A DNA stretch of 64,000 bases from an uncultured Solirubrobacterales bacterium (GCA_963813175.1 CAWEXV010000001.1:702911-766910), one strand, 5' to 3'. Positions 1 through 64,000 are shown, counted from the first letter of the stretch. Numbers and translations are program-made. The notes: generated by a model not told the origin, from the sequence alone.

Positions 1-2
1 CC

Positions 3-260
3 AGCGCACTCGACGCCTGCAAGGAGGAGTGCTTCGTGATCGGCGGCGGGGACACCTATAGCGAGGCGCTGCCCCGGGCCGAGCGCGTGTACGCCACCGA
101 GATCGAGAAGACGGTCGAGGGCGACACGTTCTTCCCGGCGCTCGCCGAGGACGAGTGGCGCTGTGTGGAGCACAGCGAGCGGATGCTTGAAAACGGGCAC
201 GCCTTTACCTTTCGTACGTACGAGCGCACGACCGAGTCCTCTCCACAGCTTCGACGATGA
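3..260 (+). CDS. folA: Dihydrofolate reductase, C-terminal part (5' end outside window)
   Basis: Frame reads SALDACKEECFVIGGGDTYSEALPRAERVYATEIEKTVEGDTFFPAL: the IGGG, T-x-I and GDTFFP motifs of DHFR. Confidence 0.9.
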   Translation, partial: SALDACKEECFVIGGGDTYSEALPRAERVYATEIEKTVEGDTFFPALAEDEWRCVEHSERMLENGHAFTFRTYERTTESSPQLRR

Positions 261-328
261 GCGCGCAACCCAGGCCTCCACAGCTTCGACGATGAGCGCG
301 CAACCTAAGCCTCTCTACAGCTTCGACG
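241..328 (+). repeat. 35-bp-period tandem duplication at the folA/HIT junction
   Basis: ctccacagcttcgacgatgagcgcgcaacc at 241-270 and 276-305, plus a partial copy ctctacagcttcgacg at 313-328. Confidence 0.9.
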
Positions 329-747
329 CGGCACGGCGCGAGGACCAGCGGCGCTACATGGAGGAGCTCGAGGCGGCCGGCGTGTGCGTGTTCTGCCCCG
401 AGCACGTCGCCGAGCACCACCGCGAGCCGGTGGAGCACTCCGGCGAGCACTGGTATGTGACGAAAAACGATTACCCCTATGAGGGCGCGGCGGTGCACTA
501 CCTGATCGTCGCGCAGCGGCACGTGGTGTCGTTCGACGAGCTCCCCGACGCGGCCGGGGCGGAGCTGTGGGCAATTAAGCGCGCGCTGAAGGCCGAGCTG
601 CAGGCGGTGTCGGTGGCGACAGTGGAACGCAGCGGGAACATGCTCTACAACGGCGGGAGTGTCGCCCACCTGCACGTGCATCTCGTCGCGCTCGGCGCCG
701 CACCTGAGAAGACGGTCAACTTTCGCGTGAGCGCGCGGGCTGACTAG
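292..747 (+). CDS. HIT-family nucleotide hydrolase
   Basis: CVFC motif, NDYPY, and histidine triad HLHVH; ATG at 292 (MSAQPKPLYSF...). Confidence 0.85.
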   Translation: MSAQPKPLYSFDAARREDQRRYMEELEAAGVCVFCPEHVAEHHREPVEHSGEHWYVTKNDYPYEGAAVHYLIVAQRHVVSFDELPDAAGAELWAIKRALKAELQAVSVATVERSGNMLYNGGSVAHLHVHLVALGAAPEKTVNFRVSARAD

Positions 748-766
748 GCGCGCAGGTGCCGCAGAT

Positions 767-1411
767 TCACGCGCGCAGGTGCCGCGGGTTTGACTGCTTG
801 CGTTGCTTTTGCGTCCCGGGGAAGACCGCGTTGAATTCGCGAAACAGGGCCTTGTAGTTCTCGGGCAGGCGGTAGCTCTTCTTCTGGTATTCGTCGGGCA
901 GCTCCTGCAGCTCTGCGACCTCCGACCAGCCACCCTGCAGGGCATAGGCGTAGTAGGGGTACTCGGCGGGCACTCCCCGGACGAGCACGACGGAGATCGG
1001 TAGACCGAGCGACCGCGCGGCGCTCACGCGGTGCAGGCCGTCGTTGATCAGCAGCACCGTGCGGCCATCGGGCTCCAGCGAGGCCTCGACGATCGGCGGC
1101 AGCACCGGGATCTCCTCATCCGGATGCTCGCTCGTACGGATGAAAGCGCCGCCGTCGAGCGCGAACAGGTCGAGCCCATGCTCCAGGAGAGCGGCGCGCA
1201 GCGCGAGGAGCTTTTGCACCGTGGGCGTGAGCACGTAGCGCTGTGCAGGCGTCAGCGTGTCGGTGTCCACCGCGGGCGCCAGTTCGATCGTCGCCTCGGC
1301 GTAGGGATGCGTATGGTCAAAGCCCCGCAGCGGCGTCTCCCGTAGTCGCGAGAGCAGCTCCTCACGGCCGAGGCGTGTAGCCGAAAGGATCGACAGGCAG
1401 GCGTCACTCAT
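767..1411 (-). CDS. ParB/sulfiredoxin-like domain protein
   Basis: PPIVE...LLINDGLHRVSAA resembles the ParB/Srx DGxHR motif; ATG at 1411 overlaps the upstream stop by 8 nt. Confidence 0.55.
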   Translation of the reverse strand: MSDACLSILSATRLGREELLSRLRETPLRGFDHTHPYAEATIELAPAVDTDTLTPAQRYVLTPTVQKLLALRAALLEHGLDLFALDGGAFIRTSEHPDEEIPVLPPIVEASLEPDGRTVLLINDGLHRVSAARSLGLPISVVLVRGVPAEYPYYAYALQGGWSEVAELQELPDEYQKKSYRLPENYKALFREFNAVFPGTQKQRKQSNPRHLRA

Positions 1412-3023
1412 GCGCAACCCCGCCGGTGTGTACGTCGCTTTCCGTGCGCGGGGCTTGCATTGCGTGCAACTCCTCCTCCCTGCGCGCCAGTTCCCGGCCG
1501 AGCCACAGTGCATGCGACACCAGACTGACTGCCATGTCGCCGCCGATCTCCCCTGCCAGCCTATCGGCCCGCCGCCCGCTGTAGCGCTTGACGAGCACGC
1601 CCCCGAAGCGATGCTCGGCGACGATCGCCCCCGCCTCGCGATCGACGCTCACCACGAAATACCCGTGCGGGTCCTCCCTGAGCGAGTACTTGCCCGTCTG
1701 CCGATCCCGGTCCTCGTCGCGTCGCCAACCTGCGGCGATCTCGCGCGCTAGGGCGTAGCGGGGGCTGCGCGGATCGATCCCCAGCGAATTACTGATGACG
1801 GTGATCGGACCAACCGCGATCCCCACTGCCTGCGCTACGTGACGCTGGATCGCAAGCAGCCCGTAAACATTCTCGAGCCATGCCGTCATGAGATTGTGCG
1901 CACGATAGGTGGCCGTGAGCGACAATCCACCCTCCGTGCGGCGAAAGAAAAGGGAAATAAGACAGGGAGCCGCGTAGCCGACCACCGCACGGTTACGCTG
2001 GAGGTCGACGGCTGTGTCCCACAAGGCGATGTAGGCGTGGCGCGATTCGGGGTTGGCTCCGAGCAGCTCGATGACCGCCTGGAGCGTGTCGCACGAACCG
2101 GTGTCCTCGCCCGTGTCGCACGAACCGCTGTCGGTACCGAAATATCCGCGCAGGCGGTTGCCGTAGGTATAAGAGATGCCTTCCGGTAGCTCGGGCTCGA
2201 GAATTCGCGTCTGGTACTCGCGGAACGCCTCCAGCTGAAACCCATACTTGGCGAGCGCCTCGGGGGACTCCTCCGCCGGGTCGGTGATCACCGACTTCAC
2301 GTTCAGCAACTCCAGGCGCGGCCCGTTGCGCAGTGCGACTGGGCGGCCAAAGCGCACCGTGCGTACGACGAGCTCCTCCCAGCAGTCGAGCGGCCGGCGG
2401 CGGACGACCTGGTGAGCGGTGAGCTCGGACGGTCTGCGCATGCCCTCTTCGGCCGCCTCACTCGCCAGCTCGACACGTAACCGACGCCGCACAGCGTCAG
2501 TCGACGCGTCAGTCGCCTCCCCTCTGGCGCTCGGCAGCTCGCGCAGACGGGCAGTCAACTCAGCACCCAGGCCCGCCCCAGACAGCTTGCCCAGATGGTG
2601 AAAGCTGAGCCGGCGACGCAGGGCCTGCTCGTCGAAGGCGACGAGCGCGGGGAACACGCGACCGGTACCTCGGATGCGCTTCATCGGCACGCCGAGCATC
2701 TCCGTGTCCTCGAGCCCGCGCTCGAGGAAGGCCGCGATCTCGGCGCATGTGGGGAGCCCCAGGTCCTCGCCGATCGCGATCAGGTGGCTGACCTGCGGGT
2801 TGTAGAGCAGGTTGCAAAACATCGCGTACATCCCGTCGCCGTAGAGGTTCGAGATGACCGCGATGCGGCTGCGCTCGGGGTCGAGCAGCTCAGATGAGAT
2901 ACCCGCGAGCGCGCGCCTGGCCGCGCGCAAGGGCGACCACAGCGTCACGAGGCCGACGTCGCCCGCGGGATTGACCGGGTGGAGAAGCTCCCGGTAGTAG
3001 AGCGCCTCGAAGGTGGTCCTCAT
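1404..3023 (-). CDS. MtrA-like / thymidylate-synthase-like / DUF4346-like fusion protein (divergent)
   Basis: N-term NLYG...NLLYNPQV (MtrA-like); middle YTYGNRL, NPESRHAYIALWD, APCL, YRAHN...ENVYGL (TS fold); C-term DPHGYF...HALWLGREL (DUF4346-like). ATG at 3023. Confidence 0.75.
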   Translation of the reverse strand: MRTTFEALYYRELLHPVNPAGDVGLVTLWSPLRAARRALAGISSELLDPERSRIAVISNLYGDGMYAMFCNLLYNPQVSHLIAIGEDLGLPTCAEIAAFLERGLEDTEMLGVPMKRIRGTGRVFPALVAFDEQALRRRLSFHHLGKLSGAGLGAELTARLRELPSARGEATDASTDAVRRRLRVELASEAAEEGMRRPSELTAHQVVRRRPLDCWEELVVRTVRFGRPVALRNGPRLELLNVKSVITDPAEESPEALAKYGFQLEAFREYQTRILEPELPEGISYTYGNRLRGYFGTDSGSCDTGEDTGSCDTLQAVIELLGANPESRHAYIALWDTAVDLQRNRAVVGYAAPCLISLFFRRTEGGLSLTATYRAHNLMTAWLENVYGLLAIQRHVAQAVGIAVGPITVISNSLGIDPRSPRYALAREIAAGWRRDEDRDRQTGKYSLREDPHGYFVVSVDREAGAIVAEHRFGGVLVKRYSGRRADRLAGEIGGDMAVSLVSHALWLGRELARREEELHAMQAPRTESDVHTGGVAHE

Positions 3024-3087
3024 CGGCGAGGTCGCGAGGGCCGGGGCCGGGGCCGGCTGGCAACCCAGCCGGCCAGGCGACCCGGCG

Positions 3088-3564
3088 CTACTTGACCGGG
3101 CGCCCCTTGGCGTTGACCGCCGACCACGTGCCACCGAACTGTTTGACGCCCGCATAGGAGGTCGAGGTGGGCGCCGCCGCGTAGATATAGAGCGGGTGGC
3201 CCGCATAGGTGACCTGCTGCTCGCCACCCGATACGGCGATCGTGGAGAGCAGCGAGGCCTTGACACCAGCGCCCGCGGAGGGCTTACCCTGAACCGGCAT
3301 CGCCGGCCACACTTCCGCACAGCCGCTGATCTTCACGCAGGTGTTCTTCTTGGCGGGGTCCTTCGAAAACTCGTAGAGGATCGAGCCAGAGGCGTTGACC
3401 AGGACCTTGCCGAGGCCGGTCTTACGCAGTTCGACGGTGTGAAAGAGTGCCGGTCGGGCCGGCGTCGGCGAGCTGTGCGCGTCGGCGAGTGTCGCGCCGA
3501 GGAGCGCCGCCGCACTCGTGAGTGTGAGCAGGATGCCGGCCAGGAATATGCAGGTGCGCTTCAC
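3088..3564 (-). CDS. Secreted COG4315-like protein (Yx(F/W/Y)xxD repeat family)
   Basis: Signal peptide; LVNASGSILYEFSKD, CAEVWPA, QVTYAGHPLYIY, GTWSAV motifs. Confidence 0.8.
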   Translation of the reverse strand: MKRTCIFLAGILLTLTSAAALLGATLADAHSSPTPARPALFHTVELRKTGLGKVLVNASGSILYEFSKDPAKKNTCVKISGCAEVWPAMPVQGKPSAGAGVKASLLSTIAVSGGEQQVTYAGHPLYIYAAAPTSTSYAGVKQFGGTWSAVNAKGRPVK

Positions 3565-3688
3565 GGGAGCCTCCGAGTCATAAGCAGGTAGGGGTTAAGA
3601 CTAAAGGACCCCGCGGAGCGAAGATCCTTTCAGGACGCCTCGGGCCGCCACACCAGGCTGGGCCCCAGCCCCTCCGCCAGGGCGGGCC

Positions 3689-4696
3689 TCAGACCCGCAC
3701 GATCACCTTGCCGGTGTTGCCGCCGCTGAATAGCAGGTTGAGCGCCTCGGGCGCGTGCTCGAGCCCCTCGACGATGTGCTCGGCCGTCCTGATCTGACCG
3801 GCGGCGAGCCAGCCGGCCATCTCGGCCTGCGCTTGCGGGATGCGGTCGAAGTAGTCGAGGATGATGAAGCCCTCCATTCGCCCACGCCTGATGATCAGCG
3901 CCGTGTAGTTGGCGGGGCCGGGCGGGCGCTCGGTCGCGTTGTAGGAGGAGATCGCGCCGCACAGCACGACCCGTCCGCGCAGGGCGAGCTGGCCGAGGCA
4001 GGCGTTGAGGATCTCGCCGCCGACGTTGTCGAAGTAGAGGTCGATCCCGCCCGGGCAGGTCTCCCGCAGGCGCGCTGCGACATCCTCGTTCTTGTAGTCG
4101 ATCGCGGCGTCGAAGCCGAGCTCGTCCAGCAGCCACGCGCACTTCTGCGGGCCGCCGGCGATCCCCACGACGCGCGCGGCGCCCTTGATCTTGGCGATCT
4201 GCCCGGCGCTCGAACCGGTGGCGCCCGCAGCGCCGGAGACGACGACCGTGTCGCCTTCCTTGATGCGCCCGATATCGATCAGCCCGAAGTAGGCGGTCAT
4301 GCCGTTGAGGCCGAGCACACCCAGCGCCGCCGTCGGCGAGACCCCCGGCGGGAGCGCCTGCAGCGAGCGCTTGCCCCCGTCGGCGATCACGTAGTCCTGC
4401 CAGCCGGTCATGCCGAACACGAGTTCGCCGGGCTTGTAGCGCTCGCAGTTGCTGGAGAGCACCTCGGCGACGCCACTGCTGCGCACGACCTCGCCGATCC
4501 CGATCGGGGGTAGGTAGCCGGGAGCGTCGTCCATCCAGGTGCGGATGGTGGGGTCGATCGAGAGGTAGCGCACCCGCGCGAGCGCCTCTCCCTCACCCGG
4601 CTCGGGGATGTCGGCCTCATCGAGGCGGACGTTCTGCGGGCCGACCATGGCCGTGGGCCGCTCGGCCAGCAGGAGGCGGCGATTGTGGTCTGTCAC
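3689..4696 (-). CDS. NADP-dependent oxidoreductase (prostaglandin reductase/CurA-like MDR)
   Basis: YLSIDP, GMTAYFGL, VVSGAAGATGS, YFDNVGG, GNTGKVIV. Confidence 0.9.
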   Translation of the reverse strand: MTDHNRRLLLAERPTAMVGPQNVRLDEADIPEPGEGEALARVRYLSIDPTIRTWMDDAPGYLPPIGIGEVVRSSGVAEVLSSNCERYKPGELVFGMTGWQDYVIADGGKRSLQALPPGVSPTAALGVLGLNGMTAYFGLIDIGRIKEGDTVVVSGAAGATGSSAGQIAKIKGAARVVGIAGGPQKCAWLLDELGFDAAIDYKNEDVAARLRETCPGGIDLYFDNVGGEILNACLGQLALRGRVVLCGAISSYNATERPPGPANYTALIIRRGRMEGFIILDYFDRIPQAQAEMAGWLAAGQIRTAEHIVEGLEHAPEALNLLFSGGNTGKVIVRV

Positions 4697-4714
4697 GGGG
4701 GCTCCCTCTTTTGC

Positions 4715-5866
4715 TTACACGCCGAGCGAGCGCCCGACGATCTCCTTCATGATCTCGTTGGCTCCACCATAGATGCGCGTGACGCGCGCGTCCGCGTAGG
4801 CGCGGGCGATCGGATACTCGAGCATGTAGCCGTAGCCGCCGTGCAGCTGCACGCAGCGATCGACGACGCGCCCCTGCAGCTCGGTGCACCACCACTTCGC
4901 GCCGGCGGCGTCCTCGGCGGACAGCTCGCCCCGGCCCAGGGCGAGGACTGCCTGGTCGACGTATGCGGTCGCGAGCTCGATCTCGGTCTTCATCTCGGCG
5001 AGCGCGAAGCGCGAGGCCTGGAAGGACCCCACCGGCGTGCCGAAGGCGGTGCGCTCCTTGACGTAGGCGAGCGTCCAGTCGAGCGCCGCCTGCGCGGCGG
5101 CCACCCCGGCGATCGCGATCGACAGACGCTCCTGTGCGAGGTTGGCGACGAGATACCTGAACCCCTGCCCCTCCTCGCCCAGGCGGTTGGCGAGCGGCAC
5201 GGGCACCTCGGCAAAGAACAGCTCGGCGGTGTCCTGTGCGTGCATGCCGACCTTCTGCAGGTTGCGCCCGCGCCCGAACCCCTCCATCCCGCGCTCGACC
5301 ACCAGCAACGAGATGCCGCGGTGGCGCTCGGCCGGGTCGGTCTTCAGCGCGACGATCACCAGGTCGGCGTTGATGCCGTTGGTGATGAACGTCTTCGCGC
5401 CGCTGACGCTGTAGTGGTCGTCCGCGGTGCGCGTAGCGCTGGCGCTCATCGAGGCGAGGTCTGAGCCGATGCCCGGCTCGGTCATCGCGAGCGCCGTGAT
5501 CAGCGAGCCGTCGGCGATCCCCGGTAGCCAGCGCGCACGCTGCTCCTCGTTGCAGTAGGCGAGGAAGTAGGGCAGGCAGATGTCGTTGTGCAGCGTGATT
5601 CCGAGGCCGCTGCCGGCGACGCCCGCGTAGGCGACCTCCTCGACGACGATCTGGTTGAAGCGGAAGTCATCAACGCCCGCGCCGCCGTAGGCCTCGGGGA
5701 CGGCCATCGCGAGCAGCCCCTGGCGGGCGGCCTTGGCAAACAGCTCGCGCGGCACGATCCCCTCCTGCTCCCACCGCTCGTGGTGGGGTGTCACCTCGGC
5801 GGCGAGGAAGCCGCGGACCGTCTCGCGGTAGGCGGCGTGCTCGGCCTCGAAGATCGTGCGCTTCAC
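4715..5866 (-). CDS. Acyl-CoA dehydrogenase
   Basis: ALAMTEPGIGSD, GAKTFITNG, QERLSIA, QLHGGYGYMLEY, RIYGGANEIMK. Confidence 0.95.
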   Translation of the reverse strand: MKRTIFEAEHAAYRETVRGFLAAEVTPHHERWEQEGIVPRELFAKAARQGLLAMAVPEAYGGAGVDDFRFNQIVVEEVAYAGVAGSGLGITLHNDICLPYFLAYCNEEQRARWLPGIADGSLITALAMTEPGIGSDLASMSASATRTADDHYSVSGAKTFITNGINADLVIVALKTDPAERHRGISLLVVERGMEGFGRGRNLQKVGMHAQDTAELFFAEVPVPLANRLGEEGQGFRYLVANLAQERLSIAIAGVAAAQAALDWTLAYVKERTAFGTPVGSFQASRFALAEMKTEIELATAYVDQAVLALGRGELSAEDAAGAKWWCTELQGRVVDRCVQLHGGYGYMLEYPIARAYADARVTRIYGGANEIMKEIVGRSLGV

Positions 5867-5987
5867 GGCGCGGGCCGCTCACATGTGGGGGTGCCGGCTC
5901 GACCCTCGCCCGCGCCCCTCGCCGAAGCGAGGGACATGGCCCGGATCTCAAGGACGCGCCCGCGCTGGACGGGACGCTCGGCGCAGA

Positions 5988-7181
5988 TCACGCCGGCGGC
6001 CGGTAAACCGTCACGACGGCGGCGCCGCCGAGGCCGATGTTGTGCTGCAGCGCGGCCTTCGCGCCGTCGACCTGGCGGCCTTCGGAGTAGCCGCGCAGCT
6101 GCCACGTCAGCTCCGAGCACTGCGCGAGGCCGGTCGCGCCGAGCGGGTGGCCCTTGGAGATCAGTCCCCCGCTCGGGTTCACGACCCACTGGCCACCGTA
6201 GGTGGTCTGTTCGTCCTCGACCAGCTTGTGGCCCTCGCCCTCGCCGCACAGCCCCAGCGCCTCATACGTGATCAGCTCGTTCGCGCTGAAGCAGTCGTGC
6301 AGCTCGATCACCTGGATGTCTTCGGGGCCGAGACCGGCCTCCTCGTAGGCCTGCTGCGCAGCCTTGCGCGTCATGTCAGCGCCGACGATCTTGATGCAGT
6401 CGGCGGTCTCGTCGAACGTCGAGGAGAGGTCGGTGACCATCGACTGACCGGCGATCTCGATCGCCTGATCCCACAGGCCGTGCTTCTCGACGAAGCGCTC
6501 GCTCGCGACCAGCGCGGCGGCGGCGCCGTCGCTGGTGGGCGAGCACTGCAGCTTGGTCAGCGGGTCGTGGATCATGCGCGCGCCCTTGATGTCCTCCAGG
6601 GAGTACTCGTCCTGGAACTGCGCGTAGGGGTTGTTGACCGAGTGCTTGTGGTTCTTCCAGCCGATCCATGCGTAGTGGTCGGGCGTCGAGCCATAGCGCT
6701 GCATGTGGTCGCGCCCGGCATTGCCGAACATCTGCGGCGCAAAGGGGGACTCCTCGGCGTCGCGCAGCTCGAGCATGCGCATCATGTGCTTGTCGAGCGC
6801 CGGCGTGCGGTCGGTGTACTTCATGCCGAGCGAGCCCTTCTCCATCTTCTCGAAGCCGATCGCCAGCGCGCAGTCGATCAGACCGCCCTTGACGGCCTGG
6901 CGCGCGAGCCACAGCGCGCTCGACCCGGTGGAGCAGTTGTTGTTGACGTTCACCACGGGGATGCCGGTGAGGCCCAGGCCGTAGACGGCGCGCTGGCCGT
7001 AGGTAGAGTCGCCATAGCAGTAGCCCGCGAACGCCTGCTCGACGAGGTCATAGGCGATGCCGGCGTCGGCGAGCGCCTTGCTGCCGGCCTCATACGCCCA
7101 CTCGGGGTAGTCGCCCTCCTTGGAGCCGGGCTTGTCGAACTTCGTCATCCCCACGCCGATCACGTATGTCTTGTTGCTCAT
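5988..7181 (-). CDS. SCP-x type thiolase / lipid-transfer protein
   Basis: [43 protein letters not shown]. Confidence 0.92.
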
Positions 7182-7214
7182 CGCTCTTGATCTCCCGTTC
7201 GCTGGACGCGCTGG

Positions 7215-7245
7215 CGCAGTGACTGCGACAGGCGCAGTAGCTGCG
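7215..7245. promoter_or_regulatory. Paired palindromes, candidate operator in a divergent intergenic region
   Basis: cgcag-tga-ctgcg (7215-7227) and cgcag-tag-ctgcg (7233-7245), 18 bp apart, upstream of the thiolase start. Confidence 0.3.
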
Positions 7246-7386
7246 TTCTGTGGCGCACTGGCGCGCCGGCGGGGATTCTAGAGAAGTAGCGACGCTTTTG
7301 GCCAGTCAGCCAGGAGTGGCCGCATGACCACTGCCAGGTCCACTTTCCGATGACACCCCACCACCGGCTACCTTTTCTCTTAATAA

Positions 7387-8727
7387 ATGGGTTCCACGTC
7401 AACAGGGTCAAGCTCGCGCGCCGCCGAGGCACCACTCGATGCGGAGCCCGTCGCCGACGCCGGCCCCCAGCCCGCGGATGAGCGATCGTGGCCTCGCCGG
7501 CACCGGCGCTCGCTGCTGATCGGGGGCGCCGCGCTGGCGTTCGTCCTGCTCGCGGTGGGCGCCGCGGTGAGCTGGCACTTCGCCTCGGAGGTCCTCGTTC
7601 CCGACCGTTCGCCGCTGACCGCCGACACGACCGTCGATGCGCTCTCGCCAGGGCGGATCGTCCTCCCCCGCTCGGAAGGCACGCTGCGCCCCGGCGTCTA
7701 CGGCCTGGAGTGGCCCGCGGGGCACGCGGTGCTCGAAGAAGTGCTGAGCAGCGATGCCCACACCGTCACCCGGCGGTTGAGCGCGGTGCGGGGCCACCTC
7801 GCGCCCGGGATGACCGTCGCCGTCGACAACGACCTCTACACCGGAAACCCCACGCAGGCGCTGGGCCTGGCCTTCGCCAACGTCAGCATCCCCGGGGAAC
7901 GGGGAGCGATGCCGGCCTGGCTGATCCCCGGACAGACGCGCTCGGTACTGGCGCACCCCGGACAGGCAGGCTCGGGACAGGCACGCCCCGCCCAGACGCA
8001 CCTCGGGCAGGTACTTCCCGGTCAGACACGCCCCGGCAACACGGCCTCCGGTCAACCACGCACGTGGGCGATCGTCGTGCACGGGATCAACGGCAATCGC
8101 GAAGGCGACCTGTACGTGGTGCCCGCGCTCCACCGCGCGGGGGTGCCCGCGCTGCTGATCACCTACCGCGAGGACATCGGCGCCCCCTCGAGCCCCGACG
8201 GCCTGCACCACATGGGCCTGACCGAGTGGCACGACCTGGAAGCCGCCGCGCGCTATGCCCTCGCGCACGGCGCCCAGCGCCTGGTCCTCGTCGGCGTCTC
8301 GATGGGCGGCGCGATCGTCTCCCAGTTCATGGAGCACTCCCCGCTTGCCGGCCGTGTCGCTGGACTCGTGCTCGACGCGCCCGCCCTCTCGTGGAAGGCG
8401 ATCCTGTCCTTCAACGCGAGCGAGATGGGTCTGCCTTCGTTCGCGGCGCTGCCGGTCGAGTGGATGATCGATCTGCGCATCCACCCCGACTGGGGGAACC
8501 TCGACGCGCTCGAGCACCCCGACAGCTTTCATCTGCCGATCCTGCTGTTCCACGGCACCGCCGACCGGGTCGTGCCGATCTCGAGCAGCGACGCCTTCGC
8601 CCGGGAGCTGCCTGGATGGGTCACCTACTATCGCGTGCCCCAGGCCGGGCACGTGGAGTCCTGGAACGTGGGCCGGGGGTTATATGAACAGCGACTGGGC
8701 GCCTTCCTCGGTCGGGTAGGTGCGTGA
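7387..8727 (+). CDS. Membrane-anchored alpha/beta hydrolase
   Basis: N-terminal TM helix; VVHG, GVSMGG nucleophile elbow, FHGTAD, GHVESWN. Confidence 0.9.
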   Translation: MGSTSTGSSSRAAEAPLDAEPVADAGPQPADERSWPRRHRRSLLIGGAALAFVLLAVGAAVSWHFASEVLVPDRSPLTADTTVDALSPGRIVLPRSEGTLRPGVYGLEWPAGHAVLEEVLSSDAHTVTRRLSAVRGHLAPGMTVAVDNDLYTGNPTQALGLAFANVSIPGERGAMPAWLIPGQTRSVLAHPGQAGSGQARPAQTHLGQVLPGQTRPGNTASGQPRTWAIVVHGINGNREGDLYVVPALHRAGVPALLITYREDIGAPSSPDGLHHMGLTEWHDLEAAARYALAHGAQRLVLVGVSMGGAIVSQFMEHSPLAGRVAGLVLDAPALSWKAILSFNASEMGLPSFAALPVEWMIDLRIHPDWGNLDALEHPDSFHLPILLFHGTADRVVPISSSDAFARELPGWVTYYRVPQAGHVESWNVGRGLYEQRLGAFLGRVGA

Positions 8728-8842
8728 GACTGCTTTGGCTTGGGCAACGCCCTGAGATGGGCTTGGCGGCGTGGGGCGAGTAGGTTCGCGCGAACCCCCC
8801 GAGCCATACCCAGCCAGTCTCAAGGTGTTCGCGGGGTCCCGC

Positions 8843-11251
<2,409 letters not shown>

Positions 11252-11273
11252 GCTCAGCGTGTCTCCATGGCCA

Positions 11274-11702
11274 CTATTCCCGGAGGACCCCGCCCCAATC
11301 GCCAGGGTCGACGTCCGCGAGCGTCTGCGAGAAGGTCCACTGATGCCCCCAGGGATCCTCGGCGCTGTACTGGCGCTCGCCGTACACGTGATCGGTGGGC
11401 TCCTGGAGGATCTTCGCCCCGTGGGCTCGCGCGTGCTCGCAGTGTGCCCTCGCGTCCTCGACGCGTACGAGCACCGAGTGTGTGACTTCGCCGGGACGTG
11501 GCGACACGCGGTCGTGGCGGACGTCGCCGACGATCACCGCGCCGCCCTCCCCGACGTTCATCTGCGACCGATGGCCCTCTCCGATCTGGAGGCGCTCGAC
11601 AAAGCCGAAAGCCCCGCTCAACCAACCCACCGCGGCGCGCACATCCGGATAGATGAGAACCGGGATCATCGTCGCGCTCGGGATCGATCGGTTGGGCAAC
11701 AC
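11274..11702 (-). CDS. VOC/glyoxalase (bleomycin-resistance-like) protein
   Basis: [41 protein letters not shown]. Confidence 0.88.
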
Positions 11703-11713
11703 GGCCGCACAGC

Positions 11714-11833
11714 TTACGGCTTCAGGTTCCGCCCCGTTGGGTAGCCGTAGAACAGTCCAAATACCTCCGCGTCGCTCCTGCCAGCGACAAGAAGCGCCTC
11801 GTCAGCACGGTCATCGTCGATGCCCATAACCAT
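11714..11833 (-). pseudogene. N-terminal remnant of an ECF sigma factor
   Basis: My translation MVMGIDDDRADEALLVAGRSDAEVFGLFY then unrelated [10 protein letters not shown]; resembles the DEALL...D.EAF..FY start of ECF sigmas. Confidence 0.45.
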
Positions 11834-12033
11834 TACATCGTGAAGAGCGACGGCTTGTGACACGCTACCTCAGGGCGCCATCGCCGCCCGAGCTTGTGCC
11901 CCGACAGTAGCCCACACCGCGCGTATTCGAGCACCGTCTGCCTCGCGCGCGCCCGTCCAGCCGTCCAGAGAACTTTCCCACTGGCTGGCCGGGGGGGAAC
12001 TTCGAAGTGAAGTTCCCGCCCAGCCTACGCCAC

Positions 12034-12951
12034 CTACGACAAACGTTCCCATTCGAAGTTAGCCGCTCGATTTCGCCCGCCAAGGATCGACGTATAATTA
12101 GCTGAGGCAGAGTTGCCTTCACCACCAGTCACGGTGGCAGCAAAACCGCTAGCTTTGTTTTTCAAGCCGCCGAGGACCGAAGCATCAAGTCCTGCTTCAT
12201 TTTCAATACCACCGCTCACGGACGCCTGACCTTGTTTGGCGATGTTGCCTTCACCGCCGCTGATCGAGGCCATTTCGCCAGTGGCTTTGTTTTCATGGCC
12301 GCCGAGGACCGAGGCATCAAGGGCGGTCGCGGTATTGCCTTCACCGCCGCTGACCGAGGCCGATTTGGCGTTTGCAGTGTTCCTGTGACCGGCGGTGACC
12401 GAGGCGTATTCGCCGGCGGCGGTGTTTTCGGAGCCTGCGGTGACCGAAGCGTACGCCCCAGTGATGACGTTGTGGAAACCCGCGACAATGCCCCCGTAGC
12501 TTTCGAATACCTGTTCTCCTCCGAGGATCAGATTGTGCGAACCGGTCTGGACGCCCGGATGTTCGTCATAGCCGATCACGAGGTTACCCTTACCGTTCGT
12601 CGAGGCCGTCGTACCTGCGCCGTTGACAATCTGCACGTTGATGCCGGAGATCCGGATCGTTGGCTGGCCGTCGATCCCCGACGCTTCGTATTCCATGTGC
12701 GAGAGGACCTTTACGAGCGTCGGCAGTTCGGTGGCCGGCGGCAGCTCCACCGTGGTCGTTTCTTTCAAGCATTTCGCTTCTTTTGCTTCTTTGGCCGTTC
12801 CTCCCGAGGTCACCGCCGCGCCGGCCGTCGTCGGAACACACAGCCACGTCGGCGATTCCGCCCACGCAGCCGCAACCCCAAACGTCAACAGCAACGCGAT
12901 CACCGTAGTGCCTGCAAGAGCTGATCGGCTGATACCACATATGCGTTTCAT
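12034..12951 (-). CDS. Secreted protein with 14-aa ASVSGGxxNxA repeats (beta-helix/adhesin-like)
   Basis: Signal peptide then about eight ASV(S/T/L)(G/A)GxxNxA(xG) repeats. Confidence 0.75.
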   Translation of the reverse strand: MKRICGISRSALAGTTVIALLLTFGVAAAWAESPTWLCVPTTAGAAVTSGGTAKEAKEAKCLKETTTVELPPATELPTLVKVLSHMEYEASGIDGQPTIRISGINVQIVNGAGTTASTNGKGNLVIGYDEHPGVQTGSHNLILGGEQVFESYGGIVAGFHNVITGAYASVTAGSENTAAGEYASVTAGHRNTANAKSASVSGGEGNTATALDASVLGGHENKATGEMASISGGEGNIAKQGQASVSGGIENEAGLDASVLGGLKNKASGFAATVTGGEGNSASANYTSILGGRNRAANFEWERLS

Positions 12952-12971
12952 CGGAAAACCTCCATCTTAGT

Positions 12972-13075
12972 TTGGCGGACGTAGACGCCGAGCACCTGCT
13001 CGAGCTGGCGGCGGCGGTTGAGGATCAGGAGCCTGTTCAGACATTCCCATCCGTCGCTGCGCCCACTACGCTCAC
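12972..13075 (-). pseudogene. Remnant of an integrase-core (rve) IS transposase
   Basis: Minus strand reads ECLNRLLILNRRRQLEQVLGVYVRQ, like the ECLDxLLIxxxxHLxxVLxxYxxHYN segment of rve transposases; frame broken upstream. Confidence 0.6.
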
Positions 13076-13256
13076 TCTCCCCGAGCAGCAGCATGAGCCC
13101 ACCCTAGCCCCAAGAGCCACCCGCGGCAAACGCCGGTCAGCTCGCACAGACCCACAACTGTTCGCAAGGCTGGAAGATCCGGGGGAATGTTTCTGACTCC
13201 CGGCTTGCTTCTGCGCTCGCGTATCCAGTAGTTGGACCACCGGGCTACCCGCGCAC

Positions 13257-13850
13257 TCACGCGGGGCCGCATAGGAGCTCCAGCGCGGCAGCTCGGACCT
13301 GCGCGGCGGCCGCGCTCCCAGTTAGGGCGTGCACGATCTCGCGTCGCTGATAGACCGCAAGCACTGCGCGGCCAGCCTCTTGGTGCAGCCGTTGGCGTGT
13401 GATGATTGCCTTCTGGGTCGTGTCGTCCGAGCGTGCCCGTTGCTGCTCACCTACGCGCGCGTAGATTCGTGCCCTGGCCAGCTCGGGCGGGAGAGTGATA
13501 TTGAGCACGACTGACGGGCAGATACCGGCGAGCAGCCCGTCGAGCATCGCGACCTGCCCGGTGGTGCGAGGGAATCCGTCGAGCACAAAGCCAGCTTGCT
13601 GATCGGCGGCTTGAATGTCGTGAGCGACGAGCTCCCACGCCGTTTGGTCTGAGACGAAGCCCCCAGAGGCAAGCGTTGCGGCGATCTGTGGGTCCCGGTC
13701 AGCGGCCATTCTCAGGCGCTCCCCGATCCCGATGTAGGCGAGCGATAGAGCCGCGCAGACAGCTCGGGCGAGCGTGCTCTTCCCAGCGCCGGGAGGACCT
13801 AGCACCGCCACCCGCTGTGCACTTACAAGGCCTCGCGAGGGGTGTCTCAC
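13257..13850 (-). CDS. Adenylate-kinase-like nucleoside monophosphate kinase
   Basis: GPPGAGKST P-loop, GERLR, LDGFPRTxxQ, RSDD; GTG at 13850 overlaps the upstream TGA (GTGA). Confidence 0.85.
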   Translation of the reverse strand: MRHPSRGLVSAQRVAVLGPPGAGKSTLARAVCAALSLAYIGIGERLRMAADRDPQIAATLASGGFVSDQTAWELVAHDIQAADQQAGFVLDGFPRTTGQVAMLDGLLAGICPSVVLNITLPPELARARIYARVGEQQRARSDDTTQKAIITRQRLHQEAGRAVLAVYQRREIVHALTGSAAAAQVRAAALELLCGPA

Positions 13851-14461
13851 TCCCACCAGCGGACAGGCTGGTCGGAGGCGTGGAGCGCGAACATGTAGAT
13901 CTGCGCCTCGATTCTTTGGTCGATAAGCTCGCCGTTATACGGCATGCCAGCTGCGCGAAAGCGCGTGCGGGTCATCTCCTTCGCTGCCCGGTTGGCGGGA
14001 TTCACGCCGCAAAGATCAAACGCATACTCAGGCTGCAGGAATAGGAAAATACGATCGGAGTCCCGGGTGTGCTTACTGTGGTTGGCCGGATAGCAGGGCG
14101 CGAACACGTTTACGAACAGGCGCAGATCCGCGAACTCGAACTGCCACTCGACTGTGTCGAACGGCCCCTTCATACAATCGCTGGCAGCCGGATCGTGAGC
14201 GTTAAGGCTGTGGAGCGCTTCCTTCAAGGATGCCTCTACGCAGCGGATACTGGCAGCATCGCGCCCAGCGATCTCGAGTACGAATCCGTGCGAGCGTTCC
14301 TTGCGCGCGGTATCCGCCCAGTCCGCTAGGGCCGTGGCGTTTCGAGCCCAGTTCGCCTCGGCGGGGTCAGCGGGCGTCCATCGTGAGCCGTAGCGGACTC
14401 GGGCGCTCTTCGCGTATGGGCAGAGAGTCGAGTTCTTTATGGCAGCAAAGCCCTCAGCCAT
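13847..14461 (-). CDS. YqcI/YcgG-family protein (DcsA-like)
   Basis: CPYA, WQFEFADLRLFVNVFAPCY, FLFLQP motifs. Confidence 0.65.
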   Translation of the reverse strand: MAEGFAAIKNSTLCPYAKSARVRYGSRWTPADPAEANWARNATALADWADTARKERSHGFVLEIAGRDAASIRCVEASLKEALHSLNAHDPAASDCMKGPFDTVEWQFEFADLRLFVNVFAPCYPANHSKHTRDSDRIFLFLQPEYAFDLCGVNPANRAAKEMTRTRFRAAGMPYNGELIDQRIEAQIYMFALHASDQPVRWWE

Positions 14462-14466
14462 GTGAC

Positions 14467-15096
14467 TCAGCCGGTTGTGGGCAGCGCCGGATCCCTCCAG
14501 TCGCCGGCGGTCAGTCGGTTCTTGGTGCCCAGATGCCAGTCGTGAGGGTCAGTGTCGTAGATCTGCTCGAACATTCGACGGGCGGTCTCGGTTCGCAGCT
14601 GCGTTCGAACGCGCTGGCGTGTCTCGTGCAGTGTCGTCTTGAAGTTCGGGCCGCGCGAGGCGCACTCCATCAGCTCAAAGTCGCAGTCGAGGTTGTCGGC
14701 ATCCTTGACGATCTGAGACTCCAGCGTGAGCTGTGCTTGGTACTCCTGCCACAGGTCCATCACATCCCTTTCGACGGAGGTGCCGCGTACAGCGTCCTGC
14801 ATCGCCTGGGTCTCATCACGGTCCACGTACATGCGGGTCACGTAGTTGACGTCGCCCGTACGCGTCTCAGCGAGGTCGTGGATGAGCGCGAGCGCAACCA
14901 CCCTCGCGGCATCGGCCGCCTCGTGCTTGGCGAGCGTGAGCGCCAGCCAGATCACCCGGAGGCTGTGCTCGGCGACGTTTGCGAGACGCTGATCGTTTCC
15001 GAACTGCACCCAGGCCCTAGCGACCTGCCGCAACGTCCCGAGCTCATACAACAGTTCGGTGTCGCGTCGCAGGCTGCCGTTGTCGTGCTGATGCAT
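14467..15096 (-). CDS. HD-domain phosphohydrolase (YfbR/HDDC2-like nucleotidase)
   Basis: LRQVARAW, NVAEHS, HDLAETRTGD, KDADNLD. Confidence 0.85.
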   Translation of the reverse strand: MHQHDNGSLRRDTELLYELGTLRQVARAWVQFGNDQRLANVAEHSLRVIWLALTLAKHEAADAARVVALALIHDLAETRTGDVNYVTRMYVDRDETQAMQDAVRGTSVERDVMDLWQEYQAQLTLESQIVKDADNLDCDFELMECASRGPNFKTTLHETRQRVRTQLRTETARRMFEQIYDTDPHDWHLGTKNRLTAGDWRDPALPTTG

Positions 15097-15124
15097 GCCG
15101 ATGCCTCCGGAGTTAGGTCCTAGG

Positions 15125-16972
15125 CTACCCTCTCGAGCGTCCGAGTCCAGTGAGTTCCTCGGAGTCGATGCGCTCGATCAGGCTCCGCGCGTATGCGGCC
15201 GCAGCTGCCGCCGCATAGTAGTGCCAGTCGTCGTTCTTATTCTGATCGCCGTAGTCGCATACGCCCCGGATGATCCCGTACGACTGGCTGTGGTCCCAGG
15301 CCGCACTCCCGATGCCGGTGGCCTCCATCTCGATCGCGCGCAGCCCGTGGGCGCTAGCCATCTGGTCACGGAAAGATCCGTCCCGGACCAGGATGTTTGA
15401 GGAGCCGATCAAACCTCGGAACACTCTGGGGTTGCCGCTCCGGCGGTTGGGGTCTGAGGGATGACGGACCTTCTTCAGATCCGGGCCATATAGGACATCT
15501 TTGCGGGCGGCTGGTCTCGCGAACACTGCGTTCGTTGTGAGGCGCTCAAGGTGAGCCTCCCAAGGGCGCGCACTGAAACTCAGCTCGTCGGCGTCCAGCG
15601 CATTCATCGCACCGATCATCACTGCGCTTGGGGGAGGCAGCGCATCACGGTGTTCTAGGCCCCGCTCTCCTGCTACGCCGGCCGTGAAGCCGACAACTCC
15701 CTGACGATCCGAGACCACGACGTCGCCGAGGCGGACGTGCTTCGAGGACTCGTTAGGGCATGGCACGCCGCAGGCGATACCAACCATCAGCACGAGGCGC
15801 ACCCCGGGGAAGCTCCGCAGGAGGTTCGTTGCGGCGGTGGCGGCACTCTCGATACCTGCTCGCTTAAGCTCCGTGAGCGCGACTCTGTGCGCGCCATGCG
15901 GCTGGCCGTCGCGAAACGCGGGAATCGTGCCCACGACATAGGTGTTGGGGTCAGCGGCAGCCCTGCGGGACACGGGTGAGTCGAGCATGGCGCGCATCGC
16001 CGCGAGCTCCTCCGGTAGGGCAGTGATGATGCCGATCGTACAGTCCGTATAGCCCATGTTCGGGATCTGGTGCTCTCCGGCGGCAACCTCGGCGGCCTGC
16101 ATCGCGAGTTCGTAGTGGAAGGCGCTAAGTGGCTCTCTGCCTTGAAGGACCTTCCAAAGGTCTTGCCATTGCGGCGATCGCTTAAAGCGCAGCAGCTCTC
16201 CGATGTTCGCGTAGTCGAGCAACGCCATCAGGCTGAGCGCCTGGAAGTCGGTGACCGTCTGGCGGTAGGACAAAGCGACCTTGGCGTTCATCGCGTATGG
16301 ACTAGCGAGGAACACCAACTCCCCCACGATCTTCGCGTTCAGGGCTTGGGCATAACCGTCGATGTAAGCCGGCTCGATGATCGTGCCGATCGTGCTCGTC
16401 GCCACCTCGACGCGACGCCTGGCCAGCAACTCGTGGACATGCTCAGAAATAAAGGCCGTCTCCTCCAGCATGTCCGGGACGCGCTCCCAGGCACTCTCGA
16501 TCCGGACGAGGGGGGCGTCGCTGGCCCTCTCGCCGAGGACCCGCTCCAGTGCCCCGTCCTCCAAAACACTCATCCAGCGGGCAGTGATCGCCTTGCGAGA
16601 TGACCCGACCTTCTGCTGGTAAGGCGGCGGAGGGATCTCGGGCATCGTCGTGTAGGCGCCGGGGATACCGCCGGGAAGGCCGCGTGGATACTGTGGAAGC
16701 TTCTCCTCACGATGCTCCTCGAGCGACTCTTGCGAGGCGGAGACATAGACACCTCCGAGCTCCACCAGCTCGCTATGGTTGGCGAGCACGAGCCGGGCGA
16801 GCTCTCCCTCGAAGTACGAGGAGGCCGGCATGTAGAGGTGGTCGGCGGCGAGTGCCGCGAGACGGAACGCACGTCTGGCCTCGGTGGCAAGTCTCAGCTC
16901 ACTCGTGTGTCCGCCGAGCTGGGCACGGCGGTAGTGGTAGAGATCGAGGAAGTGCAGGTAGATACGCGACAC
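15125..16972 (-). CDS. Unknown N-terminal domain fused to a PNP/MTA-SAH nucleosidase domain
   Basis: C-terminal about 300 aa: IGIITALPEE, MVGIACGVP, RLGDVVVS, AIEMEA, IRGVCDY; N-terminal about 300 aa not recognised. Confidence 0.8.
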   Translation of the reverse strand: MSRIYLHFLDLYHYRRAQLGGHTSELRLATEARRAFRLAALAADHLYMPASSYFEGELARLVLANHSELVELGGVYVSASQESLEEHREEKLPQYPRGLPGGIPGAYTTMPEIPPPPYQQKVGSSRKAITARWMSVLEDGALERVLGERASDAPLVRIESAWERVPDMLEETAFISEHVHELLARRRVEVATSTIGTIIEPAYIDGYAQALNAKIVGELVFLASPYAMNAKVALSYRQTVTDFQALSLMALLDYANIGELLRFKRSPQWQDLWKVLQGREPLSAFHYELAMQAAEVAAGEHQIPNMGYTDCTIGIITALPEELAAMRAMLDSPVSRRAAADPNTYVVGTIPAFRDGQPHGAHRVALTELKRAGIESAATAATNLLRSFPGVRLVLMVGIACGVPCPNESSKHVRLGDVVVSDRQGVVGFTAGVAGERGLEHRDALPPPSAVMIGAMNALDADELSFSARPWEAHLERLTTNAVFARPAARKDVLYGPDLKKVRHPSDPNRRSGNPRVFRGLIGSSNILVRDGSFRDQMASAHGLRAIEMEATGIGSAAWDHSQSYGIIRGVCDYGDQNKNDDWHYYAAAAAAAYARSLIERIDSEELTGLGRSRG

Positions 16973-17428
16973 GGCTGTCGCTTTCTCTCGCGACAGGACT
17001 CAGCCTGACGGTGTCGATGAGGCGCGCTGAAACGCCAGGCAGTAGATGTTCTCCTCACGGTCGCTGCGCGGGAGAATCTCAAGGTTAGTGAGCGTTAGAT
17101 GCTCGGCGAGCAGCACGCTGATCAGCTTCTCAACGCGCGTGGCGTGGAAGGATTCGCGTGTCTTCGTAAAGTGGTCGACCTTCTCAAGCACGGCGTGGCC
17201 GGTCAGGAAAGCCGCAAATGCCTCCCGGGGTTCGGATGCTGCGTATAGGTCGGCCAGCACGTCGGGCAGGTAGAGCAGCAGCTTGCCCCCAGGGTTCAGC
17301 ATCCCCCGCAAGTTGATCGCGAGCTGCTGGGTGATCTGGAGCTCAAGGGTCGTGAACACTACGAAGGCGACATCCCCATGAGTATCGCCCGGGGGCGTAG
17401 TGCCAGTCAGGTCATGGGCGAGCGTTGC

Positions 17429-18902
17429 GAGGTTGTCCCGTTCGCCGTAGAAGTTCGTGGTGGCGGCCGGGTGTGATGGTTACACGGTTGCTGCGGTGGG
17501 CGTGTTCTCCTTGGTCGTGGTGTGAGTGGGCGCGTGCTGTGCCGCGAGGTCTCGTTCGACGGCGAGGGCGAGCTTCGCGAGGTCGGTGTAGCCGACGACC
17601 TTACGGAACTGGGTCTCGGCCTCGAGCATCCCGGCGGCGGTCCATCGGAGGCACATGTCTCCGTTTTGCCAGCGCTTCACGTTGCGTGAGGTGCGTTGGA
17701 TGATCTCGATCATCGACTCGATCGGGTTCGTCGAGGCGAGCGTCTTCTTCAGGCGCCCACGGACCCCGAGGCGTGTGAGGGTGAGGGTCTCCTCCAAGCC
17801 CTCGGCGAGCGACGCGGCCGCTCCGGGATGGGAGTGTTCGAGCTCTGATGCGAGGATCCGCAGACCGTCCAGCGCGCGCGCGTGGTTATCGCTGGACCAC
17901 GCGCGCCGCAAGCGCGCCTTCACGGCGGGGCGGTCGCGCTCGGGGAGGTGATCCAGGACGTTGCGTTCCTTGTGACGAACACATCGCTGCACCGGCACGG
18001 GGCCGAAGATCTCATCAACGGCTGCCCGCAGTGCCTTACTGCCGTCCAGGACGACAAGGACGCCCTGCTCGACGTCAAGGCCACGGCTGACGAGATCGGC
18101 GAGGAGGTGAGCGGTGACTGTCTTGTTCTCCGTGGAGCCATCCCATAATCCCAGCGGGATCTTCACTCCCTCGGTGCTGACGCCGAGCGCGACGATCGCG
18201 CAGCGGCCCTTCAGCTCGATCCCGTCGACCATCAACGCCGCGAGGCGCACGTCTCCCAGATCGCGGCTCATCAGTGCGTCCAGGTGCTCACGCGTGCGGC
18301 CAACGAACTCGCGGCTGACCGCTGACTTCGACGCCGAGCGCTCACTGGCTCTCACCTGCTCCCCAACGGGCTCACGGGTTCTTGAGAACCGGCGGGTGCT
18401 GACACCCGCGAGCATCTGCTCCAACACGACACGCGTCAACGGGTCACGGTCAGCGAAATACGCGTACGTCGCCAACGGCACCTCGTGCTCCCCATCAGCG
18501 CTCCTGGCACGCGGACGCTTCACCGCGACCCGCCGGCCACCAAGAGTGACCTCGCCATCCTCGTGACCGTGACGCACCGCGGTGCGCTCCGGGATCATGG
18601 CGTGCTTGGCGCCGACGACCTCATCCAGCTCGGCCTCCATCATCTCGCTGAGCACCCCCAGCCCAACACCGACGCTCAACGCGAGCAGCCCGTCCTTCGC
18701 CGCACCAGCCAGCTCCCCCAGCGCATCCAGCACCCCTGGCGGCAACACATGCTCTGGGCGTGCGTCCTGCTCCTGCTCTACGGTCATCATGGCGGTTCCT
18801 CTCGTCTCAATGGACTTGTTCGCACTCGCCACGGTCCCAGCGGGACCGGACGAGGCGAGAGAACCGCCACCTACGAACTTCTACACGCTACGGGACAACC
18901 TC
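17429..18902 (-). mobile_element. IS256-family insertion sequence, complete
   Basis: Terminal IRs gaggttgtcccgt(n5)gtagaagttcgt; 9-bp target duplication GAGCGTTGC at 17420-17428 and 18903-18911. Confidence 0.95.
17480..18832 (-). CDS. IS256-family transposase
   Basis: LMVDGI, VVLDGSKAL, QRCVRHKERN, STNPIESM. Confidence 0.95.
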   Translation of the reverse strand: MASANKSIETRGTAMMTVEQEQDARPEHVLPPGVLDALGELAGAAKDGLLALSVGVGLGVLSEMMEAELDEVVGAKHAMIPERTAVRHGHEDGEVTLGGRRVAVKRPRARSADGEHEVPLATYAYFADRDPLTRVVLEQMLAGVSTRRFSRTREPVGEQVRASERSASKSAVSREFVGRTREHLDALMSRDLGDVRLAALMVDGIELKGRCAIVALGVSTEGVKIPLGLWDGSTENKTVTAHLLADLVSRGLDVEQGVLVVLDGSKALRAAVDEIFGPVPVQRCVRHKERNVLDHLPERDRPAVKARLRRAWSSDNHARALDGLRILASELEHSHPGAAASLAEGLEETLTLTRLGVRGRLKKTLASTNPIESMIEIIQRTSRNVKRWQNGDMCLRWTAAGMLEAETQFRKVVGYTDLAKLALAVERDLAAQHAPTHTTTKENTPTAATV

Positions 18903-19346
18903 GAGCGTTGCAATCGTGTAGCTCGGCGACATCGACGCGAGTGCATAGCGCAATAGCTGCTCGTCGATGTCCACCAGAGTCCAGGAGATCCCGGCCGCCC
19001 AGGGCGCGCGTGCGAGCGCGCGCGTGATGTAGCCGGTACCTGACCCGAGATCGAGCACCGATTGTGCGCCCGAAGAGCGAAGGACGCTTTCGAGGTGCGG
19101 GATGACGACCTCGTTGCGCACCCGATCGGTCGCGCAACCCTGGTCCCAGGCGTCAGGGTCGCGGGCGGCTCGGGCGCGGCTCATGGCAGATGCTGATTTC
19201 ATGGCTGTGACGCTGTCGGGAACGACGATCCTCCGATGGGACGCCTCAAAAGATACTTCGCTAATAGCGGCATCGCGGCGAGATATTCGGATGGTCGGAC
19301 CCGAGCAGCTGGATCCGTCCGTTGCTGGCCGTAGCATTCGCTGGTC

Positions 19347-21050
19347 ATGAGCGCTTTGGAACCTCTGGACGACACACAGCTCCAGCGCAAGGCTCGGGGA
19401 GCCTTCTATACCCCCCAACCGATCGCAGATTATCTTGCGGAGTGGGCGATCGAAGGAGATCCGCGCGCAAGCGTCCTTGACCCCACATGCGGCGAGTCGG
19501 TGTTCTTGCAAGCCGCCGGGGTGCGTCTTAGAGCTCTCGGGGCTGACCGTGCCCAGCTGAGGAGCCAGGTGCTCGGCGTTGACCTTCATGAGCAGTCCGT
19601 GCGGCAGTCGATCTCAGATCTCGCCGCCCAAGGGCTGGACGCGTCGCTGCTCGTCGAGGATTTCTTTGAGCTCTCCCCACCAAACCGACTGGATGCACGG
19701 CTTCCCTATGTCGATGCGGTGATCGGCAACCCGCCGTTCATCCGTTTCCAGAACCACTCAGGCATGGAACGTAAGCGGGCTCAGCGACGGGCACTGGAGC
19801 AGGGCGTCCGTCTATCCGGACTCGCGTCTTCCTGGGCGGCTCTGGTCGTTCACGCGTGCTCGTTCTTGAAGCCCGAGGGCCGCTTGGCGATGGTCCTGCC
19901 GACGGAGCTGCTGACGACCGGCTATGCCGAGCACATCAGGCTATGGCTGAAGCGTCGCTTCAAGGCCGTCCATCTCGTGATGTTCGAGCGGCTGCAGTTC
20001 GAGGACGCCACTGAGAAGGTGCTTCTCGTACTGGCACGTGGCACGGGCGGATGCAAGGCCTTCACGCTCGTGCCAGTCGAAGATGCTGAGCAGCTGCAGG
20101 AGATCCGCATGTTCGGTCCGATGCACTTGAGCGTTGCTCCGCCCCACGAGGGCAAGTGGACCGATCTGCTGCTCCCGGTCGAGCACCGCCAGCTCTATGA
20201 CCGGATTGTTGATGACCATTTCATCGAGCTGCGCGAATACGGCGTGCCCTCGCTGGGGACGGTTACGGGCGCAAACGGGTTCTTCTGTATCACCGAGCAG
20301 ACTCGTCGCGAATACGGCATCGCCGAACGTCATCTCGCGCCGATCTGTCCGCCGGGATCCAAGCACCTGAAGGGCCTCGCTTTCTCCCGACGAGACTGGA
20401 AGCGTCTACGCGACGCTGGCGAGCGCGTGTGGATGCTGGTACCCGACTCCGAGGGGCGCTTTGAGGGCGGGCTACGCCGATATCTGCACGAGGGCGAGCA
20501 GCAGGGAATACCTGACGGGTACAAGTGTCGGGTGCGAACCCTTTGGTATCGACCACCGCTGGTCGAGCCACCGGATCTGTTCTTCACGTACATGTCCCAC
20601 CGTTATCCGCGGCTAATCAGCAACAGCGCCCGGGTTTCGTTCGTGAACTCGATGCACGGCATCCGCCTCTCGCACGGCCTGCCGCGCGAGGTCAAGGCGG
20701 CCTTGCCGATCCTGATGCTCAACTCCGCGACTATGCTCGGCGCCGAGCTGCATGGCCGTGGGTACGGCGGAGGACTTCTGAAGATGGAGCCCCGGGAGGC
20801 GGGGATCCTACCGGTCCCGCGACCGGAGTTCCTGCAGGCCGCCTGGCAGCGACTAAGGCCAGACCGGGCGCGGCTAGATCGGGCGCTGTCCAATGGCTTG
20901 TGGACAGGTGTGCTCAAGCGCGTCGATGAGGCACTGCTACGCGACGCGTGCCGTGTGCCTGACCGAGAGGTAGCCGCGTTGCATCTAGCGTCTCGGGAAT
21001 TGCGAAGCGCCCGCATGAGCATCGCTCATGCCAGTGCGCAAGGCCACTGA
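19347..21050 (+). CDS. N6-adenine DNA methyltransferase (gamma class, Eco57I/TaqI-like)
   Basis: GAFYTP, VLDPTCGESVFL, GNPPF; C-terminal GRGYGGGLLKMEPRE. Confidence 0.9.
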   Translation: MSALEPLDDTQLQRKARGAFYTPQPIADYLAEWAIEGDPRASVLDPTCGESVFLQAAGVRLRALGADRAQLRSQVLGVDLHEQSVRQSISDLAAQGLDASLLVEDFFELSPPNRLDARLPYVDAVIGNPPFIRFQNHSGMERKRAQRRALEQGVRLSGLASSWAALVVHACSFLKPEGRLAMVLPTELLTTGYAEHIRLWLKRRFKAVHLVMFERLQFEDATEKVLLVLARGTGGCKAFTLVPVEDAEQLQEIRMFGPMHLSVAPPHEGKWTDLLLPVEHRQLYDRIVDDHFIELREYGVPSLGTVTGANGFFCITEQTRREYGIAERHLAPICPPGSKHLKGLAFSRRDWKRLRDAGERVWMLVPDSEGRFEGGLRRYLHEGEQQGIPDGYKCRVRTLWYRPPLVEPPDLFFTYMSHRYPRLISNSARVSFVNSMHGIRLSHGLPREVKAALPILMLNSATMLGAELHGRGYGGGLLKMEPREAGILPVPRPEFLQAAWQRLRPDRARLDRALSNGLWTGVLKRVDEALLRDACRVPDREVAALHLASRELRSARMSIAHASAQGH

Positions 21051-21136
21051 GGGCGTCTTCAGATGCGAACACAATGATATCGTTGTGCTAGATTTGGAGT
21101 GGACCCGGTTTCGCGGACAGTCGCGGGCTTGGCTGG

Positions 21137-22018
21137 CTAGGTTTTGTTTGTGGGGGTGATTATCTCTCTCTCGTATGCCTCTGGGGAGAGGTAGCCGAGG
21201 GTGGAGTGTCGTCGTTGTCTGTTGTAGAACGCCTCGATGTACTCGAAGACGGCGGAGCTGAGGTCGCGTCTGGTGGGCCAGGGTTGGCGGTGCACGAGCT
21301 CTTTCTTGATGGTGGCGAAGAAGCTCTCGGCGACGGCGTTGTCGTAGGCGTCGCCCTTGGAGCCCATCGAGACGGCGATCCCGGCGTCGCGGGCTTGCTG
21401 CCCGAACGCAAGACTGACGTATTGCGAGCCCATATCGCTGTGATGCACGAGACCGGGCGCGGGGCGCCGGCGGGCGAGCGCCATCTGCAGCGCCTCGACG
21501 ACGAGCTCTGAGCGCATGTGCTCGGCCATCGCCCACCCCACGATCATCCGCGAGAACGTGTCTTGGACGGCGGCGAGGTAGAGCCAGCCCTCCCACGTTC
21601 GCAGATACGTAAGGTCCGCGACCCACAGCACGTTCGGGGCGGCCGGGGTGAACTGCCGGTCGACCAGATCATCGGCGACCCTGACACCTGGCACCCTGAT
21701 CGTCGTCTTCCCGCGTTTGACCCGCACCAGCCCTGAGATCCCGGCCCGGCGCATAAGGCGCCGCACCCGCTTGCGCGAGACCTGGATGCCATCTCCCAGG
21801 CGCAGCTCGGCCGCTACCCGCCGGGAGCCGTAGACGCCCCTGGCCTGCTCGTGGATCTCCTTGATCCTCGAGGTCAGCCACGCATCGGAGAGCGCCCTGT
21901 CGCTTGGGACCCTGCGCTCCCACCCGTGGTAGCCAGAACGGCTCACACCGAGGACCTCGCACATCACAGAGACTGGGAAACTGGCCCTCTCCGCCGAGAT
22001 GATCCGGTAGGCGCTCAC
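21137..22018 (-). CDS. IS3 transposase OrfB (DDE)
   Basis: YGSRR, WVADLTY, HHSDMGSQY, DNAVAESFF, YNRQRRHS. Confidence 0.95.
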   Translation of the reverse strand: MSAYRIISAERASFPVSVMCEVLGVSRSGYHGWERRVPSDRALSDAWLTSRIKEIHEQARGVYGSRRVAAELRLGDGIQVSRKRVRRLMRRAGISGLVRVKRGKTTIRVPGVRVADDLVDRQFTPAAPNVLWVADLTYLRTWEGWLYLAAVQDTFSRMIVGWAMAEHMRSELVVEALQMALARRRPAPGLVHHSDMGSQYVSLAFGQQARDAGIAVSMGSKGDAYDNAVAESFFATIKKELVHRQPWPTRRDLSSAVFEYIEAFYNRQRRHSTLGYLSPEAYEREIITPTNKT

Positions 22019-22308
22019 CGGGTCTCGGTCTCCGCTGCGAAAAGGACCGCGGCTCGCTTGAGGATCTCGCGCTCCTGCTCCAAGCGTTTGACCCGCTTGC
22101 GCAGCTCACGGAGCTCTTCGCGCTCCGCGCTCGTCAGCCCGTCATCGCGCTCCCGATGATCGAGCTGGCGCTGCTTGACCCAGTTATGCAGCGACTGATC
22201 GCTGCAACCCAGGCTCTCAGCCACATCCTTCACCGCCCGGCCAGCGAGCACCAGCTCGACAGCCTGGCGGCGGAACTCCGGCGGATACGGCGGCTTCGTT
22301 CGCGGCAT
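22015..22308 (-). CDS. IS3 transposase OrfA
   Basis: YPPEFRRQAVEL, HTH, leucine-zipper EREELRELRKRVKRLEQEREIL; GTGA overlap with orfB. Confidence 0.92.
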   Translation of the reverse strand: MPRTKPPYPPEFRRQAVELVLAGRAVKDVAESLGCSDQSLHNWVKQRQLDHRERDDGLTSAEREELRELRKRVKRLEQEREILKRAAVLFAAETETR

Positions 22309-22394
22309 GAACACATCCTTTCGCGTCCAAGCCAATCAAGCGCTCAACTGTCCGTCAGACGGGATCCACTCCAAGGAGCTTGTCTTGCGCGAGG

Positions 22395-23324
22395 TCACAG
22401 CCGCACTCGCGGAGCAGTTGAAGGTCGGCCTACGAACATTTGCGGAGAACGCCGCGGCGCATTAAGCGGATAACGCTGGCGCGGGGCTGCCGCAAACGAG
22501 GCAGTGGACCGGCCGATCCCATCCGTCGAGCACCTTGACGGGCTTGGTCGGGTGACACTCGAAGTCAACGCGGCGCATGTCGTCGGCCTCGGTCTGGCGT
22601 GCCGCAACCGGGCGGGGAGGTCTTCGATGTCGAACAGCCCTGCCGCGCGCAGTTCTTCGAGCGTGTCCTGGACCGGCGGCGCTGAAGGCGCCAGCTGTCG
22701 GCCGTGAACCAGGGTGTCTTTGCGTGCCCGGTCGCTTCCTGTGGCGCGCTCCAAGACGCTCGCCAGCGACTCCTCGCCGGACGATGGGTCGTGTTCGGAC
22801 CAGGCGACCTCGCCGCCGGCCGCGAGCAGCGCGAAGGCGTAGGTGGCCCTTTGTAGCGCTTGTGGGTCCCCGCCAAGACGCCGACGCATCAGGCCCGTCG
22901 AGGGAGAGAAGTGGCCCTTGCGTGGGCCGCGCGTGAGCAGTTCGGCGGCATGACCTGGGTCTTCGCTGTCCCGGATGGCCCGGCGAACCATGCCGGACAC
23001 CGTGTCGAGGATCGCCGCCAGCGATCCCCGTAGGGCATTTGGCTCTACCCAGCCTCCGTGCCAGGCCACGAGGACACGCCGCTCATCGAATCGCCGCTCG
23101 CTGGCACCCACGCGCATCACGAGCGCGAGCTGATCGACCTCCGAGGCGCGGTAGCGGCTGTGCGAGCCGCGTCTACCGGCCGGGTGGTCCTGGCCGAGGC
23201 AGCGCAGCATGCCCTCTGCGCGCAGCCGCTTGGCCTGGCGAGGACTCGCCGGATAGCCACGCTCTGCCGCAGCGGCCAGCAGTTCGTCGAGGGAGATCGT
23301 GTCGTCTGTATGGGCGGCGGGCAT
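22395..23324 (-). CDS. Hypothetical protein with N-terminal HTH-like segment; C-terminus possibly frameshifted
   Basis: Protein-like composition to about residue 235, then Arg/Pro-rich. Confidence 0.5.
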   Translation of the reverse strand: MPAAHTDDTISLDELLAAAAERGYPASPRQAKRLRAEGMLRCLGQDHPAGRRGSHSRYRASEVDQLALVMRVGASERRFDERRVLVAWHGGWVEPNALRGSLAAILDTVSGMVRRAIRDSEDPGHAAELLTRGPRKGHFSPSTGLMRRRLGGDPQALQRATYAFALLAAGGEVAWSEHDPSSGEESLASVLERATGSDRARKDTLVHGRQLAPSAPPVQDTLEELRAAGLFDIEDLPARLRHARPRPTTCAALTSSVTRPSPSRCSTDGIGRSTASFAAAPRQRYPLNAPRRSPQMFVGRPSTAPRVRL

Positions 23325-23415
23325 GACGGATCAGGGGTCCGCGAAACACGAGCAACGGTACACGACCGTACTGCTTCGATCCAGCAACGACCTATGCCGA
23401 AAGGAGGTGATCGTG

Positions 23416-23538
23416 ATGGCAGAACTCTGGGCGTTTGCCCTCGTTGTCCTTGCTGCGCTCGCGTGGGAGCGCTACGCGCAGCACCCCACGGCGCGCAATC
23501 TACGCGCCGCCATCGCCGCGACGCTGGGGCTCTGGTGA
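23416..23538 (+). CDS. 40-aa hydrophobic peptide (type I toxin-like)
   Basis: MAELWAFALVVLAALAWERYAQHPTARNLRAAIAATLGLW behind the strong RBS aaggaggtga (23401-23410). Confidence 0.6.
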   Translation: MAELWAFALVVLAALAWERYAQHPTARNLRAAIAATLGLW

Positions 23539-23985
23539 GCTTCGCGCGAGCCAAGGTCCGTGGCAAAACACCGAGGCACAAGCTCCACGTCGCGGAGAGC
23601 GCCACGCCGCAGGACTGGGCGTGGCGCCACTACCCGCGCGAGGTCCACGGAGGCCTGAAAGCAAATGCTCAGCACCTCGCAGAGACGGGGGCGTGCGGCC
23701 CCGCCCGCCCATGCGAGCCCGCACACCCCACCAGCGCGCCCGAGGAGAACCCAGCAAAATGGACGATAGGCACGCCGGGGGTCGGACGTGTGACCGGCGC
23801 GTCAAGCGTGCGGTCCTTCACGATGGACCGGCTGCTGCCAAACCTGCCGGCAGCCAATCGAGCTCGACATTACGGGCTGTCAGGAATCCCGGAGAACCCA
23901 CTGGAATCGGCGATGTGTGCGTGACAAACCCAAGCGCCAGCGGAGAACGCCACGTCCTGCCTGGCGACGCGACGTTCCCGCTACT

Positions 23986-24306
23986 TCAGTGCTGCTCGAC
24001 TGCGATGACCGGCTCCGTCCCAGCAGGGTCCGGGTCGCTCATATCGAGACCATGCCCAACTCGTCCAGATACTGGGCGCACCGGGACGACCACACATACT
24101 CCTCGTCGAGGTCCACAAACGCCCCCTTCTTGCAGGCGCTTCAGCGCCTTGTTGATGGTGCGACCCTTGATGTCGTATATCTCGCGCTTCAGTTCCTTAC
24201 GGGTCCACCGTTCGTGGTGATCATCGCGGAGGACCTGCAAGACGATCGCCCTCTCGGCGACCCCTGGGTCATCGACCCACTTCGGATCGTTACGCTTCTT
24301 TCGCAT
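23986..24306 (-). CDS. Small winged-helix-like hypothetical protein
   Basis: ggagg RBS; AERAIVLQVL...WTRKELKREI...INKALKRL. Confidence 0.5.
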   Translation of the reverse strand: MRKKRNDPKWVDDPGVAERAIVLQVLRDDHHERWTRKELKREIYDIKGRTINKALKRLQEGGVCGPRRGVCVVVPVRPVSGRVGHGLDMSDPDPAGTEPVIAVEQH

Positions 24307-24442
24307 CGGGACTGACCTCCTGGTGCCAGGCCCCCGGCTGTTTGCGCAGCGCGGGGGCCACTTTTTTGTTGGGACAGCATACACAGAATAGAACGTTATT
24401 GGTTCTGGACGTGATTGGCTGTATCACGGAGGATCGGGACCT

Positions 24443-24652
24443 GTGGAGCCCAAGGTCATCGTCGGCAAGAACATCCGCGCCAACCGCCTCCGCCTCAAGC
24501 TCACCCAAGAAGCACTCGCCGAACGCTCCAACATGCACCCCGTCGAGGTCGGCCGAGCCGAGCGCGGCGTCCGCGACCTACAGGTCTCCACCATCGCCAA
24601 GATCGCCCACGGCCTCGGGGTTCCCGCCAGCGAACTGCTACGCGGCGTCTGA
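24443..24652 (+). CDS. XRE-family HTH regulator
   Basis: VGKNIRANRLRLKLTQEALAE...VGRAERG...TIAKIAHGLGV. Confidence 0.88.
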   Translation: MEPKVIVGKNIRANRLRLKLTQEALAERSNMHPVEVGRAERGVRDLQVSTIAKIAHGLGVPASELLRGV

Positions 24653-24873
24653 CTCGTTCCCGCCACCTGGCTCTGGCTCGACCCGAGAAAGTGGCGGCCC
24701 GGGTGTCCGCCCGGGCCGCCGAGAGCATCGAGAGCGAAGCGCGGGAGGCGCAGCGCACGGCCATCCTTGCATGTCCAGCGGATGACGTCCGACCCTGTGG
24801 TCAAAGTACACGCGACCGCTCCGGCGAGTCGTCCTGTGTCCGCAGGCAGCCCGAATGGAGAAACGAGCATCAA

Positions 24874-25032
24874 ATGGCACGTGTAGCTCCCTATCACACC
24901 GCACGTCCCGAGACCGGAGGCGAGCGGAACGTCTACCACAACGACGACCAATGCCCGCGTGGGAAGGAAATCGCGCCGGAGGATCTGCGCCAGGGTACAG
25001 CTGACCGTCCGTTGTGCAAGGTCTGTCAATAG
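24874..25032 (+). CDS. 52-aa His/Cys-rich small protein
   Basis: MARVAPYHT...VYHNDDQC...RPLCKVCQ. Confidence 0.55.
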   Translation: MARVAPYHTARPETGGERNVYHNDDQCPRGKEIAPEDLRQGTADRPLCKVCQ

Positions 25033-25039
25033 GCGCAAG

Positions 25040-25420
25040 GCGCGCAGAACGGCAGCTCCCAGTGGGGGCCTCCGGGCTCCCAGCACGGCCGACCTGCCAG
25101 TAGCGACGAAGTTCGCTCACAAGTAGTTCGCGCCGCACGGCGTCAGCGAGGGCACGGAAGCCCTCGCTGTTGTCCCCGTAGAAGCGAACCGTCGGCTCTA
25201 TGAAAGCCATGCCCTTCGGTGCTCTCGCAAGACTCGAACGTCTCGATTCCGGCCGCGTCAATGACATCGACATACGGCGCGATCCCAGCGTCCAGAGTGG
25301 CGAGCCAATCCTCCCGCGACAGAGCCTCGCCATCGACCGGGGCGAGGAGATCGAGCTCGGTTTCCTTGGCGCAATAAAGCAGCGCCTCGAACAGCGCTCG
25401 GGACTTGCCGACCTTCGAGC
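25040..25420 (-). pseudogene. Frameshifted/chimeric remnants (P-loop-like fragment plus small conserved-looking protein)
   Basis: VVAVGSSKVGKSRALFE and LDAGIAPYVDVIDAAGIETFESCE in one frame; EPTVRFYGDNSEGFRALA...LRRYW continues in another frame. Confidence 0.45.
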
Positions 25421-25809
25421 TGCCGACCGCAACGACGATCCACAGCTCGCCGTCATTCAGGGCCGACCGAGATCTCCGCGCGCCTTGGCTACCGCCAAGG
25501 AGATGAGCGCGGCGGAGGCGACGGTATCGGCTGCCGCTGGGTGGGCCGCGGCCTCGCTCGGGTGTAGGCGGGGGCTGTCCTCGTTCTTGTCGCGCCACGC
25601 GTCGGGCTGGGCGTCGTGCGGGTGTCCCGGTCCCGCACCCCCGTTTTGGCTCTGGGATGCGGGTTTGCTTGCTTTCGGGGTCACGGGTTTGTGTGGGGTC
25701 GGGTTCTTGACCACCCCCCTCTCAGCTTCGCTTTCGATGGTGGTGGTCAAGAACCTGGGTGGGTTGGATTGAAAGCAAGCAAAGCAGTGGTTGGTAGGGG
25801 GCGCGGGAC

Positions 25810-25897
25810 CGGAATGGATAGATGAGAGAGAAGAAGAAGAGAGATGGATAGACAGATGGAGAGATAAGAAAAAAACAAAAACAAAAACAAAGAAGCA
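25810..25897 (+). repeat. Purine-rich low-complexity tract
   Basis: ggaatggatagatgagagagaagaagaagagagatggatagacagatggagagataagaaaaaaacaaaaacaaaaacaaagaag. Confidence 0.85.
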
Positions 25898-26068
25898 GGG
25901 GCGGGGGCGGCGGCTGGGTTGGGCGTGGCGCGTGGTGTCCCGGGGGCGTCGGCCGACTCGCGGGGCTCGTCGGCCTAGGCGACGTGACGAGCAGCTTGAC
26001 AGCGACGTGACAAGCGTTATGATGGGCAGCATGCTGGTGACGTCGTTCGATTGCAAAGGAGCCTTCTG

Positions 26069-26437
26069 ATGGCTGATCGTTCTCCTCGTGTGTTGGGTCG
26101 TGCCTCTCGTGGTGTCGTGTCAGATATCGACAAGCAGCTCTCCGTGATCGACGGCGAGCTCGGGCGCTACGAGCAGCTGCTCACAGAGCGCGAGCGCCTA
26201 CGGGCCGCACGAGCAGCACTCACGGGGGAGCACCCTGGGCAGATCTCCCAGGACGACGTCGCGGGGTACCTCGCCGAGCACCCGGGTGTCCGCGCGGGGG
26301 AGATCGCGAAGGCGCTGGGGGTGCCGCTCGCGACGGTCTCCTCGCATCTGTATCGCGGGAAGCGCACCAGGTTCCTGAAGGGCGAGGACGGCTGGCATCT
26401 ACGCGAGCAGCGGCCCAAGCCGGGAGGCTCGCGGTGA
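26069..26437 (+). CDS. Coiled-coil plus winged-helix DNA-binding protein
   Basis: aaggag RBS; HPGVRAGEIAKALGVPLATVSSHL...GW. Confidence 0.7.
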   Translation: MADRSPRVLGRASRGVVSDIDKQLSVIDGELGRYEQLLTERERLRAARAALTGEHPGQISQDDVAGYLAEHPGVRAGEIAKALGVPLATVSSHLYRGKRTRFLKGEDGWHLREQRPKPGGSR

Positions 26438-26527
26438 GCCCTTTGCGAAGGACACACACCGCCGGCTACCGCCCTGTCAGCCACCGCGCCGCGGCGCCCC
26501 AGCGGCGGTAGCGGCGGTAGCGGCGGG

Positions 26528-27135
26528 GTGTTGTTGCGTACTCGCGATTTGATGGTGTTGGGGTGGCTGGGGGAGCAGTACGCCGCGAGGGTGGACCATC
26601 TCGAAGTGCTCCTCGGCGCGGGCCACAGGACGGTGGGGCGAGTCATCGCGCGGATGCGCGAACAGGGCCTCCTGGGCACCCGCCGGATTCTTGTGGGGGA
26701 GCCAGCGTGGGTGCTGCCCACCAGGGCGGGGTTGCGGGCGTGTGGGGGTCGCCTTACCGGGTGTGGGCACCAAAGGTGGGACAGCTCGCGCACGTAGCGG
26801 CAATGAACGAGGTGCGGTTGCACGTCCAGGCGCGCTCCCCGTAGACGGTGTGGATCCCCGAGCGTCAGCTCCCCCTGGAAAAGACCCCGGTGGAGCACCT
26901 GCCCGATGGGCTGGCGATCACCGATGGGCGGCGCGTCGCGATCGAGGTGGAGCTGACAGCGAAAAGCCACCAGCGGATCCAGGGCATCCTGGATGAGTTG
27001 AACGCCCGTTTCGACGCGGTCCTGTATTTCTGTGCGCCCGCGCCGCACCGCCAGCTCACAAGGCTCGCCGAGACAGGCCGCTGGCCCAGCCTGGGGGTCC
27101 GCGAGCTACCTACCCAACCCCAACCCGAGCCGTGA
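26528..27135 (+). pseudogene. Replication-relaxation family relaxase, one frameshift and one in-frame TAG
   Basis: WLGEQY...WVLPTRAGL, frameshift to LAHVAAMNEVRL, CCG-TAG-ACG, then HLPDG...AIEVELTAKS. Confidence 0.75.
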
Positions 27136-28553
27136 GTGCCCCCGTGCACTCCCGGCGCGCAGTGCTCTCCCGCTGGTCCCGCCTCCATCAGACACCGCGC
27201 GGGCGCTACCCGCCACAACAGGCGGAGGAGTCCCCCGAGGTGGTCCTCGTGGGCGAAGCGGACGGCGAGCGCGGCGTGGTCCTCGCGACGTGCATCTCCG
27301 GGGAGCGAGCGCTGCCCCTCGACGGGCAGCTCGTCGTGCTCTCCCAGGGGCGGCTGTGCCGCCACGTGCTGGTGTGCGGCGCGACAGGGTCGGGGAAGAC
27401 CGAGACGCTGCTGCGCCTAGCGTGGACGATCGCGAAGACCACGGGGGCGCCGGTGTTCTACCTCGACGGCAAAGGGGACAGGGAGACCGCGGGCCGCTTC
27501 TGCGGGCTGATGGCAGACGCCGGGCGCACCCCCAGGGTATTTCCGGGGGAGCCGTTTGATGGGTGGCGGGGGGAGGCGCACGAGATCCGCGGGCGCCTGA
27601 TGGAGATCGTGGACTACGCGAGCGACGGTCCGGCGTCGTGGTACCGCGACCTCGCAAAGACCGTTCTGGGCCTCGTGTGTGAGCACCCGGCAGGGCCTCC
27701 GCGCTCGAGCACGGAGGTGCTGTTGCGGATGGACCACGAAATGCTCGCCCACACGCACCCGGCCTCCACGGCGATCGCGGCGCTCACGGCGCAGCAGGTG
27801 CGTCAGGTGCGGCTGCGCTATGAGGCGTTCTTCGGTGAGACCCGCGGCGCACTCGACGGAGGATGGGCGTGGGAGGACACAAACGCCGCGTACCTCCTGC
27901 TGGACTCCCTCGCGTTGCGCGAGGAGACCGCTGGCCTGGCGAGGTTCCTGTTCGAGGACTTCGCGCACTACTTCACCAGCCGCAAACCACGTCGGGAGTT
28001 CTGTGTCCTGATCGTCGACGAGTTCTCCGCCCTCGCCACGGGCGGCGGGATGGCGGGCAGGGTCGAGCAGGCGAGGGGGTTCAACACCAGTCTGATCCTC
28101 GCGCCGCAGGTCGTCGCGGGGATGGGCGATGAAACAGAGGCCGCACGGATCCTCGGGAGCATCGAGACCGTCGTCTGCCACCGTGTGAACACCCCTGAGG
28201 AGATCATCGCGCTCGCGGGCACCAGACGGGTGATGGAGTACAGCACCCAGATCTCCCCCGAGGGGCCAACGGGCGAAGGGTCGGCGAGGCTGCAGCACCA
28301 GTACAAGATCGACCCCAACCAGGTCCGCGGGCTGGCGCCCGGGGAAGCGTTCCTGGTCAGCCGCGGCAGGGCGATGAAAGCGCAGATCCTCACAGCGCCG
28401 GCGCTCACCGCACCGCTGCCCGCTTCGCCAGCCGGCGCAGGGACGCCCTCCGAGCCCCCCGAGGGCGGCCCGAAAAAACTTTCCGGGGAGGGTGTCCCGT
28501 CCGGGGGCGCACCGTCGGATAAGGGAAAAGGAGCAACCGACCTCCCCTACTAA
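27132..28553 (+). CDS. VirD4/TraD-like type IV coupling protein
   Basis: HVLVCGATGSGKTE, YLDGKGD, IVDEFS; GTGA overlap with the relaxase stop. Confidence 0.85.
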   Translation: MSAPVHSRRAVLSRWSRLHQTPRGRYPPQQAEESPEVVLVGEADGERGVVLATCISGERALPLDGQLVVLSQGRLCRHVLVCGATGSGKTETLLRLAWTIAKTTGAPVFYLDGKGDRETAGRFCGLMADAGRTPRVFPGEPFDGWRGEAHEIRGRLMEIVDYASDGPASWYRDLAKTVLGLVCEHPAGPPRSSTEVLLRMDHEMLAHTHPASTAIAALTAQQVRQVRLRYEAFFGETRGALDGGWAWEDTNAAYLLLDSLALREETAGLARFLFEDFAHYFTSRKPRREFCVLIVDEFSALATGGGMAGRVEQARGFNTSLILAPQVVAGMGDETEAARILGSIETVVCHRVNTPEEIIALAGTRRVMEYSTQISPEGPTGEGSARLQHQYKIDPNQVRGLAPGEAFLVSRGRAMKAQILTAPALTAPLPASPAGAGTPSEPPEGGPKKLSGEGVPSGGAPSDKGKGATDLPY

Positions 28554-28573
28554 AAGGCAAAAGGAGCCGAACG

Positions 28574-29026
28574 GTGATACCGCCCCTTCCCCTATACACC
28601 GAGCCCCCTCCCGGACAACCAGCCGCGGGCCCCCAGTTCGCGTCGCTGGGGCTCTACGCGATGACCCTCGCACTGGAAATACCCGTGATCCTGCTACGCC
28701 TCATCACCACGGCCGTCATCGCGATGATCGCACTCGCAATAACCGGGCACAACGCGGCGAGCGCGGGGAGGATCGCAGAGCTGATGTTGCTCCCCACCAT
28801 GTGGTCGATCTTCGCGATCGCCAACCCCGTGGGCAGCGGCTGGTGGTACAAGCAATATACAGGAGGACGCGACCCCTCCCAGCGCGAGGAATGGGCCTAC
28901 CAGCACGCGATCAAGCAACTCCAGGCCCGGAGCGCCACGCCGCTGCCGCAGCCCGCCCGGTGGTTTGTCGTTGATCACTTCGGGCAGGGAGGACCCTGCC
29001 CGAAGTCAGGCCACACACAACTATGA
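28574..29026 (+). pseudogene. Truncated M48/HtpX-like peptidase (N-terminal part only)
   Basis: TM helices then GRDPSQRE...LPQPARWFVVD; no HExxH follows and similarity stops at the 28977 hairpin. Confidence 0.45.
28977..29006. other. Perfect 13-bp hairpin at a gene-truncation junction
   Basis: acttcgggcaggg-agga-ccctgcccgaagt. Confidence 0.85.
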
Positions 29027-29145
29027 AAAGCAGTGGCAGCGCCACCCCACCACAAAACCAACACACCCCAGACACAGTGAAACCCAAGACCGAAAACGCG
29101 CCAGCTTTCACCACAAAAACCACAACCCCCGGTAAAATTAACCAA

Positions 29146-29697
29146 ATGGCACGAATCCCCCGCCACAACACACACGCCCGCGTGGGCTGGGCGCGCATAC
29201 GACGCGCGGCAAACGACCTCACCCCCCAGACGATCGAGCAGATCGCCCAGCGCGTCGCGCAACTCCTCACAAGACCCAATACAACGCTCACGGACACACA
29301 CTCCATCACCGGCGCGCCCGCCCCCTCCAGCGTCCCCGGTGCCTCCGACGCAACCCCACCCGTCGCGCTGCTCACCGCCGGCCAACTCGCCCAACAGCTC
29401 GGCGTCACCCGCGCATGGGTCTACGAAAACGCACACCGCCTCGGAGCGATCCGGCTCGGCAACGGACCCCGCGCCCGACTCCGCTTCAACCCCAACACCG
29501 CAACAGGAGCCCTCAACAGCAGCCCAACCCCACACACCCCCACCGACACCCCACCCGCGCCCCAAACCCGCCGCCCAGGGCGCCCCCGCCGCCAAAGCGA
29601 ACCCACCCTGCCGCTGCTACCCGTCCACGAACCACACCGCCGCGCGCTCACCCGCCGCCTGCACCCCATCCGCCTGCACCCCACCCACACCCGGTAG
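29146..29697 (+). CDS. Excisionase-like HTH protein
   Basis: LLTAGQLAQQLGVTRAWVYENA...RLRF, directly upstream of the integrase. Confidence 0.7.
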   Translation: MARIPRHNTHARVGWARIRRAANDLTPQTIEQIAQRVAQLLTRPNTTLTDTHSITGAPAPSSVPGASDATPPVALLTAGQLAQQLGVTRAWVYENAHRLGAIRLGNGPRARLRFNPNTATGALNSSPTPHTPTDTPPAPQTRRPGRPRRQSEPTLPLLPVHEPHRRALTRRLHPIRLHPTHTR

Positions 29698-29704
29698 ACC
29701 CACG

Positions 29705-30943
29705 ATGGCGCGCCAAGCAACAGGACAGGTACTCGAACGCAAAGGCAAGCACGGAACCACGTACGCCACCCGCGTGAGCGCCTACAACCAACGCCACTAC
29801 CTCACCCTCGGCCACTCGTGGGAGGGGTACACCCGCCGCCAAGCAGAAACAGAGATACAGAACATCCTCGCCGACATCCGCCGCGGCACCTGGCAACCAC
29901 CCCAACCCCAGGCCGCCCCCAAGCCCCAGGAAGACCCCACCTTCCACGAGTTCGCCTCACAGTGGCTGGAGGGCCTGCGCCACGAGCTGGCGCCAAGGAC
30001 GATCGAAGACTACGAGCTGACTCTCAGCCACCACCTGCTGCCCTTCTTCAAAGACCACAACCTCACGCAGATCACCGCGCAGGAGGCCGACCGCTACAAG
30101 ACCGCGAAGGTCCGCGAACGCGAGCAGAGCGCGGTCGAGCGGCCCCTGAGCAACCGCACGATCAACAAGACCCTCACCCGCCTCGGCCAGATCCTCGACG
30201 TCGCCGTGCGCTACGAGCTGATCCCCCACAACCCGGTCAAGAGCAGGGTGACCAAGCTCAAGGAGCGCCCGCCGGCCCGCGCGCGCATGCAGGGCCACCA
30301 GGTCCAGGCGCTCCTCAAACACGCGGGACGCCACCGCGCACTGCTCGCCACCGCGATCATGGCGGGCGGGCTGCGCGTCTCGGAGCTCATCAACCTCCGC
30401 TGGCGAGACCTGGACCTCACTGGCGCCGTCCTGCACGTGCCGGTGTCAAAGACCGAGGCCGGGCTGCGCCCCGTGCACCTTGAGCCTGAGCTGGTGGCGC
30501 TGCTGCGCAAACACAAGCTCGCCTCCCGCTGGAGCCAGCCCGAGGACTTCATCTTCCCCGGCCGCTACCGCGAGCGCCCCCGCGAGCGCAACAGCGTCCG
30601 CACGCGCTCATTGCACACCAGCGTCAAGAACGCCAGCAAGGCCCTCGAAAAGGAAGGCCAGGCGCCGATCCCCGACGGCATCACCTTCCACTCCCTGCGC
30701 CACACCTACGCCGCGCTGCGCGCCGAACTCGGCGAGCACCCCGCGATCACCGCCGCACAGATGGGCCACATCGACCCCCGCATGACGCTGCGCGTCTATA
30801 CCGACGTGACCGGCCAACACCCCCAAACCCGCATGGCCGGCCTGCTCGGCAGCACTCAGTGGACGACTGCCCCGGAGAAGCCAGCAACCGACGCAACCGA
30901 AGCCGACGACAACCCATCCAAGGAACAGCGTGCCGCGAGCTGA
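29705..30943 (+). CDS. int: Tyrosine recombinase / integrase
   Basis: GLRVSELINLRW, SKT, FHSLRHTY, GH...TLRVY; ATG at 29705. Confidence 0.95.
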   Translation: MARQATGQVLERKGKHGTTYATRVSAYNQRHYLTLGHSWEGYTRRQAETEIQNILADIRRGTWQPPQPQAAPKPQEDPTFHEFASQWLEGLRHELAPRTIEDYELTLSHHLLPFFKDHNLTQITAQEADRYKTAKVREREQSAVERPLSNRTINKTLTRLGQILDVAVRYELIPHNPVKSRVTKLKERPPARARMQGHQVQALLKHAGRHRALLATAIMAGGLRVSELINLRWRDLDLTGAVLHVPVSKTEAGLRPVHLEPELVALLRKHKLASRWSQPEDFIFPGRYRERPRERNSVRTRSLHTSVKNASKALEKEGQAPIPDGITFHSLRHTYAALRAELGEHPAITAAQMGHIDPRMTLRVYTDVTGQHPQTRMAGLLGSTQWTTAPEKPATDATEADDNPSKEQRAAS

Positions 30944-31403
30944 CCCACAGATCGCCCGCGGCATCACACCACGGCTCGCCGACGCGCTGCGCTCCCTCGC
31001 CGAGAGCCAACTGCAAACCCAGATATCGCAGTCCGCCGCGCTCGACGCCCGCGCACTCGGCGTAATGGGCGTCAATGCAGCCATCGCCGCAATCATCCTC
31101 AGCGCCCACTCGGCATACCACCTATGGATCGCCGCGCTCGCCCTGCTCGGCGCGTCCCTCGCACTCGCCGTGCGCGCACTGCTGCTCACAGGCGCAGAGC
31201 GACTGGGACCACTCGTCGGGCGCGTCCTCGTCGACCGCCAGGCGCATGGCGACCGCAGGCTCGAACAGTGGCTACTCGAAGACCTCGCCGCGGACATGCT
31301 CATCAACCGCAACGCCCTCGCCCGCAAGGCCCCCTGGATCACTGGAGCCTTCGCCCTCATGGCGCTCGCCATCCTCGTAGAGCTGGCAGGCCGGATACAC
31401 TGA
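30930..31403 (+). CDS. Hypothetical membrane protein
   Basis: SAALDARALG followed by hydrophobic helices. Confidence 0.6.
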   Translation: MPRADPQIARGITPRLADALRSLAESQLQTQISQSAALDARALGVMGVNAAIAAIILSAHSAYHLWIAALALLGASLALAVRALLLTGAERLGPLVGRVLVDRQAHGDRRLEQWLLEDLAADMLINRNALARKAPWITGAFALMALAILVELAGRIH

Positions 31404-31409
31404 ACCCCA

Positions 31410-31598
31410 ATGCGCTCGACCACCTACCAGGCAGCCAGCCCCGCATCGCACCAGCCCACGGACGCGCAGGCCGACACCGACAAGCGCGACGAGTACGCAA
31501 CCCACTTCGAGCAGCTGACCGTGCCCACCGGCACCGCGCTGCTCCCCGCGTGGATGCGCGGACTGTTCGCGCGCAAGGCGACGAGCAGCACCCGCTAG
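31410..31598 (+). CDS. Small hypothetical protein
   Basis: 62-aa ORF following the membrane gene; no motif recognised. Confidence 0.3.
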   Translation: MRSTTYQAASPASHQPTDAQADTDKRDEYATHFEQLTVPTGTALLPAWMRGLFARKATSSTR

Positions 31599-31618
31599 AA
31601 CGCTGGGAGGTAGGCCGA

Positions 31619-32500
31619 TCACTCCAGGCGCGTTTCGCTCGGACGCGCCTTGAACGCGGCTCCGAGCTGGGTCAAGGCATACTGGACCGCGGAGAACATG
31701 GCCATGACGACGAGCGGCCCGTACTGCTCCCTTCCGCTGCTGAACAGTACTTGCAGAGACGGCTCGCCCTGCACTTGCACCCTCGTCTGAGGAGATCCGT
31801 GGATGGCGATGTAGGCGATTGGTGAGCCGCTTTCTATCGACATCCCAGGCTGCGTGAGGTCTTGGATAGACACGACGCTCCCGGTCTCAGGTTCATAGCT
31901 GACGCCGCTGAAGCTCAGGTCGGCGAACGTGCCAGTTGCTATTCGATGCTTGTCCGCGTTGGAGACGGTGCTGAGGAACCGGAGGGGTTCAATGTGGCTG
32001 CGGTTCGGTCGATCGTAGGGCTGAAGACTCTCGATGACCGCAAGCGCGCGATCGCTGATGAATCCCAGCAGGCGATGTTTCCGGAAAGCTGGCTCGTCTC
32101 TGGAGAGAGGGAACGAAATGTGGCCACGGCTTCGGCACGCGGCCTTCCGGTCGTGTTGGACGGCAAGTTGCCATGCGACCACATCCAGAGCCGGACGCAA
32201 GTTGTGGGCGATATCCCCGACGGTGGCTCCGAGCTGGAGATCCGGTTCGCGCACCTCAATGAAGCGCGCGACGTGGCACCCCGGCTCCGTCTCGAACTGA
32301 ACCTCGATGCGGTAGGGCTTCGGGTCGCTCGTGATGAACGCAGCGCAGGCGCTATTGAGCTTCTGAATGTGACTGAGTGCCTGATTGTGCTTGATCCAGG
32401 CATCCCGGCAGGGATCGCTCACATGCACCGCGGAGTGGACCCGCTCGCGTACAGTCGAGCGGAGCGGGCTCCGCGCAATCCGGACGGCCTCCTCGACCAC
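31619..32500 (-). CDS. Hypothetical protein, HEPN-like motifs (start uncertain)
   Basis: GDIAHNLRPALD and LSTVSNADKHR. Confidence 0.55.
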   Translation of the reverse strand: MVEEAVRIARSPLRSTVRERVHSAVHVSDPCRDAWIKHNQALSHIQKLNSACAAFITSDPKPYRIEVQFETEPGCHVARFIEVREPDLQLGATVGDIAHNLRPALDVVAWQLAVQHDRKAACRSRGHISFPLSRDEPAFRKHRLLGFISDRALAVIESLQPYDRPNRSHIEPLRFLSTVSNADKHRIATGTFADLSFSGVSYEPETGSVVSIQDLTQPGMSIESGSPIAYIAIHGSPQTRVQVQGEPSLQVLFSSGREQYGPLVVMAMFSAVQYALTQLGAAFKARPSETRLE

Positions 32501-32706
32501 GACCTCCTCATCACTGGCTCACGGTAGCGCCACAGGACGACGCCTGCTCGGGCCGTCAGCTTAACGCCCGAGCGCCCCATCGACCTGGCCCGAGATGTCG
32601 ATCGATTGGGCACAAATAGGCACAAATCGCACTTTCAGGCCTCTCTGGCCCAACGAAGAAGATCTCACCACCGACCCAAAACCAGCCGATTTGCAGGGCT
32701 TTTCGA

Positions 32707-32731
32707 GGCGGGAGCGACGGGGGTCGAACCC
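32707..32731 (-). other. att-like remnant: 3' end of a tRNA (Asp-like)
   Basis: Reverse complement GGGTTCGACCCCCGTCGCTCCCGCC = part of T stem, T loop, acceptor 3' strand and G discriminator; no D or anticodon arm. Confidence 0.7.
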
Positions 32732-32842
32732 TGTCTGTACACCGCATCGGAATCCGCCTGTGAGCAGAGGCTACCGCAGTAGCGCCGGGGTTAGTCGTGG
32801 ATCGCGTCCGCTGACCAGCGGACAGGGCCGTCAGCCTCACTA

Positions 32843-33378
32843 AGAGGCGAGCCGAGCGCCGCCCCGGCGCCTGCACGAGCCAGAGGCGAGCCGAGCGCCG
32901 CCCCGGCGCCTGCACGAGCCAGAGGCGAGCCGAGCGCCGCCCCGGCGCCTGCACGAGCCAGAGGCGAGCCGAGCGCCGCCCCGGCGCCTGCACGAGCCAG
33001 AGGCGAGCCGAGCGCCGCCCCGGCGCCTGCACGAGCCAGAGGCGAGCCGAGCGCCGCCCCGGCGCCTGCACGAGCCAGAGGCGAGCCGAGCGCCGCCCCG
33101 GCGCCTGCACGAGCCAGAGGCGAGCCGAGCGCCGCCCCGGCGCCTGCACGAGCCAGAGGCGAGCCGAGCGCCGCCCCGGCGCCTGCACGAGCCAGAGGCG
33201 AGCCGAGCGCCGCCCCGGCGCCTGCACGAGCCAGAGGCGAGCCGAGCGCCGCCCCGGCGCCTGCACGAGCCAGAGGCGAGCCGAGCGCCGCCCCGGCGCC
33301 TGCACGAGCCAGAGGCGAGCCGAGCGCCGCCCCGGCGCCTGCACGAGCCAGAGGCGAGCCGAGCGCCGCCCCGGCGCC
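32843..33378. repeat. Perfect tandem array, 39-bp unit, 13 full copies plus 29 bp
   Basis: Unit agaggcgagccgagcgccgccccggcgcctgcacgagcc at 32843+39n; no spacers. Confidence 0.97.
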
Positions 33379-33473
33379 GGGGCGTGTTCCGCTTCTTCAC
33401 GGATGGCGGCACGCTCTGACCTTGCTCCACCCGAGGGGAGCCTCCGGTCGGCTGCGTAATCCATGCGCCCCTA

Positions 33474-33516
33474 AGCAGATCCGCCTAGGCAATGCAGCTC
33501 TGGCATATCCGCCTAG
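33474..33516 (+). promoter_or_regulatory. 43-bp motif upstream of XRE gene (copy 1)
   Basis: 35/43 identical to 33895-33937; two GCA(G/T)AT(C/G)(C/A)GCCTAG-type units 28 bp apart. Confidence 0.65.
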
Positions 33517-33535
33517 GTTGCGCGAGCGTTCGGGT

Positions 33536-33769
33536 ATGCTGAGGAACCCTGACGTGGCGCTGGCGGACACCCTGAAGGTGCTTCGTGAGCTGCGGGGACT
33601 GAGCCAAGAAGACCTGGCCGGGGAGGTCGGTATCGCGACCTCCTCTCTCTCGCGCATCGAGCGGGCGTTGATGAATCCTGCCTGGTCGCTGGTGCGCCAG
33701 CTAGCCACTGTCCTCGGCGTGTCGATCGCAGAGTTGGCCGTGGCCGTGGAAGATAGGGATTCTGGCTAG
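33536..33769 (+). CDS. XRE-family HTH regulator
   Basis: LKVLRELRGLSQEDLA...LSRIERALMNPAW...LATVLGV. Confidence 0.88.
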   Translation: MLRNPDVALADTLKVLRELRGLSQEDLAGEVGIATSSLSRIERALMNPAWSLVRQLATVLGVSIAELAVAVEDRDSG

Positions 33770-33894
33770 CAGGACGCCCAGGCGAGTCAGCAGTTCGGCT
33801 GCCGCCTGAGCGTCCGCCGCTAGCACCCAGGGTAGTTGAAATGCCAGCTCGCCCCAATCGCCTGTGGGGACTCGTGGAGCGCGAACCGCAGCCT

Positions 33895-33937
33895 AGCAGA
33901 TCAGCCTAGGCGAGTTCGCTCTGGCAGATGCGCCTAG
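33895..33937 (+). promoter_or_regulatory. 43-bp motif upstream of XRE gene (copy 2)
   Basis: 35/43 identical to 33474-33516; ends 20 nt before the GTG. Confidence 0.65.
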
Positions 33938-33957
33938 CATCGGGGAGTGTTTCCGAT

Positions 33958-34194
33958 GTGTCCAAACCCGACGACGCGCTCGGCCTAGCAGTCCGGCGAC
34001 TGCGGCAGGAACGCGGTCTCTCCCAGGAAGAGGTCGCCTTCGCTGGCGGAACCAGCACGAGCACGGTCAGCCGCGTCGAACGTGGCCAGCTTCAGCCATC
34101 ATCCACGGTCATCGGCCGCATCGCCAAAGGACTGGGCGTCTCCCTGGTGGAACTGGCAGAGGCAACCGAAGCGGCGGCAAACGAGCGCGAGTAA
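33958..34194 (+). CDS. XRE-family HTH regulator
   Basis: LGLAVRRLRQERGLSQEEVA...VSRVERG...IAKGLGV. Confidence 0.88.
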   Translation: MSKPDDALGLAVRRLRQERGLSQEEVAFAGGTSTSTVSRVERGQLQPSSTVIGRIAKGLGVSLVELAEATEAAANERE

Positions 34195-34624
34195 TCACTG
34201 CGAGCTTGGCGACAGCGCACGAACTTCGGCTCGGGGCGGAGCGGCCCTTGGTGCCGCCCCCCGCAGGGCAGTGCGGGCGCTCCCGGATGCGGAGTCGGGC
34301 GCCCGGCTCGCAGTTCGAGGGGCGCGTCGCCTAGAGTCGAGCGCTCGCGCAGGGCACAGCGAAGGCTCTTGGTTGACGGGCGCTCCCCGTGCGGACGCCC
34401 TGAGTGGCCACAGACGGCCTTGGCCGCGCCCACTAAGCTGCCAACCCCTTGAGCTGCCAACCCCTTGGCTCTCGTGTCTAGGCTCGGGAGTATAGTGCCG
34501 GCCTCCCATGTGCTACCGAGAGCAATGGGACTTGCCGGCTAATCGCAATACGCCGTGTCTGTTGCCGTCGCTCGATCCGAGGAACGGTAATAAGCAACAA
34601 CAGCGAGGTACGGGGGACACGTAC

Positions 34625-36349
34625 ATGGACTCACTCAGACGACTAGCGAATCGTGCGGCTGGCGCTGTACCCCCCTGGATATTTGCCCTAGCCTTATACC
34701 TGCTAATGGGCATCGTCACGATTGGTCGTCACGCGCTCGGCCATCCTGGCAGCGTATGCGCTTGTGTAGGCAGCTCGGACCCAGCCGCTTATATGTGGGC
34801 CTTGTCGTGGTGGCCGCACGCGATCATCCACGGACTTAATCCATTTGTGACCCACTACCAGTGGTCACCAACCGGCGTCAATGTGGCTCAAGGTGCCATG
34901 ATCCCTACGGCTGCGATTATGCTGGCACCTGTCACAGCACTGGCCGGTCCTGTGGTTTCCTACAACTTTTTGAGTCTAGCTAGTGTCGTGCTAAGCGCGC
35001 TCACTGCATACCTTCTTTGTCGCCGCCTGGTTCTGCGAGAGCTGCCCGCAGTTATAGGCGGCTTTCTGTACGGCTTTAGCGCGTATAACTTCGCCCAGCT
35101 GACCGGACACCTAAACCTTACCCTCATCTTTTTGCTTCCGGTAATGGTTCACCTGGCACTGAAGCGCTGGGATAACGAGTTGTCGACACGCAAGTATGTC
35201 GTGCTTATGGCGACAGTGCTCATCCTACAGGCCGGCCTCTCGACTGAAATTCTTGCTGAGGCTGTCGGATTCGGGGCGGTGCTCTTGATATCAGCACGGT
35301 TTTTGGTGCATAAATGGCAACGTTCGGAAGTGGACAGACTGAGCCTAGAGACGATCGCAGCAGGGACCCTGGCATTGGTAGTCGGGGCGCCCTTCTTCTA
35401 TTACGCCTTGATAAGCGGGGGCGGCCCGCAGAGTGTAGGCGAATTCTGGAATGTCTACGCGATGGATTTGCTTAACCCATTCTTCCCAACCGAAATCACA
35501 TGGCTTGGTCACCAGGCGTTTCATGCGCTTAGCGCGAAGTATACGGGTGGAGGGGTAACAGGCCAAGATGGATATTTGAGTATTCTGTTAGTGGCCGTAT
35601 TTGTGGCGTGGGGCGTTAGCGCTCAGCGGAAGCGTTTGCTTACCAAGTTGGTGCTGATAGTGGCAGTATTGAGCTTCGTATTGGCGCTTGGCGCTCATCT
35701 TCACATTGATGGGCACGAAACCGCCGAACTGCCAGCTAACTGGTTCAAGAATCTGCCGCTTGTTAGTAGCATAATTCCGGAGCGCATATCAGTGTTTACT
35801 AGCCTTGCAGTAGCAATCGGTATTGCTGCATGGGCGGCACAGCCAGCAGGCCGCCTGGTGATTCGGGCGGGGCGCTGGCTCGTCGTAGCGCTTGCTGTCG
35901 TTATGCTTTGGCCAAATATCCCGAGTTCTCTTTACGGTGTGCCGCCCGCGAATCCACGTTTCTTTGCGACGGATCTGTACAAGCGCTATCTATCTCCTGG
36001 CGAGACGGTATTGATCCTACCATTCAGCTACAACGACGTATCAACACTTTGGCAGGCGGAGACTAATTTTTACTTCTACATGCCGGAGGGATATGTGGGG
36101 CAGTTCGCCCCTCAGCCTTTCGCGACTGAAACCGTTACCGATCAGCTCATCGCAAATACACCGCCATCGTGGACGGCACTTGATGGATTTATTAGACAAC
36201 ATTATGTCAGCCGCATCGTTGTTGATGCTGCGGCGCAAGGCGCATGGCCAACGGCCTTGTCAAGTATGGGCCTGCACGGCGAACGAGTGGGAGGCGTGCT
36301 CCTCTATGTCGTTCCTGGCACACGTCCTACAACTGGCAGTGCGATGTAG
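34625..36349 (+). CDS. GT-C-like multi-pass membrane glycosyltransferase
   Basis: SDPAAYMWALSWWP, LNPF, GHLNL, PERIS; many TM helices. Confidence 0.65.
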   Translation: MDSLRRLANRAAGAVPPWIFALALYLLMGIVTIGRHALGHPGSVCACVGSSDPAAYMWALSWWPHAIIHGLNPFVTHYQWSPTGVNVAQGAMIPTAAIMLAPVTALAGPVVSYNFLSLASVVLSALTAYLLCRRLVLRELPAVIGGFLYGFSAYNFAQLTGHLNLTLIFLLPVMVHLALKRWDNELSTRKYVVLMATVLILQAGLSTEILAEAVGFGAVLLISARFLVHKWQRSEVDRLSLETIAAGTLALVVGAPFFYYALISGGGPQSVGEFWNVYAMDLLNPFFPTEITWLGHQAFHALSAKYTGGGVTGQDGYLSILLVAVFVAWGVSAQRKRLLTKLVLIVAVLSFVLALGAHLHIDGHETAELPANWFKNLPLVSSIIPERISVFTSLAVAIGIAAWAAQPAGRLVIRAGRWLVVALAVVMLWPNIPSSLYGVPPANPRFFATDLYKRYLSPGETVLILPFSYNDVSTLWQAETNFYFYMPEGYVGQFAPQPFATETVTDQLIANTPPSWTALDGFIRQHYVSRIVVDAAAQGAWPTALSSMGLHGERVGGVLLYVVPGTRPTTGSAM

Positions 36350-36352
36350 ATA

Positions 36353-37630
36353 TCAGGGCATAAGCGAGAGATTAGCCGCCATCGTAACGGTCGATAGGAG
36401 CGCAAACGAGAAGGCACCACCGAAGCTCCAAGCAAGCACTGCGGACTTGTTTCGCGTACGCAGCCGACCACCGAGCAAGAGCCACAAGGACAGCAGGCAG
36501 AGCGCGAGGCCAAAGTACTCATAGACAACAGGAATATAGCCCTGCCCCCACGGGATGCCCGTCTGCCAACGCTTCGTGACGGCGACCAGAGCCGCCGGTG
36601 CAACCCACATCCATATTCCGAGTAAACCGCACAGCGCAGCAGCGCGCCCATTTGGTAACGACAGATTCTCCGCAAGGCGGCGGAAGCCAAGAAAGACAGG
36701 GACGCCTATCAACAATGCGGACATAAGGATCAACGTCCCTGCGATAGGCGGCAATCCCACTGTGTGTCCGATCCACCATTGCGACAGCGGGAGCGCTGCG
36801 ATCATCTGCTTGGCGAACGTCGATAGCACTGCGCCGGGGGCAAAGCTGAGTGTGTACTCCGGTACTGGGTGCGGATTCGTAAAAAGCCTCAGCGAGATAG
36901 CCGTCAAGAACGTCAGCATCGCCGGCACGGCAATCGCTATCGCCGGGGAGCGCCAATCTCTTCTCGACAGAATGACAATGATGATCATGACCGGAGCGAA
37001 TAGGAAGACGGTCTCGTAAGTAAGGAGTGCCGCTAGGTAGAGTGCGCCGGCCAATACCGTCCACCAGCGCCCAGGCTTCACGAGCAGGACGAGGAGCGCC
37101 CCGAAAGTCAAGGCGAGGGTGAGTGTCATCACACCAGCGAATGAGGTTATGCCGTCCGCCCACAAGCGCACCTGCAACGTGCCCGACGCGATCAGCACGA
37201 AGGCCGCAGCCGGCACCCAGCTCCTTGCAATGACGGCAACACAAAAGCCAGCGACCGAGAGAGCCAGTGCAAGCAGCAGCCCGACAATGAGCTTGTATGA
37301 GCTTCGATTGTCGAACACGTCGAACAGTGAATATGTCCATGCGAGCAGACCGGGATCAAAGCGCGCGTCGATCTTCACGAACGCCGAAATCTGAGCCCAT
37401 ATAAACCCATCGAGAGACATATGGCTCGCCTTCAGCATACTTCGCAGACTCTTGTCCACGAGGTCGTCGTTCCAGTACGGAGACTCAAGGATCAGTGCGA
37501 CATACAGACCGATGACCCAAGTGACGATGGCAACTATGATCGGATCAACTAGACGAGTAGGCGAGAGCTTCGAGTTAAAAGAAGGTACCTCGTCGGCGTC
37601 GGCGTGAAGAAGAATGGATGTGGAAGCCAC
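36353..37630 (-). CDS. Multi-pass membrane protein (GT-C-like)
   Basis: YWNDD acidic motif after the first TM helix, LLTYE; many TM helices. Confidence 0.55.
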   Translation of the reverse strand: MASTSILLHADADEVPSFNSKLSPTRLVDPIIVAIVTWVIGLYVALILESPYWNDDLVDKSLRSMLKASHMSLDGFIWAQISAFVKIDARFDPGLLAWTYSLFDVFDNRSSYKLIVGLLLALALSVAGFCVAVIARSWVPAAAFVLIASGTLQVRLWADGITSFAGVMTLTLALTFGALLVLLVKPGRWWTVLAGALYLAALLTYETVFLFAPVMIIIVILSRRDWRSPAIAIAVPAMLTFLTAISLRLFTNPHPVPEYTLSFAPGAVLSTFAKQMIAALPLSQWWIGHTVGLPPIAGTLILMSALLIGVPVFLGFRRLAENLSLPNGRAAALCGLLGIWMWVAPAALVAVTKRWQTGIPWGQGYIPVVYEYFGLALCLLSLWLLLGGRLRTRNKSAVLAWSFGGAFSFALLSTVTMAANLSLMP

Positions 37631-37645
37631 TGATCGCTCGTTCGC

Positions 37646-38062
37646 TTAGATACGGCGCCCCTTGGGCGCCGTATCTCTCCGAGCCTCAAGCTGCAGGTAC
37701 AGTCGAAGATAGTCGCAAAACGAGTCCCCCGCCGCTCCCATCGCGTCTCGGTCTGGTCCCGAACTTCCAAGCGAGTCCTGATCCGATAGATGATCTGCGA
37801 GCGCAGCCGACACGCCTCTCACGGCAGCGGCGGCCAGCAGCGGGATCTGCTCTTTGGGGTAGCCGTCGGCCGACAGCGCAGTGCCTGGGAACGTAGCCGT
37901 GTACATAAGCACGTCGGCGATCAGTCTGCCTGCTGCGGAGATGTGTTCTGCGTTGAAGTGCTGGTTGTCGAGTGACTCCCACCGGGCGTAATCTTCAACG
38001 AGCACGCGACCGCGCTCGGCAGCGCGCTCGCTGCCGTGGCTCGGATCATCGGCACTAATCAT
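37646..38062 (-). CDS. Hypothetical protein
   Basis: 138-aa ORF with ggagg RBS; no motif recognised. Confidence 0.45.
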   Translation of the reverse strand: MISADDPSHGSERAAERGRVLVEDYARWESLDNQHFNAEHISAAGRLIADVLMYTATFPGTALSADGYPKEQIPLLAAAAVRGVSAALADHLSDQDSLGSSGPDRDAMGAAGDSFCDYLRLYLQLEARRDTAPKGRRI

Positions 38063-38514
38063 GGGGCCTCCTTTCGACTCGTGGCCGAAGAGTACATTGT
38101 GACGGCTTTGGGCGCGCTGCGTGGCGCGTGCCGCACAACACTGGTCCCGCTACAACCCCGCTGGGTCGTGCGCGCCGAGCTTGGCGCGGAATCGAGCTTG
38201 GCGCGGAACTTTGGATAGCAACTCAGGCTGGCTCTGCCGCCGCCAGGGACAACCCCGGAAGGGACGGCGAGCTGGGCCGAGACGGCCTTGACGCCCGCGA
38301 CGCCTGCCTCACTGCTCGCGGGCTTCAAACCCGACGACGCAAGTCGCGCGAGAGCCGGGGGGAATCGACTATCCGGTTCATCCTGACTCTATAGCATGAC
38401 GGCAGCGGGGCCATCACCAACGGCGGTCCCTTGCGGCCCCGCCGCCCTGCTCTCGCTATGTCCTCCACCGCAGGCGTAGTGGAGGACATAGCGGCTGACA
38501 CTCTGCTCTTTTGT

Positions 38515-40932
38515 CTACAGTTCGCCGTTGGACCATTTTCCTTCTGCGTAATTCAGCCAGTACCAAAAACCCTTAGTGCTGCTATTGACATAGTACATGA
38601 GAGTCTGCCCGTTCGGCTTGTACTCCATTGCGAGGTTCGTCCCCGAGGCGACTTTCCCGCCTAATTCGCCGTTGTACCAGCTGGCTCCGACGTTGAGCCA
38701 GTATCCGACCGCATTACTGCTGTTCACATACCAGACGAGCGTTTCACCGTCCGGCTTGTATTGCGTGGTAGGGCTTGTGCCTGCGGCGACTTTGCCTCCC
38801 AATTCGCCAGAATACCAACTTTCGCCCGAATTGAGCCAGTATGCAATCGCGCCACTGCTGTTCACATACCAGACGAGCGTTTCACCGTTCGGCTTGTACT
38901 CTACGGCAGGGCTCGTACCTTCTGCGACTTTCCCGCCAAATTCGCCGTTTGACCATTTTCCTTCGGCGTAGTTGAGCCAGTACGAGACACCTTTAGTACT
39001 GCTGTTGACGTAGTACACGAGAGTCTGCCCGTTCGGCTTGTACTCAACGGCAGGGCTTGTGCCTGCGGCGACTTTGCCTCCCAATTCGCCAGAATACCAA
39101 CTTTCGCCCGAATTGAGCCAGTATGCAATCGCGCCACTGCTGTTCACATACCAGACGAGCGTTTCACCGTTCGGCTTGTACTCTACGGCAGGGCTCGTAC
39201 CTTCTGCGACTTTCCCGCCAAATTCGCCGTTTGACCATTTTCCTTCGGCGTAGTTGAGCCAGTACGAGACACCTTTAGTACTGCTGTTGACGTAGTACAC
39301 GAGAGTCTGCCCGTTCGGCTTGTACTCAACGGCAGGGCTCGTGCCTGCGGCAATTTTGCCCCCCAGTTCGCCGTTGTACCATTTTTCGCCCGAATTGAGC
39401 CAGTATGCGAGAGCGTTACTACTGTTTACATACCAGACGAGGGATTCGCCGTTCGGCTTGTACTCAACGGTCTGACTCGTCTCTGCGGTACCGAAAGTTT
39501 GATCGAGACCATAACTTGTCACCCCTCCGCTGGTCGCAACAAGCCGATAATGATACATGGTGCCGGGCACCAGATTATTTACAGTGGCCTTCTCTGGTTC
39601 AGGACCCACGCCCGCGCCCGCGTCGCCTTCAGGTGTCGATGCGCCGTAGGCAGTCGTTTCTCCGTATTGGAAATGATATTTGGCGTCGTAGCCTCGCGGA
39701 TTCACTGTGCCATTCAGCACAGCTTCCGTCTGCTGTACGCTCGTAGCCGTCCCGGTGACGGCTTCAACTGGCCCAGGTGTGGTGAGCGTTTCGTCGCTGC
39801 CGTAAGCGGTCCCGCTTGCATTGGTTGCGACAAGGCGGAAATGATAGGTGGTGCCAGGTGCGAGGCTCACAGTTGCGCTCTCGCTAGATTCTGGCCCCGA
39901 GCACGGTGCGCTGGACCCGTAAGACGTAGCGGTCCCGTAGTCGAAGTGGCAGTTACTCAACGACGTCCCGTTGGAGTTAACGGTTCCGTTTAGCGTTGCT
40001 TGCAGCGGCTGCTTCCCCGTCGCTGCGCCCGTCGTCACAATCGGAAGGTGTTGCCAAACCCTCACATAGTCGATAATCAGCGTGTCTGGAGCAACAAGTG
40101 TTCCACCAAAGGTTCCCGGGGGAACCATGTCCATGATCAGGTACTGCGGCGAAGAATTGATGTAGCCTGAGGAGACTTCTGAACCCACTCTTGCTCCGTC
40201 ATAGTAGAACTTGAGTACGCCTGGCTCCCAATCCACGCCGTATGTGTGCCAGCCGTAGTAGTTGCCAGATTGGCAGCCTTGGATTTCTTCTACTGGCGAA
40301 ACGTGGTGATGCCAGGTGTGGCAGACATTACCGTGCAAGCCCTCCATCGTGTCGATCTCGTTTTCCTCGTTCCGCGGGAAGCTCCATAGCGCTGGCCAGT
40401 CTGGCAAACAATTTGAGGAGCAATGTTGTTCGGTGCCTGAGACGTATGCGCTCCATTCGACGTAGCCATAGGAATACTGAAAGCCGACATGGCCTGCGAC
40501 GCCATCAGCCGGATTTGACTCGACCAACCCGCCGGTATATTCAACGTGGGTACCTTCGCAGGTGTTCGATTGTTTCTTAGTCCACAGATAGAGATAGCCG
40601 TTGCCCGGCTGTTCCACGTTCCCAGAGGAGAGGCACTGTCCGGACACTGGTCCAGAGATCCCGCCGTGTTGCCAGCCGGGAGTCCAGAGCGATGTGTTGA
40701 GCCCGGCAGAGCTGAATTCTTCATTCAAGGTCTGCGTCCAGTTTCCTGACGGAGGCCCAGCCACGGACGCAGCAACGTCTACAGCCATGAGGAAGACGAC
40801 CGCCGTGACGGCCGACGCAGTCAGCACGGCCAAGACTTGACGAGTTCGCGAAATCGTAGCTTTCCGTCTCCCACGCTCGCTGTCTAGCTCGTATCCGTCC
40901 ACCTTCGATGTTGCGTCAAGCCCCCGTGACAT
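38515..40932 (-). CDS. Secreted GH16 glycoside hydrolase + Fn3-like domains + 7-repeat beta-propeller (lectin-like)
   Basis: WPALW and EIDTME catalytic motif, HTYGVDW, IDYVRVW; two YHFRLVA/YHYRLVA modules; seven 46-48-aa repeats. Confidence 0.85.
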   Translation of the reverse strand: MSRGLDATSKVDGYELDSERGRRKATISRTRQVLAVLTASAVTAVVFLMAVDVAASVAGPPSGNWTQTLNEEFSSAGLNTSLWTPGWQHGGISGPVSGQCLSSGNVEQPGNGYLYLWTKKQSNTCEGTHVEYTGGLVESNPADGVAGHVGFQYSYGYVEWSAYVSGTEQHCSSNCLPDWPALWSFPRNEENEIDTMEGLHGNVCHTWHHHVSPVEEIQGCQSGNYYGWHTYGVDWEPGVLKFYYDGARVGSEVSSGYINSSPQYLIMDMVPPGTFGGTLVAPDTLIIDYVRVWQHLPIVTTGAATGKQPLQATLNGTVNSNGTSLSNCHFDYGTATSYGSSAPCSGPESSESATVSLAPGTTYHFRLVATNASGTAYGSDETLTTPGPVEAVTGTATSVQQTEAVLNGTVNPRGYDAKYHFQYGETTAYGASTPEGDAGAGVGPEPEKATVNNLVPGTMYHYRLVATSGGVTSYGLDQTFGTAETSQTVEYKPNGESLVWYVNSSNALAYWLNSGEKWYNGELGGKIAAGTSPAVEYKPNGQTLVYYVNSSTKGVSYWLNYAEGKWSNGEFGGKVAEGTSPAVEYKPNGETLVWYVNSSGAIAYWLNSGESWYSGELGGKVAAGTSPAVEYKPNGQTLVYYVNSSTKGVSYWLNYAEGKWSNGEFGGKVAEGTSPAVEYKPNGETLVWYVNSSGAIAYWLNSGESWYSGELGGKVAAGTSPTTQYKPDGETLVWYVNSSNAVGYWLNVGASWYNGELGGKVASGTNLAMEYKPNGQTLMYYVNSSTKGFWYWLNYAEGKWSNGEL
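38518..39470 (-). repeat. Seven propeller repeats including a near-exact 282-bp duplication
   Basis: A/B repeats EYKPNG(E/Q)(T/S)L(V/M)(W/Y)YVNSS...; the 94-aa B-A pair recurs at a 282-bp offset (38819 vs 39101). Confidence 0.9.
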
Positions 40933-41146
40933 CCCTGCCTCCTCGCTCTCATATCCCTGATCCATGTTTGTCTATCTGGAGGCCGGGCAAGCAGCGGCGT
41001 GCCCAACGGGTGCCCATATAGACCTCTATGTCACCGTAGTTAGCCCCATTGGGCTTTGTCCATCCCCCGAAACGGGGGATCTTTGGGTGAGTTCGGGGGA
41101 TAGAACTTGTCGTGACGGCTGGGCCGTCCGATAACATTTCTGGGCG

Positions 41147-41851
41147 ATGCGGCCTGAACTCCTTGCCCTGCTGCGACATCCGTCCTGCTACAGCCCAAAG
41201 CGGAGCCATCCTGCACGGACCTGGCTGGGAAGACTGCAACGAGACTTGGACTGGATGTGGGGGCTGCGAGGGCTTCCACCGCGCGTGCTGTGGTTTCACT
41301 GGCGCGCTCGGCGTCTAGCGTGGCGCACAAATGACCTGTTCAGCGTGACCTCGGCCACGCGGCCGGCAGACATGCGGACCTTGCTTGAGTTGACAAGTGG
41401 CTGTAGCAGGGTCGTTGAACTCGGCACGGCGACCGCGTGGACAGCAATCACGCTCGCGCTTGATGACCGTGGGCGCCGGATCGTCACCTACGACGTACTC
41501 GAACGCGACGAGGCGAAACGCTATCTGGAGCTTGTCGGTCCGGACGTTAAGGAACGAATCGAGCTGGTGGTTGCACCGGGCTCCGCAGGTCCTCATACTC
41601 AGCAGCCGGTCGATCTACTGTATATCGACTCGTCACACACGCGCGAGGAGACGATCGCAGAGGTGCGTGCGTGGCGACCTTATCTGCGCTCAGGAGCGCC
41701 GATAATCTTCGATGACTACGCCCATCCCGACTATCCGGGAGTGCGCGAGGCCATCGACGAGCTTGGACTCGAAGGCGAGCAACGCGGCGAGTTTTTCATT
41801 CACCGACACAGCGACATGATCGGAAAGCAGAACGGCCTAGCGACTACATAA
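41147..41851 (+). CDS. Class I SAM methyltransferase (Methyltransf_24-like)
   Basis: VVELGT, LLYIDSSH, IIFDDY. Confidence 0.8.
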   Translation: MRPELLALLRHPSCYSPKRSHPARTWLGRLQRDLDWMWGLRGLPPRVLWFHWRARRLAWRTNDLFSVTSATRPADMRTLLELTSGCSRVVELGTATAWTAITLALDDRGRRIVTYDVLERDEAKRYLELVGPDVKERIELVVAPGSAGPHTQQPVDLLYIDSSHTREETIAEVRAWRPYLRSGAPIIFDDYAHPDYPGVREAIDELGLEGEQRGEFFIHRHSDMIGKQNGLATT

Positions 41852-41866
41852 CGCATCGAATGGTCG

Positions 41867-42541
41867 TCAGGTCGCGTCCAAGGTCGAGGTCGGTAGGCCG
41901 ATCAGCTCCCGCTTGCTTCGAACGCCGAGCTTGCCGCGAATATGGGCCGAGTGCGTGCGAATGGTCTCCACCCCGAGTTGCAGGGCGTGGGCGATTTCGG
42001 CGTGGGACTGGCCCCTGCTAAGAAACTCCAGCACTTCCATCTCGCGCGGTGTCAGAGAGGCCGCCGCGGTCAGAGGACAGCTCCGCTCCACCCGATGACC
42101 TGCGACATCCACGAACACGCATCGACCGTCCGCGGCGCTGTAGACGGCAGCGAGAATGTCGGCAGCGGAAACGGTCTTGGCCAGACAACTGGCCCCCCTC
42201 GCCATCAGACGCATGGCGTAGGCGACTGTTGGACGGTGTGCCAGCACGACGATTCCAATCGCCGGCCGCGCGGCGCTCAGACGCTGGAAAGAGGACTCGA
42301 CTACGTCCGCCTCGTCCAGAAGGACGACCCGCGGCGCATCCTGCGCCGCGGTGTTTTCGAGCGCGGTGGAATCCAAATCAGTGCCGATGATCTGAAGGTT
42401 TCGATCTTCGTTCAGGATCTGCTGCAGCCCACGACTCAACAGCGCATCGAAGTGGCCGAACACGACGGCGATATGCCCGGCACCATCTGAGGACGCGCCG
42501 ACGGCGTGAAGCGAAGTGCGGACCGCTGCAAGGCGTCCCAT
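41867..42541 (-). CDS. NarL/LuxR-family response regulator
   Basis: REC-like domain (VVLLD) and LTPREMEVLEFL...TIRTH...KLGV. Confidence 0.9.
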   Translation of the reverse strand: MGRLAAVRTSLHAVGASSDGAGHIAVVFGHFDALLSRGLQQILNEDRNLQIIGTDLDSTALENTAAQDAPRVVLLDEADVVESSFQRLSAARPAIGIVVLAHRPTVAYAMRLMARGASCLAKTVSAADILAAVYSAADGRCVFVDVAGHRVERSCPLTAAASLTPREMEVLEFLSRGQSHAEIAHALQLGVETIRTHSAHIRGKLGVRSKRELIGLPTSTLDAT

Positions 42542-42647
42542 CGACTGCTCGCCCGAGACTTGACTGCGTCTCGCGCCCGTCCCACCGGCCTCGATCATGC
42601 CGCTGGATGTCGCTCGAACCGCGCGTCGGGTGACCCTTCAGCTCTCA

Positions 42648-42680
42648 CTGTCCCAATTGTATCTAGCACAATTGGGACAG
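42648..42680. promoter_or_regulatory. Perfect 13-bp inverted repeat, candidate operator
   Basis: ctgtcccaattgt-atctagc-acaattgggacag, 21 nt before the XRE ATG, between divergent luxR-like and xre genes. Confidence 0.7.
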
Positions 42681-42701
42681 GTAGCGAAGCATGGTCGAGC
42701 T

Positions 42702-42938
42702 ATGCCCGACCCGCTCGATATCTTCGCTGCCAACCTGCGGCGCATCAGGCGCGAGCGCGGCATGAGCCAGGAGCAGCTGGCACACAGTGCCGGCCTCAAC
42801 ATGACGCATGTAGCGAAGATCGAGCGCAGTGAGCGCGAGCCGGGCGTGCGGACAGTCTCCAAGCTGGCGAGGGCGCTTGGTGTCTCCGCTGCGAAGTTGT
42901 TCGACGGCATCGACGGACGCGAGCAGCCGGAGACTTGA
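42702..42938 (+). CDS. XRE-family HTH regulator
   Basis: FAANLRRIRRERGMSQEQLA...VAKIERSEREP...LARALGV. Confidence 0.9.
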   Translation: MPDPLDIFAANLRRIRRERGMSQEQLAHSAGLNMTHVAKIERSEREPGVRTVSKLARALGVSAAKLFDGIDGREQPET

Positions 42939-43286
42939 CTGGTCATCGAGACTCCCCCCATCAAGCGTGACCAAGCGAGTTGCAGAGCTGCGTTGGCCCT
43001 CCGGGCGCCCCGCGAGGGTCGGCCAGCGAGGACTTTTCTTAGAGCCCCCTATTTCGGGGGGGGGGGTGAGCAGAGTCGGGCTCCCGCCTGAGCAGGAGGC
43101 GGGTGGCGAGACGATGCTGCTCGTTGTCGGCCAAGCATAATGGGCCGGGTACGCTACTGGATAGCTGAACAGGCCGCTCACGCAGAACATGACCCTCCGT
43201 TGAAGATGGCTCTCGGGACAAGTCCCGGAACTCTAGCGGGAACTTGTTCCCTGGTCACGGTGGCTCTCGCCACGGAGGGTTCAGGC

Positions 43287-43592
43287 GTGCGGATCAGCCA
43301 GAACCCCCAGGTCGCCCTCGGCCGCGCGATCCGCCTACGCCGAGAGGAGATCGGGCTCACCCAAGAGGCCCTGGCCGACGCCGCCGACCTCGACGCCACC
43401 TCCATCCGCGGCCTTGAGCGCGGTATCGCCAACCCGACCTGGGATGTCACCGACCGCATCGCACGAGCACTCGGGCTTGCCCTACACGAACTCGCCCACC
43501 GAGCCGACGAGCTGGAGACCAACGACCACCGGCCCACCAACCGACCGCTGCGGCGGAAGTATCCACAGCAGAAAGCCGGCTCATCGGGCTAA
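43287..43592 (+). CDS. XRE-family HTH regulator
   Basis: LGRAIRLRREEIGLTQEALA...GLERGIANPTW...IARALG. Confidence 0.88.
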   Translation: MRISQNPQVALGRAIRLRREEIGLTQEALADAADLDATSIRGLERGIANPTWDVTDRIARALGLALHELAHRADELETNDHRPTNRPLRRKYPQQKAGSSG

Positions 43593-43744
43593 TCTTGAAC
43601 CCCAGGCGCGTGAAGCGCCCAGATTGGAGGTTCATTAGCTTGAGCAGGCGCCGGTCGGGACAGGCTCTCTCAGGGGACAAGCACGATGGTGTAGACCCCT
43701 GGCAAATCCGCTGGAACTTTTGGGGTCCAGCTCGCATTAAGGGC

Positions 43745-45139
43745 ATGGCCTCTCACGCTCAACCCTTGCCTGACACCCTGCATCCGGGCCTGCCCCTGGT
43801 CCGGGGGCGCAGCGGCGCGCTGCGGTTGGTGCGTGCGCCAGGGCGGCGGGGCGATTGGTCTCCAGAGGAGGTGGCGCACGTTCTGAACAGCCGCCGCACC
43901 GAACTCTTCGGCGTTCTTAGCCGACGCCGGGATGGCGCAAGCGTATCGGCCGGGTTGCGCCAGGAGATCGTCGACGAGGCGATCAGCTTGGTGGTTATGT
44001 CGCGCAAGCCGATCCACAACGAGCGGCACTTGGAGGGTGCGTTCTGGGCAACCGTGCGGCTCCTACTGGCCGAGCATCGCAGCGGACGCCATACGGTGCA
44101 TGTCGGCTCACGACAGCGGGTGGACCTCAAGCTCGTGGAAGAAAAGCTACCGGACGGAAGCGAGCTGTCTGAGATTGTCGAGGCGCGGGAGCGAATCGCC
44201 AGGGCAGCGGACTTCATGGCCCAACTTGACCAGTTCGAGCAGCAGGTCGTGACGCTCATGGCCACGCGCGGGATCGGCGTCAAGCTCGCCGCCCGCACTC
44301 TAGGAGTCCCGACCAAGACTGTCGTGGCAGCAGCTCGCAGCGCGGACCAGAAGCTCGAACAGGTTGCGGTTATCGCGGCGGCTGGCCGTATGTGCGAGTA
44401 CCGGCATCCGGCGATCGTTGCCCATGCCCAGGGCACCCCTGGAACACAGGACGAGTACGCGGCCAGAGCGCATCTGGCGGCGTGCGCCGGATGCCGGAGC
44501 GCGTACGTGCAGATGGCCCGCGAGATGCGTGAGCGGGACTACCAGCGTCGCGCAAGCGCCGCGTTCTTGCCGCTCCCAATGCTGGGCCACCTCAGCCTGC
44601 TCGACCGTCTCACAGCATTCGTCACCAACAATCGCCTGCCGAGCAGCGGCGGCTCCGGGGAGCGCACCGCTGGGGTGCTGGGCGGTGGGGGCATCGCCGC
44701 AAAGGCAGCCGTCGCAGGCACCGCGATCATCGCGGCCGGAGCTGGGGTGGTTAGCCTAACCGCGCCAGCTTCGCATCCGCCCAGTCGCTCTCGCCGGACC
44801 CAGCCACCGCATGTAGCTCGGGCCTTCACGGTCCCCCAACCTCGAACTTTGACCGCGGAGTCCACGCCCACGTTCACGCGGTCAACAGTAACGCGGTCGT
44901 CAGCTCCGGCCTCTGCGAGTAGAGCCGCCCATCTGTCGAAACCCGGATTCTCCTATCTCGGTCGCTCGACGGGAGTAGGAACACATTCATCGGTGTCAAG
45001 CGGAAGTGCCACCAGCCTGCGCTATCTCGGCGGCAGTACACCGACAACATCGCATGACAAAGCGAGCCCCGCTCCAGCGGCCGTCAGTGCTGCACATTCC
45101 GGCACTGCTCGGACCGCCGGTGGCCAGTTCAGTCCATAG
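43745..45139 (+). CDS. ECF-sigma-like protein fused to a zinc-binding anti-sigma (ZAS) motif, TM helix and S/T/P-rich tail
   Basis: Region-4-like QLDQFEQQVVTL...LAARTLGVPTKTV; HLAACAGC (HxxxCxxC); hydrophobic AAVAGTAIIAAGAGVV. Confidence 0.6.
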   Translation: MASHAQPLPDTLHPGLPLVRGRSGALRLVRAPGRRGDWSPEEVAHVLNSRRTELFGVLSRRRDGASVSAGLRQEIVDEAISLVVMSRKPIHNERHLEGAFWATVRLLLAEHRSGRHTVHVGSRQRVDLKLVEEKLPDGSELSEIVEARERIARAADFMAQLDQFEQQVVTLMATRGIGVKLAARTLGVPTKTVVAAARSADQKLEQVAVIAAAGRMCEYRHPAIVAHAQGTPGTQDEYAARAHLAACAGCRSAYVQMAREMRERDYQRRASAAFLPLPMLGHLSLLDRLTAFVTNNRLPSSGGSGERTAGVLGGGGIAAKAAVAGTAIIAAGAGVVSLTAPASHPPSRSRRTQPPHVARAFTVPQPRTLTAESTPTFTRSTVTRSSAPASASRAAHLSKPGFSYLGRSTGVGTHSSVSSGSATSLRYLGGSTPTTSHDKASPAPAAVSAAHSGTARTAGGQFSP

Positions 45140-45152
45140 ACCGGAGTGCAAT

Positions 45153-46721
45153 ATGACTATCAGTAAGCTAATTCCGCTTCTTTGTGCAACGATCGCCATC
45201 AGCCTGATAGGTGCGGACGAAGGTTTGGCAGGTCAATACACCATCCACAACTGCGCCGCCTCACTGGAACCAAACTTCGACGCTGGCCCGTGGTCAGCTT
45301 ATGACAGCGCACCACCGCCGCTCATTGACACATTCCAAAGCTCCTGCACACCAGGCAGCACGCTAGGTACGGCAGTCGGCTGGTATGGAAACGAACAGGC
45401 GATTAATTCCGCGCTCGGCATCACGCTCCGGTCTCCGACACCTGCAATCACAGTACGCGAACTACGTCTCGTCTGGTCTGTAGCACATCGGACGAGCGGA
45501 TCGGACACGAGCGCTCAGGTGTATGCGAACACAGGCACTCAAATGGTCGCGCCCACCCCCTACGCTACAGGAACCAGCAACCCAGCTCAGATAACGTTTC
45601 CGCCCGGAACGCAAGACGTGGTGGTCTATAGCTACTGCTCCTACGACACTTCATCTGGTTGCGCGTTTCCCTCATCGCTGGCTCCAATCATTAGGGTCGA
45701 AGGCATGGATACGACGCTCGAAGACACGAGCGTTCCGACAGCGGTGATAACGGGCGGGACATTGGCCGGAAATGGTCCGATTTCTAGCTCCGCATCCTTG
45801 CAGTTCACCGCGACCGACAGCAGCAGCGGTGTCCGCGAAGCTCAACTGTTGCTCGATGGAAGTGTGATCGCAACGCATTCCTACGCCAACCAATGTGTCT
45901 ACACGAACTTCACGCCATGTCCCCCATCGCAAGCTGACACCATGACGATTGATACACAAGCGCTGGCCAACGGCCAGCATCAACTAGCACTGCGTGTCGT
46001 CAGTACCGCTGGCAACGTACAGACCGTTGACAACCATGCGCTACTGGTATCCAACGAAGAGCCATCGGTACCATCGATGCCCATTCCTCCGTGTGCAGCG
46101 TCCGGCGGAATGCACACGACGATCACTGTCGATGCCCGAAACCACGTTGTAGTCAGTAACTACGGCGAACAGGGGATATTGAGTGGTCGTCTGCGTGGTG
46201 TTGCCGGCAAGCCAATCGCCGGCGCCTCAGTGGAAGTGCTCACCGAGCGCGTGGGCGGGAACGGATCATTCTCTCCGCTGAGGGACATTACAACTCGATC
46301 CAACGGTCGCTTCACAGCGAGGCTTCCTGTCGGCGTTTCACAGCTCGTTTGTATGCGCTACCGATTGATGCCGGGGGGCCGTTATGCTGCTGCCGTAATC
46401 GTTTCGCAGCAGGTCCGGGCGGCCCTCGACCTGTCGGTCTATCCGCCTGCAATCGAACCGAATGGCACGATTTTCCTGCACGGCCATGTACTCGGCGGCT
46501 TTATTCCTGCGATCGGTAAGGTGGTCGAATTGCAGGTTTATTATCTTGGTAGCTGGCGCGTCTTCCGTACACCACAGACCGATTCCCGCGGCCATTTTGA
46601 ATCGTTCTATGGCTTCCTCGGCGGCCAAGGGCGCTTTGCGTTCCGAGCATGTGTTCGCGCCGAAAGCGAGTATCCGTACATCTTTGGCTGCTCCCGCCCC
46701 GTCTCGGTACGGGCTGGCTAA
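45153..46721 (+). CDS. Secreted Cys-containing protein with Ig-like modules
   Basis: Signal peptide; beta-rich modules; YxFRA-like C-terminus; follows the sigma-like gene by 13 nt. Confidence 0.7.
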   Translation: MTISKLIPLLCATIAISLIGADEGLAGQYTIHNCAASLEPNFDAGPWSAYDSAPPPLIDTFQSSCTPGSTLGTAVGWYGNEQAINSALGITLRSPTPAITVRELRLVWSVAHRTSGSDTSAQVYANTGTQMVAPTPYATGTSNPAQITFPPGTQDVVVYSYCSYDTSSGCAFPSSLAPIIRVEGMDTTLEDTSVPTAVITGGTLAGNGPISSSASLQFTATDSSSGVREAQLLLDGSVIATHSYANQCVYTNFTPCPPSQADTMTIDTQALANGQHQLALRVVSTAGNVQTVDNHALLVSNEEPSVPSMPIPPCAASGGMHTTITVDARNHVVVSNYGEQGILSGRLRGVAGKPIAGASVEVLTERVGGNGSFSPLRDITTRSNGRFTARLPVGVSQLVCMRYRLMPGGRYAAAVIVSQQVRAALDLSVYPPAIEPNGTIFLHGHVLGGFIPAIGKVVELQVYYLGSWRVFRTPQTDSRGHFESFYGFLGGQGRFAFRACVRAESEYPYIFGCSRPVSVRAG

Positions 46722-46876
46722 CGCGTGGCACCAATGCGCTTGACCACCCCGGCTGCGACCACTGTGGCGACCACGCCTGCCTGCGAGACGCCGCGAGTTG
46801 ACTGGGCTCAGACTCTCTACAATACGTCGAAGACAGATTTGTTGTCTCTCCAGGGGTCTTGCTCGCATTAAGGAGT

Positions 46877-47398
46877 ATGGATCACACCGAGCAAGGGCCG
46901 GCATTTCACGAGGATGGTCTTGCCGCAGAAGTGCAGAACTCCGGCGCGCAGGCCGAGCAGCCGACCGCAGATTACCAGCTCGGCCCGCGAACAGTGCGGC
47001 TCGACAAGAAGCCGTCCCGGCCACGGTGGCGACGTCTCGTGCCGGGAGCGGCCCTCGGAATAGCGGTAATACTTCTTGCTCTACAGTCGCTTTCTGGGCG
47101 AGCCAGGATCTCCCGTCCAGCGCACTCCCATCGACCTTCACCGGCTCGGTCGTATCGCCACTATCGACGGCAACCCGTAACCCGCGACCACATTCCTCGA
47201 CACAGGGATCGAACACCTCAGCAAGCACGCCGCTCCAAGTCGAGCACCCATGTTAGTCACCTCTCAACCTCATATGTCGTCACTCATATTGAGGTTGCGC
47301 CCAACCCTGTACCGCAGGAAATTCACTTGCAGCCGCATCCGACTCATCCCACATCCACGCCTAGCAAAAGCAGTGACTTTGGCTACCTCGGGCGATAG
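46877..47398 (+). CDS. Hypothetical single-TM protein
   Basis: aaggag RBS; one hydrophobic helix; FGYLG C-terminus similar to FSYLG in the sigma fusion tail. Confidence 0.45.
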   Translation: MDHTEQGPAFHEDGLAAEVQNSGAQAEQPTADYQLGPRTVRLDKKPSRPRWRRLVPGAALGIAVILLALQSLSGRARISRPAHSHRPSPARSYRHYRRQPVTRDHIPRHRDRTPQQARRSKSSTHVSHLSTSYVVTHIEVAPNPVPQEIHLQPHPTHPTSTPSKSSDFGYLGR

Positions 47399-47426
47399 CC
47401 TAAGCGAGGCACCGACGAGTGTCACC

Positions 47427-47753
47427 TTGTCGCCGCCGTTTCTGGACCTACTGACCCGTCGGCTAGAGGCCATCGCGGAGCCCAACCGCATACGCATCCT
47501 GGCGCACCTTGAGCAGCAAGAAGCTACGGTTCAGCAACTTACCGACGAGCTAGCGACGACTCACCAAAATGTCTCCAAGCATCTTGGTGTCTTGCGTGAC
47601 GCAGGAATCGTGATGCGCCGCCGGGACGGCAACAAGGTGTGGTATTCGCTCGCGGACTACTCGGCGTGCAAATTGATCGAGCACGCCAAGGCCAGCCTCA
47701 CCGGCTACGTCGAAGAGCTGGTGGTCATAGCCGGGCTCGAAGGCACCGCCTAA
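47427..47753 (+). CDS. ArsR/SmtB-family regulator
   Basis: AEPNRIRIL, NVSKHLGVLRDAGIV, RDGNKVWYSL. Confidence 0.88.
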   Translation: MSPPFLDLLTRRLEAIAEPNRIRILAHLEQQEATVQQLTDELATTHQNVSKHLGVLRDAGIVMRRRDGNKVWYSLADYSACKLIEHAKASLTGYVEELVVIAGLEGTA

Positions 47754-47817
47754 CCCTACCGTTTCCACGACCTCGATAGCTCTCGTGTCGGGAGTCCGGG
47801 GTTACTGCTGTCGGGTT

Positions 47818-47835
47818 CGCAACTATGTGGTTGCG
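47818..47835. promoter_or_regulatory. 6-6-6 inverted repeat upstream of the transfer operon
   Basis: cgcaac-tatgtg-gttgcg. Confidence 0.3.
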
Positions 47836-47893
47836 TACTTGCGTGAGCACGTAGTCGTAGTGATTAGGTGAAGCGCGGCGTACCGTCGCCGCT

Positions 47894-48142
47894 ATGAGTC
47901 TTCTTGGTAGTGCAACCAAGTCACGAGACGGTCGGGCACCCACCGTCCTCGATGGCAGTAGTGCAGTGGGGCGCCTGGTCCGATTTGCGGCACGGATGCT
48001 GCTTTGGGGGTGTGTGCTGCTGCTGATTATTCGCGGCATCGCCTCCGAGTTCGCGACGCCGCAGACAGTCACCACGACTCGCGGTGTGTCGGCGCCGTTG
48101 CAGCAGCCGGTTTCCCCCGCGAGCACCACGGAAGGGAAGTGA
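47894..48142 (+). CDS. TcpC-like conjugal transfer protein, N-terminus only (probably truncated)
   Basis: RMLLWGCVLLLIIRGI TM anchor at the head of the operon; only 82 aa. Confidence 0.4.
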   Translation: MSLLGSATKSRDGRAPTVLDGSSAVGRLVRFAARMLLWGCVLLLIIRGIASEFATPQTVTTTRGVSAPLQQPVSPASTTEGK

Positions 48143-48147
48143 GGGGC

Positions 48148-48453
48148 ATGTCACATAAGCGGCGTCTGTCAATCGCTTTGTGTCTCGTGGCGTGGCTGTC
48201 CGTGTTGTTGCCGGCCGTGGCGCTCGCGTCGGGTAACGACGTTGGCAAGAACGTAGGCGATCTGCTGAAGCATTACGCGGGGGAGTTGTACGGCGGCATC
48301 GTGGGAATTATCGCGGTGGTCTGCCTGATGAACCGCCGCTACGTCGAGCTGGCGACGTTTTTGTTCGCTTCGGTGGTGGTCGCGTGGATGGTGTTCGACC
48401 CGAGCAACATCGCGACCGCTGCGGAAGCTATCGGCAAGCAGATATTCGGGTGA
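48148..48453 (+). CDS. VirB2/TcpD-like small membrane protein
   Basis: Signal-like N-terminus plus two TM helices, upstream of tcpE. Confidence 0.6.
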   Translation: MSHKRRLSIALCLVAWLSVLLPAVALASGNDVGKNVGDLLKHYAGELYGGIVGIIAVVCLMNRRYVELATFLFASVVVAWMVFDPSNIATAAEAIGKQIFG

Positions 48454-48465
48454 CGGGCGGCGATA

Positions 48466-49170
48466 ATGAGTGATTCTCCTGCGCCGATTCGCTCCTACCA
48501 GCGGATATTCAGGCCCGACCGACGTCTGTATCAGATAGACGGTCGACGTCTGCCGATCCCCGGCGGCGTGCCGCTTGAATGGCTTGGCTGGGCGTTCGCG
48601 GCGTTGATCGCGGTGCTCGTGCTCAGCCAACGCTCTCCCATGTTTGCGTTGGTACTCGCCGGGATCGGCGGCGTGCTCGGAGGCAGCTCGCACGGTTGGA
48701 GCGGCGCGACGATCCTCGCCGCCTTGGCGTTCGCGGGAACGCTGCTCCTCGGCGTGGTGTTGGGGTGGCTTGATTGGCCATTGCGGCTGCTCGTGCTGCC
48801 CGCGCTGTTGGCGACGGTCGCCGGGCACCCGTCCTCGGACGGCCGCTCGACCCACCGTTACATTATCTCGTGGCTCGGGGTGCAGTTGCGTGCCGCGCGC
48901 CGTTCCCTTGACCGGCCGCTGATAGCGGATGGTGAGGGGCAGGTTTGGGCGCCGCGGGTTTGGGTCGCCCCGGATCAGCACTCGCCTGTACTTCAGCGCG
49001 GCCGGGTTCACGGTCCCGCTCGGCTTGTATTTGGCCGGCGTGTCGTCGCGGTCCCCGCTCGTGGCCGATTCGTGGTGCGTCCCGCCGAGGGTCACCGGCT
49101 GCGCCGTGGTGAGCAGTTCGCGGAAGTGATCGAGCTCGGCGAGGGACAGATTGTCGAGGTGCGGCCATGA
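48466..49170 (+). CDS. TcpE-family (VirB3-like) protein
   Basis: IRSYQRIF...LYQIDG.RLP, TM helices, DGR motif. Confidence 0.75.
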   Translation: MSDSPAPIRSYQRIFRPDRRLYQIDGRRLPIPGGVPLEWLGWAFAALIAVLVLSQRSPMFALVLAGIGGVLGGSSHGWSGATILAALAFAGTLLLGVVLGWLDWPLRLLVLPALLATVAGHPSSDGRSTHRYIISWLGVQLRAARRSLDRPLIADGEGQVWAPRVWVAPDQHSPVLQRGRVHGPARLVFGRRVVAVPARGRFVVRPAEGHRLRRGEQFAEVIELGEGQIVEVRP

Positions 49171-51599
49171 CCGCGACGTTCCCGATCCGCTACGCGCATG
49201 GGAACGTGCTGATCGGCCCCGGTGGCGATAGCGCGGCGCTGTACCGGCTGGGGATGACCTCCTATCCGTTCCTGGCGGTCGGGGATAAGTGGGCGCTACA
49301 GCGTCGCCTTCAACGGCTCGCGCACACCGTCTCTGCGGACTTCAGCTTGTGGCGGGTCAACAGGTTCTACCCATCCGAGAGCTATGTCGCGCACACCGCC
49401 GGGCTGCTCGACGAGCGCCACCAGGACTCGCAGGCGTGGCAAGCGTTTCTGGAGGGTCACCAGGAGCGGCTGCGGGAGCTTGGTTCACACGTCCCGGAGG
49501 TTTATCTCGCGGTTTCGCTCACGCGCGCCGCGCCGACCGGCGTCGGCTCAGGGCTCGTGCGGGGGATGGATCGAGCCCGGCGCAGGGTGGAGGAGCTGGC
49601 CGGGATCGGCGCGGCGTCGCCGATATCGGCCGGTGAGCTGTCGGATTTGGTGGCTCACGAGCTGCGGGTGTTTGACCGCATCCGTGGCGTTGTGGCGGCG
49701 CGGCGCGCCCGCACCGTCGAGCTTCAATGGCTCTTGCGGCGCGCGGCTTGCCGTGGTGTGCGCGAGCCCGACCTTGATTCCTATTGGGAGCCGGATGCGC
49801 TGGTCGTGAACGCGCCCGGCGGCGGTGTCGCTTTCCAGCCGCTTGGCTGTGATCTGGCGCGGTGCGCGAACGCTGCGATCACCGAGCGCGAGCGGACGCT
49901 GATCGTGGAGGGTGAGCACGGGCGTTCCTATCAGGCGTTGCTCGCGCTCGGGTCGCTCGCTGACTCACCGCAGTTCCCCGGCGCGGGCGCGGAGGTGCTG
50001 TTCGCCCCATTGGAGTCGGTGCCGTGGCCGATCGACGCGGTTCTGCACGCCCGATGGCTCGGTAACCGACAGGCGCTAAGCGCGGTGCGCAAGCGGATCG
50101 CTGACGTGGAGCACACCTACAGCGAGCAGCTACAAGGCGCCGCGCACGGCCCTTCACTCATGGCCGGGGAGGATCGCGTCCTCGCGCGTGAGTATGAGGC
50201 GCAGCTACAGGCCGGCGGACACCCGCCGATGCTCTACGGCTACATCGGCCTCGCCGTTGGCGCGGAGGGCGAGGAGGAGCTGGAGCGCCGCGTCGCGGTC
50301 CTGAAAGAGCACTACGGGGATGTAGCAATTCACCGGCCCGCCGGGCTGCAGCACCAGCTATGGCTGGATCATCTCCCCCGGCCGGATGGGTGGCTGTAGG
50401 TGCGCGACTACGTGCAACAGCTCACCGTCGAGCAGTTCGGGGCGATGGTCGCGACCGCTACCCACGCGGTCGGCTCCCAGCGCGGCCCATATCTCGGGTA
50501 CACACCGACCGGAACACCGCGCCCCGTCCGCTTCGACGCAACACAAGCCCCCCGTGAAGATCGCGCCTCGGCGGTGCTCTTGATCGGCACGCTCGGTAGC
50601 GGCAAGACACTCGCCACAGAGCTGATCGAGTACGCCTCCGAGCGGCGAGGGAGCCTGATTGTCGATTTCGACCCGAAGCCCGATCACAACCTCGACCGCA
50701 TTTCCGAGCTACAGGGCCGCGTGCAGGTCGTGGAGCTGTCCGGCGACCCCGCCCAGCAGGGACGCCTTGACCCGTTGGCGATCGGGCTGCCCGACATGCG
50801 CGAGGAGCTTGCCTGCTCCTATCTGCTCGAGCTGCTGCCCGGCCCGTCGAGCCGGTGGGAGAACGCCGTTTCGCTCGCGGTGAAGGACACCGTAACCGAA
50901 GGCTCACAGAGCCTTGAGCGAGTCGTGGAGCTGCTGGTCGCGAGCGACCGCCACGGCGCCCGCGAAGCCGGCGAGGCGCTACAGGTGATCCGCGACTTCG
51001 GGCTGGCACGCCTCGGATTCGGTCAAGGCCGCGGCACCGCCGCGCAGGCGCAGGCGCCAGTGACGACGATCCGTATGCCGGGTCTCTCGCTGCCCGAGCC
51101 GTCCGCGGCGAGGGACACCTATACCCGCGCCGAGCGCGTCTCGGTCGCGACACTTTCACTTGTCGCGGCGTATGCACTGCGACTCATCTCCGGTGACCGC
51201 AAGCGCCACAAGGTCGTAGGTCTTGACGAGATTTGGTTCCTTCTGGCCTCACCACAAGGCCGACAGGTAATCAACCGACTGGTACGACTTGGGCGCGCGT
51301 ATAACGCAACGCTGCTGTTGGGAACTCACCGAATCGGTGACCTGGGAGACCTCTCAGACCTAATCGGTGTCGTGTTCGTGTTCGGGCAGGACTCCGATCA
51401 GGCAGCCGCCGCCGCACTGCGGTTCGTCGGCCTTGACCCGACCCGCGAACTGATCGCCGTCGTGCGCGAATTCCGCGCCGGGCGATGCCTCATGCGTGAC
51501 CTCCAGGGCCGCGTCGGCGAGGTGCAAATCGACCTCGTTTACCCACATCTGCTGAGAGCGCTTAACACCACACCCGGCCAGCAAGGCGGCACCCCATGA
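49167..51599 (+). pseudogene. virB4: VirB4-like conjugation ATPase split by one in-frame TAG (50397-50399)
   Basis: ORFs 49167-50399 and 50400-51599 share a frame; second half has GTLGSGKT, DPK and LDEIW. Confidence 0.8.
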
Positions 51600-53389
51600 A
51601 AACCACGATCTCCCGTGCGATGGATTGGTTCACACGCCGCCCTCTCGCATTCACCACAATTTTTACGTTGGCGTTCGGGCTGCTGCTGCTCGCTGCTCCG
51701 GCGTTCGCGGGTGACGTTTACGGCAACATCGGCCCTGCCCCGCAGGTTGGCAGCGGAGGCATCTTCGGCCGCTACCCCGTCGAAGGCTATCAGCTCGACC
51801 AATACTTCCCAGCAGTAACAGCAAGTCTCACCTCCGGCATCGATGCCTCCGGTATAGCGCCGATGATCGCGTATTTCATCGCGCAGCTTGTCTGGCTTGT
51901 GACCGCATTTCTCGCCAATGCCGTAGTCACACTCTTTACGTTCTGTTTCTCGCTTGACCTGTTGAACGGTAACGGCAGTGCAGGGTCCGGCGCGCTCGCA
52001 CCAGTCTCCCAGGCGGTTCACAATATCTACGCCAACACGTTCGGTACGCCGTGGCTCGTAGCTGCCGTCTCGATCCTCGCGTTGTGGGCGATGTGGCGAG
52101 CGCTCGTGCAGCGTCGCTATACCGAGACGGCCGGCGCGCTCGCCGTTTCGCTGCTCTACTGCGTGCTAGGGCTCGGGATCGTCCTTGAACCACAGGCGAC
52201 GATCGCGCCAGCCAGCCGCTACGCCAACCGCATGTCGACGGCGCTCCTGTCGCTCACATCGCAAGGCAACCTCTCAAGCGAAGCCCAGGCCAAGCAGGCC
52301 GCAAGCGACCAGCTCTTTAACCTGCTGGTCCTCCAGCCGTGGACCGTCCTTGAGTTCGGCGGGCTTGAGCACTGCGTCACCACCAAGGGCAAGAACACGG
52401 TATCGGTTCCTGTCCGCCCGCTGGGCGGCAAACCTTCACAGGAAGCCGCTCTCGCGAGCCAGCTCGAAAGCGGCACCGAACTTCGCATCGGCGCGAAGAC
52501 GTGCATAAACAACGAGAACAAGTATGACACGCATTTTCTCCCCTACCCGTTCCAGAGCAAGGACCGAAACGGTGAGTATGAAGCACTAGCGCACGGCGAT
52601 GCCGGTGAACTTCCGTCCTCGGACCCCGCCAAGAACAACGGCAGTTATCGGTTGGGGCCGGCCGATGAGCCAGCCGCCGAAGCGGCCGGTAAGGGCGGAC
52701 AGTTCCAGCGCGCCCTGCTGGCGATAGTGATATTCGCTGGTGAGCTGGGCGCGTTTCTGCTACTCGGCGCGCTCGCGATAGGAGTGATCCTCGCGGCGAT
52801 CCTCCTCCTGCTTCACCTCGCGTTCGCGCCGGTAGCGCTCGTGCTCGGTGTGATACCCGGCAGGGGTCACCAGTTCTTCCGGGCATGGCTCTCTCGCCTG
52901 GCTGGCTATCTACTCACAAAGGTCATTTACAGCCTGATCCTCGCTGTGGTGCTCGCGGTTTGCCAAGCCTTGGCGGACGCAGCCTCGAACCTCGGGTGGC
53001 TGCTCGCGTTCCTTCTCCAAGCCGCGTTTATGTGGGCCGTTCTCTTTAACCGCAAGCGGCTGACCGGCGAGCTGCTGTCCGCGACGGCGGGCGGGCAAGC
53101 CAGCGAGGCCAACCACCTCCAGACCCTCTACTACAGCACGCGCCTGCTGGGAATGGCTCAGCGGCGGCGCACCTCTCCACCACCGCCAGGGGAAGGGTCG
53201 CCGTCCGGCGATCACGCTCCCCTGCCTAACCCAACAAGGGAGTCAAACGTGGATAACGACACTGCCCCACGGGGCGTCGATGTGCCCGAACCGGGCGAGG
53301 AGTATGACGAGCCGATCGCCGGTAGCGAAGGCGGCCCGCCACCCGTCGCGCCCGAGCCCGACCCGGACCCCGATGAGGAGCCCGCATGA
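51596..53389 (+). CDS. VirB6/TcpH-like polytopic membrane protein
   Basis: Multiple TM helices, QPW motif, acidic Pro-rich tail; ATGA overlap with virB4. Confidence 0.7.
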   Translation: MKTTISRAMDWFTRRPLAFTTIFTLAFGLLLLAAPAFAGDVYGNIGPAPQVGSGGIFGRYPVEGYQLDQYFPAVTASLTSGIDASGIAPMIAYFIAQLVWLVTAFLANAVVTLFTFCFSLDLLNGNGSAGSGALAPVSQAVHNIYANTFGTPWLVAAVSILALWAMWRALVQRRYTETAGALAVSLLYCVLGLGIVLEPQATIAPASRYANRMSTALLSLTSQGNLSSEAQAKQAASDQLFNLLVLQPWTVLEFGGLEHCVTTKGKNTVSVPVRPLGGKPSQEAALASQLESGTELRIGAKTCINNENKYDTHFLPYPFQSKDRNGEYEALAHGDAGELPSSDPAKNNGSYRLGPADEPAAEAAGKGGQFQRALLAIVIFAGELGAFLLLGALAIGVILAAILLLLHLAFAPVALVLGVIPGRGHQFFRAWLSRLAGYLLTKVIYSLILAVVLAVCQALADAASNLGWLLAFLLQAAFMWAVLFNRKRLTGELLSATAGGQASEANHLQTLYYSTRLLGMAQRRRTSPPPPGEGSPSGDHAPLPNPTRESNVDNDTAPRGVDVPEPGEEYDEPIAGSEGGPPPVAPEPDPDPDEEPA

Positions 53390-54048
53390 GCGCTCGCATC
53401 GAAACCACCAGCTCCCCGGCCGGGCTGCTTCGCGAGCTGCCCACGGGCTGGGCACAAGCGATCGTCACCAGCCCTAGCCGCACGGACCTCGACCGTTCAC
53501 CCGCCGCGCTTTTCACACAATTGCATCGGGTGTTGCGCGATGACGGCACCCTCTGGCTGCTGTGCGCCGATAAGCACCTCCCGAGCGAGCTTGCCGAGCG
53601 CGGATGGATGACGCGCCCGGTGGATTGGGCGACACCTTTGCGTGTTGACCCCGCTGGGCGCGCTCGCCTTCACCTGCTCGTCAAGCGGCCCAGCTACCAC
53701 TACAACACCCATGCAGCGGAGCTGTTCCTAGCGCCGCGCACCCAGGCCGCGTGCGCAACTGGCCGGCGGCACGGCTGCGCGTGGAGTACCGAGCATCGCC
53801 GGGAGTTGCTGCGACTGTGCGTGATCGCCGCAACGTCGCGGGTCGCGTGCGGGACGTGCGGCACACCGTATCGGCGCGGAGCGTCCGGTGAGCGGCGCTC
53901 CGGGTGCGCCCACCATAACCCCAGCGGGCGGTGCCTGGTGCTCGACCCGTTCTACCACTGCGCGCGCGGCACCCTGGACGCAGCCCGTCAGACCGGGCGC
54001 AGCTTCCTTGGGATCATAGACACCAGCGATGGCGGTGAACGACGGTGA
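53386..54048 (+). CDS. Degenerate N4/N6 DNA methyltransferase homolog
   Basis: IVTSPS (for SPPY), RVLRDDGTLW, CxxC insert, VLDPFYHCARGT (for DPFxGSGT), GRSFLGI. Confidence 0.6.
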   Translation: MSARIETTSSPAGLLRELPTGWAQAIVTSPSRTDLDRSPAALFTQLHRVLRDDGTLWLLCADKHLPSELAERGWMTRPVDWATPLRVDPAGRARLHLLVKRPSYHYNTHAAELFLAPRTQAACATGRRHGCAWSTEHRRELLRLCVIAATSRVACGTCGTPYRRGASGERRSGCAHHNPSGRCLVLDPFYHCARGTLDAARQTGRSFLGIIDTSDGGERR

Positions 54049-54566
54049 CACGCCGTCTCGCATCGTTGCGTGATCGGCCCGCCTCTGAGGATGAACGCCG
54101 TGCCGCGACGCTCGCGGTCCTCGGATTGGTTCTCAGCGCCGTGGTTCTGCTCGGCGTTACTCACGATCCGTCTTCTGAGCGGGCGCAACGTTCGGTGCGG
54201 CCTCGTGCCGCCGCGCCGGCCACCTCTGTCCAGGCGCCGCGCGTTACTGCCGGCGCGGCGGTGAGCATCGCCCACGGTTTCCTGCCGGGCTACCTCGCCT
54301 ATGCCTATCGGGGAGCACCGGCCACGAAGGTAGCCGACGCCACACGGGCGCTCATCGCCTCGCTTGAGGATCACCCGCCGCGCGTGACGCTCCCCACACA
54401 CGAGAGCCTGCCGAGGGTCCTCGATTTGCGCCCGACGGTGCAGGCATCTGGACAACTCGTGGTCAGTGTGGTTCTCAACGATGGCGGGATCGTTCACTAC
54501 ACGGTCGGTCTTCTGCTCATCCGACTGCGCGGCCGGCTCATGGTCGCCGGGCTGGAGAGTCAGTGA
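54045..54566 (+). CDS. Single-TM conjugation protein (VirB8-like, tentative)
   Basis: TM anchor then FLPGYLAY...; inside the coupled tra operon. Confidence 0.5.
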   Translation: MTRRLASLRDRPASEDERRAATLAVLGLVLSAVVLLGVTHDPSSERAQRSVRPRAAAPATSVQAPRVTAGAAVSIAHGFLPGYLAYAYRGAPATKVADATRALIASLEDHPPRVTLPTHESLPRVLDLRPTVQASGQLVVSVVLNDGGIVHYTVGLLLIRLRGRLMVAGLESQ

Positions 54567-55822
54567 TGAGCGCCCGGCGAGCGTTGTGGTGGTGGGCGGG
54601 TGCCGGGTTCGTCTCGACAGGGCTAATGCTCGTGGCTATTTTCGGCATCGTTCTTGCTGCGCTCGGGGGGAGCTTCAGCGGCTGTGAAGCCAAGAGCCTT
54701 CCCGTGACTCTCACCGGACCCGCGGGGCCGGCGCCCTCGGCGTATGCACTGGGAAGCGTCCCACCGGAACGCCTGCGACTGTATGAGCAGGCCGGGCGAC
54801 GCTTTGACCTCGACTGGTCATTTCTGGCGAGCATCGGCGTGCAGGAGTGTGGTAACGGGAGCTGCGCTGGAGTCAACAGCGCGGGGTGCGCCGGGCCGAT
54901 GCAGATTGCCTATGTGCGCGGGAGCCCGTGCAGTCCAGGGAACGCGCCGACACTGTGGGAACGCTACGCCGTCAGCTCCCACCCCGGCCTAGCACCGGAT
55001 ATCAACGATCCGGGTGACGCGATAAACACCGCCGCGCGCATCCTGCGCGAAGACATGGGCGCCCCGCCCACGGGCGGCTCATACACGCAATATCGCGAAG
55101 CCGCCTGCCACTACTACGGCGCGTGCGGAGACTCGACTGTCGCCTACGCCGACGAGGTAATGGCACGCGCGGTTCAATTCGGCTTCGATGGTTCCGGCTC
55201 GCCAGCGCCGAGCAGCCCGCCACTAGCGCAGCCACCCGCCGAAAGCGAAGAACCAGTCAATGCGTGCAGCGCAGGCTATTTCAGTGAAGGTGAAGCGGGC
55301 AGCACGGCGATAGTGAAGCTCGCCGAAAGCCAGATCGGCCAAGGCGAGCACCCCGAAGGGTCCAACTGCACAAAGTATGGGCCGTGTGAGGAGTGGTGCT
55401 CGCTGTTCGTCGCGTGGGTGTGGCAGCACGCCGGGGCGGCGCTCCCCGGCTCTCCGGCCGACTACGGCTATTCCGGGGCGCTCTATACGTGGGTACAGGA
55501 ACACCACGGCCGGGTACTCCCCGCGACCGCGAGGCCCTCACCCGGCGATGCCGTCTTCTACGGCGGCGGGCCGAGTGAAAGCGCGCACGTCGGGATCGTC
55601 ACACAAATCCTCACAGACGGACGGATCGTGACCGTCGAGGGAAATTACGAAAACAAGGTCAGCCGCGTGGGCCCATTCTCGCCAGCCAACCCAATCGGCG
55701 AGCGAGCCGCGATCTACGGCTACGCCCAGCCACTAGTCCCAGCTCCCGACGAAGCCCGGCCGAGAGCAAGCCACGACCAATTACACGCAGCCACACACAA
55801 GCACAGTCAACCCCACCGCTGA
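54563..55822 (+). CDS. Cell-wall hydrolase: lytic transglycosylase + CHAP (VirB1-like)
   Basis: LASIGVQE, AGPMQI, EEWCSLFVAWVW, AHVGIV, VEGNY. Confidence 0.88.
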   Translation: MMSARRALWWWAGAGFVSTGLMLVAIFGIVLAALGGSFSGCEAKSLPVTLTGPAGPAPSAYALGSVPPERLRLYEQAGRRFDLDWSFLASIGVQECGNGSCAGVNSAGCAGPMQIAYVRGSPCSPGNAPTLWERYAVSSHPGLAPDINDPGDAINTAARILREDMGAPPTGGSYTQYREAACHYYGACGDSTVAYADEVMARAVQFGFDGSGSPAPSSPPLAQPPAESEEPVNACSAGYFSEGEAGSTAIVKLAESQIGQGEHPEGSNCTKYGPCEEWCSLFVAWVWQHAGAALPGSPADYGYSGALYTWVQEHHGRVLPATARPSPGDAVFYGGGPSESAHVGIVTQILTDGRIVTVEGNYENKVSRVGPFSPANPIGERAAIYGYAQPLVPAPDEARPRASHDQLHAATHKHSQPHR

Positions 55823-55836
55823 CAGGAGGACAAAGA

Positions 55837-56865
55837 ATGAGCACCTCGAGTAACACGGACGCACAGCGCGAGGACCCCGATCAGGTAGTCGCGCGAGCAA
55901 AGGCCGAGCACAAACCTGTCGCGACGTGGTGTCTATTTTCCGGTGGTAACGACTCGACCGTGCTCGCGCACCGCTGCCGCAAGCACTACGACGGCCTAGC
56001 GTTCATCGACACCGGGACCGCCGTCCCAGGCGTCGCCGAGTTCGTGGCGGACTTCGCGCAGTCGATCGACAAGCCGTTGCGAGTCATGCACGCCGGGGAC
56101 GCCTTCCGCAAGCTCGTGCTCGGCGGCGCCGTTCGCAGGAATGGCACCGTCGAGGTTGGGATCGGGTTCCCCGGACCGGCGATGCACAGCCGCTCCTACA
56201 GAGCGCTAAAGGAGTCACAGATCAAGGCGCTTTTGCGTGAGAGCAAGGTCGGTCACTCCCGCCGAGCGCGCGTGTTGTTCCTCTCAGGCATCCGTCGCGC
56301 GGAGAGCCGGCGCCGCTCCCAGCGCGTGCCGATCGACCGACTCGGCGGCACGGCGGCGGTGTTCGCAAACCCCTTGATCGACTGGACCGGCGAGGACATG
56401 CGTCGTTACCGCTCAGAGCACGAGCTGCCCGAGTCGGACGCCGCCGCGCTCATGCACAGAAGCGGCGAGTGCAACTGCGGCGCGTTCGCGTCGGCCGCAG
56501 AGGAGCGCGCCACGCTCAAGCTGCTCTACCCCGAGTTTTTCGCGTCGATCGAAACCCTGGAGGCAGAAGCCGAGGCCGCCGGATTGCAGTGGTGCCGCTG
56601 GGGCGGATACGACCGCGACGGCCAGCGCGCGACCGATACCAAGCGCCAGGCGGTCGGGCTGCTCTGTGAATCCTGCGACAGCCGCCAGCACGCCCCAGCG
56701 CTCCCCCGCTCCCGTCCACCGCGACGGCCAGCGTGCGAAGCGCCCGCAGACGCAGGCGCCACGGCATCCGGCGAGGAGCAGCCCACCCGCCGCCGGGCGG
56801 AGCTGCCCAGCGCTCCGCTACCGATGTTCGCGGCCGGGCGCGCGACGCGGGGGAGGCGACCGTGA
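55837..56865 (+). CDS. PAPS-reductase-family (PP-loop) protein
   Basis: FSGGNDS, IDTG, GIRRAESxxR, NPLIDW, HRSGECNCGAF. Confidence 0.85.
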   Translation: MSTSSNTDAQREDPDQVVARAKAEHKPVATWCLFSGGNDSTVLAHRCRKHYDGLAFIDTGTAVPGVAEFVADFAQSIDKPLRVMHAGDAFRKLVLGGAVRRNGTVEVGIGFPGPAMHSRSYRALKESQIKALLRESKVGHSRRARVLFLSGIRRAESRRRSQRVPIDRLGGTAAVFANPLIDWTGEDMRRYRSEHELPESDAAALMHRSGECNCGAFASAAEERATLKLLYPEFFASIETLEAEAEAAGLQWCRWGGYDRDGQRATDTKRQAVGLLCESCDSRQHAPALPRSRPPRRPACEAPADAGATASGEEQPTRRRAELPSAPLPMFAAGRATRGRRP

Positions 56866-57038
56866 GGCCGCAGGACCGTTTCAGGGACCGGCTTAGGGAC
56901 CGCCTACAGGACCGGCTGAGAGACCGCTTGTGGTTCCCTGCGGGTTGGGTGCCGGTGCATGGTTTCGCGTTTGCTGGTGCGGTTTCTGGGGCGTGTGGTT
57001 TTTGCGAGAAGTCTATGTGTGCAGGTAACTCACTGTGA
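56862..57038 (+). CDS. 58-aa peptide with (DRL[R/Q]) repeats
   Basis: GTGA overlaps at both ends; MRPQDRFRDRLRDRLQDRLRDRLW, encoded by degenerate 12-bp repeats. Confidence 0.4.
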   Translation: MRPQDRFRDRLRDRLQDRLRDRLWFPAGWVPVHGFAFAGAVSGACGFCEKSMCAGNSL

Positions 57039-59782
57039 ACCCCAAGCCATCACAGAGCCCTCTGCCTCTCGTGGCTGTAGTCGCTGGCCTGGTGGCTGTG
57101 TCACTTCTCGGTCGCTTGCAGTCCCTTCCGGAGGTTGCCATTGGCGGTGCCTTGCTGTTACTGCCTGTGCTGCCCGTTGCGGGGGTGATCGTGTCCGTGG
57201 GTGTCGCGGCTCGTGTCGTCGCTAGTCGTCGTTCGCTCGCCTCAAGGGTCCGGCTCGTAGTGCTCGCCCCCGACTCGTTTGACCCGAGCCTTGATGCCGT
57301 GCTGCGCTGCGCCGCTCAGCTCTCGCGTGTGCGTCGTCTCGTTGGCGGCTGGCTCGACCCGCGCGCACGCGCCGTGCGCGTCCTGCTCGACACGGACGCC
57401 GAGGGCCGGATGCGCTACTCGCTCAGTGTGCCCGAGCGGGCGCTGCCGGCCCTCCGCGCTGCACTCGGCGTTTATGACCGTGTGCAAGCGCGCGTCGTCG
57501 AGTCCGAGCCAACCCCGAGCGCTCCACGCGAGAGGGTGCAGGTTGTCCGGGCGGAGTTGCGTCTCGCGCGGCCGAGTAGTGAACCGCTCGCGCAGCTCCC
57601 GCTCCTACCCGACCCGCTGCAGAGCTTCGCACAGGTGCTCACGCGTCTGAATCACGAGCACGGCGACCGCGCACAGATCGCGATTGACCTGCTGCCGGCT
57701 GTGCCGGCGACCCGTAGGCGTCTGCGGCGTCGGCTGCTCAAGCAGGCACGCCGGCTGGAAGACGGCGCGACGGGTGACGGGCGTGATCCCCGCGCCGGGC
57801 TGGGCGGCGGGCGCCCGGTCGGCCGGCGCCGCCCAGCGGAAATGGTCGAGCAGCGCGCCGTCAGAGAGGAGCTGAGCGCGAAGCTCGTAAAGGCCGAGCC
57901 ACTGTTCCGGCTGCAAGTCCTGATTCGTGCAAGCTCACCAGAGCGAGGCAGCGCGGTCTCCTGCCTTCACGGCCTGCTCGGCTGCTTTGACGCAATGCAG
58001 GCCGCCAATTCCCTGCGGGTCGTCGGCGTGCGGTTCCTGGGGTTGGCGTTCGCGGGATCGGACCTCCCCGGCCGTCGCACATGGTTTGACCGGCGCATGA
58101 GCACCGGACTATTCCGGCCGGCCCGCAAGGATTACGTCACCGCACGGGAGATAGCCGGGTTCCTCAAGCCGCCAACCGTTCACTGCGCCGCCCCGGAAGT
58201 CCTGCGTCTCGGCCCAGCAGTCTACCCCGCGCCGAGAGCACTCCCGACGTTCACCGGGCAGCCCGGCCTGATACCGCTCGGGCGGGTGGAGAGCGAGGAC
58301 GGCGAGCGCCGCGTCGGCCTGCGTGCCGAGGACTCATTCTTTTCCTATATCGCGGGCCGCTCGCGGTGGGGAAAAACCGAGCTAGCGCTAAACCAATTTC
58401 TACACATCGTCCGCTCCGGGCACGGTGGTCTGATCCTCGACCCTCACCTCGACGCGATAAAGCGCGTCAAGGCTTGTCTTACCGAGCCTGAGCTAGCCGG
58501 GCGGATCATCGAACTCGATCTAGTCGGGCCGCGCAGCCGCGACGGCCAGCCCGGCTGGAACCTATTCGCCGCGCGTGGCCTTGACCCCGAGGCAGCCGAG
58601 CGACGGGTCGAGGCCATCGTTGACTCATTTGCGAGCGCGTTGCAGTGGGGGGAGCGTAACAACCGTGCGCTCACGATCACGACGCAGGCAGCGGGCGCGC
58701 TGATCGAGCTAGCCGCCATGCTGCCCGATGGGCTACAGCCCACGATCTTCCAAATGCCGACGCTGCTCGGCAACCCCGACTGGCTCGCCACCGCGCTCCC
58801 CTACCTCTCCCCAGCAAGGCGCCAATTCTTTACTGAGCGATTCCCCCGGCTGAGCGAGGAGGCGATCACACCCGTAACAAACCTGATCGACCGTCTGCGG
58901 TCATCGACGCAGCTCGCGGCGTTACTCGGCTCACAGTCGTCAAGCTATGACATTCGCCGCGCGATGGACGAGCGCAAGATCGTGCTCGCGTGCCCCGGTG
59001 CCGGAGGCGCGACGGACAGGCTCGTGGCGTGCCTGCTCGTGTTCGACATGCTCCACGCCGCCAAGGGCCGCGCAAACGTGCCACCCGAGCAGCGTCCACC
59101 GTTTTACCTGGTTCTCGATGAGATCCAAACCTATGACGGTGCCACTGGCGGAAACGTCGCCGCGCTTTTGGAGCAGACAGCAAAGTACGAGATCAAGGCC
59201 ACATTGCTCAATCAAAACCCTGAGCGACTCACCAAGCAAACTCTCAACGCGATCACCACCAACCGCAGCCACCTAATAACGACCGCGCTCGACGCCCACG
59301 CCGCCGGTCTGGTCGTTAGAGAGTGGGGAGCCGACCCGCCCGCCAGTGCGATCACCGGCCTGCCACGCTGGCGGTTCATCGCACAAGTCACACACAAGGG
59401 CGCGCTGACCTCGCCGTTCATGTTCAACGGCGAGTCGATCGAGGACGCCTACGCACCCTCCTATCGTCCCGATGCCGTTGCCGACATTCAGCCGGCGATC
59501 GACGCGGCGTCCGGGCGGGCGAGCGCCGCCGAGACGATCACCCAACTAGACACCCTCGATCAGCGGATAAGAGAGCACCTAGAAGCCAAGCAGGGACACC
59601 ACCGTGACTCGGGCGCTGACGCCGACCGGCCGTGGAGCGCACCCGCCGCGCCTCGAATGAGAGGGCCAGCGTGCGACAACACCCCGAGCACAACTGCCGA
59701 GTGCGCCGAGCCGGGACGGCGACACTCCACACCGCTTCGTACACTCGGCTCCCGCCCAGAGATACGGGACGGCGAGCGGTGA
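57035..59782 (+). CDS. VirD4/TcpA-like coupling ATPase
   Basis: N-terminal TM helices; GRSRWGKTE, LDPH, LDEIQ, NQNP. Confidence 0.82.
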   Translation: MNPKPSQSPLPLVAVVAGLVAVSLLGRLQSLPEVAIGGALLLLPVLPVAGVIVSVGVAARVVASRRSLASRVRLVVLAPDSFDPSLDAVLRCAAQLSRVRRLVGGWLDPRARAVRVLLDTDAEGRMRYSLSVPERALPALRAALGVYDRVQARVVESEPTPSAPRERVQVVRAELRLARPSSEPLAQLPLLPDPLQSFAQVLTRLNHEHGDRAQIAIDLLPAVPATRRRLRRRLLKQARRLEDGATGDGRDPRAGLGGGRPVGRRRPAEMVEQRAVREELSAKLVKAEPLFRLQVLIRASSPERGSAVSCLHGLLGCFDAMQAANSLRVVGVRFLGLAFAGSDLPGRRTWFDRRMSTGLFRPARKDYVTAREIAGFLKPPTVHCAAPEVLRLGPAVYPAPRALPTFTGQPGLIPLGRVESEDGERRVGLRAEDSFFSYIAGRSRWGKTELALNQFLHIVRSGHGGLILDPHLDAIKRVKACLTEPELAGRIIELDLVGPRSRDGQPGWNLFAARGLDPEAAERRVEAIVDSFASALQWGERNNRALTITTQAAGALIELAAMLPDGLQPTIFQMPTLLGNPDWLATALPYLSPARRQFFTERFPRLSEEAITPVTNLIDRLRSSTQLAALLGSQSSSYDIRRAMDERKIVLACPGAGGATDRLVACLLVFDMLHAAKGRANVPPEQRPPFYLVLDEIQTYDGATGGNVAALLEQTAKYEIKATLLNQNPERLTKQTLNAITTNRSHLITTALDAHAAGLVVREWGADPPASAITGLPRWRFIAQVTHKGALTSPFMFNGESIEDAYAPSYRPDAVADIQPAIDAASGRASAAETITQLDTLDQRIREHLEAKQGHHRDSGADADRPWSAPAAPRMRGPACDNTPSTTAECAEPGRRHSTPLRTLGSRPEIRDGER

Positions 59783-60690
59783 GTGCTCACGCCGTCAGTC
59801 ACCGTGCGTTGCCGGGCGTCGCGCCCGCGATGCTCGCCGGGCTCTACCAGCACCGGCTACTCACGACGAAGCAGCTCCACGCGCTCTACACGCCCGAGAC
59901 ACGGCTGCGGTGGACCCGGCGCGTGCTCGAATCGCTGCGCTCGCGCGGGCTCGTGGATCGCGTGCAGGGACCTGGCACGCTCTCGCTGTGGTTCACGACC
60001 GATGACGGCGCCGATGCCGTCGAGACCACCGGCCCCCGAGCTGAGCCACGCAGACGAGTCACCACACAAGCGCAGGCCGAAGGACTCCTGCGTAAGCACA
60101 CCATCGCGGTCAACGACGTGGGGATCGCGTTCACCATCGCGGCACGCAAGCGAGGAGACGAGTGCGGCCCGGACTCTTGGCGACACGAGATAGCACACCC
60201 AATATCAGCCGGCAGCGTTCGCAAGCCAGCGCAGCTCGTGATCGCCGACGCTCTACTGACCTACCTACAGACCACGGCCGACGGAGCGCTCGTGCTGCAC
60301 CAGCGCTTTATCGAGCTTGACCGAGGGACCGCCCGTCCAGCCGAGCAGCTAGCCGCCAAGATCACCCGCTACACCAGGCTCCGCTACTACACACCCATAT
60401 CGGCCGCCGCTCCCGACGCACCGGCCGAGCCGCTGTGGCGCCGCTACTACCGATCCTGGCCGCACCTTCTCGTCGTGCTCGCCGATCAGTCACCAAAGCG
60501 CATCAAGCAGCGGATTCAACGCACACTTGCACTCTACGAATCCGATCCCGGCAAGGATCACCGCATCGCCATCCCCGTCTCGTTCGTGAGCCTCGACGAC
60601 CTCACCGAGAGAGGACCGTTTGCCCCCATTTTTGTCACGGCCGACCAACCCGAACGCACCGTGAACTGGCTCGGAGAACCAGCAAGCTGA
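59779..60690 (+). CDS. Replication-relaxation family relaxase (intact)
   Basis: LYQHRLLTTKQL, HTIAVND, ADALL, FIELDRGT. Confidence 0.85.
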   Translation: MSAHAVSHRALPGVAPAMLAGLYQHRLLTTKQLHALYTPETRLRWTRRVLESLRSRGLVDRVQGPGTLSLWFTTDDGADAVETTGPRAEPRRRVTTQAQAEGLLRKHTIAVNDVGIAFTIAARKRGDECGPDSWRHEIAHPISAGSVRKPAQLVIADALLTYLQTTADGALVLHQRFIELDRGTARPAEQLAAKITRYTRLRYYTPISAAAPDAPAEPLWRRYYRSWPHLLVVLADQSPKRIKQRIQRTLALYESDPGKDHRIAIPVSFVSLDDLTERGPFAPIFVTADQPERTVNWLGEPAS

Positions 60691-60703
60691 CGAAAGGGAC
60701 GAC

Positions 60704-62302
60704 ATGACCGCTGCAAGATCACGCAAAGTAATTCGACGCGGACCCAGCCAACGCGGCTCAGAGCTTCCCAGCAGGCGCCGCTGGGAAATTCGTAACGATG
60801 ACTGCCAGAAGGTACTGCCGAAACTGCGAGCCAACAGCATCGACGCGATCGTCACCGATCCGCCCTATGGCCTTGAGTTCATGGGCAACGAGTGGGACAG
60901 CTTTCGCAGCGACGACCCAGGCACAAACCGCAACCGCGGCGAGCGCGCGGGATCGCAGGGGATGACCCACGGTGACGGCGAAGGCAACCATCCGGCGCGG
61001 GGGAAGATCGCTGTCGCGTATGGTGGCGGCAAACGCCCGGAGACCTCTAGGTGTACAGGGTGCGGTAAGCGCGACCAGTTTCGCAACAAGCACGCTTGCG
61101 GGCGGTCCGCTCGATGGGTGCGCGAACCGATCGATCCATTCGCGGCGCCCCCAACAACCCTGGCGTTCGAGAACTGGTGCCGCGAGTGGGCGCTCGCTGC
61201 GATACGAGTCTTGAAGCCCGGCGGCTACCTGCTCGCCTTCGGCGGTACCCGCACCCACCACCGTCTAGCCACCGCGCTCGAGGACGCCGGCTTCGAGATC
61301 CGCGACTGCTTATGCTGGCTCTACGGGCAGGGCTTCCCCAAGTCGCTGAACGTCGCCGCAGCGATCGACAAAGCTAAAGGCCATGCCACTCGCGGCCACG
61401 CGATCCCGGTTGCCTCAACCCACCTCCCGAGCGGACGCTATGCCAAAGAGAAACTCACCGGGAACCCGGTCGAGCCATACAGGGCGCGCAGTCGAGCTGC
61501 TGCAGCGTGGGAGGGCTGGGGCACCGCGCTGAAGCCAGCGTGGGAGCCGATCGTCATAGCGCGCAAGCCGCCGGATGGGACGATTGCCGAAAATGTTTGC
61601 AGGCACGGCACCGGCGCGTTGCATATCGACGGCTGCCGGATCGCATTCCAGTCTGCTGGAGACGAGCGTAAGAGCAAGATCAAGAACCGGCACGCCGATT
61701 TCGACTCTGGGACGCGCAAGAACCGAATCTACGGCCGTGACAAGCGCGCCCGCAGTAACTACAATCCCCCCGGCCGCTGGCCGGCGAACGTGGCCCTATC
61801 GCACTCCAAGGACTGCCGGCGAATCGGCCAAACCTGTGTGCGTTCAAACTGTCATCACCCGGCAGTTGGCGGCGCGGGCACGACCGGTCACCAAGGCCAA
61901 AAGCGACTTGCTGAGTGTTCGAGCGCGGCGGAGCTGGTCGGCTGCTGGGAGTGCTCCCCCGATTGTGCCGTGCGTATACTCGATGAAAAGAGCGGCGTGT
62001 CACCTTCACGGTTCTTCTACAGCGCCAAGGCATCCCGCGCCGAGCGAGACACGGGCCTCGATGAGGCTGGCAACACGCATCCGACCGTGAAGCCGATCGG
62101 CCTCATGCGATGGCTCGTCCGACTCGTCACGCCTCCCGGTGGAACCGTTCTCGACCCGTTCGCCGGCAGCGGCTCGACGGGCTGCGCGGCCGTCCTGGAG
62201 GGCGCTCGCTTCCTCGGCATCGAGCGCGAAGCCGCCTACGTCTCGATAGCGCGAGCCCGGATCAGGCATTGGGCCAGATCGACCGAGAGGCACAGCCAAT
62301 GA
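60704..62302 (+). CDS. N4/N6 DNA methyltransferase (beta class)
   Basis: TDPPY, RVLKPGG, LKPAWEPI, HPTVKP, LDPFAGSGST. Confidence 0.92.
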   Translation: MTAARSRKVIRRGPSQRGSELPSRRRWEIRNDDCQKVLPKLRANSIDAIVTDPPYGLEFMGNEWDSFRSDDPGTNRNRGERAGSQGMTHGDGEGNHPARGKIAVAYGGGKRPETSRCTGCGKRDQFRNKHACGRSARWVREPIDPFAAPPTTLAFENWCREWALAAIRVLKPGGYLLAFGGTRTHHRLATALEDAGFEIRDCLCWLYGQGFPKSLNVAAAIDKAKGHATRGHAIPVASTHLPSGRYAKEKLTGNPVEPYRARSRAAAAWEGWGTALKPAWEPIVIARKPPDGTIAENVCRHGTGALHIDGCRIAFQSAGDERKSKIKNRHADFDSGTRKNRIYGRDKRARSNYNPPGRWPANVALSHSKDCRRIGQTCVRSNCHHPAVGGAGTTGHQGQKRLAECSSAAELVGCWECSPDCAVRILDEKSGVSPSRFFYSAKASRAERDTGLDEAGNTHPTVKPIGLMRWLVRLVTPPGGTVLDPFAGSGSTGCAAVLEGARFLGIEREAAYVSIARARIRHWARSTERHSQ

Positions 62303-62601
62303 GCGACGAAAAGCAAGCAGCCAAGCGGGATGCCAGCCAACAGGGGCGCCCGCCCCGGCCCTGCGAGACGCGACGCAGACGGCGCCGGTCGCCTGCCGCG
62401 CCCGTCTGCGCTACCGTTGGAGCATCCAAGCAAAGCGGCCGGGCAGCGTTGGAGCGCCCCCGGCCCGACACAGGAGGTTGTGACTCCCATGCAGGATCAA
62501 CATACCGCGACGGCGACCTTGAAGCCTTCGCAAACTGGTTTGCTGACTGGTGGCTTCGACGCGGACGAGACAATGATGGGACTGGAGGCGATCGTGGCTA
62601 A
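62299..62601 (+). CDS. Small hypothetical protein
   Basis: ATGA overlap with the MTase stop; ends overlapping the recombinase start; DLEAFANWFADWWLRRG. Confidence 0.35.
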   Translation: MSDEKQAAKRDASQQGRPPRPCETRRRRRRSPAAPVCATVGASKQSGRAALERPRPDTGGCDSHAGSTYRDGDLEAFANWFADWWLRRGRDNDGTGGDRG

Positions 62602-64000
62602 GCGCGGCGCCGCCTACGTCCGCGAGTCAAGCGAGGAGCAGGGCGAGGGTTTCTCCCCCGGAGCGCAGCGTAGAAAGATTTACGAATGGGCTCAAGAGAA
62701 CGGGATCGAGATTGTCGAAGAGTATTGCGATCTTCACTCCGCGTGGCGCAAGTCCGACGCCCGGCCTGATTTCCAACGACTCATGGCAGACGCTTCCAAG
62801 GGTAACTTTGACGTTGTGCTCGTCTTTCACACATCAAGATTCGCGCGCAATCAGACCGAGGCACGCCGGTACAAGCAGCTTCTCCGAGAGCGTCTGAACA
62901 TCCAGGTCATCTCGGTATCGCAGCCGTTCGGTAACGACCCGTCCGAGCCGTCATCGTTCCTCGCCGAGTCAATCAACGAGGTGTTTGACGAGTATTACTC
63001 GGTGGCCCTATCGTTCTGGACGCGCAATGGGCTCGCTGAGAAGGCCCGCGAAGGACATCTAGTCGGACTGCTCCCGTGGGGTTACGTGCGCGACCTCAAG
63101 ACAAAGCTGGCGGTGCCTCATCCGTGGCGCGCGCCGCTCGTACTCGAAATGTTCAAGCGGTATGACACAGGGCAAGAGTCCGACCGATCCCTCGCCGCCT
63201 GGTTGAACGCCAAGGGAGCCCGCACCGCCCGTGACCGAGAGTTCTGCGCAGACACCGTTAGGGACATGCTCCGTAACGCCGCCTATTGCGGATATGTCTC
63301 CGGGCAGCGCGACACCAACAAGACGATCAAGGGACTCCATGAGCCGATCGTCCCGGAGGAGCTGTTCGACAGCGTGCAGCGACTCCGCGCGTACCGAGCA
63401 GCGGTCAAGCAGCCGAGCCCACCATCGGATGAGTACCTGCTGCGCAAGATGCTCCGATGCGAGCGTTGCGGCGCCCGGATGCACGGCACCCGTGGATCGC
63501 GCCCGCCCGTCCGGCGCTATCAGTGCTCATCCGGCCGGCACGGGAACGCTTGCGGCCAGAGGATCACCAAGGCCGAGCCCCTGGAGAACCAGCTCGCGGA
63601 GTGGCTGCGTGCGTTCCAGCCCGACGCCGACCTACGCAAGCGCGTGCTCGACGCGATCAGCGCACAGGCCCGCGAGCAGAGCGGCGAGACGAACCGACGC
63701 GCTAAGCTGGCCGACCAGCTCCGCCGTCTGCAAGACCTCTACGTGCTCGGCGACCTCACCAAGGCGCAGTACGTCATGCGCCGTCAGGCCGCGCAAGACG
63801 AGCTGGAACGCCTGGCGCCCCCAGCCAACCCGCAACTCGCCGAGGCCGAGAACCTGCTCGCCAACTTCGCGAGCTTTTGGGATCGCGAGAGTTCGCCCGC
63901 CGAGCGCCACCGCCTGCTCACGACGCTCTTTGAGCGCGTATGGCAGGACGCGGGGCGGATCGTGTTCGTGAAGCCACGACCCGCCTTCGCGCCCTACTTC
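62594..64000 (+). CDS. Large serine recombinase (3' end outside window; absent from the ORF track)
   Basis: ggagg RBS, GTG 62594; AAYVRES, RPDFQRLM, SRFARN, PWGY, NAAYCG, CERCG...YQC zinc ribbon; same frame at 62594 and 63962-64000. Confidence 0.92.
   Translation, partial: MAKRGAAYVRESSEEQGEGFSPGAQRRKIYEWAQENGIEIVEEYCDLHSAWRKSDARPDFQRLMADASKGNFDVVLVFHTSRFARNQTEARRYKQLLRERLNIQVISVSQPFGNDPSEPSSFLAESINEVFDEYYSVALSFWTRNGLAEKAREGHLVGLLPWGYVRDLKTKLAVPHPWRAPLVLEMFKRYDTGQESDRSLAAWLNAKGARTARDREFCADTVRDMLRNAAYCGYVSGQRDTNKTIKGLHEPIVPEELFDSVQRLRAYRAAVKQPSPPSDEYLLRKMLRCERCGARMHGTRGSRPPVRRYQCSSGRHGNACGQRITKAEPLENQLAEWLRAFQPDADLRKRVLDAISAQAREQSGETNRRAKLADQLRRLQDLYVLGDLTKAQYVMRRQAAQDELERLAPPANPQLAEAENLLANFASFWDRESSPAERHRLLTTLFERVWQDAGRIVFVKPRPAFAPYF

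Follow-up and report, generated by a model that had tools for sequence, protein, structure and literature searches.

Probable swappable anti-restriction and DNA-modification cargo, including a putative DNA-marking PAPS-reductase-like enzyme, in the transfer operon of an integrative conjugative element

That orphan methylases protect conjugative elements is established (PMC11541004), and a protective role is likewise established for the orphan methylase and anti-restriction (ArdA/ArdC type) genes of conjugative plasmids and integrative conjugative elements (ICEs) (PMC11541004, PMC7213743). Among DNA-modifying enzymes of the PF01507 fold, DndC is described with a distinctive cysteine dyad (PMC10853773), and the known phosphorothioation (PT) systems depend on an ATPase together with a subunit for DNA recognition (PMC12707154). 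The shielding of conjugative DNA by orphan methylases is well known, and PAPS-reductase-like genes, common in the annotations of phages, archaeal viruses, plasmids and ICEs, have no assigned function. Our literature search found no demonstrated function for any viral "PAPS reductase-like domain protein".

The locus examined here lies in a window of 64,000 nucleotides, which is the whole stretch of DNA analysed, and looks like the apparently intact transfer module of a T4SS-type ICE from a Solirubrobacterales-like soil actinobacterium. Its genes are the following.

47250..47753, +, HTH (ArsR/MarR-like) regulator, head of the transfer module (PF12840, 3.3e-13)
48004..48453, +, TrbC/VirB2-like small membrane protein, conserved in relatives (PF04956, 3.5e-5, under the curated cut-off)
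48466..49170, +, TcpE-family T4SS membrane protein (PF12648, 4.7e-8)
49167..50399, +, N-terminal half of the VirB4/TcpF ATPase as a separate ORF (NF052333 TcpF, 5.4e-10, partial match)
50400..51599, +, C-terminal half of the VirB4 ATPase, AAA_10 (PF12846, 5.4e-57)
51596..53389, +, VirB6/TrbL-like polytopic channel protein (PF04610, 3.5e-7)
53386..54048, +, p220, backbone protein whose core resembles a degenerate N6/N4 methylase (SPSR in place of DPPY)
54045..54566, +, p173, single-pass membrane protein of the backbone, conserved in relatives (no match in family-model searches)
54563..55822, +, CHAP-domain cell-wall hydrolase of the T4SS (PF05257, 7.1e-11)
55837..56865, +, P0002, PAPS-reductase-like PP-loop enzyme (PF01507), accessory, in the slot between hydrolase and coupling protein
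56862..57038, +, p58, micro-ORF linking the PAPS-like gene to the coupling protein (GTGA overlap at each end)
57035..59782, +, P0001, type IV coupling protein (Walker A GRSRWGKT, Walker B LVLDEIQ, N-terminal hydrophobic segments)
59779..60690, +, Replic_Relax-family relaxase candidate (PF13814, 2.5e-24)
60704..62302, +, orphan N6/N4 DNA methyltransferase of the beta class, carrying a large Cys-rich insertion (PF01555, 6.7e-31; phrog_67, 6.4e-71)
62299..62601, +, p100, small basic protein (its start overlaps the methylase stop, ATGA; no match in family-model searches)
62594..64000, +, large serine recombinase by domain matches, extending past the window (start uncertain, 62573-62594)

With a VirB4-type ATPase, a coupling protein, a relaxase, a VirB6-like channel, a cell-wall hydrolase and an integrase, the module has the composition of a Gram-positive (Tcp-like) T4SS-type ICE. 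The recombinase shows Resolvase (1.1e-23), Recombinase (2.7e-16) and Zn_ribbon_recom (7e-9) domains. Pfam and PDB sequence searches gave no match for the coupling protein; its neighbours in the ESM Atlas have TrwB_AAD_bind or T4SS-DNA_transf (score 0.97-0.98), and it is from these and the Walker motifs only that it was assigned. The genome holds three syntenic copies of the ICE, and the PAPS-like gene stands between hydrolase and coupling protein in all three. The HTH regulator also precedes the T4SS genes in each of the two further copies, as it does in related loci. The ORF break within VirB4 recurs in these two copies and in some 40 related loci, often with a change of frame between the halves. 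Two small ORFs have tblastn matches, of 47-71% for p58 in loci L006, L012, L039 and L098 and of 70-72% for p100 in L006 and L012.

The preliminary description of this DNA had read tcpE to the recombinase as one coupled chain, and sequence inspection bears this out. The nine junctions that it listed (49167, 51596, 53386, 54045, 54563, 56862, 57035, 59779 and 62299) are all 4-nt overlaps of a start with a TGA stop, [A/G]TGA, which makes 9 of the 13 junctions from tcpE through the recombinase, and the others are gaps of 0, 13 and 14 nt. At 50399/50400 a TAG is directly followed by GTG, 13 nt separate relaxase and methylase (60690/60704), and the 14-nt gap at 55822/55837 has an AGGAGG preceding the PAPS-like gene start. 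A crude genome-wide ORF estimate puts such overlaps at ~11% of adjacent gene pairs on the same strand; set against this, the frequency here has a naive binomial probability of ~1e-6, to be read with the dependence of same-operon junctions in mind. The chain runs from TcpE, split VirB4, VirB6-like channel and CHAP hydrolase through the PAPS-reductase-like enzyme, coupling protein and Replic_Relax relaxase to the N6/N4 DNA methylase and the serine recombinase. Profile searches found no cys or dnd partner genes in the operon, as had also been stated.

Related ICEs were found in 23 other genomes of an unbiased sample of 301 from the same order, with coupling proteins 47-73% identical. The PAPS-like gene is present in 0/23 of them and its slot holds C5 methylases or nothing; a tree shows it to have passed between two ICE families. 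The preliminary description had called the modification genes hard-wired into the operon and had named absence from most related ICEs as an outcome that would speak against it. For the PAPS-like gene, missing from all 23 other ICE-bearing genomes and mobile between families, the hard-wired view fails. Since it is missing from most related ICEs, this gene is dispensable for transfer. From the comparison of gene orders, two predicted slots flank the coupling-protein/relaxase pair, one between CHAP hydrolase and coupling protein and one after the relaxase, and both appear to collect interchangeable anti-restriction and DNA-modification genes. Here they contain the PAPS-reductase-like PP-loop enzyme and the orphan N6/N4 DNA methylase, and in relatives they also take ArdC-like, C5, N6/N4 and Mom-like genes. 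As with the orphan methylases of plasmids and other ICEs, the methylase comes without a nuclease partner and near the relaxase and coupling protein. Unlike the anti-restriction genes of mapped leading regions, these genes lie inside a translationally coupled T4SS operon, and unlike in the known anti-restriction sets one occupant is a PP-loop enzyme with no described chemistry.

Two MTase-family genes had been reported in the chain, and one of them stands. The product of the gene at 60704..62302 has DPPY towards its N-terminal end and DPFAGSGST towards its C-terminal end, and it belongs to the beta-class orphans by its PF01555 match, by motif IV DPPY preceding the FxGxG motif I and by having no cognate nuclease; no nuclease gene adjoins it, the flanks being the relaxase and a 100-aa ORF without family match. 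Most relatives likewise have a related methylase after the relaxase, and only this methylase 3' of the relaxase is near-backbone. The second gene, p220 (53386-54048), is weakly supported as a methylase and resembles a degenerate remnant. It matches phrog_67 (1.4e-5) and PADLOC MTase_II (1.9e-5) over short stretches and retains the motif remnants AIVTSPS and VLDPFYHCARGT; a Pfam search gave no match, and pairwise BLAST against the 60704-62302 methylase was not significant. It is conserved in relatives at 29-51% identity.

The PAPS-reductase-family gene had been correctly recognised. P0002 matches PF01507 at 6.4e-11 (43 bits, cut-off 22.5), which places it in the PAPS_reduct superfamily; its public annotation is PAPS reductase. 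The AF2 model (pLDDT 85.6) has PAPS/APS reductases and then TtuA as best folds. The PP-loop, SGGNDS, is of the canonical ATP-pyrophosphatase type, and the homologue alignment shows S209, C212, C214 and C280 to be invariant and G210, E211, G215 and C277 nearly so, hence an invariant SGECxCG cysteine pair together with a CxxC. In two distant homologues inteins sit exactly between both ECxCG cysteines. This SGECxCG PP-loop family counts ~800 clusters at 50% identity, in ICEs, plasmids, actinophages and haloarchaeal viruses.

The relatives of P0002 are almost always found among DNA-modification or anti-restriction genes. Such a gene lies within 3.5 kb in 30/40 homologous loci with flanks, a count for which the partner-gene reference set came from those same loci, and 10/40 have no recognised modification gene nearby; conjugation genes lie within 7 kb in 29/40. 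In the second ICE family the PAPS-like gene stands 3' of the relaxase beside ArdC-like, Mom-like, DpdA-like and methylase genes. Elsewhere a C5 methylase gene overlaps the start of the homologue by 4 nt, and once the two form a single 892-aa ORF, in a long-read MAG and possibly as an indel artefact. Furthermore, homologues are fused with Mom-like/XF1762 (NF045478 7e-53, phrog_1384 1.4e-33), DpdA-like (phrog_887 4e-51 and 1e-54) and ArdC-N domains. In view of these neighbourhoods and fusions, and thus by association, the best reading of the PAPS-like gene would be an anti-restriction or DNA-marking role. The preliminary description had inferred that the ICE chemically marks its DNA at transfer to evade recipient restriction; the gene context supports the modification or anti-restriction part of this, with the mark itself and its timing hypothetical. 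The viral comparators, Mycobacterium phage Ruby gp65, Streptomyces phage phiSASD1 gp3 and HFTV1 gp58, are 29-37% identical to P0002 over ~75-80% of its length, cysteine motifs included. Like P0002, the actinophage and haloarchaeal tailed-virus copies are mobile-element genes, with replication genes and a DNA methylase around them, but they lie in early/replication regions whereas P0002 lies in a conjugation operon.

We therefore favour, with a probability of roughly 0.6, the reading that the transfer operon carries swappable anti-restriction/DNA-modification cargo which includes a DNA-marking PAPS-like enzyme. The methylase and the PAPS-like gene are then best read as interchangeable DNA-protecting add-ons rather than as fixed machinery. 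The PAPS-like enzyme would be co-expressed with the T4SS in the donor, would draw on ATP, by adenylation, and on its cysteines, perhaps aided by a metal or Fe-S centre, and would put a covalent mark, sulfur-containing or other, on the ICE DNA; this mark, as that of the methylase, would lower cleavage by recipient restriction systems. More tentatively, the SGECxCG PP-loop family as a whole may be a stand-alone DNA modifier of undescribed chemistry, which would confer a portable anti-restriction mark without Dnd/Ssp partners, although we hold this broader proposal to be somewhat doubtful. The chemistry could consist of an ATP-dependent base or backbone adenylation followed by a cysteine- or Fe-S-mediated transfer of sulfur or another group. 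Through this locus and its relatives, PAPS-reductase-like genes gain a context that is coherent and open to test. The PAPS-like gene seems to act as one cassette among C5 and N6/N4 methylases, Mom-like, DpdA-like with YhhQ-like transporter, and ArdC-like genes; these cassettes swap through two slots of the transfer operon, and several of them occur fused with the PAPS-like gene. If this gene writes a DNA mark, it would provide epigenetic protection of a new kind, with a bearing on how modification signals in long-read metagenomes are interpreted. If it writes none, the locus is still a clear case of modular anti-restriction slots in the little-studied ICEs of Thermoleophilia.

It is unlikely, to a degree that still calls for attention, that the PAPS-like protein acts off DNA, on a nucleotide, cofactor, tRNA or defence signal in host takeover or another anti-defence function, and merely shares the slots. 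Domain search and predicted structure show no recognisable DNA-binding domain in stand-alone P0002, the nearest solved folds are small-molecule or tRNA enzymes (PAPS/APS reductases, CysD, TtuA and GMP synthase), and the slots also accept non-modifying genes, e.g. ArdC-like. However, the fusion partners named above are DNA-modifying or ssDNA-binding and none is metabolic, and the location of the viral homologues among replication genes likewise speaks against such a role.

A DndC/SspD-type phosphorothioation enzyme, which would borrow a cysteine desulfurase and other factors from the host and insert sulfur into the ICE backbone, is rather improbable. P0002 has in common with DndC, SspD and BrxP the PF01507 superfamily fold, the canonical PP-loop of the ATP-pyrophosphatase members, conserved cysteines and an association with DNA modification, and it has the SGGNDS loop and the invariant pair C212-x-C214, a merely putative counterpart of the dyad described for DndC. 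PADLOC gave weak matches to SspD (6.8e-5, 20.7 bits) and BrxP (1.2e-3, 15.1 bits), but these cover little beyond the PP-loop, and the DndC model TIGR03183 matches neither P0002 (E<=0.01) nor anything else in the genome (E<=0.001), the other two copies included. Moreover, unlike these enzymes P0002 stands alone: its neighbours are the CHAP hydrolase, a 58-aa ORF and the coupling protein, with no desulfurase, DndD/SspC ATPase or DndE/SspB partner beside it and no DndD/DndE or SspB/SspC-like genes in the operon. Where the DndC, SspD and BrxP systems serve defence, P0002 on its mobile elements would be an offensive gene.

A step in 7-deazaguanine DNA modification, together with the DpdA-like transglycosylase and YhhQ-like transporter of relatives, is suggested by the DpdA-like/PAPS-like fusions and by the trio of Vut_1/YhhQ-like, DpdA-like and PAPS-like genes in 10/50 PAPS-like loci, including the closest relative L012. 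This explanation is very improbable and largely refuted, because PAPS-like and DpdA-like genes occur independently. Indeed, neither the window nor the whole genome holds a DpdA-like gene, 32/40 PAPS-like loci with flanks have no recognised one, and L100, of the same ICE family, has Vut and DpdA-like genes without the PAPS-like gene; conversely, only 1/80 DpdA-centred metagenome loci contains a PAPS-like gene (0/26 of those with at least 1.5 kb on both flanks).

Finally, auxiliary sulfate-assimilation (CysH-like) cargo, as the public annotation and the best PDB matches (PAPS reductases) would have it, can be dismissed, because P0002 scores far under all CysH/APS-reductase cut-offs (TIGR00434 29.4/154, NF002537 24.1/165 and TIGR02057 19.9/254 bits), none of 50 PAPS-like loci has a cys context and the true cysH lies elsewhere. 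The grouping with CysH that the preliminary description had set as its other adverse outcome was thus not observed. P0002 resembles CysH/APS reductase in overall fold, in the G-x-R-x-x-E-S-x-x-R motif and in the Glu-Cys of the C-terminal motif (ECxCG vs ECGLH), but differs in its extra invariant cysteines and, in the alignment, in its canonical ATP-binding SGGxDS loop where that of CysH is degenerate. The genome's own cysH/cysD pair is located at G000:C1:450179-451541, ~300 kb from the ICE operon, and scores 133 and 156 bits against PF01507 compared to 41 for the ICE copy.

A T4SS-type conjugation module starts at ~ 47.2 kb on the + strand and continues up to the window's end; it is composed of the following genes, in this order.

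Genes of the transfer operon (window coordinates where given)
+ strand, HTH regulator
+ strand, TrbC-like
+ strand, TcpE
49167-50399 and 50400-51599, + strand, VirB4, two ORFs
+ strand, VirB6/TrbL-like
53386-54048, + strand, p220
+ strand, p173, small backbone membrane protein
+ strand, CHAP hydrolase
55837-56865, + strand, PAPS-reductase-like gene
56862-57038, + strand, p58, 58-codon ORF
+ strand, coupling protein, 915 aa, N-terminal hydrophobic segments, Walker A/B motifs
+ strand, relaxase, Replic_Relax
+ strand, N6/N4 DNA methylase, 532 aa, PF01555 at 6.7e-31, DPPY and DPFAGSGST motifs
+ strand, p100, 100-codon ORF
+ strand, large serine recombinase, runs off the window end

The four-nucleotide overlaps listed in the preliminary description were all recovered: each reads ATGA or GTGA, the start codon overlapping the upstream TGA stop, and together they account for 9 of the 13 junctions. 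Of the other four, three are gaps (0, 13 and 14 nt) and the last, between p100 and the recombinase, has an uncertain start; the 14-nt gap, which holds an AGGAGG, precedes the PAPS-like gene. Since such overlaps are found at ~ 11% of adjacent same-strand pairs genome-wide in a crude ORF-based count, the operon is unusually compact even for this high-GC genome. It looks intact and is translationally coupled, and among its genes are those for an orphan methylase and for a PP-loop/cysteine enzyme of the stand-alone kind. A PDB sequence search with the 915-aa protein returned no match; it was assigned as the coupling protein because of its hydrophobic N-terminus, its Walker A/B motifs and its nearest Atlas clusters, which carry TrwB/T4SS-DNA_transf domains. 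The small p58 has tblastn matches of 47-71% in four related loci (L006, L012, L039 and L098) and in L098 it comes immediately after a DpdA-like gene, hence it travels with the coupling protein and not with the PAPS-like gene.

Disruption of virB4 by a nonsense mutation was considered and rejected. Indeed, the two-ORF form is present in all three ICE copies of the genome (window 49167-51599; G000:C1:1209074-1211484; G000:C2:258523-260939) and in ~ 40 related loci (L012, L022 and L026 among others), and the two ORFs of a pair frequently differ in frame, overlapping by 1 nt or lying 2-13 nt apart. Given that the split is kept across copies and relatives, the window's in-frame TAG, with GTG right after it, is a natural split and not a recent nonsense mutation.

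The operon had been credited with two MTase-family genes, of which one, the gene after the relaxase, is a real methylase; a methylase in this position is found in most relatives, by contrast with the PAPS-like gene. The other, p220, makes a weak case: it displays short sub-threshold similarities and the motif remnants AIVTSPS and VLDPFYHCARGT, and shows no significant pairwise match to the real methylase. Its reading as a methylase paralogue is a weak lead. Within the T4SS module p220 belongs to the conserved backbone; its middle is Cys-rich, and traces of motifs IV and I of N6/N4 methylases persist, with DPPY turned into SPSR and a degenerate FxGxG.

The PAPS-like protein is not a CysH, APS reductase or PAPS reductase, as the corresponding models give it 20-29 bits, where their cut-offs lie at 154-254. 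Elsewhere in the genome (C1:450179-451541), two adjacent PF01507 genes that form a canonical pair reach 133 and 156 bits, compared to 41 bits for the ICE gene. The protein belongs to a distinct PF01507 clade, with 816 clusters at 50% identity found at E ≤ 1e-3 and 96 at E ≤ 1e-30. In an alignment of 103 clade members the PP-loop SGGxDS is canonical (S35, G37, D39 and S40 invariant), a G-x-R-x-x-E-S-x-x-R motif is common to the clade and PAPS reductases, and an S-G-E-C-x-C-G motif shows invariant S209, C212 and C214 with nearly invariant G210, E211 and G215, while C277-x-x-C280 lies at the terminus. Two distant members, P0270 (~ residues 207-570) and P0205, carry an intein (Hint plus LAGLIDADG) whose insertion point falls exactly between the SGECxCG cysteines, C214 being its +1 residue, which marks the cysteine pair as functionally central. 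The AF2 model built from the 103 sequences (pLDDT 85.6; an earlier one from 27 close sequences was poor, at 61) most resembles PAPS/APS reductases (TM ~ 0.4-0.6); next come TtuA, an Fe-S tRNA thiolase, and other ATP pyrophosphatases.

Homologues with 29-37% identity, annotated as 'PAPS reductase-like domain protein', occur in viruses (actinophages and haloarchaeal tailed viruses) and in plasmids of actinobacteria and haloarchaea, with genes for helicase/MCM, DnaN, PCNA and DNA methylases around them. Closer homologues (60-64% identical) carry N-terminal fusions to Mom-like (NF045478 at 7e-53) or DpdA-like domains (phrog_887 at 4e-51 and 1e-54), and ArdC-N, which binds ssDNA, is fused to a more distant one. 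Relatives of the PAPS-like protein are wired to DNA-modifying and ssDNA-binding domains, and these fusions look like separate anti-restriction functions that have been joined.

The context of the gene was next compared across ICEs. In its own genome it lies between the hydrolase and coupling protein genes in all three syntenic copies. The other two (G000:C1:1197707-1213304 and G000:C2:246799-262687) have diverged, with coupling proteins 71-75% identical; they hold a long form of the PAPS-like gene with an insertion of ~ 25 aa, and the window copy is the short form typical of a different ICE family. A single-protein query of a phylum-wide sample of 400 genomes gave no match outside the own genome and is uninformative on context. 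A collection-wide pattern scan, with one genome per species, yielded 50 PAPS-like loci, nearly all from Solirubrobacterales MAGs, of which ~ 27 belong to the ICE family of the window. In these loci the slot from hydrolase to coupling protein varies in content; in addition to the PAPS-like gene it holds C5 cytosine methylases (PF00145, 500-590 aa), which overlap the start of that gene by 4 nt at their stop and in one case form a single 892-aa ORF with it, as well as other methylases, second PAPS-like paralogues, Mom-like (XF1762) genes, or a DpdA-like transglycosylase with a Vut_1/YhhQ-family transporter. Another ~ 20 loci represent a second ICE family, in which the PAPS-like gene precedes the integrase and is itself preceded by genes for a TrwB-type coupling protein, a Replic_Relax relaxase, an anti-restriction protein (ArdC-like), and Mom-like, DpdA-like and methylase proteins. 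Flanks of 3 kb or more on either side were available for 40 loci; in 30 of these a recognised gene for DNA modification or anti-restriction lies within 3.5 kb, and in 29 there are conjugation genes within 7 kb.

We therefore favour, with a probability of about 0.6, a DNA-modification/anti-restriction role for the PAPS-like gene, in which DNA itself is the presumed target. Upon induction of transfer, the methylase and the PP-loop enzyme would be made alongside the T4SS; the methylase would mark the DNA of the element, and the PP-loop enzyme could use ATP to activate a position on DNA, where its cysteines would then complete the modification, perhaps helped by a metal or Fe-S centre. Such marks would lower cutting by the restriction enzymes of the recipient. 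That the enzyme instead acts on a non-DNA substrate seems unlikely. Within the DNA-modification reading, classical phosphorothioation is improbable: PAPS-reductase-family enzymes DndC, SspD and BrxP are established in that pathway (PMC12839542, PMC12707154), but the DndC model has no match in the protein or anywhere in the genome, PADLOC matches to SspD and BrxP are at PP-loop level only, and the operon contains no desulfurase, DndD/E-like or SspB/C-like genes.

As an observation the preliminary description holds, and its interpretation finds partial support; its view of these genes as hard-wired fails for the PAPS-like gene. In 301 evenly drawn genomes of the same order, the coupling protein (E ≤ 1e-40) was found in 24, at 36 places with 47-75% identity, and a real PAPS-like match in the window's own genome only, other profile matches being ≤ 45 bits and mostly restricted to the N-terminal PP-loop part. 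Across 23 of the PAPS-less loci, the slot is occupied by one or two C5 methylases (L073, L077, L079) or by short unknown genes, or is empty (L074), and a Mom-like gene replaces the post-relaxase methylase in L069 and L092. Furthermore, a maximum-likelihood tree groups the window gene and its two nearest ICE relatives with the second ICE family, whose genes form their sister group; the genes of the remaining ICEs of the window's family, among them the two further copies in the genome, are placed apart, and at least five context changes are needed. Hence, from the PAPS-less relatives and these context changes, the PAPS-like gene is a mobile cassette.

Anti-restriction genes and orphan methylases are established in conjugative elements (PMC11541004, PMC7213743), and the locus is a variant of this known strategy with one enzymatically uncharacterised player, the PAPS-like PP-loop enzyme, which deserves a bench test. 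The phage/ICE 'PAPS reductase-like' clade has received a passing mention as possibly DndC-like (PMC8092301). We found no functional study of it in the searchable literature, of which coverage is incomplete, and papers within it on polyvalent proteins, ParB-CTPase fusions, phage 7-deazaguanines and leading-region anti-defence do not mention these enzymes.

Many related coupling-protein/relaxase pairs (L083, L085-L091; G653, G605, G575, G536, G635, G674) have no T4SS genes nearby and may represent mobilisable elements or rearranged ICEs. One locus, L032 (CAVPMI010000067.1), places this actinobacterial ICE, with many apparent frameshifts, in an 'uncultured proteobacterium' MAG, which probably reflects a problem of binning or assembly quality and not a transfer across phyla.

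The PAPS-like enzyme was also considered as an obligate partner of DpdA-like proteins or a step of the DpdA pathway. This was rejected, the two modules being independent: the genome of the window has no DpdA-like gene, a PAPS-like gene is present in 1 of 80 DpdA-centred metagenome loci (0 of the 26 with good flanks), and L100, of the same ICE family, has Vut, DpdA-like and C5 methylase genes in the slot without a PAPS-like gene. In several ICEs, mutually overlapping DpdA-like and Vut_1/YhhQ-family genes, the latter from the queuosine-precursor transporter family, lie inside the T4SS operon (L012:11070-12268, in the closest relative of the window, L100:5573-6735 and L014:10858-12089, as well as L019, L020, L027, L029, L033-L035 and L055); the pair is absent from the window copy. 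Such pairs suggest that ICEs carry 7-deazaguanine DNA modification along with a precursor importer of their own.
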